Part shown: positions 1 to 64,000 of the stretch, piece by piece
Numbering within the stretch: the first letter of the stretch is position 1
How the letters are laid out: every line of letters begins with the position of its first letter
Source of the DNA: Peribolospora baueri
Lineage: Eukaryota
Assembly (NCBI GenBank): GCA_029717555.1
Contig: JAMDHS010000035.1
Coordinates: forward strand, 62,001-126,000
Reading direction: 5' to 3'
Length of the DNA: 64,000 bases
Program-made: the position numbers and the translations under genes
Notes under the pieces: generated by a model
The model's input: the letters and a program-made list of their open reading frames with translations, nothing else
What the model was told of the DNA's origin: nothing
The model's database searches: none

Positions 1-101
1 AAAGCGGGAAAGCACGCATGTATGGATGAATTCTATTGCGTCACGCCGCGAGCGCGCGCGCCACTCGTCCGTCCCGCTCGGACGCCGTCCGTAGTCCGTC
101 G

Positions 102-1255
102 TCAGTCGGAGCGCTTCAAGACGAAACGGTACCGGATGTCGCCTTTCTGGAGCCTCTCGACGGCGACGTTGAGGTGCTCCTCGTCCATCGGCAGCGTCTC
201 GACCAGCGGCCTGATCTTGTGGCGGTCGAAGAACTCGAGCATCTTGAGCAGCGCCAGGCGGTTAGCCACCACCGAGCCTTGTATGGCCAGCTCGTCCTCG
301 ATGATGGGCAGGTAGGGAACACTCATCATCCCGACGTCGAGCCCCAGCGGCACCATCTTCCCGCGCGGCTTGAGGCAAGCAAAGTACTTCTCCCACGGCA
401 CCTGCCGCGAGACGGTGCAGAGGAGCCAGTCGAACTTGTCCTCGACGCGCTTCGGCGCAAACGTCTCCCCCTCCGGCACGTTGGTGACGATGTACTCGCG
501 CGCGCCGAACGACAGGGCCTCGTCGCGCTTCTTCTCCGTGGACGAGAACGCGGCTACGTGACAGCCCCACTTGTTCGCCACCTGGAGGGCGAGGTGGCCG
601 AGGCCGCCGATGCCGATGATGCCTACGCGGTCCGTGGCCTTGATGCCGAGGTTAAAGAATGGCTGCGGGCGAGGGAGACAAGATACGACGCGACGGATGA
701 GCGCCCGCCCGCCCGCCCGCCGACCGACCGACGGAAATGCCACCCATCCATTCACTCATGACGGCGAAAGAAAAGAAAGACGACTGGACCCACAGAGAAG
801 ACGGTGGCGCCGGCGCACATGAGCGGCGCCGCGGTCTCGAACGACATGTCATCGGGGATCTTGAAACAAAAATCCTCCCTGATGACAAAGTACTCCCCGA
901 AGCCGCCCTGGTCCTTGTCGGCCCTGGCGTAGAACTGCTTCTCTGGGCAGTGTATGTCGTTGCCGGCGAGGCACTGCTCGCAGCGGAGGCATGCGCCATG
1001 GTTGTAACTCCACCCAACCTTGTCGCCGACCTTGATCTGATGGCGCACCTCGGGGCCGAGGGCGACGACGACGCCGACGGCCTCGTGGCCTAGGACATAG
1101 CCCGAGTCAAGATAGTGTATGTCGGAGAAGCAGAGCCCACATGCCTTGATCTCGATGGCCACACGGTCTGCCGTCAGCTCCGGCAACGTCGCCGTGTCCT
1201 TCACCAGCTTTCCGCCCTTGCCGCGGAACACGGTAAACGATTTGCCCGCGCTCAT
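102..1255 (-). CDS. Zn-dependent NADP(H) alcohol dehydrogenase, cinnamyl-alcohol dehydrogenase/ADH6-like MDR family; 2 exons (intron 663-793)
   Basis: ORFs 752..1255 and 102..755 join across a GTGGGT...CAG intron (ATVFS|PFFNLG). Motifs: CGLCFSD, GHE, structural Zn site C-x2-C-x2-C-x7-C, LMCAG, GIGGLG Rossmann fold, C-terminal RYRFVL. Confidence 0.92.
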
Positions 1256-3051
1256 GGCGATGGGGAGTGGTGACTATGGAATGCGAGGAGATGGGGGATG
1301 GACGGTGCAAGAGCAAGAGCAAAAGCAAGGAGGTTGAAAGAGGTGAGCAGGCTGGAAGCGAAGGCGAAAGGGCAGACTTGGGGGTTCGGCCGAGGTTGTC
1401 CAGTACAAAAAACCGATCCGATGATGTCTGGCTTGTTTTGCTTTCGGCCGGCACGGACAAGTGAGCTGGCATTTGCTTTTAGCCTTGGCCACATTTTTTG
1501 ACAGGTAGTCAAGCACAGACCCGACGGGGGTAAGAGCTTTTTTTTTTTTGCTGAGTGAGCGATGGGGGGAAGGGGAGCGGCGGGCCCAACGATTTGTTCC
1601 GATGCGCGATGTGCGGATGCGGGAAAACGATGAGCAGGGCAAGAAAGAGAGTCTAGGGCCGAGGCAAACAAACAGATAGAAAGAGATGATTTTTTTTATA
1701 CGTCTCAGATCCGATTCCGACCGGCGACGACGACGCCGGCCAGCCGGGCCGCGCTAGACAACCGACCTCCCGTCTCGTCTCCTTCGGCTGGGTCGCTTTC
1801 GAGCCGCCGGCCAAAAACCATACGCGAGCACGTTGCAATGATAACGGATCTCCGTCCCTTTGTAATCCTCCACATCGTATAGCTACAGCGACCTCCACCT
1901 GCGCTGTCAAAAAAACTAGCGTATGGAAAAAGAAGACGTTAACAAAGTGCGTCGTCGGGTCCGCAGCCGGAATTGGACGGAGCATCGTCCAGGTCTGCCG
2001 TCGGCGTCGGCGTCGGTCTGTCGATCGATTGATTCTCCGGAACGAGCGAGTGAGCGTAGTGTATGGACGCTGCCGGTGATGACCAGGCGGTCGGGGGGAG
2101 ACCGACGTCGAGCAAGGAGAGAAAGGGGATCAGCGGCCCGCATTCCTGGACCATATCCGGACGGATTGAGAGAGGGACGGTCGGTCGTCCGTCGGCCCGA
2201 CCGACCTCGCTGCGCTTGCCGCCACGTCCATGTCGAGCGAGGGCCGACAACGATGTGGCGTCCATGAGAGAGAGGGATACGATACCACCAAGCCCAACAA
2301 AAACAAACGCTGCAACCGCTAATAAAGGCGCACGCCGGGCAAACGAGCGGAAACAAAGTCTCATAACTGGGCCGGGTTGGGAAAGAACGATGCGAAAGCA
2401 AGGACAAAATGAACGGCACCGGCTCAGGCGATGATCTGGTTCGGTTGGGCACTCGCTAGACGACACGCTACGACACGACACGACATGACACGACACGATA
2501 CGGGCGGGAGACGGGGAGGGGAATAAGGGCGAATCGATTGGGCGGCAGATGGACAGCGAGAAGGAAGAAAAGAGAGAGGGATGCCGGGACGATTCTCGGC
2601 TGGAAGGCGAACGAGGCTTTGGGCGCAAGGACGTAGGTGGAGTGAATTAGGACAAAGAAGGGACCAGAACAGAGTGAGGGCAAAGATAAGGAAGAGAGAA
2701 GTGAGGCACGAAGGAGAGTGTACAGGGAGTGTGCAGGTAGACCGGGTGTCAGGAGGGAAATGAATGGAGAGGAAGTGGGATAGAGACGGCGCTAAAGGGA
2801 AAGGAAAAATCGGAGCCGAGAAAGAGAGTGAAGTGAGGTGGTATGAGAGCCGCGAGGAAGAGAGGGAGACAAGCAAGACGAGTGATGATAGGAGCTAGAA
2901 GAGCCGGAAGGAGACGAACGACGGGCCAAGATGGTTTGCGGGCGGAGAGCGGACAGAACGTCCTAAAGCCGATCGATATGGCTTAGATGGTCGGGAAACG
3001 ACCGATTTCGATTGATCACGACAGCTGCGACGGCGACACCCCCACGGCCGC

Positions 3052-5523
3052 TCAAATGGTAAAGAACGGATTGCTGTTGTTTGTGCTGTCCCCGGCCTGC
3101 TGCTGCCCCGAAGGTCCAGCCCCGGCGCCCCACATGCTCCCGCCGAATGTCCCCGACCCGGTCGGCTGCGGTTGTTGTGGTTGGCCCGTCTTCTGAGCTT
3201 CTATGCGGTTCGAGGGGTGGTAGTTGGAACCAACGGGGACTGTGGCCAAGGAGGAAGCAGACGAACGGCGGTCAGTCAATGAACCCGGCAAAGAGAGCGC
3301 CGAACGCCAAGACATCAGACAGGCGAACGCACTCCTAAGGTTGCCGACGTTTCCGAACGTATCGATCCCGTCTTCCCTGTTGCTGAGCAGTGCAGCAAGC
3401 TTGGCGTGCTCGCCGTCGGTCCCAGTTCGCATAGGCCTGTTGGCGTTCTTGAGTATGCCCTTGGGCGGGTCGGGTGTGGTGGGATTGGTGAAGCTAGAGG
3501 ACAGAGGCGAGGCCGGCTTGGGGCTCGGCGGTTGGAAGATCGGCTGAGGAGAAGTCGAGGGCTGCAGCTGCTGCTGCTGGACGGGCATGGGAGGGGCAGG
3601 AGAAGGAGAGGCAAACAGGTTGAAGGGATTGTTCGAGCCCAGCGCGGTAGGCTGAGGTTGTAGTGGCTGTTGCTGTTGGGCAAAGGCGGCCTGCTGTTGC
3701 TGCATCATCATCATCTGCTGCTGCTGCTCCATCTGTCGCTGGTACTCCATCTGCTGCTGCTGTGCCAGTAATTCCGCCTGGCGCTGCTGTTCCATTTGTT
3801 GCTGCACGAGTATGATGAAGGCAATATGTGATTGAGCGACATGCTTCTCTTGGGAAAACCATGCCCTCGCCCGACGACTCACCTGCAAAAACGGATTGTA
3901 GCCGGCATATGGGTTGAACGACGTGCTTTGCGGCTGCAGCTGTGGCTGTATCTGTGGCTGCTGACCGTTGACAGAGACGTCAACAAGAGGGAAGCCGGTC
4001 TGCTGCTGTCCAATGGGGTTACCGAAGAAGTCGGCCTGCTGGTTCTGGTATGCATTGAAACCGTCCCTAAAACAGGCCAAGACGTGGTTGGCGTCTCACA
4101 GAAACGAAAATGAGAACAAATGAACCCTGTGGACGAGACTCACAACTGCGTGCCATCATTGAACAGGGCCTGCTCGTTCGAGTCTTCGAGCTGCTTCTGC
4201 CGCTTCTCCTCCTCTTCTCTCGATAGCCTTATTGCCTTGGCCAGATCATCGTCGCTGGAATCGACAGCGACAACAGAAAACGAAAGGAGCAGAGGGATTA
4301 GTTGGGCTCCAGAAATGAATTTTCGACTACTCCCGGCGACTCACTTCTGCTTCTGCTTCTTCTGCTTTTCCTCCTCTTCCCTCTGCATTCGCTTACTCTC
4401 CTCAATGGCCCTCTCCAAATCTTTGTCCTCGTGGTTAGTCCCCTGCCTCTCCCTCTGCCTCCGAGCCGCCTCGGTGCGCGGCCTGCGCTCAGTGTCCGAA
4501 TCGTATCCTCCTCCGTCCTCCAGACTGCCCCGGGAACGCGAGCCGGCCATGCGGTCCCGCATCGACGCGCGAGCGCGTCGCTCTTCGCGGAGTCGGGAGA
4601 CGTCCGAGAGGAGGTTGGAGATGTTCTTTGCCTTTTGGCGGACTGAGATACGGCGAGAACGAAGCAAAGTGAGAGAGACCGATATCAGTAACGATACATC
4701 TGAAGCTCAGGAGGACTCCTCGCTCACCATTGGCGCCCTGATCCTTCCCATACTCGTCGATGTATTGGAATTCTTTGAGCGTCTTGACAACGTAGATGTT
4801 GTCTCGGAAATACATGACCACGTGCTCCGATCCGGCATGCAGAAGATAATCAAGTACGGTGAGTGCCTGTCGGTTCAGATTGGAAGGAAATCGATGGATG
4901 AGCCAGCCGGAATGACGACGACAAAGGGAGGACAGAGCCCGTGTGGAGAGTGGGTCGCACCTTGAAAACGTGTCGCCAGTTCTTTCCTTTGTCATTTAGA
5001 CGCTTGTCGAGAATCTCGACGATCTCCACAAAGTCATTTCTGATTGAGGACGCAGGAAAGTAAGGTGAGGCAAAAGAAGAGCGGCAGCGGGATGTTGTGA
5101 CGCCAAGGTGAGTTTGATGTCGTCCTCATGTCGCGCTGCCCGTCCCCGTGGCCATACCCAGGTCATCGCAAGCCTTCACGCCTGCTACACGTCGAGCCTT
5201 CACGAAACACGAGGGGACTCACTGATTGTAGCTAAGCTGAGCTAGCTCGTTCATCTGCGTCCCGGACGGACCCCAGGGATCATTCGATGTGGCGTCGCGC
5301 ACTTTGGTCTGTACATCCGAGTAGCCCTTGATGCTGTTTACAACGGGATGATTTTGGACGATCAAGGAGAAAAGAAGAGAACAATCAGGCCAAGGAGGTA
5401 AAGTTGGAGGTAAGAAGATTGAGGAGGCGCCATCGGCGGCTGCAGACCAAGAGGGAGGAGAAAGGCTCACTAGTTCTTCCCGACTCGAAGGGCGGACCTT
5501 CCTACGTTGTGAAGCGTGCTCAT
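3052..5523 (-). CDS. Epsin (Ent1/Ent2-like): ENTH domain, UIMs, Q-rich region, NPF motifs; multi-exon
   Basis: Spliced N-terminus MSTLHNVGRSALRVGKNYIKGYSDVQTKVRDATSNDPWGPSG...[30 protein letters not shown]...KTLKEFQYIDEYGKDQGANVRQKAK is a classic ENTH domain. UIM-like EDKDLERAIEESKR and DDDLAKAIRLSREE, QPTG-like repeats, and several NPF motifs including the terminal NPFFTI. Confidence 0.93.
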
Positions 5524-6144
5524 GTCAGCCCTTTTATGTGCAAAGTCGGCTCAGAAGAGGGGAGGGATGACAGATAGGACCTCGCCGTGGAGGTAGGTTG
5601 GGAGGTGAGGCGGCGAGACAAGTGGAAGGGGCAACGATCGGGAGAGCGGTGGGCCGGCAAGACGCACGCCAGGCTTCCAATCGAAGGGAGCGGGGGTCGT
5701 TAAAGAAGAAGACGAGCGTGAGATACGAAAGAGTGGAAAAGGAAAAACCAGAAAGGGGCGATAAAGACGGATGTTGGAGGAAGGATAGCGAGATCGATTC
5801 CAGCGCTCCTCTCACACCTCTTCCCCATTCATCCCCTCCGCCGCCCGTGACGACAACCGGCAAGGGCAAGGCGATGCGGCCACCCTTAGGGTTACCGATC
5901 GGCACACGTACCGCAGCAGGCTGTCGCTTCTGGGGCGAAGAAGGATGTCGCAGGGCCCGTGCGTCCCGAAAAGTTTTCCGCTTACTCCGTCAAGGCACTG
6001 ATTAGAAGACACGTCGAGCTCTCTTCCCGTCCTGCCAGCTCTACCCTTTCACCCCGCTCCTTTCTCGTCTCGATCTCGCTCCCTCAGGAAGCCTTGATAG
6101 AAACAGAAGGAAATCACCGGAAAGACACGAGGAAAGAAATTTAA

Positions 6145-9149
<3,005 letters not shown>

Positions 9150-9555
9150 ACACGTGGTAGAGGAGCGGTGCCGGCCGCTGTCGGACGTGGTTAGGTTAGG
9201 AGACGAGTGTGTTTTTAGTTTCGCAAGCTCGGCCTGTGCTTGAATAGGATCGGAGCAGGATCGGAGCATCGTCCGGGACCTACTCTCAGACGCCGTCCTT
9301 CTCCACTGTGAGGATGGGTGTAAGAATGCTACGGTACTTAGAGAACCAGGTCGAGTGCAAGGCGAAGATGATCGAGGACAATGGAGCGCTGAACGGCGGG
9401 ACAATAGGACCCTCCGGCCCTGGCGGTGTTAGGCGGACATGTGCATGGGTACTTAAGAAAGTGCGGCAGGGACGACAGCTAGCTTCCTCTCTCCCTCTCA
9501 GCCCGATACCTTTCGTCCTTCACACCCTTCTCTCATCGTAGAAACGAAAGCGACA

Positions 9556-11308
9556 ATGGCCGGAACAAACTACTCGCTCGTCGCCATCGGTGAGTGCTTT
9601 TGCTCGTCGCTGCATCGAGCACCGCGAAGAGTGCTGCTGATCGAAGCACCTTGCCGATCTACCGACGACCACTGACCGACGCACGCACGTCGAACGAACG
9701 TAGGCAATCCTTTGCTGGACATGCAGGTCCGCGACGGGGAGGAGATGCTCAAGAAGTACGACCTGAAGAGCAACGACGCCATCCTTGCTGAGGAGAAGCA
9801 CATGCCCATGTGAGTGCCGTGTTACTTGTCAGAGTTTCCTTCCTGCTGCTGGTTTAGAGCGCAGAGGTAAGACGGCACCCCAAATGACCAAGCTTGAGCT
9901 AATGGACGGGCGAATATCTCGGCATGACGTTTCATTATTGCTTCTATCGTATCCTCGGTACCTAGTTACAAGGAGATCGTGGAAAAGTACCAGATCACCT
10001 ACGTCGCCGGTGGAGCCGCTCAGAACGCCGCTCGTGCTGCCGCGGTGAGCCTTACGGGCTGAATAGTCTCCTCTTCTTTTTTCTACTGGTCTGACCTTAC
10101 CGTCCTCTATTTTCTTGCCACCGCGGCCACCCGTGACGGCCCATTCCCTGAACGCAGTACGTTCTGCCCCCCCACTCGACCGCTTACCTCGGCTGCGTCG
10201 GTGACGACGACTTTGCTCAGCAACTCCGCAACGCCAACGACCGCGAGGGTCTGCATTCCGCTTATCAGGTTGCCAAGGGCGTCCCCACTGGCACCTGCGC
10301 TGTCATCTTGACTGGCGTGGAGCGGTGAGTGCGACGACTGCAGCAGGTCGAAAACATTCCTTTCGCCCGTCCAGTTTCTTTGACATGATCTGGTCTGACC
10401 TTATTCCCTCATTTTCTCCCCGTCTTCTCAGCTCGCTTGTGACGAACCTTGGCGCCGCCGAGAAGTTCTCCCCTTCTCACCTGGACGAGCCGGAAGTGAA
10501 GCAGCTGATCGCTGGCGCAAAGCACTTCTACCTTGGAGGCTTCTTCCTCACCCACGGCCTCGAGAGCGCCAGCAAGGTCGCTCAGCACGCCGTGGAGAAC
10601 AACAAGGTGCGATATCATTATGTCGGACGAGTGCCGTTCTTTTTGTTGGACTTTGTCTGGGACTGACTCGGGTCTCCTGCTACCCCGACGCCGTCTCCTT
10701 CCCTATGCGTGTCCAGACGTTCGCCATGAACCTCTCTGCGCCCTTCCTGCCTCAATTCTTCAAGGATCAGATCGACGCCATGATCCAGTACGCCGACATC
10801 GTCTTCGGAAATGAAAGCGAAGCTGAGGCGTGGGCTCAGAGCCACGGTCTTGAGGTGCGCGTGCTGCGCAGCATGTCCCTCTGTCGCTGCCGATCTAATG
10901 GGCCTGCTAACTTAAATGTTGTCCGGCTCCTCTGCGCCCTCCTTCCTGTGTCCTCTTCAGACCAAGGACATTGCCACCATTGCTTCGGCCATCGCCACGC
11001 AGCCCGCAAAGCACAACCGCCAGCGACACGTAGTCATCACCCAAGGCGCCTCCTCCACCATCGTCGCCACCGCTTCCAAGGACGATACGTCCAAGGCGAC
11101 CACAAAGACGTACCCCGTCACCCCCTTGGCCCGCGAGCAGATCGTCGATACCAACGGAGCGGGCGATGCATTCTCGGGTGGCTTCATTGGCGCTTGGGTT
11201 GCCGGAAAGAACGTCGACGAAGCTGTCGAGGCAGGCCATAAATTGGGAAGGATGTGCATCCAGCTCGTCGGCCCACAGCTCAAGTACCCCAAGGAGACTA
11301 TCCTCTAG
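9556..11308 (+). CDS. ADO1: Adenosine kinase (PfkB family); 7 exons
   Basis: Spliced: YSLVAIGNPLLDMQ, YVAGGAAQNAAR, PTGTCAVI, RSLVTNLGAA, FAMNLSAPF, FGNESEA, VVITQG and the PfkB signature IVDTNGAGDAFSGGF. All introns are GT-AG. Confidence 0.95.
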
Positions 11309-12942
11309 CTGCGTGTCGGCGAGGTCGACCCCGATGGCGGATGAGGCGGAAAGATTGGACTGGAACGGGCTGCACCTCGTTGCTTTGGGCTCGCTGCTGC
11401 TACCGACACTGTAGGACCCGTCGTCGTCTAACCGCAGCACAAACGGAATAGAAATCAATTTCTCTTGGTTACCCCAATCTCTCTCCGCCGCTACGTCCCC
11501 GCTGGTTGGGTTGAGTGCCTTTCTCTCTGTCGATCGCTTGAAGGTCGGGCCGTACGCGTGCCTCTTTCTCGATAGTCACTGGCAGGAGAATTACGTTTCA
11601 GGTGGACCGGATGTGGTCTACAATACGTACAGTATCCGTACGATACCCGACTAAATAGGCCTATATTGACGTCCACGACGATGATGGACGGCGGCGGGTC
11701 GACTTCGATTTCGACCCTCGTCCGATTTGAGGCTTACCGCAGCGAGACGACGCGATCGCCTCGGCAGTTCAAGTTCCTTCCACCTTCCCTCCCGCCATCT
11801 CCATCCATCGTCGAAACCCCAGCGTTCTGCGTTCCTTGAGTAACATCCTCGTCCGCCTTCATGTGGTTGACTGAGTGTTCGTATCCATTCTCATCCTTGT
11901 TTCCTACTTGCGCAGCTCTCCACTCCATCTCTCGAGTAGGCCCTCCCTCGCTGCCGGCACAGCACTTCATCTAAACTTCAGCATGAAACCCCTGGCCTCT
12001 CCTCATCTACATCTACACACATATCCGAGACCCCGTCATCATGTCCCACCTCAAACGCCGTCCAGTCTTGTGCGCGGCGGAGGCGAGAACTGGCGGCAAT
12101 GCTCCCGTCCGTTCCACTCACAAGCGCGTTCTTCACATCACGTAAATGCAGTTCCGACTCCCCAGAGGCTAGTAAAGTTCACACATTCTCTATCTCCCTC
12201 TTTCCCCTCCGCTCCGCATCCACCTTTGGGACGTGCTCGAGGAGGGCGGACTCTTTTTCTCATAAAAGCAACATACAGGTTAGGTGCGCCCGTTGTCTCA
12301 CCCTTTCTTTCCCGTTTGACACGACCCTACCGCCCCTCGTTGTTTCAATACGCTACAAGCTCCCGCGTGCTGTCCAACTCTCATCATCACCTTCTCCTTT
12401 CCAATTTTCTTTCTTCTTGCGACGCCCAAGTTGGCGTTGACGAAAAGCTCCGAACCAAGCCACGAACCGACACTTTCGTCCTTTCACGATTATTCGAAGG
12501 CCTCCCCCGCGCCGAACCTCAACAGGATTCTGATCGCCGTGTCTCCATTTGAAGGAGCTCCCACTCCCGACGCTCGCTCTTGTGAATCCGATGGTCTGGG
12601 CTTGCGGACACGCTTGATGACTTGATTTCCGACCTCCTTCACGAACGCTACAAGCCGCTGCGCGGCCTACGAGACACCGGACGTTTGACGACTACTTGAT
12701 TCTTGTTTACGACGAGGACGACAAGGCAATCGGTCGCCTGACAAGGAGAGTCGTTTTTGATTCTGCTTTATTTTGTTTCTTTCGTAACACGCTGGCACGA
12801 CAGCTTGTGTTGACGTGCGTTTCCCACGTGTCTTCGTTCGTCACCTTGATTGCTACTCGCTCGCTCGACCCGCAGTCGGACGTCCATATTCGCTAAGGCT
12901 TATTCACGACGGGTGGCAGGTCCCTCGACGTAACGACCAGAA

Positions 12943-15900
12943 ATGAGCGCACCGTCAACGAGATCTACTTCCCGAGGGAGGAGCGAAGAACGGACGGGCG
13001 CTCCTCGAAGCCGCTCTTCTTCGCGCATTCCGGTGCCTTTGCCTTCCGCCTCCAGATCTTCTTCACCGGTCCCCATCTTAGTCCCTACCCCGTCAGGGTG
13101 CTCAGCGCGGGGCCGTTCCAGCGCCATCGGCGCAACGAGTACAAAGAGTACAAGACCTTTTCCAGAACGGAGGAGCATCGTACTCTCTAATGAATCCGTC
13201 CCTCCACCGCATCAGTCCTCCCCCACTCCGCCTCATCTTCGCCCCAACCCTATTCTCGTGCATTCCGGCGCCTCCTCAAGCTCACCGCCTTCCGCCGCCT
13301 GGCCGAGGTCGACCGGTTCGTATGGAGGTGGCCAGGTTCGACGGTCTCCGGTGCGCCACCCGCTGTCCACGGGGAGCGATGGCAGCTGGAACAACGTCGT
13401 CAGTCTTGATCTTGATCGTCGTGCGCCTTCAAGTACGCCTGCCGCTACCTCACCGAGGAGAGCCAGTAGCTCCGTCTCAGGCACTATGCGCGCTGGGGAC
13501 CTGCGGGCGCAGCAGCAGGCACATCGCGAAAAGCAGCTCGCACGCATCAGAGCAGCAGAGGAGCAGCAGCAACAGCAAGGTTCGCGCATTCCCACGCTTC
13601 AACGCTCTTCCGACCCAGGCTCGCAGCCCGGACCGTCTTCGTCCACCAACCGAAGGAGCTTTAGCTTGCCATCCGCTCTTATCCCTGGCGGTCAACCCAG
13701 GCAGCCCAGCAACACCACCCTGACGCTGCCCTTCTCGACCGTGCCGACTCGGCGTCCACACCATTCCGAAGCTTTCTCCGCTCCGTCTCCCTTTCCGAAT
13801 AAGCCCAGGCGTCAAGCTGTGCTGAGCCACGCCGTGCCTCGTTCATTTGTACGGGGGGTTCCCGTCCGTATCCCTCTTCATCAGGCGATGTCGCACGGCA
13901 GCTCGCGAGCATATCTCTCGTCCACGACCGACTCCATTTCTGCTCATCGGACTTCAGGGCGCTTACCAGAGATCCCGGACGTGAGCGAGCCTTCGAGCTC
14001 AAACAGCTCGCGAAGTGGCTCCAAGGACGGGGTTGAGGCCACTAAATCTTGCGATGATACTGCCGTCGGCTTCAATGACTTTGGCCTTGGACCTGTCCTC
14101 ACCCCCCCGTCGGAGAGCCCGCAGATGCGAGCGGAACTCGCAAAGATGGATTCTCCCGATCTCGGATCGACCGCAGCGAACCCGCCTGTTTCTACTCCGG
14201 TTCCTGACCCGAGTAGGGAAGGGAAGGTCAGCGAAGAGAAGCTCGATAGTCCCGAGACAGCAGCGCGCTCTCGGGTCATGGCGGGCGTCGAGGGCACGGG
14301 AGGAAGTGGCGAGGGTACGGGAGGAAGCGGAGAAGGCACGACCGTCGAGACGCTCGTCTCGGACTCTACCGTAGTTGGCGGCTCCGGCTCGCCTGAAGGA
14401 CGGGCCCGCCCTGATGATGCAGAGCCTCCGATTGAGTACAGTCCCGTACCCACCAGGGGGCGCACATCGATCGGAGCGCGCCTGGAGAACCTGGTCGCGA
14501 AGAGGAGCGAGGGCTCCCAAGGCAGTAGTCCAGAGTCGAGTGGATCTGGGTCAAGAGCCTTTTCCAGAGGCGAGAGTGGTCCTCAAATGGCGGCAATGGT
14601 CGGGCTGAGCGACACCGGAGCCGCGGCTGGAGAACCATCGATGACAACACAGCAAGCATCCTCTTCTTCGCCGCCGACTATCGAGAAGACGCAGCCAAGC
14701 AGCACGTTGGCAAGAGCGGAAGCCAGTGGGCTTGTTGCGTTTGCATCTGCGTCCCGATCGGAAAGAGGCCAGGAGTCGTCGGAGCTGGTACCAATTCATC
14801 TTGCGCTCCCTCAACCCGCCGCTCCCGTCTTGACGCTCACCCCGCCATCTGGAGATCTCAGCCCTACTTCATCTGCTGTAGGATCGGGGACGACAACGGC
14901 CGCTACCGCCTCGGCACGGGCGCAAGCCAGTGGGACGCAGCCCACTTTGGAACCTATCCGACTCGTCATGCCTTCTGTTTCGCCTCCGCCTAACGTCTCT
15001 TCGGTACCTCTCACTCCAAGTCAAGCCGTGCTTCAGGAAGCCCCAGACGTGAGCAGCCCTCATGCTTCGCGGCCTGCCCTTCCGTCTTTGCGACTGTATC
15101 TTCCTGGTTCTCCAGTGACCTCACAAACATCTCCTCATCAGATTGGCATTCACGAGCCGATTGACCCTTTAGCCGAGGCGGAAGCGGTGATCGCCCGCAT
15201 TGGGCAACCAGCTTCCTCCTCACTGCCTTATGCACCCTCGGAAGGGCAAGGACCTCAGTGCACCGGCGTCCCTTTGCTTCGACCTCCTTCTGGACAGAGT
15301 CAGCGCTCGGGCAGCCAACAACATCAGTCGACTTATCCCGCATGGAAGTCATCCAAGCCCGATGCTCAGTCTGCAGAGGTTTCTCCAGGGTCTCCGTCGC
15401 TCACTGGAGCAGCCATTGTGCCGGACAGGAACACCTTCGGACCAGGTGCTGGCGTCTTCTCCCAAGCTGCGGCGATGCTGCAGCGCTCTGGTAGCGAGAT
15501 CTCTCAGCAACCTAGTCGGCGCCTTTCCGGGATGCCCGCGTCTTTGCAGGTCCCGATGGCTCCTAGCAGTATCGCGAGTGCAAGCGTTGCTGGGAGGAGG
15601 GAGTCGATCGACAGTGCCACGACGATGCTCAACTCGCCTCATCAGCTCCTTTTTGGGTTGGACAGGCATACGATTCCGGAGGCCGATAAGATGGACGGAT
15701 TCGACTGTGGGCAGCAGGACGGGACGCGGGGAAAAGGAAAGGAGGTAGAGCGCAAGGGCAGCGGAGACAGCCAAAGCCGACTTTCACCCGTTCATGAGCA
15801 CCGGCTCGTCTCTGCTTTCGACTCAAGCGATGAGACCTCGTCATTGCATACCAGTGAGATGGCCGAGCCCGCGGGATCTTCGACCATTGCCTCTCTGGTT

Positions 15901-18900
15901 TCCGCGTTCACTTCTCGAGGTCGAGGGCGAAAACCACGCCATGAGCTCGCTCCGTCCTCTGGCCGTCGTCAATTGGAGCCTCTTTCTGACGCCGAAACAG
16001 CGATTATACCCATCGAAGGCGTCGGCGCGCTGGGAAAGAGGAGCAAAGACTCCGTCGCCGCTATCGTGGACAATTTTCTGCGGCGTTCAGCCTCGTTGAC
16101 TGTTGAGGCGCTCGAAAGGGGCCAGGGTCATCAAAAGAGGCACAGCCGCCGAGCCTCTTCCAGGCAAGGCTTCGAATGCGCCGTAGCTCTTGAAAGGGGC
16201 GAAGGGACAGAGGCTAGGAAAGCTCTCCAGGCTTTTGTCGCATCTCGAACTCGAGCGAACGGCGGGGACGGCGGAAGCAGTCTGGTCAGCGGTAATCATA
16301 TCGGGCCTGATGACAGTGCCTCGCGGCGGTACGCGTGGTTGGGCAAGTGGAGAAGCGACAGTCGTTCGAAGGAGGCGTCCGGTACCCAACCTCCCTCGGA
16401 TGACGAAGGTGACAGTTCGTCCGCGCGCACGGCCGTGGCCGAAGAAGATGACATGTCCTGGCTCCCCAAGAACAAGAGCACAGTATCCAAGGCGTGGCAG
16501 GTCTTTGTTTACTGCGCGTACGTTTGGGCCACCCAACTCTTGGCCTCAGGATATGTGAGTGTGTTCATCGGTTAGCACCTTCAGGGTTCCTCTGGAAACT
16601 CCTGTTTGACCGTTACATTTTCTCCAACGTCACAGACGTCCTCACTTGCCCCCATCCTTAAAGACGTCGGCGGGGATCCAGTGGCCGCAGCGCTGGGCGT
16701 CCAAGTCTTCGACGGTGCTCAAGGTATAGGGATGGTGCTTGCTCCCGCCTTCTCAGTCTATGGCCGTCGCCGGCTCTTCATGGCCTGCCTTTCTTTGCAG
16801 ATTACCACGGTCATGGTAACAGGTTTCAGCCGCGAAGTCTGGGTTCTCCTGCTCGGCCGCGCCCTCACTGGCTTGGCCACTGGAGGAACGATTATAGACT
16901 CCATTGCCATCGTGTCTGATCTTTTCGTAGGCTGGGGAGGTAGAACAATCGCCGCAGCTGCGTTGTTCCTCTCGCTGGCACTGGGCCAGTTGCTTGGTCC
17001 GCTTGCGGCGAGCATCGTCTTGTCTTTGCTGCCTTGGTAAGAAGTCACGGTAGCTCATGCCTTCGGTAGATTGTGCGCTTATTTCCAGATTTCCATTTTT
17101 GGAAATGTGCGACAGGCGCTGGCTGTATTGGATCTTCTTCATTGTGGCCTTTGCGACCCTCTTGATTTACGGCTTCACTTGTCCGGAGTCCGCTACTTTT
17201 CGGCTTCAAATGGACCAAGCTCGCGAACTTAGGAGGCTTGGCAGGCCAGTTGAAGAGAATTGGCCTACCTTGCACATATTTTTGGTTTTTCTCTGCCGCC
17301 CATATAGTGAGTGCCTTCGTCTGAAGCCATGCGTTTTCGACTCCTCGCATCGGTTTGATCTCACATGCCCAATTTGTCACGTTCATCCCCGCAGAGATGT
17401 TTTTCACGCATGCCGCATTGCCGTTGACAACTATATTTTGCGTGGCCCTTACAGTTGTGTTTGCGCTGACCATATCTGCGTTGTCCCAGTATCTGGTTAC
17501 AGGCGCGGGTCTGGACGAGGCGAGCGCGCAGATGGCAAGCACTATCTGCCTAGCAGGAGGAGCGGCGTTTGCCGGATTCGCGCTGACAGTGACACGTCAA
17601 GGTATCTGGACGCGACGAATTTCGGCAAAGGGAGGCAAGCGCGTCGACTACGTTCCAACAGAGGCGGACAAAAACGTCGAAGAACCGTGTCGCTGGGCGT
17701 TTGTCGGCGGCGTCATTTTCTGTGTTTGTGAGCGAGGAACCACGTTGTCTATGTGAGACGGCTACACACGGGACTGACGCTTTCGACCTGTTTACCACTC
17801 CTTTACAGCCTTATATACTCTCGCTCTGACCGCCAACCCGGCCTTCAGCTGGGTCTTCCCGCTGCTGGCGACTGTCGGTGTGGGAGGAGGCCTCATCATC
17901 GCCCTCCTGAGCTCGTTCATCTACCTTTTCGACATTTACGCACCAACGGAGCCTTACAGTCGAGACCGATGGCTAGAGGAGACGGCGGGCGTCCAAGGGA
18001 CCGATAAGTACACCGCCCGCTCTCCGGCCAGGGGAGGCCTCGAAGGAGCGTTCCAGGGACGCATGGAAGTCGTTGTTAGCGAGGCCAAGCTCGGTGAGGA
18101 GAGCATTGTGACCGGCCGGTGGGGTACTGAGTGGGCCATATCGGGCATAGCAGTGGCGTTGTCGAATGTGATCAACTGGGCGGTCATGGCCCCTGCTGCG
18201 ACTGAAAAAGGTGAGCAGTTCGAATCTTCCTCGTTCGTGTTTCGTCCAGCCTACGCCTTCTTCCAATAACGCGTCCCAACTCTTTTCTTTTCCATGCAGT
18301 CTACCTGCGAGCAAACTTCCAGCTGTTCACCGTCGTCTGCGCCTCGGTGGCCGTTCCCTTCCTGCTCGTTCCTCTCATCCTCGTCCGGACTGGCCCGAGC
18401 CTTCGCCGGTGGGCATGGGCCCGGGAGCATCGCGGGTACATGCCGGTGAAGTCTCGCTTCAGCACCGACAGCAGCAGTAGCAGCGATGCGACGATCCGGC
18501 CTGAATCCCTCCGCCTTGGCCGCAGAAAAGCTAGCGACCATGCCCATGGACGCCGAAAGGGTGGACTTGGCTCGCTGTTGGCTTCAAGAGGACGGAGGGA
18601 AGAAGATGACGGCTACGCGGGAGAATTGGCGGGTTTCGCAGTCGAACAACAGGAAGGCCGTCTAGGGCAAAAACTAGTAGGCTCCCTGCAAGGCCACAGG
18701 CCCGCCCCGCTCGACCTCCGAAACGAGCTTAGCAGGGATGGCTTTGCCCCGCCGCCCGAGAAAGACTATGATCCGGAGCGAACACTACGAGCGGGCGCGT
18801 CGTCGCGCGGCTTCCCCTCTCCGAGATCTCCATTCTATCCCATCGTGTTGGGCGGGCGCGATTTGGGCAAACAAGACACGCTTTTGAAGGAGAAGCAAGA

Positions 18901-19021
18901 GGCGGACGACGGAAAAGCGCATTCGGACGAGTCGAGCAGGACTGAGCGCGTGATGAGGTGGTTGGACCGCGCGAGGAAGGAGGCAGCAGATCCGTTACTT
19001 CGGAGTGACCCCAGGGAATAG
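12943..19021 (+). CDS. Divergent MFS (DHA1-like) membrane protein with a ~1,190 aa S/P-rich N-terminal extension; about 6 exons
   Basis: The long ORF 12943..16575 ends in a first TM segment and splices (GTGAGT at ~16555) to TM-rich exons with FSVYGRRRLF, LLGRALTGL, GQLLGPL and PW|RWLYWI...PES. The last exon ends in a hydrophilic tail at 19021. Confidence 0.7.
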
Positions 19022-19304
19022 CTTTTTTTCGCTTTATGTCTCGTCGAAGTCTTCGTCCTCTTGATTTCCTTGTACCAGTTCAAATGTAAACTAGCTTATG
19101 CAGCCTTGAATCATACTTTTAACCTCCGCTTGCCCTCTCAAACCCGAGATGCCGATAGATGGGACGTCGAAAAACCAACTCGACGGACGTTCAGGAGCAC
19201 GACGGCGATAATATACAATATGTACAATAGAATACAGTGGTGCGCATGAGCAGTGCACTCGGCTGGAGTCGTAGCGGCGACCGCCGGCTGAGCTCGAAAG
19301 CTCA

Positions 19305-20464
19305 TCATTTAAACATCCTCCTACCGGCGCCCACTCCAGCACCGACACCTCTTGCAGCCACCCTTCTCCCAATTCCACCCCCACTACCGCCCACGCCCGT
19401 TCCTACGCCGAAGCCAACACTTGCATCAGAGAGTGGTCCTACACCACCGCCGCCTCTCCCTCGTTGACGGTAGTAGATGCGATGTGCCTCGCGAAGATCT
19501 GCTGGTGTGAGCGGTCCGCTCCGGCCAGAGGCCGCTCGAACGGCACGAGCTTTGCAGAGAAAAGGGAACAAAGTCGGTATCGCCGATTAGAAGAGGCGTG
19601 GGCCGTTGAACAGACGGAGAGAAAAGGCGGACTCACCTCTCTCGACGATCTCCCCAATGAACACCTTTGCAACACCACGGACGACGAGCGTCACATTCTC
19701 ACTGACGGTCTGCGAGACGACGTGGTTGACGAGCTATAGAGAAAAGCAGGGAGAGCAGACCAGACGAAGCGTGGGACGCGAAGAGGAAGCAGCAAAAAAG
19801 GGCACGCGTCCGTAAAAGAACTCATACTCCAGACGCGCACAAGCGATTCCAACTTGCGAGAAGATAGCGACGCGGGGGCTCGCTTACCCGCCGGACGTTG
19901 GCTTTATTGAGCGCGCCTCTTCGATAGGCCTCATACCGCGCTTGCTGTTCCGGGGAGAAATGCTCAAAGAGGACTCTATAAAGCCAGGAAAAGGGGGGCA
20001 TATGAAGAGACGGTAATGGAGTCCGACCTCAGCGAAATGTCGGTCCAGATGACCGGCTGTGCTTTCTCCCATTTCCTTCTCGTTCACCGAGTAACGGCAA
20101 GGACAAGATGGAGACGGAGGAAAGTGAGCAAGGGATCAAACGCCGAGGTGGCTGCAACGCACCGCAAGTCCTCCTTAGCCTGTCTAGCGATTTTCTCTTG
20201 CGCGTCAAAGTCCTCGTCTCCCATCACCACGATTTCCTCCCCCTCCCCTTCAGGATCCCCTTCTGGTTCAGGGTCGTCCTCCCACCCGTCATCATCCCCT
20301 TGGCCTTGGCCTTGCTTCGCAGCCGCGCCCTTGCCTTCGTCCTTGCTCGAAACTTTGCCCTTGCCCTTCCCACCAGCAGGCGTACCGGATCCCGTCCCCT
20401 CCGTGCCCGGAGTTGCCACTGGCCCACCGGGAACGGGGGCGTCTTGAGCCCTCTTCTTCGCCAT
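19305..20464 (-). CDS. TAF11: TFIID subunit TAF11 (TAFII28-like histone fold); 4 exons
   Basis: Spliced exons read ...AKEDLRVLFEHFSPEQQARYEAYRRGALNKANVRR|LVNHVVSQTVSENVTLVVRGVAKVFIGEIVER|ARAV...GPLTPADLREAHRIY...GRRMFK, matching TAF11. Confidence 0.9.
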
Positions 20465-20791
20465 GGTCTTAGTACAGATGGAGTTTTCAGGAAGGCGGGA
20501 GAATGGTCTATGTATTGGATAACAGCAGCATGGAGGCTCGCTGCGGCGCTTATAAGGCGGATGTCACGTGCTCCTTCTGCACTACAAGACCCCCGTCTGT
20601 TCTCCTCCCCTGAAGAGCCCCAAATCAAAATTCAAGAATCGCCCAAATGCTCGCTGAGTATGGGGACATGGTTTTAATGGATGAGACGCGCTGAAAGTTC
20701 GAGGCCAAGGTCCATGTATCCTTCCACGCGGACAGAGCGACTGACAGGCCGGCTAACGGACACAAGGCAACGCGCAGTCGGTCCAACGTAT

Positions 20792-22876
20792 CTACGTCTC
20801 TCGCCAAATCTTGATAGTCTTGTCCGCACCTCCCGTGATAAGACGGCTCCCCGTCTTGTCGAAGGCTAGAAAGCACACGGTTCGAGACGAGGGAGATAAA
20901 CGGACCTGAATCAGCGACCGCGACGGACGGGCGAACCCCGGGAAAGGATCGAAAGAAGAAGGTTAAGATGGTTGACTACTCACTGGAGCAGAAGATGCCC
21001 GCCTCGGCGTCCAACGATCCGGGTTGTGGGATGTCCTCGGCAGACTGGAAGGGAGCGCCCGTCTTGTAGTCCCAGAAGCGCATCGTTCCATTGTCGCCTG
21101 GCGTCAAAAGGACAAAGCAAGCAAGGCCGTCCGTTAGCATCCGCCAACCGTCGCCCCAACTGGTGCCGACTTTGGCCGCAGCACGACAACTCACCGCCAG
21201 AGAAGAGCACTCCATCCTCATTCACGCTAATCGTATTGATGATGGCATCGTGCCCCGAAAAGTTGTGCACGAACATGCCCTCGGGGCATTTCCACTTCTT
21301 GATGTTGTTCCCGCCGGCGGAGCCCGTTGCGAAGCTGAACTCCGTCGGGTGGATGGCGAGCGAGCGGACCGATTTTTTGTGGTGCGTCAGCTGCGTCATC
21401 GTCTTTCCTGCTGCGAGGTCCCAAAGGCTATCCGTCCGGGCAAGATAATAACGAAGCATGTGAAGATTCGAGAAACAGCGATGATCAGCGGGAGCAACTT
21501 GATGTGCTCTCCAACACAGACCGACTCACCGAACTGTGCTGTCCATGCTCCCGGTGATGACCTGCGGATCGCTTTCCTGGCACTTCACGTCCGCAACGGT
21601 TGCAGTATGACCGGTGAGGACGTGAATCTGCGCCTTTGTCCGCATGTCCCATACTCGAGCGCACGCGTCACGTCCACAGGTGACGAGGACGTCTAAGGTC
21701 GGATGCAAGCTGTGGAGTGAAATCGCGTTCAATTGGAAGGCGTGATGCAAGTCAGCATTCAGGTTAGCGTCTTGCGACAGAGTGAATACTTCTCAGACGC
21801 AAAGGAGGAACAGAGGCACTCACTCCAAACCGTAAACGCCACTGAGGTGACCGTGGTAATGCCGAATGACCTTGTTCTGTTCGAGGTCCCAGCACTTCAC
21901 CATCTTGTCCTCCCCGCACGAGAACAAGTACGGATGTCGCGAGCTGACGGCCAGCCCTCGCACTGTAGAAATGTGGCCCGTTAGGGAAAGTTTGAGCTCC
22001 CCTGATGCGAGGTCCCAGATCTAGACGCAAGAGCAGAAATCGGTGAGTGTGATGACAAGGCGGGGAGGAGAACAATGGTCATTCATAGGTAATATGATCG
22101 ACCCACTTTGATGACGCGGTCGCCCGCTCCCGTTGCAAACCATTGGTTCCCAGGCTCGACAGCGACGGATCGCACCCAACCCAAATGACCCGAGATGACA
22201 CGCATGAGCTTCCAAGGGGCGTGATAGTCCGGTTTGACCTGGCGCTGCTCTTTTCGTCGAATGAGTGCCTGAGAAAGCGAACTGCCGCCGGCAGAAGAAC
22301 GGAAGCCACCTGCTGACCGCTCGTCTTTTCGTCGGATGAGAGCTTGAGAAGAAGAAGCATCGCTCTCCGCCGGTCGCGCGCCTCCTCCTGGCGGTCGAGA
22401 CGGTCCGACTTGACCTTGTTGCGCGAGCAATGCAGCAGGCAGATCTCGGAGATGCGAGTATTCGGCGGCAATTTTGGCGTTGAGGCGAGCTTTGACGCTG
22501 CGACACGGTGTGGATTGAGGGAAAGTCACAAGAAAATGTGCTCATGAGAAGGGGGGATCACCCTGAACGAACAGTAGCCCGAGAGCGGCTGGTGGCGGTA
22601 CTTCGCCGCTTCGCGACGGTGCCTCTTCCCATTGACCCTTTCGTTCATCAAAGCCCCAAGCGATCGCTCCTCTCACCTCTTCTCATCCTCCCCCTTTCCA
22701 GGCTCAGCGAACATTTCCCTTGCCCTCTTCACCGACCTGCGGATGAGCTCGTCCATGTTCGGCGCAGGCTGGGCCGTCTGTGAGCCATCCGCGGCTCCGG
22801 CCGCTTCCATCGACAGTGACGCCGTTGCTGGCGGCGCGCGGCCATTTGAAGGAGACGAAGGGGCGACGGCGGCCAT
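20792..22876 (-). CDS. PRP46: Pre-mRNA splicing factor Prp46/PLRG1 (WD40); multi-exon
   Basis: [87 protein letters not shown] and [20 protein letters not shown]. The stop at 20792 is inferred. Confidence 0.95.
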
Positions 22877-23321
22877 CGTGGCGATGTGATTGTTGGGATC
22901 GTTCGTCACGGAAGACTGGCGCTCCATTCATCCATCCATTCCATCCATACCAGCCGTCCATCGCTTCTCGACAGGCCGATCGCGACGGGGAGCGTGGGAA
23001 GCTGGCCGACTGCGGGAACAATGGGCCGCCTTCGGTGGTCGCGCGGACTGAAATCTATTAAAGCGCGCCTCGCGCGACGAGAAAATACGGCGTGTCGTCC
23101 TCCTCGTCCCTCCACCGACATCACCTGGCTTCAAGTCGACCCGCCAGTCAGTCAGCCGGATCGTATCCCCTTCTCACTCTCCTTCTCTCGCGCTCGCTCC
23201 GTAACCTGGCCTCGCCTGTACATATCCTTCGCGCCTGACGAGCACTCGTCCAGTCAGTCAGTCAGACGAGCAGAAACAGCAGCGGCGGCCGCGGCGGCAG
23301 CATACAGGCATTGCAGACGGG

Positions 23322-25363
23322 ATGGACGCCACAGAGGTCAAACGGTTGGGGAAAGACCTCACAAAGTCGGTCAATGATGGAAAGTACAAGGTTCGTCTCG
23401 CGTGCTGTCACCGCCGACGCGGTCGGGTGATGAATGGCGAGAGATTGGATAGCTAGATGGATGGATGGATAGATGGGCGCTCATCTTGCTGATGTGTATG
23501 CCTCGCACCGCTCATCTCAGGACGCTGGAGCTATCATGGAGACGTTAAAGAAGGGTGTGGTGGCAACGGAGGCTTTCTTGAGGGTGAGTGCGCTTATCTC
23601 ACTGATGGCCGTGACATGGCTCGGTTTGGCTCATTACTCCGGCTTACTCCCTCTTCCCTCTTTCCATCTTCTCTCTACGCCCTCATCGCATGGCTGTCCC
23701 AACAGGACACGAAGATTGGCATCACCGTTGGCAAGCTTCGCAAGCACGAATCGAGAACCGTTTCGGAGGCTGCCAAGGACCTTGTCAAAAAGTGGAGTTC
23801 GGAAGTGAAGAAGGCGCCGGCTAGTAAGAGCAAGGCGGACCATAAAACCGAACGGAATGGTGAGTGCTCAACGCTTTACGTGGATGGTGGGCTATGAGCT
23901 CTTCTTTTCCTGTCCGTGCGACTGCACCGAGGTTGGGATTCGGATCGCATTCACTCAGCCTCCGTCTCCTCACGCGTCGACTCTATAGGTGTTTCGCCTG
24001 CCACCGACTCCCCATCTACCTCCACACCTACCTCTCCAGTCAAAGGCGCCAGCGGTGCGGACGGATTCTCCGGCATTCTACCCGCTCCCATGAAGGACGG
24101 GAAGGTGGACTTCAACTACACCGGCGAGTCGATCCGTGACAGCTGCCTCAAGCTCATATTCCGGGCGCTCGAGCTTGCTGAAGGAACGGGTGAGTGCTCG
24201 GCTTGGCACATGTTTCGCCAGCTTACGGCCTTTTTTAGTCTCGGCGTCGAGGGATGGGATGGGAACCTTCCGGAACAATTGTCGCTCCACGTTTCGTGAT
24301 CCTTAAGGGTCGCGGGGCGTGGAGCGACAAATTGTTTCAGGAGGTCCAGGGCATACATATACCGTTGCGAGCTGTTTCTAACCCTCCCGCCCAATTTTCT
24401 TTTTCTTGCAACGGCTCTAGCAGAGGTAAACCTGCTCTTCAAGCGCGCGGTGGACATTGAAAAAGCCGTCCTCAAACTCAACAAAGAGGAGACCTCGGCG
24501 GCGTACAGGGGTAAGATGCGCAGCCTATATCTCAACCTTAAGGACAAGAGTAACCCGGAACTTCGGAAGAGGGTCATCTCTGGGGAAATCTCATCGATGA
24601 AGCTGGCTACCATGACGCCACAGGTGGGTCTTGAGGGAGGTTTGTTATACGCGATCGATTGGAGATTGTCAGCTGTCGAATGACGCCAGGACACTCGCAT
24701 TTTACCCTGCCCCCTCCTTTTCTCCATACTTTTCTTACGCCCATCGCCGCGGAAAACAGGAAATGGCGTCGGAAGAGCGGCGCCAAGAGGACAAAGAAAT
24801 CAAAATGCAGAACATGTTCAAGTCCGAGGGTGCCACACAGCAGCACGCCGAGACAGGCGCGTTCCGATGTGGGAGGTGCAAGCAGCGGAAAGTGAGTCGC
24901 TGGAGATGGTCTATTGTCCTGCGGGAAGGTGTGCTTTCTCCAGGACGTCACAGCCGCTAGACGACTAGACGAAGCAACGGCGAACGTCGTATATGCAATC
25001 TGACACCTCGTCTTTGGCCTCTTGTTGTTTTCTTTCCTCCGCCTTTTGTTTCCCAGTGCACGTACTTCCAGTTGCAGACTCGTTCAGCCGACGAGCCGAT
25101 GACGGTGAGGTTTCCTTCATAGGCGCGGCTGCTTTGTTCCTTTGTGTATGCGTCCTCGCGTCCTTGGTCGCTGACGTAGCTCTTGTCCTCATCGATCCTG
25201 CATCGTTGTCACCAGACCTTTATCACCTGTGTGAACTGTGGGAACAAGTGGAAGTGAGTGCCCTCTGTTTCCTTCCCTTTTGGTTCAATGTTCCCGTCTC
25301 CGTCCGTCGTCCTCCTGGGCTTCTGACCTAACCCTTCCTGTCTCGGTCGGCTCACAGAGATTG
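23322..25363 (+). CDS. DST1: Transcription elongation factor TFIIS; multi-exon
   Basis: N-terminal LR|DTKIGITVGKLRKH...AKDLVKKW; central YRGKMRSLYLNLKDKSNPELR; zinc ribbon CGRCKQRK...YFQLQTRSADEPMT|TFITCVNCGNKWK with the acidic DE hairpin intact. The last codons are uncertain: WK* if unspliced at ~25257, or WKD* via one more intron. Confidence 0.95.
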
Positions 25364-26176
25364 ATGGGGAGCGTGGCGCATGTCACGAATGCTTACGCGG
25401 CGAGATGGGCGCTCTCCCGGGAGGATGGACGACGGTGGTTGCAAGGATGATGGGGGACGGCGCGAGGTCGAGAGGCCGATCGATCGATTCGTTGGTTCGC
25501 ATTCCGTAATCGGCAGTGATAGCCATTGAACGTGTACACTATGTTAGTTGATTCCTTTTCCTTTACCTTCTCCCGCCTCTGGCCCGGCCCCTTGCTCGCC
25601 CTCCGGCAGCGGCAAGGAACTTATCTTGAGACATCTCCGGATTTGCGGGCCCGTGTGGGTTCGCATTGACCTAATCTGACCATCCGAGCAATGCGTCATC
25701 GCTGTTGCTATCTTGACTTGGTCCCGCCGCACGGTCCACGCGCCGCAGCCGCAAGCCGTCCCGCAACTATGATCAGTTCCACGTAGAATTGGTTTGGGGC
25801 TGTGCTGCGCTGCCGTCTCGAGACGCCCGCGTTGATGACGACTTGAGCGCGACGACGACGACGACCACCACCACCGACAACTCGTCGCCTCGCCTCTTTT
25901 TCAGTTGTGAACCTGCTCCTCAACCTCAGACCGCTCGGTGCTCCCACTTGCTTCTCTCCTCTTCTCTCGCCTGCGACGGCCCGGCTCTGCATCGCGTCGC
26001 CGCCCGTCGCGTGTGTCTCGGTGCCCGCTTCCACGTCGTCGCCTGCGCACGACGACCGACGGGACAGGCCGCGTCAGCGCCCCGCCATCGAACAGCCTTA
26101 GCCTTGCTCCTCCTCGCCGGGCCCTTTTCCCCTTCTTTTCTCCTCACCACCTCCTCCCCTCCACACACCGCCGACC

Positions 26177-26850
26177 ATGGCCTCCATCACGTTCAGAACC
26201 ACCCTCGACCGTCCCCTCCATTACGGTTCCTTCAGCTCCCGCTTGTCCTACTTCCCGGACGTTCCTTCATACTCCGACCTCATCGCCACCGTCCGCGAGC
26301 AATGGCGTCTTGGCAAGTCGACCAAAGTCCGCCTCGCCTGGGTCGACACAGGTGGCGACGAGGTCGCCGTTTCGAATCAGGACGACTTCGACGTCTACAT
26401 CACCATCAATGCAAACAGCTCATACAAAGACCATTCGAGATATCCGCCTCCTAGACTAAGCATCATTTGTGACGATTCTGCCGGCGACAGCGACTCTGCC
26501 ACGTCTTTCTCCACCTCTCGAAGGCCTAAATACTCATCTCCCATGAATGTTTTTTTCAAGACCACCCTCGACCGTCCCTTCAAAAATCGTATATTGAGGA
26601 CCTCTAACGGTCCCTATCAGACCCACATACATGGCTTCTATGCCTTCCCCAGTTACTCCGATCTCGTCGCCATCGTCCGCAAGCGGTGGCGTCTTGACCG
26701 GTCGACCGACTTCCGCTTCGTCTGGGTCGATGAGTTGGGTGACGAGGTCACCCTAGAGAATCAGGCTGACTTCGACATCTACGAGCGGATCGTCAGAAAT
26801 AAACCCATCTCCTCACCGTCCTCAACCTATTTGAGGATTCACGTCATTCA
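26177..26850 (+). repeat. Internal tandem duplication encoding the two PB1-like domains
   Basis: Shared DNA blocks: accaccctcgaccgtccc (26198 and 26561); tactccgacctcatcgccaccgtccgc versus tactccgatctcgtcgccatcgtccgc; tggcgtcttg; gacgaggtc; aatcagg...gacttcgac. Confidence 0.85.
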
Positions 26851-29800
26851 GGACGATCCCGCCGACGCTCCCGCTTCCACGTCCACTCCGTCCACCTCGC
26901 TTCTTCCAGCAGACGGCCTTGGCCATGCCTCCACCGTCTTGGCGGAACCCACCGGTGCCGCTCCCCCTCCCACGACCCTTGGCCTCGCCTCCGCCGTCTT
27001 GGCAAAAGCCGCTGGCCCGCGCCAGGGAGGAGGAAAGGAGAGCGCCGGCGATACTTTGGACATCTCGGCGTCGTGGTGGGACGACGACTTCGGCTCTGCC
27101 AAGTCGTCCTCGACCGTTCAGGAGCCTGTGGATGCGAATACTCCCGTTAGAGCCGCCGAAGTTGACGATCCGCCCGAGGTGTTGCCAGACCCGCCCGCCA
27201 ACGCGGCAGAAGGCTCCCAGCGACCTCGTCCCGGAACAGGCACCGGCATGTCCGGCAGCAGCGGACCGCAGGGACTTGGTAACCTTTTCGAGTCACTCCG
27301 TGGGAACATGGCCCGCGTCCAGGGCACCCTCAGCGACCTTCGGGACAACCTGAGCATCCGTCTCCTCCATCCGGACCCAGCTGGGGAACCGGAGCTATGG
27401 GACTCCGTTGATGCGATTGGAGAAGCGGCTCAAGACATCGTTTCCCAGGCTATCGACGCCTTAGGGTCTGTCAGCGCTGTCGAGGTGGAGATGGCAAGGT
27501 CGCTCTTCACTGATAACAAGGCTCGTTCTTCGCAGACGACGAGCGCGTCTCCTAGCACTCGGCAGGCCCCTTCTTGCTCCGACGTCGCCGACGACCTCGT
27601 CGAAAAGATTGCGCAGGCAGCCTCTGAGGCTTCTTCGGAGGCGGTCAGGAGCTTGTTTGAAAGCTTCCATGACGGCCTTCGTCTGACCGCCCCTTCGAAG
27701 AAGACTGACCCTACCGCTGTGCTTGTGGAGAAACCTGGCCCTAAGGTTGGCGGGACCTCGTTTGGCATCGCCACCGTAGAAGACGGCGAGGATTCCTGCG
27801 ACGGGGCACCCCCTCATAAGGCGCCTAAGACCAAGTCGGCCGAGACGGAGCATATGGAGACGAGGGAGGAAGCTATTCCGGATCGTGAGCCACCGACTGA
27901 CGACCCTTTCCGCTCCGGACGCCATCCCTCGACTCGTCCTCATTATCGCCACCGTCACGGGACTCCCTGGCTCCGCCGTCGTTCCACCACTCATGGGCCT
28001 CCTTTCGGAGGTCTGCGAATGGATTGGGAAAGAGGGCTTCGGCCGATGGGTCGAATGGCGGCGGGGCCATCTTTCCCGTTCCATTCAAGTCTGCACGGTA
28101 CTTGGGGACCTCCTCCGCGGCCCCACACCTTCGTTCCCCCGCCGCCGTGTTCTCCGCCCGCTCCTTCCGCTGCTCCTCCGGCGTCTCATCCTCCCGTCCC
28201 CGTAGCGCCGCCTCCGCCCGGTCCTCCACCTCTTAATTTCCGCTCCAACTTCTCATACGGTGATTTCGCCTGGACCACACCATCTCTGTTCGCGCCGCCT
28301 TTCCCTCGCGACCACTATTCCGTCCCGTCGTTCGACGGTTCCCCGTTCCCTTCCGGGCCGGACAAGCGTGGACCATCGCAGATGGCACCGGCCGAGGAGG
28401 CGGATGGCCCGGTGGACGAACGCCACGACGGGAACGACAGGATGGCCCGGCGCACTAGCGAAGACTCGTCGCTCGGCGGAGGTTATGTCAAGCTGAATGA
28501 CAGAGACGGAGAAGAGCAGGATGAAGATGTCGAGATGGCTATTGAGGGGGACAACCGCCAGTCGCCTCTTAGTAATACCGTCTTCGTCGGAGGCGCTCCC
28601 CTCGACGACGGGGACTCTCCGGCTGCGGAGCGTCTCAAGCAAGTCCGTGAGCAGGCCGAAGCCAACGTGGCTGCTCAGAGGGCGTTTACCGAGTTTGAGC
28701 GTGAAAATCGCCATGGGTCCAGCATGAGCAGGGAAGAAGGCGACCCTTTCAATCCCCTCCAGTTTGGTCGGGGCCGCGGCCACGGCCGCGGTCCCCGGCG
28801 TGGAGGGTGGCGTCGTGGTGGAAGACCCGCCGGAAGGGGCAGGGGCAGTGCTTGGCGTCCCAGACGTTGGAGCTGGGGCGACTTCGGAGGTGGCTTCGGT
28901 GACGAGGAGGAGGAGCATCATTTCTTCGGCACCGGTGCGGATCGGGATGGGGACGAGTCACTCGCGGATGCGGGCCAGCGCAGAGGCAATCCGTTGGCCG
29001 CTTCTCACCGCGGTCCTTCTCACCGCGGCCATCACCCGCAGCGGTATCACAACCACGGGCATGGGCATGGCAATCAGCCTCATAGCTCTGGATTCAAGGC
29101 AGGGGTTGGCCGCGGAGGAGCATTCGGGGACATGGGCGACTGGAGCAGACGCTTCGGCGATACGTTTGGCTTCCTTGGCGGCGACTCTGCTTCCGGAGGA
29201 TTGGGAAGCAGCCGCCATTTCGACCAGTCCGATCCCCTGGCTGGGTTCTTCGATCGCTGGTTCGGTCCTGACGGCGAAAGGGTGGGTAACTGGGGTCAGA
29301 CGAGGTGGAAAGACGAGGCGGCGAGCAGCAGCAGTGACGAGGAGATGAGTCGTGCTATTGGGGGCGACGAGGAGAAGGCTTCCCCTCCTGGATCGTTCCC
29401 CAGTGCTGAGAAGGTGGTCGATGAGTTCAAGGATGACAGCAGTAGGGTCAAGGAGAGAAAGCAGACGGAGGAGATAGACGCCAGTTTGTCGACAATCGCT
29501 CAGTCGCAGCTGGGACGGCCGTCCGACAAGACGCTCCCGCCATTCGATGAATTGAGGGCTGCGGTGCAGGCATCCGTAGACGCTGTCGCCACCACCACCA
29601 CCACCACCGAAGGTCCTGACGCTGTCAAACCGACCGGCGAAGGGAATAGTCACCGCGACGTTCCACAGGACTCCCGCGAGGCGTCCGACCAGTCCGACCA
29701 GCATCACTCGACGGCCGCTCACAGCACGCAGCCAGGCCCGAGCGCTTCCGTGTCCCCCGTCCGCGTTTGGATGGATTCGACGGGCCGCTACAGCTACCTC

Positions 29801-30607
29801 GCCTCCTACGTCCCCTCACGCGCGGCGGAAAATGCGGGTAAAGTGAGGCTCCGCAGGGCGGGAGGCGCCGACGACGCGGCCGATGTGTCGGAGCCGGGCC
29901 TCGGTCAGCGTCACTCGTCGGCTTCGAGCATCGGCGCGGCGCACAAGGGGCTTCTCATCGACGTGCCGCTCGAGAAGCTTTGTTTGGAGGATAGGGAGTG
30001 GGTGAGGAGGCAGAAGGAGGGCAAGGGAACGGAGGAGCAGGTCGCAGCCACGTCGGACGTCCCCGTTGGCGAGCGCCCAGCAGCGGGAACTCGCTACGCC
30101 GCCGCTCAGACGGAGAAGAACGATGACGCTCAGAAAGGCTCGGACGGCACGCAGGGGCACGGGAGTAGGAGGGGTGAAGGAACGGCGCCTTGGGCCCTTT
30201 TCGCCACTCCTACCAGCGCCCACCATTCGAACCGCCCGACGCCTCCTGCGCATTTGTCTCGGCAGGCAGCCTCGGATTACGGCCCGTCGGGTTCGCGAGG
30301 AACGACGACGACGAAGGAGCGACTGATGTCTCGGCTCGTCGAGATGGGCTTTGTCGATAGGCTTGGGGGCACCATCGATGTGGCGAGCGTGGTGTCGCAG
30401 GCGGTAGAGCGCACGAAAGGCAAAGGGAGGGAGAGCGATGGCGGGGTGGAGGAGGAGAGGCTCCTAGGGAGGCTCGTGGAGGAGCTCATGGGCATGGCGG
30501 CCGCGAGGGAGATGGCCGAGGTGTACGGGAGAGTGGGGAAGCAAGGGCCGAGCGTTGGGTATGCGAGGCGCGGCGGGGGTATGCCTGGCGAGTGGTGGCA
30601 TTCGTGA
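26177..30607 (+). CDS. Intronless 1,476 aa protein: two tandem PB1-like domains, long disordered Pro/RGG region, SHD1-like domain, C-terminal UBA-like segment
   Basis: Single long ORF. OPCA-like motifs WVDTGGDEVAVSNQDDF and WVDELGDEVTLENQADF. RVWMDSTGRYSYLASY...GKVRLRR...IDVPLEKLCLEDREWV resembles SLA1 homology domain 1. ERLMSRLVEMGF resembles a UBA MGF loop. Confidence 0.75.
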   Translation: MASITFRTTLDRPLHYGSFSSRLSYFPDVPSYSDLIATVREQWRLGKSTKVRLAWVDTGGDEVAVSNQDDFDVYITINANSSYKDHSRYPPPRLSIICDDSAGDSDSATSFSTSRRPKYSSPMNVFFKTTLDRPFKNRILRTSNGPYQTHIHGFYAFPSYSDLVAIVRKRWRLDRSTDFRFVWVDELGDEVTLENQADFDIYERIVRNKPISSPSSTYLRIHVIQDDPADAPASTSTPSTSLLPADGLGHASTVLAEPTGAAPPPTTLGLASAVLAKAAGPRQGGGKESAGDTLDISASWWDDDFGSAKSSSTVQEPVDANTPVRAAEVDDPPEVLPDPPANAAEGSQRPRPGTGTGMSGSSGPQGLGNLFESLRGNMARVQGTLSDLRDNLSIRLLHPDPAGEPELWDSVDAIGEAAQDIVSQAIDALGSVSAVEVEMARSLFTDNKARSSQTTSASPSTRQAPSCSDVADDLVEKIAQAASEASSEAVRSLFESFHDGLRLTAPSKKTDPTAVLVEKPGPKVGGTSFGIATVEDGEDSCDGAPPHKAPKTKSAETEHMETREEAIPDREPPTDDPFRSGRHPSTRPHYRHRHGTPWLRRRSTTHGPPFGGLRMDWERGLRPMGRMAAGPSFPFHSSLHGTWGPPPRPHTFVPPPPCSPPAPSAAPPASHPPVPVAPPPPGPPPLNFRSNFSYGDFAWTTPSLFAPPFPRDHYSVPSFDGSPFPSGPDKRGPSQMAPAEEADGPVDERHDGNDRMARRTSEDSSLGGGYVKLNDRDGEEQDEDVEMAIEGDNRQSPLSNTVFVGGAPLDDGDSPAAERLKQVREQAEANVAAQRAFTEFERENRHGSSMSREEGDPFNPLQFGRGRGHGRGPRRGGWRRGGRPAGRGRGSAWRPRRWSWGDFGGGFGDEEEEHHFFGTGADRDGDESLADAGQRRGNPLAASHRGPSHRGHHPQRYHNHGHGHGNQPHSSGFKAGVGRGGAFGDMGDWSRRFGDTFGFLGGDSASGGLGSSRHFDQSDPLAGFFDRWFGPDGERVGNWGQTRWKDEAASSSSDEEMSRAIGGDEEKASPPGSFPSAEKVVDEFKDDSSRVKERKQTEEIDASLSTIAQSQLGRPSDKTLPPFDELRAAVQASVDAVATTTTTTEGPDAVKPTGEGNSHRDVPQDSREASDQSDQHHSTAAHSTQPGPSASVSPVRVWMDSTGRYSYLASYVPSRAAENAGKVRLRRAGGADDAADVSEPGLGQRHSSASSIGAAHKGLLIDVPLEKLCLEDREWVRRQKEGKGTEEQVAATSDVPVGERPAAGTRYAAAQTEKNDDAQKGSDGTQGHGSRRGEGTAPWALFATPTSAHHSNRPTPPAHLSRQAASDYGPSGSRGTTTTKERLMSRLVEMGFVDRLGGTIDVASVVSQAVERTKGKGRESDGGVEEERLLGRLVEELMGMAAAREMAEVYGRVGKQGPSVGYARRGGGMPGEWWHS

Positions 30608-32022
30608 GCCGTACGACGTCGTCGAGCTGGGCTTGATCGACGGCCGCGAAGGGAAGGAGTGGTTAAGGTTGATGAAGTGTCTCTGCTTTGAATATGGAGC
30701 CGCACGTACGTAACGTAGCCCGTGCTCGCGGCGTTTCCTCTCTCCGTTTCGTTTTCTTTTTCCAATCCGTCCGCGGTCTCCTCTACGAATGTGCTTTCCT
30801 TTCCGTAACAGCTCTCGATTTCCCGTCCTCCCTCTCCTCTCCTCTTCTGTCTTCCAAACCAAACGGTCGTGTATTTCTCAGCTCTTCGTGGCAAGCCCAC
30901 GTCGTCTCTTTGTAGCTCCTACCTGTGTCTGTGTCCTACGAACATACTTGTAATGACAGTCTCGCAGTGCCCACCGTCCTGGTTTCTCTTCCAGCTGTCT
31001 GATGCGCTCTCTTCAGCGCGGGCCCAGATCTGTTTCCCCTTTCGCCTCCATCTTCGTGCGCTATTTGTCTTCTGTACCAGCCCGCCTCCACCATAAGGGA
31101 AGGTGAAGGATCAGCTGATCACAAAAAGTCGCTGGACGGGGGGCTTTGCGTGCGGATCACGCGGTCCGACGCGAGCACAACGAACGTCCCTTTGCGAAAC
31201 CCGATAGCAGCAATTGTCGTTCCGTCGGGGCCGTGGAGTTTAAATTGTACAGCTCAAAATCCTTTCGCTTCTTTTCTCTTAATGTTTGTTCCCCCCCCCC
31301 CCCAAAATGCTGCCACCACTCTCCGACGACCGCCTTTTCCACTGCCAACACCCAATAATGCGAAAAACTACAAGGCTTGCTTTGCGCTCTCCGTCACGTC
31401 CAAGCACCACTTCGAGGGGAAGGAATGCGAAAAAAAAAAAGCGTATTGGTATTGAGGAGTGGTCGTTCGTGGTGGCTTCAACTTCAAGCGGTGAGGACTG
31501 GCATTGGAGGAACTGTGAAGTATTCGGAGCGTTTTCATCGGCCTCGGGTTAGTTAGTGTGCTGTGTGCCATGTCAGGTGGGATCTCGGCACGGTGGGCCG
31601 GAATGCTTTCCTTTCCTTTCGTCTCTCTTCGCCTTCGGTAAGGGCACACACACGGATGACCGAGCCGACGCCGCGGTGTTGGATGCACACGCACGTCGGC
31701 AGACCGAGACGGGAGAACAACTCGAGGATAACACAGCACACGGTGGATACAAGACAAAGACAACACGGTGGGATATAAAGTACAATCTCGATTCGAGAAG
31801 CAGCAGCACACGCACGGTACACGTTAGATAAGGAGAGACGGTCAAATCCATCAGCAGTCAGTCAATCGCACCTGGGAGCGAAGGGAAGCGGGGGGAATAA
31901 AGAAAGCGGTCCGGTCCGGTCTGTTTCTATGTGCGTTCACACTCGCCCTTCCCTGGTCTTCCGTTGCCTTCCGTTGCCTTCGAGTAGGATCGTCGGCGGC
32001 GACGCTCGGTATCAGACGTAGC

Positions 32023-33791
32023 CTAGTGCCATGAACGGCGGACCGAGGGGCATGGTCATGGAGACGAGGATGTCGTCCACGCTATGAAAGAGGCAAAGGG
32101 TGGAGCAAAAAAAGGCACGGAATGCAATCAGCGCTCGCTAGCTCGTTCGCGAGCGGACAAACGCACGGACAGACAGACAGACAGCAAACAACTTACTCAC
32201 TGCGCCTCCGCGTCCAGGTCTTGGCATCCGTGTTGACGTGTCCGATGGCAATGTTCGCCACTTCGTCGACGTGGCCAAGCGTCAGCGCCGGCGTCGACTC
32301 GATCATCATCGCCTCGGCCCATCCCGGCGGCATGCCCGCGCCGAGACCGGACGGCATGTCAAAGGTGGCCTGAAGAGGCGACTGTGAAGGCGTTGGGAGG
32401 ATTGGTCCGCAGACGGACGACGACGACGACAAGTCCGGCAGAGCGCAAGGCAAGTCGAGGTGCGACGCGACGGCGGATTGTGGGAGCGCTTCTTGAGAAA
32501 CGTCGAGCGGACCAAAGGCGGCGGGAGAAGGAACGAGCTGGGCGGACAGGTCCGGCGTCGGAGGGCCGTGGGTGGTCGGGGACGTGTAAGCGGGAGCGTA
32601 ACTGCTGGTCGTCGACAGCGCTGGCATGTCTAGCCTGAGTGAGCCAATAGACTGACACGAGGAGGGGGTCGTGACAACGTCGTCGGCCGTGTGCCCACGT
32701 CCTCTCGAGCTCGGTACGGGACCGAAACAAAGGCCGCCGAACGTGGCTGTCGCCGGCGGCGCCGATGCTGGCCAACGTTGCGGTGTCGCGTCGAACGCTG
32801 AGACATGAACGGAGAGAGAGGCTGGAGTAAGGTGGCCGCCGTGTCGTCCGACGCCTCGAGTGGCCCACGTTTGCGTTTGAAAGCCTGACCCGTTCCCGCT
32901 TGACAAGCCGCCCGCCGTCATCGGCCTTGCGACGACCACCGATGACCTCGGCGGTTTCACGTCAGCGTTGACGAGGTTGAGGCGCTTGAGCTTCGAGGCA
33001 GAAAGGTCGCCAGAGTAGCGACAAATGAGGTTGTGCTTGGTGCATCTGCCACAACGCTCCTGTCGGTTGTCTACGCGCTCGCACCTGCGGGATTGGATCG
33101 CCGTCAAACCCGGGGGGAGGCGAGATGAGTGAGCGCCGGCGACGTTGACGGCAAGCGCTGAAGTAGCAAGCGACAGTCTAGAACGGCAGCGAGACTGGGT
33201 AGAGCCGGAATCGACGCTCACTTGACTTTATCGCCTCTGCAACGGTTACAGGCTCTCCTCAGCCTCGATTTTCGCGATGACGACGCTGGCGTCTCAGGCT
33301 CCGGGCCGTCGACGGTACGCTCGCCGTGGTCCCCATCGGCGTTGTCGTCTCGTCGCCAGCGCTTGGCCGGGATGGCGTCCGGGGGTTCGGAGGCGGAAGC
33401 GCGACGGAAGCGCGCTCGGTCATCGGTCGTGGAGTCCACGATCGACGGACGGCGGCGATGGGAAAGAGAATCTTGAGCATGAAGCCAGTGGGCGGGGTAA
33501 GAGGAACGGTTGTGATTGTCGTCGGATTCGGATTCGGATCCGGATCCGGATCTGGGCGAACAGCCGAGGCAGATACATGGTGTTTGGTGATTTGGACCGG
33601 GCATGCAGGTGCAGTTCCAAGACGTGTGTCTGGACGGAAGGTTGGGAGAGGGGGACATGGGACACTGGACTGGACCGGGAAAGGCAGCGGGTGAAGCTCG
33701 TCGAAGGGAGCGGCGAAGCAGGATCGGGACGGTGGACGGCACCGGGGAGAGGGTCCCTTTCTATATCTTTGACATCGGAGACCGAATCCAT
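32023..33791 (-). CDS. Zn(II)2Cys6 transcription factor without an obvious middle homology region; 3-4 exons, both ends uncertain
   Basis: RLRRACNRCRGDKVK|CERVDNRQERCGRCTKHNLICRY is joined across an intron (~33085-33221). A likely short first exon starts at ATG 33791. The C-terminus depends on the tandem donor GTGAGTAAGT at ~32200. Confidence 0.8.
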
Positions 33792-35054
33792 GGTCGTAGA
33801 CCGTCGTACGACCGGCGCTGACTGACGACCGTGGCGGGCCGGCCGGCGGCTGGAGGAAGAAAGGAGTGAAGAAGACAAAGGGAGACGGGATCATATCTAG
33901 TGGACGAGCGAGCGAGCGGTTGGGCCGGGAGGGGCCCGAAAGGGAAAGAAAGCAGTCTGTGTGGGGGAAGTGAGAGGAATGGCGACCAGGGCGCGTGCGT
34001 CCCTTTGTCTCGGGATGATGGGATGATGGGAGATGGGTGAGAGAGTGTGGCTGCGGACAAAAAGAAGAGAAGAGGCGACAATGAGGCGACAGTTGAAAGG
34101 TCATTGTGGACAAGGCGGAGAAAGCAAGGTGTGGTGGCGTTCGAGGACAATCATCTCGTCGTGCATGATTCCGCTCGTCGTGCGACCCTCGCACGGAGGG
34201 CGACAAAGGAGGCGACGATGATGACAATGATGATGATGAAGGACAAAGGAGGACAAAATGGACGACGACAACGACGACGGATGGATAGATGATGACCACA
34301 ACCACGAAAGGTAGACAGACAACAGAGAACACCTCCGGCCGAGTGTCCAGGAGTCGGAGTGGCCACCGCTTTCCTTTCCCCCAATGCAACAACGTATTCA
34401 TTCACTCTCATCGCACAACCCAGCCAACGCCCTCCTCCTTGCCAACGTCGTTCGTCCGCCTTGACCAGGTCGATATTACGCGTTCACCCACCACCTCGTG
34501 TCGCCACGACAAATCCCCTCCCCCCTTCGGCCCCCGTCCGACGCAGGCCGTCCCCGGCGTCCATGCGTGCGCCATGTGGGATGTATGTATGTACGTATGC
34601 GGTACGGTGTGACGTCGCGTGGCCCGCCGTCTCACCCGTCCGTCCGTCCAAGTCGTCCCGACACCGCACGTGCGACGAACAGACAGGCGGACTTGCGCTC
34701 CCAACCTCGACCTCCACCTCCACCGTCCCCTTCCCCTTCCCCCGCCTCGGCGAACGCCCGACGCGGCGACGCGACGCGGCCACGAACCTGTCGTCTCGAG
34801 ACAAAGCGAGCCGAGCCAAGTCAAGTAAAGCAAAATGAAAATAAAAATAAAAAAGGCGCCACACAGCGCTCCACGTTCCGTATACTATATGTATATTTCC
34901 AGAGTCGGCAACCTACTCTTACAATAACGCAACGCTACGCTATCTCATGCGGTTGGGTAGGTAGGTGGGACAAAGGTGCGCACGGGCCACGCATTCTAAG
35001 ATCGCACCCACTTCACGCCACCAACCACCCCACACTGACACCCGGGCCCGCACC

Positions 35055-37166
35055 TCAGCCGACGCCCTCCGTGTCCGGAGGCCCCGCGGGCCTGTGCTGC
35101 CCGTCCTCGTCGCCTGGCGTCCGCGTCCGCGTCGAAAAGAGCGTTCCGGCGACGCTCGCCGCCGCAGCCGCGTCCGACGGCCCTTCTTCCCTCTCCGAAA
35201 CGCCCACCTCGTCTTCCGCCGTCGCGTCCGTCGCCTTCGTTGCACGATCACCTGCATCACTCCTCGTCACTGTCCCCACCTCCTCCACCGGCTCTACCGC
35301 CGCCGCCTCGGCCGCCGCCGTGTCCTCCGACATGCCCGAAAGCGACGGAGATACCGACCTTGGCCGAGAAGCAGAGCGCGACGGCGCCGGCGTGCGCTCA
35401 AGCCGGTACGCTGCATGAGAGCGTACTAGAGAGTGATAGTAGTGCTGGAGTAGTGCGCCGGGGCACTGTTATTTGTACGTGAAAAGCGGAACGAGCAATA
35501 GATGTGAGCAAGTCGGCCGGCTAGCCTTCGCAACGCTCGATCCAAAGACTCACCGTCAAGCGCCAATCTATGATCCTGCAAAACTCCTTCTCCAGCACGT
35601 TGAGCTCCGTCATCGAAATACCTCCCACGCGGGCGTAGTGACCTGGAAACATGGGGTGAAGGGGGGAAGCCAGCGAGAAGAGCGAGGACAGCACAAGTCA
35701 GTCCGACGTCCTGGTCCGAAAAGGCAAAGCGTAGCGTGACGTGACGTGGCTGACGCGCACCGCTGGCAGTGCCGTACGCCTCTGTGCTGACATGACCGCC
35801 AGGTCGATACACGTAGGAAATGACGAAACACATGCGACACACGGTAGGTAGATGCGACACGGTAGGTAGGACGTGCGAGGCGAGGCGGGCAGACAGAGTC
35901 ACCCATCCATCCATCCTGACGAGCCGCAGGCAGGATGGCTACCTGGACGTGCTCGTGGGGAAACGAAACGAACACTCACTGTTCGTCGAAAACGCATCGC
36001 AAAGGGCCTTGCTGGCCACCACGACGCTCACGCAGACAAATCGATGCACCGTGAGACCGCAAATCGTGAAACCCTCTAATCGCTCGCACACGCGATCGAT
36101 GTAGACGAGCAGGATAAGCAGGCACGACTTTTCAATGTTTGTGTATCGAGCGATGCGATGCAGGTAGGCGACGATGGAGATTGTCGGCGTCGCTCTTGAG
36201 TGGAAGCGGGTTAGGTTGGACGGGTGGAGGGGGAGGAGGTCGTTGTGTGCCACGAGACGGGACAGCATGTCGGCTAGAATGGCACCAGGTGGCGACGAAA
36301 GCAGGTGAGCGTCACGGACGAGCGGCTAACGCCTCCAATGATGTCGCCTACTCACCCACGAGGACGATGATGTCCTCTACCCTCGCATCTTCAAAGTTCC
36401 GAGGCATGACCGTCCTGTCATCCTTCTCTTCTCCCTCCGCCATCTCACCCTCCTCTTGCTCGACTCCGGCATCCGGATCTCTCGCTCCAGCCGCGTCATG
36501 GCGTGGAGACCGATTTGACCGAGAGTCGCCGGCTAGAGAACCTGCACGCTCGGTGTTTCCAGCGTCCTGTTGCGCCTGCAACAGCTCTGGCGTCGCCTTG
36601 GGTACGATTCGCGGCGAAGGGGGTGTCGGGACCAGTGAGGGTGGGGTTGAAACTCGTGGTGCTGCTGGAAATGTCGACGACAGACAAGCGGCGCCTCCTG
36701 AACCGGCCGTGAGACAGGGAGACGTGCGCGCCGTAGGACCGTTCTCCGCGTCCCCCATCGGTGGTGGCGATCCAGGCTGCCCGCCAGTTGGGGAGCTCCT
36801 CCTTCGCTTGAGCGCGCTGCGTGGGGCACCCGGGCTACCTGGTGGCGCGACAACGTCGGTGGTGCAAATCCCTGTGGAGCCGAGAACAGCATTCGCTGCC
36901 GTCGGTGTGCCTGGAAGAATCGGTCGAGCAGAGACATCCACAGGGCCCACCGGTTCCGGAGCCGGTGAAGAAGAGGAGGACGGGTCGGGGCCCCTACGAG
37001 ACGCGGGACTTCCACGAAAAGATGGCGTTCCCTGAGAGAAGGCGAGCGACGTTCGAGGAGAAGATGAAGGACCAGGACGCGGAGACTTGGAGTTGGACCT
37101 ACGAGGTGGGAAAGGGCTGGGAGAGAGAGATGGCGAGGAGGAAGGGGACATGGAAGTGTCCAGCAT
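35055..37166 (-). CDS. Pho80/PCL-family cyclin; 4 exons
   Basis: MLSRLVAHND...LTRFHSRATPTISIVAYLHRIARYTNIEKSCLLILLVYIDR...TVHRFVCVSVVVASKALCDAFSTN|HYARVGGISMTELNVLEKEFCRIIDWRLT|CPGALLQHYYHSLV is a Pho80/Nuc-1 regulator PREG-type cyclin box. Confidence 0.9.
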
Positions 37167-37330
37167 AGGGCGCCAGTTGCCGCCGGTGAATCCGGGCCAA
37201 AACGCGAGGCCAAAGGAGGGCCGATGCGGGGACGAGGTGCAAAAAGCGCCCAGGCGGTTGCTGGGTTACCCCTGCTTTCCCCGAGAGCGCCGCTGCTCAC
37301 GTCTGTGACGAATCTAGAAAGCCGGACTTC

Positions 37331-37459
37331 AACGTGCAAGCACTTTCTCCATCTGGCCTGATGTTCGGGCCTTTCTGCATCTGGAGACAAACTCTTGAGA
37401 ACGGCCTCAAAAGTTTGCACGTGGATGTCACGTGAAACGATCGCGTGACTATACACGTG
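37331..37459. promoter_or_regulatory. Cluster of bHLH E-boxes (3x CACGTG plus 1x CACGTT) upstream of the Pho80-like cyclin
   Basis: CACGTG at 37418, 37429 and 37454; AACGTG (CACGTT on the minus strand) at 37331. These lie 165-290 bp upstream of the cyclin ATG. Confidence 0.6.
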
Positions 37460-37971
37460 ATAGTTGCTGCGGCGTCGCTTTGGTCGCCTCCCTCAAATAG
37501 TCTCGCCATGGTGATTGCTCCCGAACGGCAAAAGAAGCGTTCCACCGGAGGTTGCGGAAGGCATATCGGTCCGAAGAGGCGGGCGTCGGGTGGTGTTGGA
37601 GTACGGGGAAGGGAGAGTGCATCGTTGGGGAAGACTCAGGACATCGGCCTACTGTCCGGGAACCTTTGCGCCTCTGGGGTTCGCGCCTCTGGGGCCTGGG
37701 TCATGGCGAGCTCACCTCTTGTTTGGCGTTCTTCTCTGCCCGTCCATGGGGGTCTCCCGGCACTATCGCTCTTCCGCATTCGGCTGCGATTTCGCTTCGC
37801 CTCTCTGATGCCGGACCGAAGGCCGACACTAAGTTACTGCCCCCGGCGGTCGAATAATCGGTTGTGCCTGACAAGCGGGACCCCGCATCACGTTCACCCG
37901 CACTTCCCACCGGTTGGTCTGCCGTGGATATGCCCATCGTCTCCTTCCTCTCCCTCCCTCGTTGTTGCGTG

Positions 37972-37980
37972 TATATAAAA
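37972..37980 (+). promoter_or_regulatory. TATA box upstream of the GH28 gene
   Basis: TATATAAAA about 100 bp upstream of ATG 38075, in otherwise GC-rich DNA. Confidence 0.6.
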
Positions 37981-38074
37981 TGACGGATTTGGGGCCCCTC
38001 CATCGCTACGACCTGAAGACATCCGCGCTCACAGTGTACCTCTTTCCAGGAGTCTGACTTGGATCTTGCCCAGG

Positions 38075-40458
38075 ATGCGTCTGCTCTCCCTCTCGCTTCT
38101 TCTCGCGTCCAACTGTCTCGCCTTTGCGGCGGCCACGCCTCTCCATGGTCGCGACTCCATCGTGCCTCTAGGCAAGAAGACCTGCACGGTCCATGCGTCC
38201 GGCAACGGCGCCGACGATGCCCCGGCGCTGCTGGCCGCGGTCAGCAAGTGCGGCAAAGGCGGAAAGATCATCCTTCCGGACAAGTGAGTGCGCCTTCGAG
38301 AACCAGAAGAAGGCTCGACGATGGTGAGCCGACGGACACGCTGATGAGCGCCACCGATTCCACCTTGGCTCGTCCAGGAATTATACTATCGCTCAGCCAA
38401 TCACGACCGAGTTGCATGGCGCCGAAATCGAGCTGCACGGCTTCTTGTCCTTCACACCCAACGTCGACTATTGGGTGAAGAACAGCTACAGGGTCAGTGC
38501 GGCTTCTTGGTCGTGGGATCGGACAACCTCGCACGTCAGCTGAGCTCGCTCTCTCGTGTCTTTCGGTCCTGCTCCCTCTCAGGTCGACTTCCAGAACCAG
38601 TCCACCGCGTGGTTCGTGACCGGCTCGGACTTTGTCGTCGACGCCCTTGGCTCGGGCGGCATCTTCGGCAACGGCCAGACGTGGTACAGCTGGTCGGCAG
38701 GTGCGTCCAACTCCTTCGGCCGCCCGATCAGCCTCACTGTCACGAATGCGACCAGGGGAATCATCAGGAACTTCAACATCATCCAGCCGCAGTTCTGGTA
38801 AGAGACACCCCTTTCTGACTGTCATGCTTGCACTGGTCTCCTTACTAGCGAGCTTCGTTCTTTTCTTCTGAACAGGGCCACCTTCGTTATTGTGAGGCGA
38901 TGTCATTGGTAGTTCCATCTTGTTCGGAGACTGAAAGAGTGTTCTCTGCCGTGGTCCAGGACTCTAAAGAGATCGCGATGGAGAACTTCTACATCAACGC
39001 TACTAACACTGACCCGAGGGTTAGTTTCGTACTCTGCGCCGGCCAGACTCTTAATCCCTTCTTTTCCCGGTTGGCTGAACTGGACTGACCCACCATTGAA
39101 CCTCACCGTGACGATAGGGCGCGGGCCAGAATTGGGTACAGAACACGGACGGAGGAGACAGCTATAGAAGCTCCTGGCTCGCGTTCAAGAACTTTACCTA
39201 CCAAGGCGGTGACGACTGTTTCGCCTTCAAGGGCAACTCTAGCAACGTTTACATCGGCGACTTCACCTGCTACGGTTCAAATGGAATCGCCATCGGTGAG
39301 TTGTCTCGTTTTTTTCCGCAAGGTCCGTTCACCGTGTGAAGACCTGCTGCTGATCCTTCACCGTCCCGAGCACAGGCTCCCTCGGGCAGTATCCGGATCG
39401 CGTACGTGACCTGCCCCTTCTTTCCGTTCCGAAGTAGAAGTGTGAGACAGGAAAAGCTGACAATGATCTTCTTGCGCGCCCGCTGCGTCATCGGCCGATC
39501 GCCTCGCTTAGTATGACATCGTGGAGAACGCCTTGGTGGAGAACATCGTCGTAAGTACAGCTGCGTCCAGTCGACAAATTGCTGCGAAGAGGGAGCACCT
39601 TTCTGACCCCACTCGATATCTTCTGTTGCTGCGATGCCCTATCCAGACCAAGCCGTCCCTTCACATGGCAGCTAAGAACCATGTCTACTTCAAGTCATGG
39701 TGGGTTGTGGCTCCCTCCTGTTGGAGTCCTTAGCTGCTCGTTTGCTGAAAGTAGTTCCGTTGGGGCTTTTTTTTTCTCGCCCGTGTTTCTGTTCGAAACA
39801 GGATTGGAGAATACGTCGGAACCCCGCCTAACGGAGGAGGAGGTGCGACCTGCGTTTCTTCTGGTCCTCACTTCCAATCTGAACCCCTCTCTCCCCTCCC
39901 GTCCTCTCCCGTCAGGTGGCAGCGGAATCGTCAGGAACATGACCTTCAGGAACCTCTACAGCGAGAGCAACACGTTGCCTCTCTCGCTCACGTCGACGTG
40001 AGTGCTCGTGCATCGGCTCACGCGCTCTGAATGTCTCAAAGGTTTTCACACACATTTTTTTTCCGTCGCCCCCTTCTGCGCTTCGTTATTTTCACAGTAA
40101 CAGCTACATCAAGCTCAACTCGACCTACGCAAACACCTCCACGTTGGCCTACGAAGACATTCACTTCTACAACGTATCCGGGACCTCGTCTACGGATAAG
40201 GTAAGCCTTTATCATGTTGTGGTTGCGCAGTCTTGTCCCTCGTTCATCCTCACCTAAAAATGTTGTCCCCACGCTGTTCCTTGCCTTCGCTCCTCCACTC
40301 GCCAGGTCGTTGATTTTGAGTGCTCGACCAAGGGCCCCTGCACTGGCTGGACCTTTGAAGACTTCAACGTCAAGCCCGTCAACAGCTCGGACCCGCAGGA
40401 GAACTTTGTGTGCCAGAACTTCTTCAATTCCACCGGCCTCAGCCAGTGCCACGGATGA
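38075..40458 (+). CDS. Secreted glycoside hydrolase family 28 (exo-polygalacturonase/rhamnogalacturonase-like); about 12 exons
   Basis: Signal peptide [91 protein letters not shown]. Confidence 0.9.
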
Positions 40459-41574
40459 GTGCAACCTGGTGGCCATCGAGAACGGCAGCGCCCCGTCGGA
40501 TGTTTTAGTTTCTGCCCCTGCTGGGCGTTGGCGTCCATGTTCTTTAATGACGTTCGTTCGAACATGTATGGCTATCACAAGTTGTGACGATCAGCCTCGC
40601 TTCCATAATCCAAGGACTTGTCCATCTTTATCCCAAATGGCCCACGCCAACGATTGCCGACGCCAACGTTTTACTGAGCGAACGCTACGAGATGAGAAGA
40701 GTCGGCGCCGCCTTGCGACCAATCCCCTCGCGCCTCCGCTCGAAGAGCAGGGTGCGTGACGGGACGTTCTTGCGCACAACGGACAAGCTCGCTGTGGTCA
40801 GACTGCATGTAGCACCGTCATCGCGCCTCGACGATGGTGACATTTCACAACAGGCGGACAGGAAACAGGAGGACAGAGAATGAGTGGCATACGTTACACG
40901 GGTTCGCTCGATCGTTTCGTTCCCGGGTTGTGGTGGTCTGAAGCTTGGGATGCTTGCCCTAGCCAGACGACACGAGACAACAAAGTAGGTAAGATGGCAT
41001 GACGCGCACAAATCTCATCAAGCGTAGTGCCGTGTTGCGCTCTTCCCGTTTTCGGTGATGGAAGACGACATAAAGCCACCTAAACCCGCTCTTCCCCGGC
41101 GTACCACCGACCGACTGCAGCCATATGAATCAAATCATCTCCTCGCCCAAAAAACCTCGAAACGCCGGCATCAGAGTGGCCCAGCGCGGCCTTTGTCCAT
41201 CGATGATGAGTGAGTGAAGGAAGACGAGAGTTTATCGACGCAGGAAAACAAGAAGGAGAGCGCGCGAAGATAAAGAGAATGGAAGATGGCTTCAGTTAGC
41301 ATGTTACCAGAAGAGCGCCAAATGCACGAGCACGATGAAGCCCCGCATGTACCATAGAAGAACATAGGAGCGAATAACCCCGAAAGATAACGTCCATCCA
41401 CGAACGGATCCGGTACATCTGCGGAGAGACCGCATCGCTGCCCAAGGGACAAAGGAACACTTACACCCACTAGGCCCCGTCTGACTCACCGAACGACCCA
41501 ACGAACGAGCTCGCGTATCCCCCTCACACGCGCAACAGATCCGGAGAGAGTTGGTTGCGCCCTTGCTGTCGTTG

Positions 41575-43225
41575 TCATTGTTGGGTGCCCAGTGATGACG
41601 CCGGCGGCCCTGACGGGTTTGGTACGTTTGCCAGTGGCGACGAGCTCGGGTTTGACCCGCTACCGGGAGAGCCGGAGAGGGAAAATTGACCGCGAATGGG
41701 GGTGGAGACGGACCGACGGAGGGGGCTACCGCTATAGGGGGAAGCGGGGTTAGAGCTGGTCGCAAGAATGGCTCTACGGAGCGGGGAGTCTCCTCCACTT
41801 CCGATCCCCATTGGGGAAGCTTTGCCTTTGCTCTTGTTCGGTACAGTGGGGGAGCTCTTGCTGGGTAGAGAAGGGGTGGCGGTGGAAGCCCTACGCGGTG
41901 TGCCAATGGAGAGATCGGAGGGGAAGTAAGAGGTTGGTCGATCAGGTGGCCTGGGTCGATTCTAACAGGAGGAGGAGGTAGCGAGAAAGGTAGCGGTGAG
42001 AACGTATCCCAAAAGTTTTGACGGAGGCACTCCATTCCTTTTGTCTTGGATGTCCTCCTGGCTCTTTGTTCGCGTCACGAACTCACACTTGGCGACCCCT
42101 TGAAAGACTTCCACTTTTCTCCTAGTGTTGGACCAGGCATCCCGGCAGGCAACCCGCCATTGTCGATCACGGCGCCGGCAGCGTCCGTAGCGTCGACCTT
42201 GGAAGGGAGTCGGGAAAGCTTGAAGATTGCTTCGACAACGTTGAAGAGCAAGATGAGTGTGATGGTGTTTTCTGCTTGTTCCAAGGACATGGATCAGGGA
42301 GCATGGGCACGTAGAGAGATGAGATCAGCGAAAAGAAGAGCAGTGGCACAGCCAGGGCTCCCCAACAAATGTTGAAGCGTGGTCTCACCCAGGTACCATA
42401 TCGACGGCTTGCCGAGGACGTGAGCAGTTATGCGCCGCAGGAAACTAATTAATGAGAGAGCCAAACAGGAAGTGACGATTAAGAAAAGCGCGCCCAGTTT
42501 GACTACCGGAGCCGCGGCTCGTGGTAGAAACCAGTTGACTTTTACGTCTCATCCTTGCCCATTCCCACCTCTACTTACCTATACAAGTCTGTGTATCCCA
42601 GGACGCTCCAGACGACCAGCGCCACAATGTTGGCTCTTATCCTAGTGATTAGCCGGATTCGCCCCTGCGGCGGCGGACGCGTCTTGGTCGTAGTCTTGGT
42701 CTCCGTCCGTTCCTGGTGCGATTCTTGTACCTGTGGGGATCCGACCGAGTTTCTGAAAGGAGAACCGGAAGCGGCGGCGGGAGCTGGAGCGCGAGACGCC
42801 TGCGGAGATCCGAAGGAAGCGTCCATATTTTTAAAAGGAGAGATGGAAGCAGGAGTAGGGCGCTGGTGAGGAAACCTAGTGGGTGTTGCTGGCGCAGGAG
42901 CGGGCTCCGGTGCTGCAGCAACGGCGTCGGCGGAGGGCGAGGGCGAGCCCATATCCTTGAAAGGGTTCCGAAGCGCGGACGGAGGTGTCCAGGCAGATCC
43001 TCCAGGACTGAAGCTGTCGTGGTGATGAGGTTGATGGATAGGCGTCGCGTACAGTGCTGGACTTGCCGTTTTGTCATCTACAAACCGCACGTTTCGAGCA
43101 GAGGATGGGGAAGGCTGAGCGACCGAGTCGGATTGAATGAGGTCATGTGTGCGACGACGACGCTCGAGCGGCGAGGGTGTCTCTGGCAGGCCTGCAAAGG
43201 ACGTGTCGGCCATCGTGTGCGCCAT
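41575..43225 (-). CDS. Two-TM, S/P-rich protein, possibly a Pom34/TMEM209-like nuclear pore membrane protein; about 4 exons
   Basis: Spliced core RIRANIVALVVWSVLGYTDLYSFLRRITAHVLGKPSIWYLENTITLILLFNVVEAIFKLSRL is flanked by SP/TP-rich regions, and exon phases are consistent. Family assignment is by resemblance only; the 3' end is uncertain. Confidence 0.5.
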
Positions 43226-43264
43226 AGCGTCGGGGTGTATAGACACGTCGTACGTGTCTTGACC

Positions 43265-43336
43265 CTTGAGGACAAAGGTGTCGAGGACAAAGGCCTTGAG
43301 GGCAAGGGCTTGAGGACAAGGGCTTGAGGACAAAGG
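43265..43336. repeat. 14-bp tandem minisatellite (CTTGAGGACAA(A/G)GG) x5
   Basis: cttgaggacaaagg / tcgaggacaaagg / cttgagggcaaggg / cttgaggacaaggg / cttgaggacaaagg, in the divergent promoter. Confidence 0.85.
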
Positions 43337-43389
43337 TGGACGAAGTGAGCACGCGTTAGGGCCGCTGCCGTGGATCTTCGAGAGATGAG

Positions 43390-43579
43390 CACGTGATCTG
43401 CACGTGCCAACCCCTCGAGTGGCTCTGTCAGCTGTGACCGCCGCCGCAGCCGGCCCGGGCCACGCGAGGCGGCCTTCCACGTCGACACCATCGCCCTCCA
43501 CGTCGACGTCGACTGCACATTTAAGGGGCAACGAGAGGGACTCGTCGGGACGTCCAAGTGTGCCTCACCTTCCACGTCC
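43390..43579 (+). promoter_or_regulatory. UPRE-like/ACGT-core cluster upstream of the bZIP gene
   Basis: CTTCCACGTCG (43474), CCTCCACGTCG (43495) and CTTCCACGTCC (43569), plus CACGTG at 43390 and 43401. Confidence 0.5.
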
Positions 43580-43729
43580 ACCTCATCGACCATCATGACC
43601 TGACATTGTCTCTTCTTGTCTCTTTCTTCTCCTTCATTCGCTCTCTACTTGAAACTTACACACATTCCTCCCCTTCAGTCCAGCCTCACTCTGACCCTCT
43701 CGCATATCTACTCCTCCATCCTCCTTATC

Positions 43730-45468
43730 ATGGACCAAGAAAACGACAAGACGATCAACCCGGCCACCCTCTTGATGGGTCAAGAGGAATCCGCCTCCTC
43801 TACCCCCCTTCCCTCCGCCGCGCCGTCCCCGGCGTCCTCCGCCTCTCCTCATCCCACCACCCCCGTCGCTAGACCTTCGCGAAGACCTAACAGCCCTCTC
43901 AAGCGCAAGGCCTCGGACGATGACGAGCAAGAGTCGACCACGTCGTCGAAAGGCAAAGGCAAGGCCAAGGCTCCCCTCTCCCAGATGGATCCCGCTCGCC
44001 GCGCGCGCCTCCTGGCTCGCCAAGAGCGCAACCGGCAAGCCGCACAGCGGTCGCGGAACGCGCGCAAGGCCTACTTGACGGACTTGGAGGAGAAGACTTG
44101 CGCTCTGGAGAAAGAGAACGATGACTTGCGAGGAGCGATCGCCAGGGGAGAGATGGAGAGGGCAAGTATGAACCGCGAGTTGGGCGAGACCAAGAGCCGA
44201 ATGGAAGGCCTCGAAGGGCTCCTCCGGACATTCCTCGCCGAGAGGCATTGTCTCTCGGTTGAAGCGCCGACCGCCTCTCCACATCGTCCGCCCACCCCCT
44301 CTTCGGACTCTTCATCTTCCTCTACCGTCTTTACCCTCCCACCCTTCCATCCGGTTTCCGCCCCTCTCCTCAGCCCTGCTCCGCCGCCCAGCATGATGGG
44401 GACACCGCCCTTCTTGGCCCTGCCGTCACACTCGTCTTCCATGCCTTTCGCCACCGTCACTCCTTCTCCGTTGATGTCTGCCGTACCCTCGCCTTCTTCT
44501 GCCTCTCTGTCGACTCCAGCAACATCGGCGACTCCGATCCAAGGCACGGACGACCGCACTCGCGTCTCAGCACGGGACGCGACCGTCCCCTCATTGTCAG
44601 CTCCTTCCCGCTCTCTCTTCTCTCCTCAGGAAGAGATGGACGCGGAGGTCGAGCGGGGGACGGCCCTGCAGCGGGTGCCTCTTCGTCTGGCGGTGCAGGA
44701 TCTAGGGCCGAGTCTGCTTCGACAGCAGCGGTCACGGAGGCAGTTGGACTGCGGTCGACGGCGAGCGGCGATGTCGTTTACGGCTTCAACTTCGGCGAAT
44801 TGCTCGATTTGCCCATCGTCCCTCTTCTCCACGGCTGCAACGAGCAAGATGGCGCCGGCCGTGTACCCGGCCAAAGGGAAGAACGCCGTGACGATGACGC
44901 CAGATCTCCGTTCCCGCCGTTCCCGCAGGTTCACCTTTCGGCTACGGCTCAGGCTGCCCAAGAGGCTTTTGAGGGCTTGCTGATGGGTCCCGTCATCGGC
45001 GACGGTCCAGGCGAGGGAAACGGAACTCGGCCGCCGCCGCAGGGGCAAGGTCCGGAGCAGCGGCGAGAACAAGAGGAGGACCAGGTTCGGAGTCAGAACC
45101 GGAACGAAGGTCAGGGATTTGGGACAGGTGGCGATGGCGACAGAGGCGGGGAGACGACGGTCACGATGGGCCCACGCGCCGACGTCACTGAGAACGACGG
45201 CGTCCTGGCGACGCTGAACGCCCCGCTCCCGTTGGCGACGACGACGATAACGACGGGGACGAATGGCCTATTCAATCTCGACCTCGACTTCACCATGGAC
45301 GTCGAGCTGCCGCTCCTCTGCTCCCCAGCCGACGAGGACGAGACGACGGCGGCGCTCTTCACCGCCTTCATCGACGCACCTCACGGCCAGGCGGAGCAGG
45401 ACGGAAAGGGCAAAGCGACGGACGCTTTTAGCGAATCGGTGCTCAGGGAGACCGTCGAGGCGGCCTGA
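43730..45468 (+). CDS. bZIP UPR transcription factor (Hac1/Hxl1/Cib1/XBP1-type). Unspliced form 417 aa (stop 44983); Ire1-spliced form 546 aa (stop 45468)
   Basis: Basic region and zipper RARLLARQERNRQAAQRSRNARKAYLTDLEEKTCALEKENDDLRGAI. Removing 44571-44668 puts it in frame with the acidic ORF ending at 45468. Confidence 0.85.
44571..44668 (+). other. Predicted unconventional (Ire1-cleaved) 98-nt intron within a bifurcated stem-loop
   Basis: 5' hairpin cgcgtct[CAG|CACG]ggacgcg; 3' hairpin cc[CTG|CAGC]gg. Internal stems ccgtcccc/ggggacgg and tctcttc/gaagaga; exon-exon stem gcac/gtgc. No GT-AG ends, and excision shifts the frame. Confidence 0.8.
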
Positions 45469-46347
45469 TCTCGGCCACCTCTGTTTTCATTCCTCGAGCT
45501 CGAAGGGTTTCGTTTCCTTTCCTTCACTCCCCCCACTCTCTTCATTCCCTCTCTTCCTCCAAGGCCCCTGCTTCCCTTGTTCACCTCTTCTCGACGTCGT
45601 CAAGACATTGCGCGAGTTGCTGATCGCACCCGTTGAGTGTTGATCGCCTCGAGGGATGCACATGGTGACGCTGAGAGATGGTGGATGGGGGCGCGGGATG
45701 CGGAGGGGGATGGGATGTGGGTGGTGGGTGGGGCTGAGGGCTGGAACGCTCACACCGAACGAGCCGAGATCGGCCGGCGCGCACCGCACCGGTGTTCATT
45801 CATTCGCCCGTCCGTCGTCCATCGTGCCCATGTCTTGTCGTTTACATCCCTGTGTCCCGTCTATCGTGTCTCTCTCCATCGATCCTTCCTACTTATAGTC
45901 CCGCTCTTGTCCAGTCCGTCCCGTCGATTCCTCTTCCCTCCTCACAGGACACTTTGCCTGGTGACATGTAATGGCTGTTCGATAGCGCCGGTCGATTGTC
46001 GGACAATGTAATCGAGACCGGTTACTATATGTTGTTGGCCAGCGTTTTCTAGCGGCGAGAAAGTGAAAGCACAACGCGACCGACGGGCGTCGTGGGAAGA
46101 CGGGCGAGGCTGCGGCAGGGCCGATCATCCGCGTCTTCTTCGGACCATTTCGCTCGGCCGACGAGAACGACGGACGACGAAGGTCTACCTGCCTCTTTCG
46201 CCTCGCTTGATCGTCTTCTTCGTTCGAACTTTGGCTCCTCCTCGCTCCCTCTCACCCTCCTAGAGCTTCCTCTCCGTACGGCCATCCCGCTCCGCCGCGC
46301 CTGTCGCACCGAAACCGCCGCGTCCGTAGCTCGCTCGCTCGTTCGAT

Positions 46348-47302
46348 ATGCCCGACTTCACGTCCTCCCTCCCCGGCTTCGGCTCCTCTTCCTCCGGAAG
46401 CGGCTCGAGCGCGACGTTGACGCAGGAACAGAAGAAGGAGGCGATTATCAGCCAGGTTCGGAACGAGCTGGCGATGGCGAATGCGCAGTGAGCTTGTTTG
46501 GCTTTTTTTTTCCGTTTTCGGTTTTCGTTCGTTTGGTCGGAGGAGTTTGGGGGGTCGGCGATGATGATGGCGGGGAAAGGAGGTCGGCAGATAGGTTTAC
46601 GGTGAAATGGTGGTGAACCTGACCTTCCTGGCCGTCCATTCTTTTTTTTTCATTCGCTCGCTCGCATCGAAAGGGAGCTCATCAACGTGAGTCAAATCGA
46701 GCCCGGTCGAGTGGTTCGCCGGCGGACAGGGAAGGAGGGGGAGAAGAGAATCTAAAGGGTGTGGACATAGCTGACAGCCGTGGTCTCTCTCTACGTCCTT
46801 CCGCTTCACTCGCGGTCGCTGCAGAAAATGAACGAGAAATGCGTGAGTATAGGAGGAGAAAGCGAAAGTTGGGCGCGTGCCAACGAACGAACGCGGCGGG
46901 TCTCACGCTCGCCTCCCTCGTGCTCTTGGCCAATGTGCAGTACGAAAAATGCATCACCAGTCCTGGGACGGCGCTGTCTAGCAAGGAGCAGGTGAGTGGG
47001 CCGCTTAGGAGGAGGCCGGACGCGTGTGGGGCTTGCTAGACTGTGTCTCGACGGCTTGCTCATGCGTTTGGCTCTGTCGTCTCGGAACAGACGTGCCTGA
47101 GCCGATGCATGGACCGGTACCTGGAAGCTTGTGGGTAGCGCGACTGGGTGTCATCTCGGCTGGTCGAAGGCGGCGCTAACCGTCGGTCGTTTTAACTTTG
47201 TTTTCTTTTGGGACGGTGTTAGTTAACATTGTCTCGCGTGCGTACGTCGCTCGGGTGGGCAAGGAACGGGGATCGATGGCGGACGCGTCGTTGACGGCCT
47301 AG
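46348..47302 (+). CDS. TIM13: Mitochondrial intermembrane-space small Tim chaperone Tim13; 6 exons (46348-46487, 46674-46686, 46825-46842, 46941-46991, 47091-47130, 47223-47302)
   Basis: Spliced: ...KKEAIISQVRNELAMANAQELINKMNEKCYEKCITSPGTALSSKEQTCLSRCMDRYLEAFNIVSRAYVARV..., with twin CX3C motifs. All junctions are GT-AG and phase-consistent. Confidence 0.93.
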
Positions 47303-47365
47303 CCGGGGAGGGGCGATAGACGGGGAGACGATGGTATCTAGGGTGGGAGCGGCGGTGAATGGAAC

Positions 47366-47457
47366 GAAGACGAGCGAATCACCCCTCTCTGAAAGACGAG
47401 TGAATCCCCCCTCTCTCGAAGACGAGCGAATCACCCGTCTCTCGAAGACGAGTGAAT
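47366..47457. repeat. ~26-bp tandem minisatellite x3.5 downstream of TIM13
   Basis: The unit gaagacgag(c/t)gaatc(a/c)ccc(c/g)tctctc is repeated head-to-tail. Confidence 0.85.
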
Positions 47458-49544
47458 GACTGTTTACGAGGTCTGGCGTGCGAGCGAGATTGCGAGCGAG
47501 ATGGATGGGAGGTCCACTGTCCTTGTCCGTCCGTCCATCTGGGGTGACGAGCGTAAAGAGAAAGAAAAAAAGAAATCACCGGTTGCGGCTGGGAGGGAGT
47601 GTGTGGGTGTATGAAAGAGCGAATCCCTTTGTCTCCGGAGGTGTGATCCGTCGAGTCCTTGCTTGCTTATTCTCTCCGGACCGGACCGCCGGTGTGTCAG
47701 TTTGAATCGGTTCTGTTCGGTTTTAACGATGGCGATGGGCGATGGGCGATGGTAAAGTGGATCGGGGGTAGTGGGACGATGCATGCGCCCGTTCCTACAT
47801 GCGCATACACATAAACCTACATACATAAGCCCGGTAGGGTAGTGTACTGTAGAAAAGTTCTAGTGAAGAGGAAAAGGGAGAACAGAAAAAGAAAATAAAA
47901 ATAAAAAAAGGAGAAGGAGAGGAGGTGAGGTGAGGTGGAGGACGGGCCGTGGGATGGGATGGGATGGGATGGGATGCGGTCGGTATGCAGGTGCGCGTTG
48001 GCGGGCGTGAGTAGATGGGGGGACTTGGAATGAATGGATGAATGAATGAAATGAATGGATAGACGGGGACGCGGCCTGGGACGGGGACGAGCGGGGAACG
48101 ACGGAGGGAGGCGGCGGTGAGTAGCCAGTCAAGCCAAAGCCAAAGCCAAAGCGAGACTGGCCGCAGCAGCTGCGGATGGGGGCCCATGTGACATGTGGCA
48201 TGCCGGCTCGGGTGGCGCTGGACGAGGGAGACACGACTACGAGGCGACCTCGAGGCGATGACGACAACGACAACGACATGCGATCGATGTATTTGCTGCG
48301 CTCGCTCGCTGGCCGGCTCTGCTTTCGCTTTGCCCTGCCTTGCCTGTGCCGTTGCTTGACCGCCGTTCTCGCCGTCCGGCGATCCGGTCCGGTCTGTGCA
48401 AGGCAGAAGAGGGCGGCGGCGGCGGGGACGTGGATGGGTGGATGCCGGCCGGCCACCGGGACCGAACTGAGATGAGATTTGATCTCGCCCGGGCCGGATA
48501 TTTACTGATGATTCCACAACGGTCGTGGCACCATCAGTCTAGTCGTCTCATCTAGTCCGGCGCCGCCGTGGCCGCCGTGTTCCGTGTTCTTGTGTCTCGT
48601 GTCTTGTGCCCTGACGCGATGCTCCTTTGTCCCATCTGCTCCCGGGCAGACGGTGAGGTGGGGTAAGCAAGGAGGCAGGTGGACAGTAGGACGAGCGGAA
48701 TTGCTTGCAGGCCTCGTTGTCGCTCGCTCGCTCCCTCCGATCAGATCCAATCCACGCAGCCGCCGCGCACTCCGGCGGGGCCCAGGTACGCGGAGCGGAT
48801 GCGCATGCGGGTAGTACGCTGTCTTTGACTGTCTCAGGCGAAGGCGGGCGTAGGTGGCCGGATTTGGGCTCGGCTGGAGTGGAGATGGTGGGCATTGGAT
48901 CGGTGGCTTAGCGCGGGGTTAGTTAGTTAGGGTTAGGGCGCCGGCGATCCTGTCTCGTGCAGTCCGTCGTCGTGTGCCATGTGAGAGGGCGGGGAGAGGC
49001 AAGGCGCAAGGCGGGGCGAGACTGACTACCGCAGCAACAACTACCAGCCAAAGCCAGCTGACCTCGCTGCGCTGCCGCTGCCCTCTGGACTTGGCTCGGC
49101 TGAGCTGAGCGAGTTTTCGTTTGCGTCGGCCAGCCGTCGTCCATCGTACCACTCGCTCACTGACCTCGACGAGGAGGAGCGAGGAACGGAGACGAGGACG
49201 AGGAGGAACAACGAAAATCGAAAATCGAACAACGAAGGCGAACAACGAACAACAACAACGAACGGCGGGCGTACGCTTGCGTCGTCGTCGTCGTGCCCGG
49301 TCTCCTCCTCCTCCTCTTCGGCCTCGCCTCTTTCCTCCCGTCCCTGCCTTTTCCTTCCGCCCTCTCCTCATCACTTCACTCTCCCCCGCGTGGGCCCCCG
49401 CTCTCCCTACTTAAGCCCCGCCCACGCCTAACGCCCTCTTCCTCCTCCCTCGCCGCCTGTTCCTCGACGACCCCCTTCCTCCTCCTCCCTATCCCCCTCC
49501 CCCTCCCCCTCCCTCTCTGCCCTCACCCCCACCACGAACCCATC

Positions 49545-51249
49545 ATGGGGTTCCAAATCGTCAACCCGTATGCGCTCGCAGCGCTCTCCACCATCGGGTT
49601 CGTAGCCCTCGCTCGCCATCACCAACGCAGACCAGACCGCATGCTCACCTCACCCTCTCTCCCCCCACAGAGGCATGCTCTTCGGTTTCGACGTAGCCTC
49701 CATGTCCGCCATCATCGCCTCCCCCAACTACCTCCAATACTTCGGTCATTCCCCCTCCGGCCCCTCAAGCTCCGTCCAGGGTGGCATCACCGCCAGCATG
49801 GCCGGCGGCTCCTGGGTCGGCGCCCTCGTCTCCGGCATCCTCTCCGACTGGATCGGCCGTAGGCCCGCCATCCAGATCTCCTGCGTCATCTGGATCATCG
49901 GCTCGATCATCGTCTGCGCCTCCCAGAACATCGGCATGCTCGTCGTCGGTCGCTTCATCAACGGCCTCACCGTCGGCATCGCCTCCGCTCAGGTCCCCGT
50001 CTACCTCTCCGAACTCGCCCCCTCCAAGCTCCGCGGCCGTCTCGTCGGCGCCCAGCAGTGGGCCATCACCTGGGGCATCCTCATCTTCTACTACGTCTCC
50101 TACGGCTGCTCCTTCATCACGCCCAACGACGGCACCGGCACCGCCAGCTTCCGCGTCCCCTGGGGCCTCCAGATGATCCCCGGCATCATCCTCCTCTTCG
50201 CCCTCTTCTTCATGCCCCGCTCCCCGCGTTGGCTCGCAAAGAAGGGCCGCTGGGAGGAGTGTCTCGCCGTCCTCGCCGTCGTCCACGGCAAAGGCGACGT
50301 CGACAACCCTTTCGTTCAGGCCGAGTTTAAGGAGATTCAGATCGCCATCGAGGAAGAGTCCAAAGACGGCTCCGGCTGGATCGACCTCGTCAACACGCCC
50401 AACATGCTCAACCGCCTCCACATCGGCGTCTTCACCCAGATCTGGTCCCAGATGACCGGCATGAACGTCATGATGTATTACATTACCTACGTCTTTGAGA
50501 TGGCCGGCCTTACCGGCAACATCAACGTTGTCTCCTCCTCCATCCAGTACGTCATCAACGTCGTCATGACCGTCCCCGCCCTCCTCTGGGTCGACAAGTG
50601 GGGCCGTCGTCCCACCCTCCTCGTCGGTTCCACGTTCATGATGATCTGGCTCTTCACCGTCGCCGGTCTCATGGCCGCCCACGGCCACTACGCCCCCGCC
50701 GGCACGCTCCCCAACCAGCCCGACGCGGTCCGCTGGTCCGTCCACGGCACTGCGTCCAAGGGCATCATCGCCTGCTCTTTCCTCTTTGTTGCCTCCTTCG
50801 CTCCCACCTGGGGTCCCGTCTCGTGGATCTACCCGCCGGAGCTCTACCCGACCCGCATCCGCGGCAAGGCCGTCGCGGTGACCACGTCAGCCAACTGGAT
50901 CTTCAACTTTGCCCTCGGCTATTTCGTTCCGCCTTCGTTCCACAACATCCAGTGGCGCTCCTACCTCATTTTCGGTTGCTTCTGCTTCGCCATGACCGTC
51001 CACGTCTTTTTCTGCTTCCCAGAGACAAAGGGAAAGACGTTGGAGGAGATTGAAGAGTTCTTTGCTCTCGGTGTTCCCGCTTGGAAGACGCGCGGCTTGA
51101 CGAAGGAGAGCGAGCTCGATAAGATTGCTGCCGATATTGCGCGCGGGGACGCCGCGGCCGCTGAGAGGCACTTTGCGGCTCGGAGGGGCGGCGCTGCCGC
51201 CGCTGGCGGTGTGGAGAAGCAGCAGGAGGAGAAGCTGGAGCAGGCCTAG
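49545..51249 (+). CDS. Sugar porter (MFS), high-affinity glucose transporter Hgt1-like; 2 exons (intron 49598-49670)
   Basis: STIG|GMLFGFDVASMS, SDWIGRR, VYLSELAPSKLRGRLV, QQWAITWGI, PRSPRWL, QMTGMNVMMYY, DKWGRR, WGPVSWIYPPE and PETKGKTLEE. Strong C-ending codon bias. Confidence 0.96.
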
Positions 51250-51552
51250 GTCGTTGTCTCTTTTTCGATTTTTTTTAATGTCTTTTCGTTTCAATACGTC
51301 ACGTCACGTCACGACACGACCGATCTGTCCGTCATGGTCCTGTAAATCGTACAGTACCCTTTCTACCCTGCCCTGCCCTCGCCTTGCCTCGCCTTTATTG
51401 CCTTGCGACGCAGCCGGTGCGCCGCTTTGAAATCCCCATCTCGTCGTTTCCCGGCGAGTATCAATTGTGCGCGTAGTCTAGTCTAGTCTAGTCTACACAC
51501 GGTACACGGCCCTGGGGCAGAAAGACGAGATGCGGTGGGCCATCGGATCGCT

Positions 51553-53353
51553 TCAGACGACCGTCGACGACCGGCCGTCGTCCCGATCGTGCGCGTTTGC
51601 ATCCCCGTTCAACGGCGAGGCGTTGTTGTCGTTGGAGTTGGAGTTGTCGGAGCCGGAGTTGGCCGCCACGGGTTTCTCTTTCGAAAGCTGTATGGGAAGG
51701 GCAAAAAAAAAATAGTGGGTCAATGAGTGAGCGCCCCGGCTTCGCTCGCTCGCTCCCGATGCTCACCATCACCCACACCCCCGAACCCAAAATGACAGCG
51801 CTTCCAAAGACGCTCAAAAGCTCTGGGAGCTTGTGGAGGAAGACAAACTGGAAGACAGTGGAGAAGATGATCTGGAGATAGACCATCATTGATCCTCGGC
51901 CTGCTTTTTCGCGTTGGAGACTGCCGGGGCCAAACCAAAACGTGAGCCGTCGGTCAACGTCGCCCCTCCCCCCGCACCGCCCACTCACCCAAGTGTCAAA
52001 AGGCACTGCGCCAGGAAGCCAAACACGCCGACGCACGCCAACAACACACCCCACTTCCACTCCGTCGGCACGACAAACTCAATGTCGAACCAGACCATTC
52101 CTATCACACACACGAACACGCTATATAGCGAGAAGTAGGCGATAGAGTGCAGCGCTGACGCTTGCTTTCCGATCGCGCGGATCGAGATGTAGGCTAGCGA
52201 GCCGCCGAGGACGCCTATCAGGGCGATTCTGTGGTCGGAAAGAAGGATGGGTCATCAGGCAGACCAGACCAGGCCAGGTCGCTCGCCCACGACAATCGAC
52301 CCACCCGACAGCAACGAGCCTCTCCTTCTCTGTCACGCCCTCCACCATCCTCCTCACCAACGCCGCTACGTCCCCCGCCTCGTCGTTCTCGGGCCCGGGC
52401 ACCGGCAAGACGGCACCTTGGCGGCCGCCGCCGTCTGCGGACCATTCGTCGCCAAACAACGCCTTGGGCCGAGCGATGAGGACGACGCCAAAGAGGCTCA
52501 ACACGCCCGCCAGCGCTTCTTTGGCCGTGAAAGACTCGCGCAAGGTGAACGGAAGCGAAGCCAGTAGGCCGGTGAGCAGCGGCCCGAGGAAGGTGAGCAC
52601 GGTGGCGTCGGAGAGCGAGAGGTAGCCTAGAGAGTAGTAAACTGCACAATGGCCGGCGAGGCGCGCGCGGACGCCGAAGAGAATGAGTGAGCGTCGCCGT
52701 CGTTGTCCACCGCCACCGCCACCGCCACCGCCACCGCAACTCACTCCCAAACAGTCCAAAAAAGCCAGAGACGCCACGGCAGGCCAGTAGACTCCTGACG
52801 CCTGCAGGACCGAGGATGGGATCCGGCGTGCCTGACCACAACATCCAACCGATCGCGCCCACGTACGTGAACAGCTGGCGGATGAAGATGATCTCCAGCG
52901 CCGGCACGGGCCGCACCGTGGCAGTGTTGAGGAGCTTGACGAAGACTGACCGGGGCCCGACACGAGTTCAGCACGCACATTCCAGCGCGTTGCTACTCCT
53001 TCCACGACACGAAACGGCCACCACTCACGGTTCATCAAGCTGAAGAACAGCTGGCCGCCGGCAATGTACCACAGACCCTGGTTCCTCTGCCAAAACGTCT
53101 TCGGGCCCTGTTGCGCCGACGACGCACCGCCGGCCTGGCCTCCCGCTTCCAGCTTATTCAGGTCCTGGCCGTCGGTGACCACCAGTCTCGTCGCGCTTGA
53201 CGTCGAAGAGAGAGGACGCTCCGACGTGCGACGGATGCCGAGACGGTGAAAAAGCCCGGCGAGGCGAGTCCGAGGACGTTGGTGGAGAGGCGTGCCAAGT
53301 TCGTCGCCGTCTTCTTCTTCTTCGCGAGCCCGATGCCAGGTGAGCGACGGTGG

Positions 53354-53384
<31 letters not shown>

Positions 53385-53755
53385 GACGCGTCCTCCTCCG
53401 TGTAGCTCGAATTCGACGTCCTCCCGCACCGCCGCTGGCCGCCGCCGCCGTCTTCTTTGGCAAGGAAACTGGTCGTCTCGTCGGCCTCGGAAGCGGCGAT
53501 ACTGTCGTGATGCGCATGTCCCAGCGATCCCCGAGCGGCAAAGGTGGGAGAGTCGACAGAGTACCTAGAAAACGGGCCCGGCTGAGACGGCGAATGGAGG
53601 CCGACGGTACGGCGGGAAGGTGACGGCGACGAGAGAGGCGAGTCGGCCTCGTCGACGGCCATGCTTACCGACTGGGGGGGCTGATGGCGGTGCGACGGGC
53701 TCGAGCCAAAGACCGACGCCACGGAGCCCGGTCTTGACGCGGTGGGAGAGGCCAT
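51553..53755 (-). CDS. EamA/DMT-family transporter with a long hydrophilic N-terminus; about 6 exons
   Basis: NQGLWYIAGGQLFFSLMN, LEIIFIRQ, LLACRGVSGFFGLF, YYSLGYLSLSDATVLTFLGP, SLFGVVLIARP, YISIRAIGK, GFLAQCLLTLG|LQREKAGRG, SVFGSAVIL. Confidence 0.9.
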
Positions 53756-55033
53756 GGCGGGCGCTGAAGAGGGAAGAGGCTGGGGTACGTCTTTTTTCTG
53801 GTAACACAAGATGTCAGGCGGCCGCCTGGTCTATCGTCGAGCGAGCGAAATGTCCTCGAGCATGCAAGATCGTATACGGGTCCGGATCCGTGACTCGAAC
53901 GCAGAGCGAGTGCGATTTTCGTTTTCTAAGAAAAGGAGAAAAAGGGATAAATAAGGCGAAAAGTCTAGGGAGGGGTTCGTGGCCGTGGCCGTGGTCGTGG
54001 GGGTCGTCGTTGTGGTCGTCCTCGTTCGTCGTCGCAGCCAGCAAGTTGCGTGCGACGCATCAAGATTTGATCGATCTTGCTTGCACGCTGATCATCATGC
54101 CAATCTCCTCCACATCTCCACGTTCCCGCCCGCCCCTAACGGCGTCTTTTTTTTTTTTTTCTTCTGCGATCATCGATTATACGCCCGTAACCGGTGGGTA
54201 CATGACATGACTCGGTCGGGCCGCGGCGTCCAAAGTTGTCCTAATGAGACCAAAGAGTTCTGCTCACAGAGACGCTCACCCTAGCGCCCCCACAAGTCGT
54301 CTTAATCCTCCGGCCGGCCCTGCAGATCTGTCGCCGACGATCTCGCGTGCCTTTCTACCATCCCTTCCACAACGTCTCGCCCGGCCCCTGGCCTCCTTTA
54401 TCGTCCCCAGCTGTTCGCTCCCCAGACCTCCCTCGGCCATGACCGAACTCGAGCGGGAGACCGACGACAACTCGCCCCGTCCGTCCGTCCGACTCCGGCT
54501 CCTGCGCCATGACATCGAGGAGCGTCGGGCGGACGTGCGGCGGCCCGTGCGCGCTGCCCTGCGCTGCCCTGCCCTGCCACCTCGTCGCTCGCGGAGGGAG
54601 GGAGGGAGGTGGCGGCGCGCACGAGCGTCGGAGAGCGAGCGAAGCGAACGGCGGGCCGCTCGTCCTCGCACGAGTCCTCTCCTTCCATCACCCACCCCAT
54701 CGTCAGTGGGTCTGTCTGTCTGTCTGTCTGTCTGTATTTATGTAGTGCGTATGTCTGTCTGGCTTGGCGGCGAGGCATGTCTAGATGTGATCGATGGAGC
54801 CGGGCCAGAGAGCCCAGTGCGTTCACGGTTCCCCCAGCCCAGCGCTGGCGGAAGGGTGGAACGGTGGGAGCGATGCGTGACGTCCGTCTTCGATTTCGTG
54901 ACGGCGATACTAGTAGCGGTGAGCGGTTACATGATAGCAGAGCAGAGCAGAACAGCGCAGAGCAGAGCACCTCGCGGTAGATGGATGGACGACGAGAGGG
55001 AGGATGGACGAAAAAGACCAGCGAGGAAGGATG

Positions 55034-57334
55034 TCACCGCTCGCTCGCCGAGATCCCGTCGTCGATGCCCCGGGCGCCCATCCCGCCAACCCCCTCGCCG
55101 CCGCTGCCGCGCCGCCCCTCGCCCTGACCGACTTGCCATTGCCAAAAGCCGGCGATGACGAGGAGGGCGAGCGAGGCAAGGCAGAGGAGAAGGAAGAGGG
55201 CGACGCACGTCGCTCGGACGATCCTCCGCGTCGCGGCGCGCCTGCTCCGTCGATCCTCGCCATCTCCTCGTCTCCTCTTCTTTTTTCTCCTCCTCCGGAG
55301 CTCCTCGCTCCGCGCCCCGCCGGAACGGCCTCGGCCCACGGCTTGGGGACCGGCCAAGGCGGCCTCGAGCGCGTCTGAGACGGCGAACGAATCCCTCGCC
55401 CTCGGCCCGGCCGCCGCCCCCGCGCGCCTCCTCTCAGCCCTGTCATCCTCCTCCTCCTTGGCCGCCGCCGCCGTCACTTTCCTACCCCTCCTCCTCCTCC
55501 CCTTGCCAGACACCACCCTGCTGCGGGCGCAAGGCCACCACGACGCGCAGGCCGGGCAGCAGCACCACATCCACATCCACCTCCAGATCCACTCGCCCCT
55601 CTCCCTCTCCCACCGCCGTCCCCTCAACAGCGCCCGCCGCTCCTCGCGGTGCCTGCTGAACGCCTCGTGCGCGGACGGAGGGAGGAGGGAGGCCTCGAAG
55701 GCGAACGCGCGGTACCCGTAGGGATCTTCCGGGTCCGGCGGCTCCCCCTCCGTGTTGGAACTCCTGGAGTCGCGGCCGGGCGGGGCAAAGGTGGAGTCTT
55801 CCGAGAAGGTCGAGTCCGAAGCGGAGGTGGAGACGGAGGTGGCCGAGGCCGAGATGATCGAACAAGCGTCGTCGTCGTCGTCGTAGTCACCCTGCTCCAC
55901 GTCATGAGCTCGCTCATGCTGCCCTCTCGCAGAGGCGAACGTATTATAATTGGCCTGCCCACGACGACGCTCGGTCGGACGAGGTGGGCCGGCGGAAGAC
56001 GACGGAGGCGCGGCAGATTCGGATGTAGACGAAGAACAACCGCCGCCGCCGCCGCCATCGCCGCCGCCAAGGGAATGGGTCGCAGTCTTCGGCACGCGAT
56101 TCGCGCTCAAATGAGAATGCAAAGTCTCTACCTGCTTCGCGCCCCCAGCCCGATCGCCATCTCCGCCGAGCGCGCTGGTCAAGAAGGCCCAAAGGCCCCA
56201 CGGCCCGCCGCTGCCGCTGCCGCTGCCGTCGCCATCACCGCCGTCGCGCACGCCATGCCCGCCATGGGAGGAGGGATGGGGGAAGGGGAAGGAGGTGTAC
56301 GTCTTGGAAGACGGACGCGGGTACGCAGCCGAACTTTGCCGTCGGGCCCGGGCCGTATTGAGCGCGTGTGCGTCATCGGCAGCGCCTTGCATACCGCCGT
56401 CTCCGTCTCCTTCGCCGTCGTCCCCTAGGACGTGCGGCGTCGTCGTTGAAGCGGAGCGCTCAACCGAGAAAGCGGCGTCCGACCCTTCGTCGTCCCGGCC
56501 CGTGCGGGATCGGGATTCAGGGACGGAGGGCGGCGTAGGCCTCGAGCGCGAGGCGCTGGCGCTGGTGGAGGGAACGGAAGGGACATCGGAAATGGCCCTC
56601 TCCCTCTCCCTCTCCCTCCCCTGCCGCTGCTTCCCCTTCCCTTTCCCCTTTCCCTTGTCCGACGCGGCGTCCCGTCCAGATCCTGGAGCCCCGCTCGCCG
56701 CTCCACCGGCCCCCGCGCCCTCGCCCTCCGTCCCGGTCGCCTTCTTCCTCTGCGAGCCGGCAGGAAAACGTACGGGCGCGGGGCCAAGGCCGTATTTGCC
56801 TACGCTGACACTATGCAAGCTGCGCATGCTTCGGATGCCGCCGCCTGGGCCCGAGACCGCTCGTTCGGACGGTCCTTCCTGTCCCCTCCCCTTCCCTTTC
56901 CCCTTGGACGAGGTCGGAGTCGGACTGGCGTCCGCTCCCACGCCGCTGGCCTTTCCGCTACTGGCGTCCGAAGCTGCCTTTGTCCTCGCGCGAGGGGAGG
57001 AAGCGCGGGAAGAAGTGTAGAAGGTGGGGAAGGGGATCAGCGTGGACGACGCTCCTCCTCCTCCTCCTCCTCCTCCCCCTCCGCCGCCGTCGCCGCTGGC
57101 GGTAGTGGCAGCTCGAGCGGGAGAAACGGAAGCGGATCGGGGCTGGTGACCGTTGGCGGGAGGGGCAGGGGCGGGTGAAGAGGCCGGGGGGTGGTTCGTA
57201 GAAGGGGTCGTCAGGCGGCGCTCACCGGGGTTGGAGACGGGGGCTCGACCGCGCGGCTCCGTCGGCGCTGCTGAGGACGCGGGCGAGGACGTCGCTGGCG
57301 TCTCGGCGGTGGAGGAGCGGAAGAAGAGGGACAT
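55034..57334 (-). CDS. Hypothetical low-complexity protein with a Cys cluster and a single C-terminal TM helix
   Basis: 766-codon ORF with ATG start. Contains WMWMWCCCPAC and the TM segment ATCVALFLLLCLASLALLVIAGFW. An alternative spliced 3' exon could end at 54823. Confidence 0.6.
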   Translation of the reverse strand: MSLFFRSSTAETPATSSPASSAAPTEPRGRAPVSNPGERRLTTPSTNHPPASSPAPAPPANGHQPRSASVSPARAATTASGDGGGGGGGGGGGGASSTLIPFPTFYTSSRASSPRARTKAASDASSGKASGVGADASPTPTSSKGKGKGRGQEGPSERAVSGPGGGIRSMRSLHSVSVGKYGLGPAPVRFPAGSQRKKATGTEGEGAGAGGAASGAPGSGRDAASDKGKGKGKGKQRQGRERERERAISDVPSVPSTSASASRSRPTPPSVPESRSRTGRDDEGSDAAFSVERSASTTTPHVLGDDGEGDGDGGMQGAADDAHALNTARARRQSSAAYPRPSSKTYTSFPFPHPSSHGGHGVRDGGDGDGSGSGSGGPWGLWAFLTSALGGDGDRAGGAKQVETLHSHLSANRVPKTATHSLGGGDGGGGGGCSSSTSESAAPPSSSAGPPRPTERRRGQANYNTFASARGQHERAHDVEQGDYDDDDDACSIISASATSVSTSASDSTFSEDSTFAPPGRDSRSSNTEGEPPDPEDPYGYRAFAFEASLLPPSAHEAFSRHREERRALLRGRRWERERGEWIWRWMWMWCCCPACASWWPCARSRVVSGKGRRRRGRKVTAAAAKEEEDDRAERRRAGAAAGPRARDSFAVSDALEAALAGPQAVGRGRSGGARSEELRRRRKKKRRRGDGEDRRSRRAATRRIVRATCVALFLLLCLASLALLVIAGFWQWQVGQGEGRRGSGGEGVGGMGARGIDDGISASER

Positions 57335-59020
57335 GGCCCTTTCTCAAACATGGGAGGAGGCCCCTCGTCCAGTGTCGAGTCTGCGTCAGTGGAGAAGGAG
57401 CAGCAGGAGGGCGGCGAAGGGACGAGGGGGAGATGAAGGGGTTGGGCGAGGATGGGCTGCGATGGGGGACTGCTGACCCCAACGCCGAGCCGTGGACCTC
57501 CAGATTGCGGCCGATCGCCGACGAGCCGAACAGCCGAACAGCCGAAGAGCTGGGGCCGCTGAGTATCTCGCACTTCATCGCATCCTCACGCCCCAGATTC
57601 TGGTCGCACCGAGTTCTGAAGAACACTCCGCGGGCGCTGCATGGTTGGCGTGACAGCGGCGAACGGGTCGTCAGCGACTCGGCTCGGCTCGGCCCCTGCC
57701 GTCTGCCGTCCCGTGTGCGGCCAGGCGCAGCGCAGGCGGGGCCCACGTCGGAAGCGGGCGAGCGGTGCGTGGATGGTGGTGGTGAGTAGGTGATGGACGG
57801 ATGGATGGACGTCGAGGTGCGGACGGCGCGGCGCATCGTGGAAGACGTACGTAGTTAGGTGTTGCGTCGACCGTCGCCGTCGCCGTCGTCCAGCCCCGGG
57901 GCGCACGGCGGGCGCGAATTGAGTCTGTTTCCGCGGCGCCCTGTCCCTGTCCGTCCAGCCTGGCCCTGGTCCTGACGGATGGCAATATATTAATATTCAT
58001 TTTCGGGCGCCCGGTGGCAAAAAAGCGGTTTCGGGTGGCCAGCCAGGTACGGCGGTGGGAAGCAAGCAGCTCGGCCGTCGGTATATATCCATCCACCCAC
58101 CTCACCCACCCGTCCATCCTTCCGCCAGTCGTGCGCTCTCCGCCGCCTCGCCTCGCCTTGCTTGGCCGTGGCGGGGTGGAGTGCTGTAGTGTGCGTCTCG
58201 GGCGATGGCGACGTGGACTCGATCAGTCCGACTGGATTGACTGGATTTGCGAATTGGGGTCGTCTTCAAGGCAAGGCGGAGTGGAGTCGGTCGCGCTCGA
58301 CGGGGCCCTTCCTCGATCGGCCTGCTGGTCCTCGCTTGTCCTCATATCGTCCCGGACCTCGTCCTCGTCCTCGTCCTCATCCTTGTCCTTGTCCCCGTCC
58401 CCGTCCTGTTCCTTGGTCAGCGCGCAGGTACGCCAGCGTGACTTAATTTGCGACCGGCCGGCGCTGCGCCCTCCCCACGCACGCCGCTGCTCCCGCTAAT
58501 GTCGTGGGGTGGATGAAAGCGCATGGCTCACATCGATGAGAAGCGAGTAAAAGGGAGGGATGATGGAATGCGACGGATGAGAGGGGACGGATGAGAAGAA
58601 GAGTCGAATGAGCGGGGGTCGTCGTCGTCGAAGGGACGAAGGGACGATGGGCGGCACCGCATCTTCTTCATCTTCATCTGCACATCATTTCAAATGCTGC
58701 TCGTTATCGCCGCCCAAGCCGCCCATCATCGTCGTCGTCGTCGTCGTCTAAGTCGTCGTCGCCATTGTCGTCAAGAGGTAACCATGTAGTGTCTCTAACC
58801 ACGACTCCCTCCTTCCACCCGCTCGCACCGCCGTCGACGATAAGAACAATAACAACCAGCGGCGGCACACAAACAGACCGAACACCTCTCGAACCCCTTC
58901 CCTCCCTCGGCCCTCCTCTTCCTGCTCTCTCTCTTTCCTCCCCTAGTCTCGCTCCCTCTTTTTTCCCCTCGTCCCCTCTTCCCCTCCACGTCTTCGCACC
59001 TCCATCCCCTGCCCATCCCC

Positions 59021-62000
59021 ATGTCTCCCCTCGCAGCCACCTCCAACAGTGGCAGCGGCGATGCGCCCGCCGGAGGACCGTTCCGCCGAAGAGGGTTCGC
59101 TTCCTCCTCCTCCCCTTCCTCGGCGTCGTCATCAGGATCAGCACCAGCACCAGCATCAGTACCTGTACCAGCACTAGCATCAGCATCAGCACCACCAGCA
59201 GCACCACCACCGCCGCCGTCGACAAGCCCCTCCGACCCCGAACCCTCCCTCCCGCCTCTCTACATCGGCCTTGACCTCTCCGTCGAACACCTCCGCGTGA
59301 CCGTCATCGACGACCGCTGCACCGTGGTGTACGCCGACGGCATCGTCTTCGACGACGAGGCCGAGCTGGGCGGAATTTGGAAGTGAGTCGTGCAGGCCCA
59401 GAAGCGACTGGTCCTACGCGCAGAAAATTACATGGCGTTCGCTGATGACGACGACGACGACGACGTCGTTGATGACGTTACGCTACGCAACGTCTTCTCT
59501 CTCTCAGAACCCGCTCCGGCGTTTACACCTATCCCTCGCCCCTCGACGCCGTTCTCACGCCCGTCGAGATGCTCGTAAAGGCGCTCGACATGCTCCTCGA
59601 CAAGATGGCCAGGGCCGGTTTCAATTTCGCAAGGGTCGCTGCCGTCGGCGTCAGCGGCATGGTGAGTACTCCTCTTCGTCCTTCCCGGAGACAACCGACG
59701 CTCATCGATATATATCTCCCCTTCCCTCTCTCTCCCGCCCAGCCTCACACCCCCGTCTTCCTCACCGCGCACTTCCCATCCCTTCTCGCTTCTCTCTCCC
59801 CCTCCCTCCCTCTCCATGCCCAGCTCTGCGCCCTCCCTCCTTCTGGCCCCGCTGCGCCAGGAGGAGCGACGCCTGCGTCTCCGCACTCCGCTACCACGCA
59901 GCAACCCCCACGTACGGCATCAACACGACACGCCCACCGCAGACCGGCTGCGTCCGCGTCTGCGTTTGCACTCGCCCTCTCGCCCACCTCACAAGATCTA
60001 TCCACGCTCGCCCAGCTGACCATCCTCGAGGACGCGTGGTGTCGACCGCCGCCTCCTTCTTCCTCCTCTCCTCCTTCCTCTCACGCGGACGAGGGCAGCG
60101 ACGCCGGCGACCACCCCCAGCAGGCCGACCTCCGAGCCCGCGCCCCAGAGGCCATGGCCCGCCAGCTGGGCTGCAGGCCCACCTTTGCCTCCGCCGCCAC
60201 GCAGGTCTTGAAGATGCGCATGGGCCTCGCCGTCGGCGAAGGCGGGTCGACGGGGGGAGCTGGGAACGGATCTGGGAACGGAAATGGAACTGCAGCTACG
60301 GCTGCAGCTGTCGGCGTCGAGGATGATATGGTCCGATACCAGGACATGCTCCGACATCAGGGGCAGTACCAGCGGCGACGGCGGCGCGGAGAGGCCGGCA
60401 GCGAAGCCGATACCGAAGCGAATGCGTGGGATAGGACGGAGCGGATCGTGTCGGCTGGACAGCTGTTGGCGAGCTTGTTCGCCGGCGATGTCGTCGGGTG
60501 AGCTCTTCTTCTTCTTTTTTTCCGCTCTTCTTCCCCTTCCTCTCGTTCCGCCGGCCAGCCAAGTCAGAGCGGCCCCGCGTCCTTGCTCGGAGGGGAGAGG
60601 GAGCGCGGGTCGGCTTCTCGGTACGTCGCTCACCTTGCTCGTCCCTTCGTCTGCTTTTTACCCCGTCTCGTCCCGACAGCCTCGACCCCTCAGAAGCGGC
60701 GACGACGGCTATGTGGAACCCCCGAGCGCGAGCGTGGGACGCTCACATGCTCGACCTCGTCTCTGGCGGCCAGACGGAACGGCTGCGGAGCATGCTCGGC
60801 GGCGACGACGGCGTCGTCGGGTGCGGCGCCGCTGGCTCTGGCTCCGACTCGCGCTCCAGGCACGGGAACAAGGAGAGGAGCAGGGTGGGCGCGACGTGGA
60901 GGGTGGGCGCATGGGCGAGGGCGAGGTATGGCTTTCGGAAGGGTGAGTCGACGGTGACCATGCTGCCGCGCCGGATCGATGTGGACGACAGACGGCTCAC
61001 TCGTCGTCCTCCCACAGACACCCTCGTCATGCCTTCGCTCCCCTCCCCGCTCTCTTCCTACCTCTCCTTCCTCCCCTCCCACACCGACGCCGTGCTCAGC
61101 ATGCGCCTCACCGACCACCTCATCCTCCCCCTCCGCCATCACTACCTCACCAACGCCGCCTGGGCCGTCGTCCCCCACCCCGCACAGACGCTCACGTGGG
61201 CCGAAGAGGCGCCCGACGGGGACGGGGAGACGCAGCGGACGACGACGACGACGACGACGAGTTGGATCGCCGTCGCGAGCTGGAAGAACGCGGCCGTGAG
61301 CAGGGCGTTCACGAGGGACGTGTACTGCAACGGGTGCGTGTGCGTCTGTCGGGCGAGAATGACGTGCCCAGCTGATCAGCGGCCTCTCTCTCTCCCCCCC
61401 TTCGTTTCCGTCTTTCCTCCGTAAGGACTTGGTCCGCGTTCCAGCAGGTCGTGAGCGCCGTGCCGCCAGGAGGTTCGGTCGGGTGAGTGGGAGAAGCAAG
61501 GGGAGGTCCCGCCTCTCCGTACGTGCGCCGGATGCGGACCGTCGATGACGCGGGCTGACGGACCGACGCCTTCCGTTTGCGTTTGCGCCCCGGGGGATCG
61601 TCGCAGGCTCGACAACCCGCTCATCTCGTTCGTGTGGCCGCTGCTCGAGCAGCACCCGCTCGGTTATACCAAGGGCATCTTCAAGTTTGAGCTCGGCTGT
61701 CGGATTCACGAGTTTTCTGACCTGCGCGCCAATCCGAGGAGCGTGATCGAGAGTCAGAGCTTGAGCATGCGCGTGCGAGCGGCCAAGGTGGCGGGGGCGG
61801 TCCGCGAGGCGGAGGAAAAGGAGGAGGGGGAGGAGGAGGTGGTGGTGGTGCATGTCGAGGGCGACCGGGAAGCAGAGCGAGAGGCGTACGCGGTGAGAAG
61901 CGAGAGGGAGCAGGCGAGGGCGAGGGCGGAGCGGTGGATGTCGGACGGTGCGACGACGACGACGAAGACCAAGACCAAGGCAGGCACACCTTGGAGAGGC

Positions 62001-63431
62001 GGCGTCGGCGGCAGCCTAGGTTTCGACCCTCACGACGCCTCCCTTCTCCCGCGCCGCATTTACGCCGTCGGAAAGGCAGCGAGCAATCCGATGATCGCAG
62101 AGATCGTCAGCACAGTCCTCGGCGCGCCGCTCGTGGTAGATCAGAACACGCTCTACTACTCGTCGTCACCCGCAGCCTCGTCTGCCTCTTCCGGCCTCTC
62201 CGGAGGCGCCGCCGCCGCTCCAGGAGTGTCCGGTCTCGTGGCCTCGGCCACGTCCACGTTCAGCGACGGGTCTGCGTCCGCGTCCGCGTCGTCGCCCGGA
62301 GCGCCCGCGAACAGCAGTCCGACGCAGGAGAGGAGGAACCTGCTCGGCGTCGGCGGAGCCCGGCCCGCTAATTCCTCCGGCCTTGGCCTTGGCCTCAACC
62401 TCGGCTTCGGCTTCGGTCCAGCGGCGAGTACGTCCAGCACTGCCGCCGATGCGGACCTTTCCGGAACAGGCAAGGGGCCCCTCAGAAGCGCCTATGCGCA
62501 AGCGAGCCGCGCCGCGCTGGGCGTCGCGTACCGCGCCTTGTGGTGGCACACGACCCACGAGGACGGGGCGGGGGCGGGGCTGCAGAAGGCGGTTGATGGC
62601 AAGGTCGCGGGCGTGGTGCTCCCGTCATTCGAGGACGTGATCCGTGCGAGGTTCGCTCGCAGGGCCGCGCTCGACCTCGACGTCGACGTCGACCCCGAGG
62701 CGGACATCGCTCCCACCGGGCTCGGCATCCGCAGCCATGGCTTCGGCGGTCTAGCACACGGGCACGCGCACGGCGCACACGTCCAGTCCCATCACGGTCA
62801 CGGACACACGCACGCGCACGCGGGAGGCGCCGCCACGAGCCCGAGCTTGACGGTCGTGTCGGAGAGGGATGAGGACGACGGGTCGCCGCAGCGGAGCCAT
62901 CTTCTGCCTCCTCACGGGGTACAAGAGCACGCCTTGCCGTTTGCCTCGTCGCCCGGTGGTGGTAGCCCCGCCGGGCTGGGTCTGACGGGCGTCGGGGCCG
63001 TTCCCGGTGGTACCGATACCGGTGCCCGTTCCGCGCGAGGCTACGGCTACGGCTATGGCTACGGCTACTGCTGGGGCTCGCCTTCGGACCGGCTTCGGAG
63101 CCGGACAGAGTCGAGCGCGATGACGGCGCCGGGGAGCGACTTGACTGACGTGAGCGGCTTGGGCGGCGACTCGTTGTCGGCCGACACCGAACACACCGCC
63201 GAGTCCGTCCTGGGCGCCGGCGGTGGCTCGGCGGTCGTGGCGGGCACGTCGGCGTGGGCGGCCAAGCGCGCCGCGATGCTGGAGGAGGCGCGGGCGAGGG
63301 AGATTGAGGAGGAGAGGCGGCGCGGGCTCGTGCGCGTCGCCGAGCCGGACGGGGACGCGAGCAGGAACTATGGGGGGATGGTGGAGGAGTTTGTGAGGTT
63401 GGAGGGCTTGGTCTTGAGGGGGTTTGTGTGA
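59021..63431 (+). CDS. Xylulokinase-like FGGY/actin-fold protein, highly diverged with large insertions; about 7 exons
   Basis: LYIGLDLSVEHLRVTVID, TPVEMLVKALDMLL, AAVGVSGM|PHTPVF, ERIVSAGQLLASLF, ANPRSVIESQSLSMR and PRRIYAVGKAASNPMIAEIVSTVLGAP occur in xylulokinase order. Confidence 0.75.
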
Positions 63432-63773
63432 TGCCTACCGCCTGCCACGGCGGGCCAAGGTGAAGAAGAAGGGTCGCTTCGATGGCCTTTTTGCGTTTCT
63501 TTCGTCTGATCTCATTCATTTTTGGTCGTTCCTGCTTCGGCTGGCTGGAGGTTACTCGTCTCAGACGTCATGTCTCGTCTCGTCTCGTCTTGTCATGTCA
63601 TATCACGTCTCGTCTCGCTGCCGACGTCCATTCCATCACCCCTAGATACCGATACATACCAAATCATCCCAATATGACGCCACGTGTGACTCCAGGTTCT
63701 CATTTGTCCCGTTGCTGTCACGCTCATTCGTCTCCACGCTGTCGGCCGTCCGTCGCCTCACACGGCTCCTTCT

Positions 63774-63866
63774 TTCGTCCTTCGTCCTTCGTCCTTCGTC
63801 CTTCGTCCTTCGTCCTTCGTCCTTCGTCCTTCGTCCTTCCTTCCTTCCTTCCTTCCTTCCTTCGTC
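63774..63866. repeat. Compound microsatellite (TTCGTCC)9(TTCC)6
   Basis: Directly visible perfect tandem array. Confidence 0.95.
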
Positions 63867-64000
63867 TGCGCTCGTGCGGAAGTGTCATCCCAAGGTCTGC
63901 GCGTGTGGGCACGCCGCCTTTAGGAGTGATGACGGAGGGGAGGACAGAGTATATACAAGTACCGCGCGGACGGACGAGTGTGGAGGTCGAATCCAAGTCA

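Follow-up and report, generated by a model that had tools for sequence, protein, structure and literature searches.

The window, the whole 64,000-nucleotide stretch of Peribolospora baueri DNA analysed here, carries on its forward strand an open frame that spans positions 26102-30607, with an ATG at 26177 and 1476 codons without a stop. A simple splice-pattern scan of the ORF yielded no candidate intron. The features of this gene are as follows.

26177..30607, forward strand: whole coding sequence, 1476 aa in one open frame (ORF scan); the indels shown for the related organism B all leave the frame intact; single copy in its own genome by genome search, at the sensitivity used
26177..26470, forward strand: PB1 domain a, residues 1-98 (Pfam PB1, 26.1 bits), with R7 on strand 1 and the acidic stretch D57-T-G-G-D61-E62...D69-D70
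26543..26854, forward strand: PB1 domain b, residues 123-226 (Pfam, 27.3 bits), with its own initial Met, K128 and D185-E-L-G-D189-E190...D198
26916..27047, forward strand: imperfect direct repeat in the linker (LGHASTVLA.../LGLASAVLA...), seen in the sequence and not reported by TRF
27269..27691, forward strand: amphipathic helical region, residues 365-505 (hydrophobic moments 0.49-0.61), including ELWDSV at 27392-27409
28097..28366, forward strand: proline-rich tract, 34% Pro (composition)
28478..28495, forward strand: GGYVKL, the sole exposed match to the xLIR pattern, not above chance
28757..29311, forward strand: low-complexity region rich in RG/RGG, His and aromatic residues, residues 861-1045 (composition)
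29753..30016, forward strand: SHD1-type domain, residues 1193-1280 (Pfam, 36.3 bits; homologues P0002 and P0006), with a 28-residue insertion at 29858-29941
30296..30511, forward strand: predicted bundle of three helices, the first followed by LVEMGF (M1390-G-F1392; AF2 pLDDT about 72), UBA-compatible in fold and putative in identity
30581..30598, forward strand: MPGEWW motif at the C-terminus, a pattern picked after sight of the sequences and a lead only

The gene encodes a genuine protein, disordered for the most part, whose long disordered tracts are rich in Pro, in acidic residues or in RG. Its amphipathic helical region matched no Pfam family, and residues 861-1045, with 25% Gly, 26 Arg, 13 His and 11 RG, correspond to the RGG/His-rich region described in an earlier, sequence-only reading of this DNA. 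Rfam matched nothing within the 64-kb window, and NCBIfam gave one weak match only, below its cut-off.

Scored as separate pieces, both PB1 domains (PF00564) lie above the gathering score of 23.6, and the whole protein matches the family with an E-value of 1.8e-11. Strand 1 of each bears a basic residue (R7 or K128), and each also has an acidic DxxGDE...D motif, so that the two N-terminal PB1 domains with OPCA-like motifs that the sequence-only reading had claimed are confirmed. The two are 46% identical in amino acids and about 78% identical in DNA over 130 columns (a figure derived from the alignment score); PB1b is a recent tandem duplicate of PB1a. Against the PDB, PB1a alone gave a weak match to the PKC-zeta PB1 (E 0.43), and the best match of the pair was an aPKC PB1 (E 0.018), not p62 or NBR1.

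The SHD1 domain (PF03983) reaches an E-value of 4.9e-9 on the piece and 26.9 bits on the whole protein, compared with a cut-off of 23.7. It was found as two stretches, the insertion lying in a hairpin, and is thus the split SHD1-like domain that had been proposed. In a tree, the SHD1 domains of the locus and its relatives form a clade of their own (support 98/94); grouping them with Sla1 SHD1 in one clade was not rejected (p-AU 0.38), and we accordingly claim no horizontal transfer of the domain. Identity is 23–28% to Sla1 SHD1s, including 28% to the Sla1 of the same genome, which rules out a recent copy of the latter, and averages 33% to 30 planctomycete SHD1s. By these identities the domain appears no nearer to Sla1 than to the planctomycete SHD1s, and it may have been acquired apart from that of Sla1, from a pool abundant in planctomycetes. 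The SHD1 profile matched 2HBP in the PDB weakly (E 0.53). In yeast Sla1, F507 and I531 reportedly line the SHD1 pocket. These positions align with Y1205 and I1261 here, which we take to be their counterparts; the F507-equivalent position is His in both SHD1 relatives. The Sla1 SHD1 binds NPFxD cargo, according to the available part of PMC4626068. Because the present domain is not a near-copy of that of Sla1, this binding is not simply transferable; of the endocytic cargo-binding module suggested previously, the SHD1 domain itself therefore stands, but its proposed ligand does not simply follow.

For the C-terminal tail, a predicted three-helix bundle, structure comparison with VIA returned RuvA domain III, the CRAL-TRIO N-terminal domain and the Ubqln2 UBA. 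The match to the last (Z 3.1, rmsd 2.7, 44 of 45 residues aligned, 23% identical) is low, as generic helical bundles reach up to 6.5. On a profile of five UBA domains from the same genome the tail scored 5.6 bits, a value equalled by none of 500 shuffles, compared with 20–40 bits for true UBAs left out one at a time; the resemblance in sequence is confined to helix 1 and MGF. The tail matched no Pfam family at E<=10 and no sequence in the PDB, and Foldseek returned nothing at E<=0.001 for either of two models. None of the 50 matches listed in each of two wide fold searches had a UBA title, a result that does not exclude a UBA. Prediction of a complex with ubiquitin gave 0.23 against a mark of 0.34, which carries no weight either way. 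The predicted fold is compatible with UBA, and both UBA identity and ubiquitin binding are putative; the UBA-like segment noted earlier is thus a candidate.

The xLIR pattern is matched twice in the protein, compared with 1.16 matches expected (P=0.32). One match is buried in PB1a, and the other, GGYVKL, has neither an acidic residue nor serine in its YVKL core or the three preceding positions. ELWDSV does not match the pattern and sits within the amphipathic helix, to which a relative from Tilletia has a weakly similar counterpart; on this ground we reject it as an AIM. The Atg8-interacting motifs formerly pointed out near 28484 and at ELWDSV accordingly lie at chance level.

FW and ZZ are the defining domains of NBR1 in the part of PMC9582228 that was available. 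No match to FW (N_BRCA1_IG) was found in the protein at E<=10, and a Pfam search found ZZ absent from the locus, just as had been stated before; of the domains that accompany FW in NBR1, namely PB1 or ZZ, the protein has PB1, twice. A separate Nbr1-type gene of the same genome, on contig C405, has the arrangement ZZ-FW-AIM with a textbook DDDFEIL AIM, and is the only FW match in that genome. Since the gene lacks FW and ZZ and this true candidate exists, an orthologue of Nbr1 is ruled out, and the protein is not a member of the NBR1 family. The genome also encodes a true Sla1 (contig C230), a Cdc24 with a C-terminal PB1, and an Ede1-like UBA gene on contig C641; a weak match of the locus on C641 is low-complexity and antisense to the Ede1-like gene.

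The SHD1 profile alone retrieved a protein of 590 aa from the smut fungus Tilletia controversa, CAD6975940.1 (E 3.4e-6). At its N-terminus lies a PB1 that falls short of the Pfam cut-off (E 6.8e-4) and whose best PDB match, a weak one, is the PB1 of Arabidopsis NBR1 (E 0.086). The protein also has an acidic AIM-like motif, DGEDGFEAVDVD, although its AIM count is not significant (P=0.088). Its helix resembles the residue 365-505 region weakly (12/41 identical, BLAST E 1.4, shuffle P 0.03-0.04). This protein and P0002-P0005 share with the locus the order PB1, helix and divergent SHD1, the last with an LC[LV]EDRxW end and additional residues past strand 2; P0002 itself is a 163-aa gene call containing SHD1 alone. 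The Tilletia protein differs from the locus in its single PB1 and acidic AIM-like motif and in having neither an RG tract comparable to residues 861-1045 nor a helical tail; it and P0002 end shortly past SHD1. Because it combines PB1, a weakly similar helix and a divergent SHD1, the PB1...SHD1 arrangement is common to at least two fungi. As a query against the P. baueri genome, the Tilletia protein did not return the PB1-SHD1 locus. DUF7481 matched the Tilletia protein weakly, and nothing in the P. baueri genome or the controls. The Tilletia PB1 came out misaligned in MAFFT, which precluded a PB1 tree. Around a PB1-helix-SHD1 core, the second PB1, RG tract and tail have the look of lineage-specific gains or losses.

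Wider searches yielded no whole-protein homologue among 7999 candidates at E<=0.01, and none of the PB1 pair among 864 candidates (longer proteins) at the same threshold. ESM Atlas gave nothing usable for residues 1185-1476; for the whole protein it returned two PB1 clusters of Basidiomycota and one ‘UBA’ cluster of Ascomycota (0.84, 0.82 and 0.80), all below 0.9 and hence leads only. None of 52 stretches was confirmed in a first metagenome search; two of 145 were in a second, both bacterial SHD1 proteins outside the family. Searches of prokaryote genomes gave 0/19, 0/12 and 1/94, the sole match being 20 residues long and judged spurious, and a plasmid search found nothing.

With the NBR1 family (Nbr1 of C. 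thermophilum, S. pombe and S. macrospora, AtNBR1, and yeast Atg19/Atg34) the protein shares an N-terminal PB1, a helical segment, a disordered body and a single-chain adaptor layout, and possibly a C-terminal UBA-like bundle; it differs in its two PB1s and SHD1 barrel, and has no FW, no ZZ and no convincing AIM. It resembles p62/SQSTM1, which is reported only from metazoans, in an N-terminal PB1 with both charged faces, the absence of FW and an MGF-bearing helical domain near the C-terminus, but it is far longer, lacks ZZ, has SHD1 in addition, and has LIR and UBA only as candidates. With the endocytic adaptor Sla1/Shd1 it shares the SHD1 domain (PF03983), which here belongs to a separate clade with hairpin insertions, and no SH3 family was matched in the protein at E<=10. 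Ede1 is reported to serve endocytic protein deposits as their intrinsic autophagy receptor, and it resembles the locus as a functional idea in joining an endocytic cargo-type binding domain to oligomerisation and a C-terminal UBA; it differs in relying on EH domains and a coiled coil. Four fungal PB1 families, Bem1, Cdc24, Mug70 and NoxR, are named in the available part of Mutte and Weijers 2020 (PMC7051960); none of their partner domains (SH3 and PX, DH and PH, CBS, TPR) was matched in the protein. No description of a PB1-SHD1 pairing was found in the literature searched, in agreement with the former view that the PB1-PB1...SHD1 combination is uncharacterised.

Our preferred reading, held tentatively and at somewhat less than even confidence, is that the protein is a cytosolic, PB1-oligomerising, cargo-clustering scaffold, p62/Nbr1-like in its working, and that it represents a PB1...SHD1 family of basidiomycetes distinct from theirs. 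Homopolymers can form when a PB1 domain bears both charged surfaces, p62 and AtNBR1 being examples, but the presence of PB1 by itself does not predict self-interaction (both from the available part of PMC9582228). The PB1s would bind head to tail, mutually or with another PB1 protein such as the organism's own Nbr1, and form oligomers whose valency the tandem pair would double and which the disordered tracts would let become condensates. The SHD1 barrel would replace ZZ/FW as cargo binder, gripping a short hydrophobic cargo peptide, NPF-like or other; the tail would bind ubiquitin weakly, the polymer supplying avidity; and the clusters would reach the vacuole by selective autophagy, more probably by riding on Nbr1 than by a strong AIM of their own. 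The ‘p62/NBR1-like receptor’ of the sequence-only reading is thus plausible as a mode of working, and the Tilletia relative, with its AIM-like motif and weakly NBR1-matching PB1, fits it; AIMs at chance level, a candidate UBA that the Tilletia relative lacks, the separate Nbr1 gene and an SHD1 that is no near-copy of that of Sla1 speak against it. The scaffold reading has further points against it in the dN/dS of about 1 over codons 1-481, the altered acidic PB1 motifs of organism B, the aPKC PB1 as best PDB match of the pair and the failure of the Tilletia query to return the locus, whereas the frame-preserving indels in organism B favour it. More doubtful is the further step that fungi possess, alongside Nbr1, an additional kind of selective-autophagy receptor, in basidiomycetes a p62 analogue that polymerises through PB1 and reads cargo with an SHD1 barrel in place of ZZ/FW; its cargo would possibly be endocytic and carry NPF, or consist of stalled endocytic coats.

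If cargo does reach the vacuole, fungi would have arrived once more at a p62-like receptor, here with a novel cargo reader. Nbr1/Atg19 constitutes a fifth known fungal kind of PB1 protein beside the four surveyed, and PB1...SHD1 would be a further one, as well as a eukaryotic SHD1 outside Sla1; SHD1 ligands other than NPFxD would become open to testing, which is relevant to the many bacterial SHD1 proteins.

Comparison with organism B bears on an alternative that we regard as unlikely, namely that the gene belongs to an old PB1-SHD1 family and evolves fast under weak constraint, its N-terminal part drifting since the PB1 duplication; SHD1, and perhaps the tail, alone would then retain importance, and the resemblance to a receptor would be in part a coincidence. 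Codons 1-481 show 27 non-synonymous and nine synonymous differences (dN/dS 0.98, 95% CI 0.45-2.4), the PB1 pair 13 and two, and the acidic PB1 motifs are altered in organism B (G60D, E186K, E194Q); the linker repeat grows there in frame, by steps of 81 and 87 nt, and the failure to find relatives of the PB1 pair or whole protein at E<=0.01 fits drift as well. Disorder in a protein raises dN/dS, as does comparison between very close relatives. Moreover, only 40 of 152 differences are visible, 36 of them within the ORF, and diversifying selection, under which the PB1 faces may be instead of relaxed selection, would yield an equal ratio. The 4.4-kb frame is intact in both organisms, both PB1s still exceed the Pfam cut-offs, and all indels shown within the ORF preserve frame; past the stop, 10 of the 11 rows shown have lengths indivisible by three, and lengths of 3 or 6 do not occur. 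Were the protein merely a drifting scaffold, its value would lie in a new domain architecture for annotation.

Also unlikely, in our judgement, is a cortical endocytic or polarity adaptor, in which the PB1s dock on PB1 polarity proteins such as Cdc24, Bem1 or NoxR, SHD1 binds NPFxD membrane cargo and the tail reads ubiquitinated cargo, coupling cargo recycling to the growth site with autophagy not involved. The ligand of the Sla1 SHD1, the alignment of Y1205 and I1261 with its pocket positions, the Cdc24 PB1 of the same genome and the aPKC PB1s as nearest PDB matches would all suit it, but no SH3 or EH family was matched and no NPF motif found in the protein, the SHD1 is distant from that of Sla1, with His at the F507 position in both relatives and an insertion in its hairpin, and a true Sla1 is encoded elsewhere.

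TFG has a PB1, a coiled coil and a low-complexity P/Q tail. The order PB1, amphipathic helix, Pro-rich and RG-rich, and the N-terminal PB1 of TFG (available part of PMC7051960), recall a TFG-like or RNP-granule condensate scaffold, in which PB1 and helix would form oligomers, RNA binding or phase separation would fall to the RG/His/aromatic tract, and partners would be recruited by SHD1 and tail with degradation not involved, but this is less probable still, as no RNA-binding domain was matched and the RG tract, missing in the Tilletia relative, falls outside the conserved core.

Two further observations concern the C-terminal part. GC3 is 0.82 in SHD1 and the tail, compared with 0.58–0.77 in other parts of the ORF, a rise that counts in favour of the scaffold reading preferred here. 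PPGSFP, at 29384-29401, resembles the C-terminal MPGEWW, and as this pattern was likewise picked after sight of the sequences, it serves as a lead only.

Judged by its domains, the protein of 1476 residues encoded at 26177..30607 (+) is a real variant of the PB1-adaptor type that is not described in the literature searched. Pfam recognizes two PB1 domains in it, PB1a at 26.1 bits and PB1b at 27.3 (cut-off 23.6), together with an SHD1 domain that is split into two parts and scores 36.3 bits where 23.7 is the cut-off; no other family was matched at E<=10. The N-terminal PB1 pair and the split SHD1-like domain proposed in the sequence-only reading are borne out by these matches. In both PB1 domains the first strand carries a basic residue, and an acidic DxxGDE motif is present. 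The closest PDB matches of the two PB1s are aPKC PB1 domains (E 0.018–0.44). PB1a and PB1b are identical at 46% of residues and at approximately 78% of nucleotides over 130 columns (a figure derived from the alignment score), and PB1b carries its own initial Met; from this we conclude that the 5' end of the gene underwent a recent duplication. The ATG of PB1b, at 26543, is preceded by a C/T-rich run; a shorter isoform with a single PB1, starting there, is possible.

Searching 1.84 billion representatives with residues 277–1476 (phmmer) yielded a sole match, P0002 (163 aa; E 4e-9). This SHD1 contains an insertion in the same hairpin as the window SHD1. With a profile built from these SHD1s, 7999 candidates gave one match, CAD6975940.1 of Tilletia controversa (E 3.4e-6), which has at its N-terminus, outside the query used, a PB1 with a Pfam E of 6.8e-4, under the cut-off. 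Mainly because this protein, found by its SHD1, also has a PB1, we regard PB1...SHD1 as an inherited architecture; on present sequences the family comprises two proteins of full length plus a single cluster of fragments. Two results speak against it: the Tilletia PB1 aligns poorly with the window PB1s, and the Tilletia protein as query against the window's own genome did not return the window locus. The Tilletia protein has no counterpart of the C-terminal three-helix tail (30296..30511). It does carry DGEDGFEAVDVD downstream of PB1 (two xLIR matches versus 0.5 expected; P=0.088), and its helix weakly resembles window residues 403–443 (12/41; shuffle P 0.03–0.04). No paper uniting PB1 and SHD1 was found in the literature searched, in which subscription journals are thinly covered; this agrees with the earlier remark that the combination is not a characterized family.

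By the definition in PMC9582228, an NBR1 homologue combines FW with PB1 or ZZ. The window protein has PB1 but lacks FW, and by its domain content is not an NBR1 member; nor does it fit any of the four fungal PB1 families listed in PMC7051960. The single FW match in the window's own genome (G000) is on contig C405; the gene there has its ZZ exons upstream of FW and an acidic Atg8-interacting motif (AIM) downstream. The Nbr1-type gene and a second multi-ZZ gene are located as follows.

L010:3456-7166 (G000:C405), minus strand, Nbr1-type gene with ZZ exons, FW and C-terminal DSDDDFEIL AIM
L011:1724-5023 (G000:C220), second multi-ZZ gene with PB1-like N-terminal exon

The window gene was therefore rejected as Nbr1, its own locus giving no FW or ZZ match, and likewise as Sla1, Cdc24, the CBS-PB1 protein or the PB1-like/ZZ gene, which occupy contigs C230, C643, C66 and C220, respectively. 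No UBA was seen in the C405 gene. Its N-terminal exon has no Pfam match, may by eye contain a pair of degenerate PB1-like repeats that lack the acidic motif, and is a possible partner of the window PB1s. In the C220 gene FW was not matched, and the N-terminal piece tested had no Pfam match. A ZZ-coding stretch and intron start of the C405 gene (L010:5729-6535) recur with near-identical translation (...KVNEGAPY.GV.CDAPSCGSPIRGWRFKCL.C.DYDLVSAFSRRVLDYTFVAVV) in an otherwise unrelated gene on C550 (L013:2493-3041), which suggests that part of a gene was copied recently.

The AIM candidates proposed earlier for the window protein were not confirmed: there are two xLIR matches, one within PB1a and one GGYVKL, against 1.16 expected (1000 shuffles; P=0.32), and ELWDSV is part of an amphipathic helix. 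The DSDDDFEIL terminus of the C405 product is unlike the window protein's motifs. An acidic Trp cluster, SWWDDDF (27071-27091), lies past the PB1 pair, roughly where the Tilletia AIM-like motif sits; it has no WxxL core, and organism B, a related organism, has Arg for W301. A short motif, [MLP]PGx[FWY], picked after the sequences had been viewed (individual P 0.03–0.10), occurs twice in the window protein (29384-29401 and 30581-30598), at 185 in the Tilletia protein, in the Ede1-like protein of L023 and in the Nbr1 exon of L010, and is absent from Sla1, Cdc24, Tom1 and the C220 piece.

The tail is modelled by AlphaFold, without an alignment, as helix - GF - helix - helix (pLDDT 71–72). With this model Foldseek gave no match at E<=0.001, and in a wide VIA search with the trimmed model the top matches, with Z up to 6.5, were to generic helical structures. 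Whole-domain VIA matches included the CRAL-TRIO N-terminal domain (Z 5.7) and RuvA domain III (Z 5.0–5.2, rmsd 2.4–2.5, 48–50 aligned), both of which have the same SCOP fold as UBA. In a set of 75 chains ranked by Foldseek, 44 of the 45 residues of the Ubqln2 UBA aligned with the tail (Z 3.1, rmsd 2.7, 23% identity). On a profile of five UBA domains from the same genome the tail scored 5.6 bits, equalled by 0 of 500 shuffles, compared with 20–40 for true UBAs, the alignment being confined to helix 1 and MGF. These results are compatible with the UBA-like C-terminal segment proposed earlier, which they leave as a candidate.

The best-supported reading, which we hold tentatively, is a PB1-oligomerizing, condensate-forming cargo scaffold acting in the manner of p62/Nbr1; of the p62/NBR1-like receptor proposed earlier, this mode of action is kept but NBR1 membership is not. 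The PB1 pair would oligomerize the protein, the oligomers would form condensates that collect cargo, SHD1 may read the cargo, the tail may bind ubiquitin weakly, and vacuolar delivery would follow, probably aided by Nbr1; a link to Atg8 is putative. Sla1 SHD1 binds NPFxD cargo (PMC4626068).

The gene is one copy in its genome, at the sensitivity of the search used. Its frame (26102-30607) has 1501 codons without a stop, and translation would start at the first ATG, 26177 (gccgaccATGg). The host genome is fungal, probably basidiomycete to judge by the ESM Atlas leads and the Tilletia relative, 22.7 Mb and rich in introns; a simple splice-pattern scan suggested none in this gene. A search for RNA data sets containing the gene gave no match. 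It is flanked by a TFIIS gene on one side and a Zn2Cys6-type gene on the other, and no functional tie was seen between it and the four neighbours below.

20084-22889, minus strand, WD40 gene, Prp46/PLRG1-like by its sequence
23473-25360, plus strand, TFIIS gene
32193-33760, minus strand, Zn2Cys6-type factor gene
35939-37265, minus strand, Pho80-type cyclin gene

Farther off are a second long frame (12934-16572, plus strand; 1213 codons, Ser/Pro-rich, no Pfam match at E<=0.1) and a Gln/Pro-rich frame (3055-4095, minus strand) with NPF- and QQTG-type endocytic motifs, which resembles an epsin or AP180 tail and gave no informative Pfam match.

Contigs of organism B (two runs, one study) span 30 of 30 bins with around 3% differences. 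Among the 12 of 15 indels listed, one (6 nt) is inside the ORF and 11 are beyond the stop, these being 1–7 nt long and none 3 or 6; this pattern indicates that the frame is under selection. The linker repeat is longer by 81 or 87 nt in organism B. Among the 40 of 152 differences listed, 36 fall in codons 1–481, with 27 non-synonymous over 1087 sites and nine synonymous over 356, giving dN/dS of 0.98 (CI 0.45–2.4); a value <=0.3 is rejected there (P<0.001). Three changes, G60D, E186K and E194Q, alter the acidic PB1 motifs. From these figures, the N-terminal third would be either relaxed following duplication or diversifying. GC3 is 0.82 in both SHD1 and tail, compared with 0.58–0.77 in the rest of the gene, which suggests that these parts are older or under more constraint. 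As a rival reading, a drifting scaffold is rather doubtful.

Planctomycetes are rich in SHD1, with 41 matches spread over 5 of 5 genomes. Over 54 columns, and using the 30 of these 41 sequences with loci, the SHD1s of the window, P0002 and Tilletia average 31–34% identity to planctomycete SHD1s and 23–28% to the Sla1 of the window's own genome, which is itself 31% identical to the planctomycete SHD1s. The three form one clade (support 98/94) in a tree that included a single Sla1 and excluded loci L014 and L015. From these identities and this clade we conclude that they are an old subfamily apart; a joint clade with Sla1 was not rejected (p-AU 0.38), and derivation from the Sla1 branch or from elsewhere is compatible with the tree. 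An endocytic or polarity adaptor is, in our view, an unlikely account of the protein; a condensate protein of the RNP or TFG-like kind is a quite improbable one.

At the positions matching yeast Sla1 F507 and I531, which have a role in the SHD1 pocket, the window SHD1 has Tyr and Ile; both relatives carry His at the F507 position. At one bacterial SHD1 locus (L014:9824-13592), two adjacent exported-type proteins have similar repeat bodies; SHD1 lies at the N-terminus of the first, whose two open frames are separated by an in-frame stop near 10967.

Follow-up and report, generated by a model that had tools for sequence, protein, structure and literature searches.

A predicted Ire1-type intron with a variant 5' splice site in a HAC1/XBP1-type bZIP gene of Peribolospora baueri

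The forward strand of the stretch of Peribolospora baueri DNA analysed here (64 kb, referred to below as the window) carries a bZIP gene in which removal of a predicted unconventional intron would join two overlapping reading frames. The features of the locus, with the evidence on which each is based, are the following.

43474..43578, + strand: three UPRE-like sites, with CTTCCACGTC at 43474 and 43569 and a one-mismatch copy at 43495 (motif search)
43730..44983, + strand: unspliced open reading frame of 417 aa with a basic C-terminal tail (ORF translation)
44000..44173, + strand: bZIP domain, residues 91-148 (Pfam PF00170, E 1.3e-7, above the cut-off)
44556..44561, + strand: 5' arm of the exon-exon zipper, pairing with 44673-44678 (fold, orthologue alignment)
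44562..44580, + strand: 5' splice-site hairpin with the loop CAG|CACG, the cut being predicted 3' of G44570 (fold, covariance model)
44571..44668, + strand: predicted unconventional intron of 98 nt (3n+2) whose sequence folds back into a long hairpin (predicted cuts, fold)
44664..44674, + strand: 3' splice site with the loop CTG|CAGC closed by 2 bp, the cut being predicted 3' of G44668 (sequence, fold)
44669..45468, + strand: second exon frame, which would give the spliced protein an acidic activation domain (translation)
44673..44678, + strand: 3' arm of the exon-exon zipper (fold, orthologue alignment)

When the 98 nt from 44571 to 44668 are taken out on paper, a single open frame of 546 aa is obtained, which ends at the stop at 45468 as the initial annotation of this DNA had claimed. 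The acidic frame had been placed there at 44800-45468; its end was correct, but not its start, as the open stretch of this frame reaches back to 44263 and the first ATG in it is at position 44983. On paper, the excision swaps a basic tail of 136 aa (26 K/R, 9 D/E) for an acidic putative activation tail of 265 aa (43 D/E, 17 K/R). Between 44983 and 45465 the spliced frame contains no stop and its synonymous-codon fit is better than that of the unspliced frame, these two frames being the ones compared. The spliced tail was also the more acidic of the two in all 74 orthologue loci scored, which came from the best 80 of 143 loci. Comparison of the spliced acidic tail of P. baueri with two Ustilaginomycotina tails gave no significant similarity (best E 0.83 and 0.15). 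The ends of the excised segment are neither GT-AG nor GC-AG in any of its four equivalent placements.

A profile search found 402 relatives of this protein, of which 120 were listed, most of the profile's own sequences being among these 120. The best bZIP relatives among the matches listed were Ustilaginomycotina bZIPs and Agaricomycete proteins named 'X-box binding protein 1', whereas two single-sequence homologue searches gave no match; neither of the P. baueri ORFs had an exact-sequence match in the protein collection. Atlas, when run on the whole protein, named Hac1-like clusters with a recognition value below its threshold, and it assigned nothing to the unspliced C-terminal part. In a tree of 42 bZIP domain rows, from which five rows had been dropped, P. 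baueri grouped neither with the named Ustilaginomycotina nor with the named Agaricomycetes; it was placed on a long branch, without firm support. The row nearest to it was an unnamed protein (P0005) that is also its closest match across the 5' site (Ser-Ala-Arg), and the spacing of the motifs in this protein implies an intron of 56 nt, the length reported for Cryptococcus HXL1. The bZIP homology, together with the orthologue elements described below, backs the earlier identification of the gene as the HAC1/XBP1-type UPR regulator of this species, and sequence comparison supports its assignment to the basidiomycete HAC1/XBP1 group of bZIPs that includes Cib1 and Hxl1.

We then examined the RNA element. 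The stem CGCGTCT with GGACGCG, which encloses CAGCACG (44568-44574), and the self-pairing of the intron, CCGTCCCC with GGGGACGG and TCTCTTC with GAAGAGA, were found at the positions reported previously, and the predicted fold of the 151-nt region (-72.2 kcal/mol, z = -2.96) was equalled by 2 of 200 shuffled sequences. The two loops had to be redrawn. The letters of the 5' loop were right, but its size of 7 nt was not, as C44568 is predicted to pair with G44574 in about 98% of the ensemble, which leaves a loop of 5 nt (AG|CAC). The letters of the 3' loop, CTGCAGC (44666-44672), also stood, but the stem of this loop is just 2 bp long and the conformer that contains it, the four-way conformer drawn originally, lies 2.0 kcal/mol above the minimum. 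The predicted cost of opening both 7-nt loops is 5.1 kcal/mol. The exon-exon pairing that had been described as GCAC with GTGC is present and larger than claimed, extending over 6 bp (44556-44561 with 44673-44678) in the minimum-energy fold, and this exon stem gains two more predicted pairs once the P. baueri message is spliced. On both strands of the 64 kb, the CAG|CACG site is the sole YNG|CACG hairpin with at least six closing pairs, and the 3' site CTG|CAGC satisfies the canonical Ire1 rule CNG|CNGN. A search of Rfam (release 15), to whose Hac1/Xbp1 intron models the initial annotation had pointed, gave no relevant match; the five matches obtained belonged to unrelated families (best E 0.22), and all of them were far under the gathering score.

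Orthologue loci were collected by a scan of metagenomes with the Agaricomycete alignment as query, which confirmed 143 loci, many of them near-copies, and covered Agaricomycete-type genes rather than DNA of Ustilaginomycotina or of P. baueri's own lineage. Among the best 80 of these 143 loci, 75 carried the unspliced element, two were joined, and three ended before or within the element; 74 of the 75 were recognised by a pattern in which the stem arms were fixed and the seven loop letters were free, and the remaining one was L021. The introns of the 51 distinct elements from these best 80 loci were 32-50 nt long, all of them 3n+2, and the 3' loop was CNG|CAGC in 50 of the 51. In two genomic loci (L074 and L079) the spliced frame ended fewer than 50 residues downstream of the element, and a conventional intron located after the unconventional one probably explains these early stops.

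In the consensus of 30 orthologue elements, the exons pair in a zipper of 6 bp, the 5' hairpin has a stem of 7 bp and a loop of 5 nt, and the intron forms a stem; double changes were seen at 9 of the 21 pairs. A covariance model built from these 30 elements, with the P. baueri sequence left out, ranked 44562-44672 first in the 64 kb, with 26.5 bits and a rough E of 4e-4 (runner-up E 0.43), and recovered 8 of 8 held-out unspliced orthologue loci. Covariation, for which the initial annotation had proposed to search, was seen when P. baueri was compared with 13 loci: 97.6% of the cells pair, compared to 38-50% in slid controls, and 13 of the 21 pairs change on both sides, these counts (14 hand-picked rows, structure from the consensus of related loci) being biased towards that structure. 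P. baueri contributed such a change once in the zipper and twice in the 5' stem, in each case compensatory with respect to the orthologue stem; in the 5' zipper arm, it has G-C at a position where the orthologues have C-G. At the protein level, all 29 of the Agaricomycete-type proteins aligned had the same residues over both sites, the mean column identity being 32%, and in the unspliced frame the peptides over both sites were conserved amid otherwise unalignable, low-complexity sequence.

On the basis of these sequence comparisons, we consider it very probable that the element is a genuine Ire1-type intron within a basidiomycete UPR regulator, whose splicing in P. baueri we infer from that of its relatives. 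The compensatory nature of the differences in the zipper and in the 5' stem, the 3n+2 length and the open, acidic downstream frame argue against an intron that would be of this type by descent yet degenerate, or cleaved chiefly to degrade the message so that few transcripts are spliced productively. Such a reading would agree with the length of the intron, roughly double that of the orthologue introns, with a 3' stem of 2 bp and with the long branch of the bZIP; we nonetheless hold it to be extremely unlikely.

The join itself was observed in two of the 77 orthologue loci that span the site (best 80 of 143). Comparison of contigs L031 and L011 showed that they are identical at 1350 of 1357 positions, apart from 44 nt between the loops that L031 lacks, and comparison of L055 with L037 showed a gap of 50 nt at the same place. 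The L031/L011 gap has four equivalent placements, none of which has GT-AG or GC-AG ends. We infer that L031 and L055, for which the library type is not given, are spliced transcripts. These joins also bear on whether an ordinary spliceosomal intron, using for example the pyrimidine tract and the CAG at 44627-44629, could lead to the acidic frame while the hairpins are incidental. Such a route would leave unexplained the invariant loops, the stems that covary across basidiomycetes and the non-GT-AG joins of L031 and L055. A pyrimidine run does end in a CAG at 44629, but this run belongs to the stem of the intron itself, of which it forms one arm; frame-compatible candidates are found at 44286-44629, 44286-44671, 44596-44705 and, with a GC donor, at 44671-44705, but each of the four candidate donors deviates at one position from the consensus used for scoring. 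Some public gene models do pass from the 5' peptide to the acidic frame, and among the 120 relatives listed, 11 have the 5' motif only. Taken together, a spliceosomal origin seems to us very unlikely, and the CAG at 44627-44629 was rejected as the main acceptor.

We also weighed whether an enzyme different from Ire1 removes the segment, or whether the joined contigs arose at a short repeat as artefacts of assembly or of reverse transcription. The gap is flanked by a 3-base repeat (GCA), which gives rise to its four equivalent placements, but it is found at the same site in two different species; the 5' loop does not follow the rule for yeast Ire1 (PMC8104961), but the 3' loop is that of a classical Ire1 site and Ire1 dependence has been published for Cryptococcus HXL1 (PMC3154848). 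We regard this explanation as exceedingly improbable.

The Ire1 splicing mechanism itself is well known and has been demonstrated in two basidiomycetes; what may be new about the element is its 5' splice site. With a cytosine at +3, the CAG|CACG site of P. baueri fails the canonical CNG|CNGN rule. The Ire1 of Saccharomyces cerevisiae is reported to need a 7-nt loop of the form CNG|(C/A)NGN. A relaxed Ire1 mutant still depends on CNG|NNGN in hairpins derived from HAC1, and G|C is all that it needs on another substrate (PMC8104961; PMC6037481). The mammalian consensus is given as CNG|CAGN (PMC8674358). The +3 cytosine had thus been noted correctly as non-consensus in the initial annotation; however, it is not special to P. 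baueri. None of the 51 distinct orthologue elements from the best 80 of 143 loci had a guanine at +3 (50 had a cytosine and one an adenine), which rules out a peculiarity of P. baueri alone and makes the cytosine standard in Agaricomycete-type orthologues. A guanine was present at +4 in 51 of the 51, and the base at -3 was always a pyrimidine, U in 43 of them. The 5' loops of these elements were UAG|CACG (35), CAG|CACG (6), UGG|CACG (5), CCG|CACG (2) and three others found once each. Two contigs (L031 and L055) show the join made at the site with the +3 cytosine. Departures from the loop consensus were noted at L070:440-510, with a T at -1, and at L057:591-664, with an A at +3; these may be errors, alleles or tolerated variants.

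Fold predictions indicate that the YNG|CACG loop is probably 5 nt long and closed by a Y-G pair between -3 and +4, and the simplest reading is that the conserved guanine was shifted from +3 to +4, where it pairs with the pyrimidine at -3. We tentatively propose, with slightly less than even confidence, that YNG|CACG may be an undescribed second class of Ire1 site with a 5-nt, Y-G-closed loop, fixed in mushroom-forming fungi and in P. baueri, which is more distant from them. A literature search, which took in few of the subscription papers and did not include the HXL1 border figure, found no description of the Agaricomycete intron or of the CACG loop. The D992/K1059 interface of Ire1 is reported in Coprinopsis, Laccaria and Schizophyllum, also in Ustilago, Puccinia and Cryptococcus, and its pattern is common to 175 of 230 Ire1 orthologues (PMC8104961). 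We set aside this relaxed interface as the cause of the variant site, which it permits but does not explain, since Ustilago and most orthologues have it too. The +3 guanine that is held essential for yeast Ire1 is replaced throughout a large fungal class, and the joining at this site still appears to be precise. YNG|CACG offers a natural substrate for how Ire1 reads loop shape, which has so far been studied with mutants, and if the proposed class is true, the Ire1 of mushroom-forming fungi and of P. baueri must cut loops of two different shapes within one mRNA.

The same difference is visible in the proteins. By pattern, 69 of the 120 listed relatives had both splice-site motifs in one frame, 11 had the first only and 40 had neither. 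In 41 of these 69, an arginine follows the alanine of the cut site, which implies a C or an A at +3, and the named members are Agaricomycetes; in the other 28, an alanine or a valine is found at this place, which implies the canonical +3 G, and the named members are Ustilaginomycotina. Seven of the 28 imply an intron of 65 nt, matching that of U. maydis cib1. Several public models keep the 5' motif and then enter the acidic frame by another route, which fits the warning in the initial annotation that gene finders would mis-model this gene. In a genome paper on Pycnoporus, it is stated that no Hac1/XBP1 orthologue was identifiable (PMC4101180). The element would mark the master switch of the Agaricomycete UPR, missed by at least one genome paper and often misjoined in gene models, and it would show annotators and fungal biotechnologists where the active regulator is encoded.

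In this family, Ire1 is described as cutting 3' of a G in two loops, after which the exons are joined by tRNA ligase (PMC4891664; PMC3956513), the intron being ejected by the pairing of the exons (PMC4687415). Under ER stress, the Ire1 of P. baueri would cut 3' of G44570 and of G44668, and the self-folded 98-nt intron would leave while the paired exons keep the ends together until these are joined by tRNA ligase (Trl1 in fungi). The bZIP would gain the acidic activation tail and would then bind CCACGTC-type (Cib1-type) elements, and the spliced activator would probably induce its own gene.

Comparison with Ustilago maydis cib1, which has an Ire1 intron of 65 nt (PMC8071499), showed that both genes encode a basidiomycete bZIP, agree in the codon register of the two sites and carry a Cib1-type UPRE upstream; the closest named bZIP relatives of the P. 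baueri gene belong to Ustilaginomycotina, the group of Ustilago. However, the Ustilaginomycotina-type peptides (Pro-Ala-Ala/Val) imply, from protein only, a G at +3, whereas P. baueri has a +3 C and an intron of 98 nt. Cryptococcus neoformans HXL1 loses 56 nt in an Ire1-dependent manner, and it resembles the P. baueri gene in being a divergent basidiomycete bZIP with a 3n+2 intron and stem-loops at both borders (PMC3154848); no Cryptococcus-named protein was present among the 120 relatives listed of the 402. The Agaricomycete proteins that are automatically labelled 'X-box-binding protein 1' have a near-identical element, with a YNG|CACG 5' loop, a canonical 3' loop and a 6-bp zipper, but their introns are 32-50 nt long, the base at -3 is mostly U and their bZIP is about 40% identical to that of P. 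baueri. Metazoan XBP1 and yeast HAC1 share with the P. baueri gene the two G|C cuts in hairpin loops, the switch to the frame of an activation domain and an exon-exon stem reported to extend after splicing (PMC4687415). Their sites are reported to obey CNG|CNGN in 7-nt loops, which the P. baueri 5' site does not, and unlike them the P. baueri intron builds a long stem of its own. The yeast 3'-UTR targeting word UGGCGCG was absent from 43200-46100.

The UPRE-like sites are located 150-260 nt upstream of the start codon, and two of the four exact CTTCCACGTC matches in the 64 kb are upstream of this gene. CTTCCACGTC is the reverse complement of the motif T/CGACGTGGAAG reported from Cib1 ChIP (PMC6490947). 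Its 7-base core was found upstream of 17 of 33 orthologue loci, with 28 sites compared to 2.8 expected from a crude base shuffle, the loci being related to one another. This upstream cluster suggests candidate positive autoregulation.

Further CACGTG words are present at about 43390 and 43401, and a short tandem repeat with a TGAGGACAAAGG-like unit extends over 43271-43336, upstream of the promoter sites. Another exact CTTCCACGTC is located at 26028-26037. A frame of 1501 codons that encodes PB1 domains (26102-30604) has its first ATG about 140 nt downstream of this site and is a possible UPR target. Elsewhere in the window, a spermidine synthase frame followed in tandem by saccharopine dehydrogenase frames at 6758-8425 is consistent with the SPE3-LYS9 fusion typical of Basidiomycota and, together with the basidiomycete identity of the nearest bZIPs, suggests a basidiomycete origin for this DNA, and a long uninterrupted sugar-transporter frame (PF00083) is found at 49606-51246.
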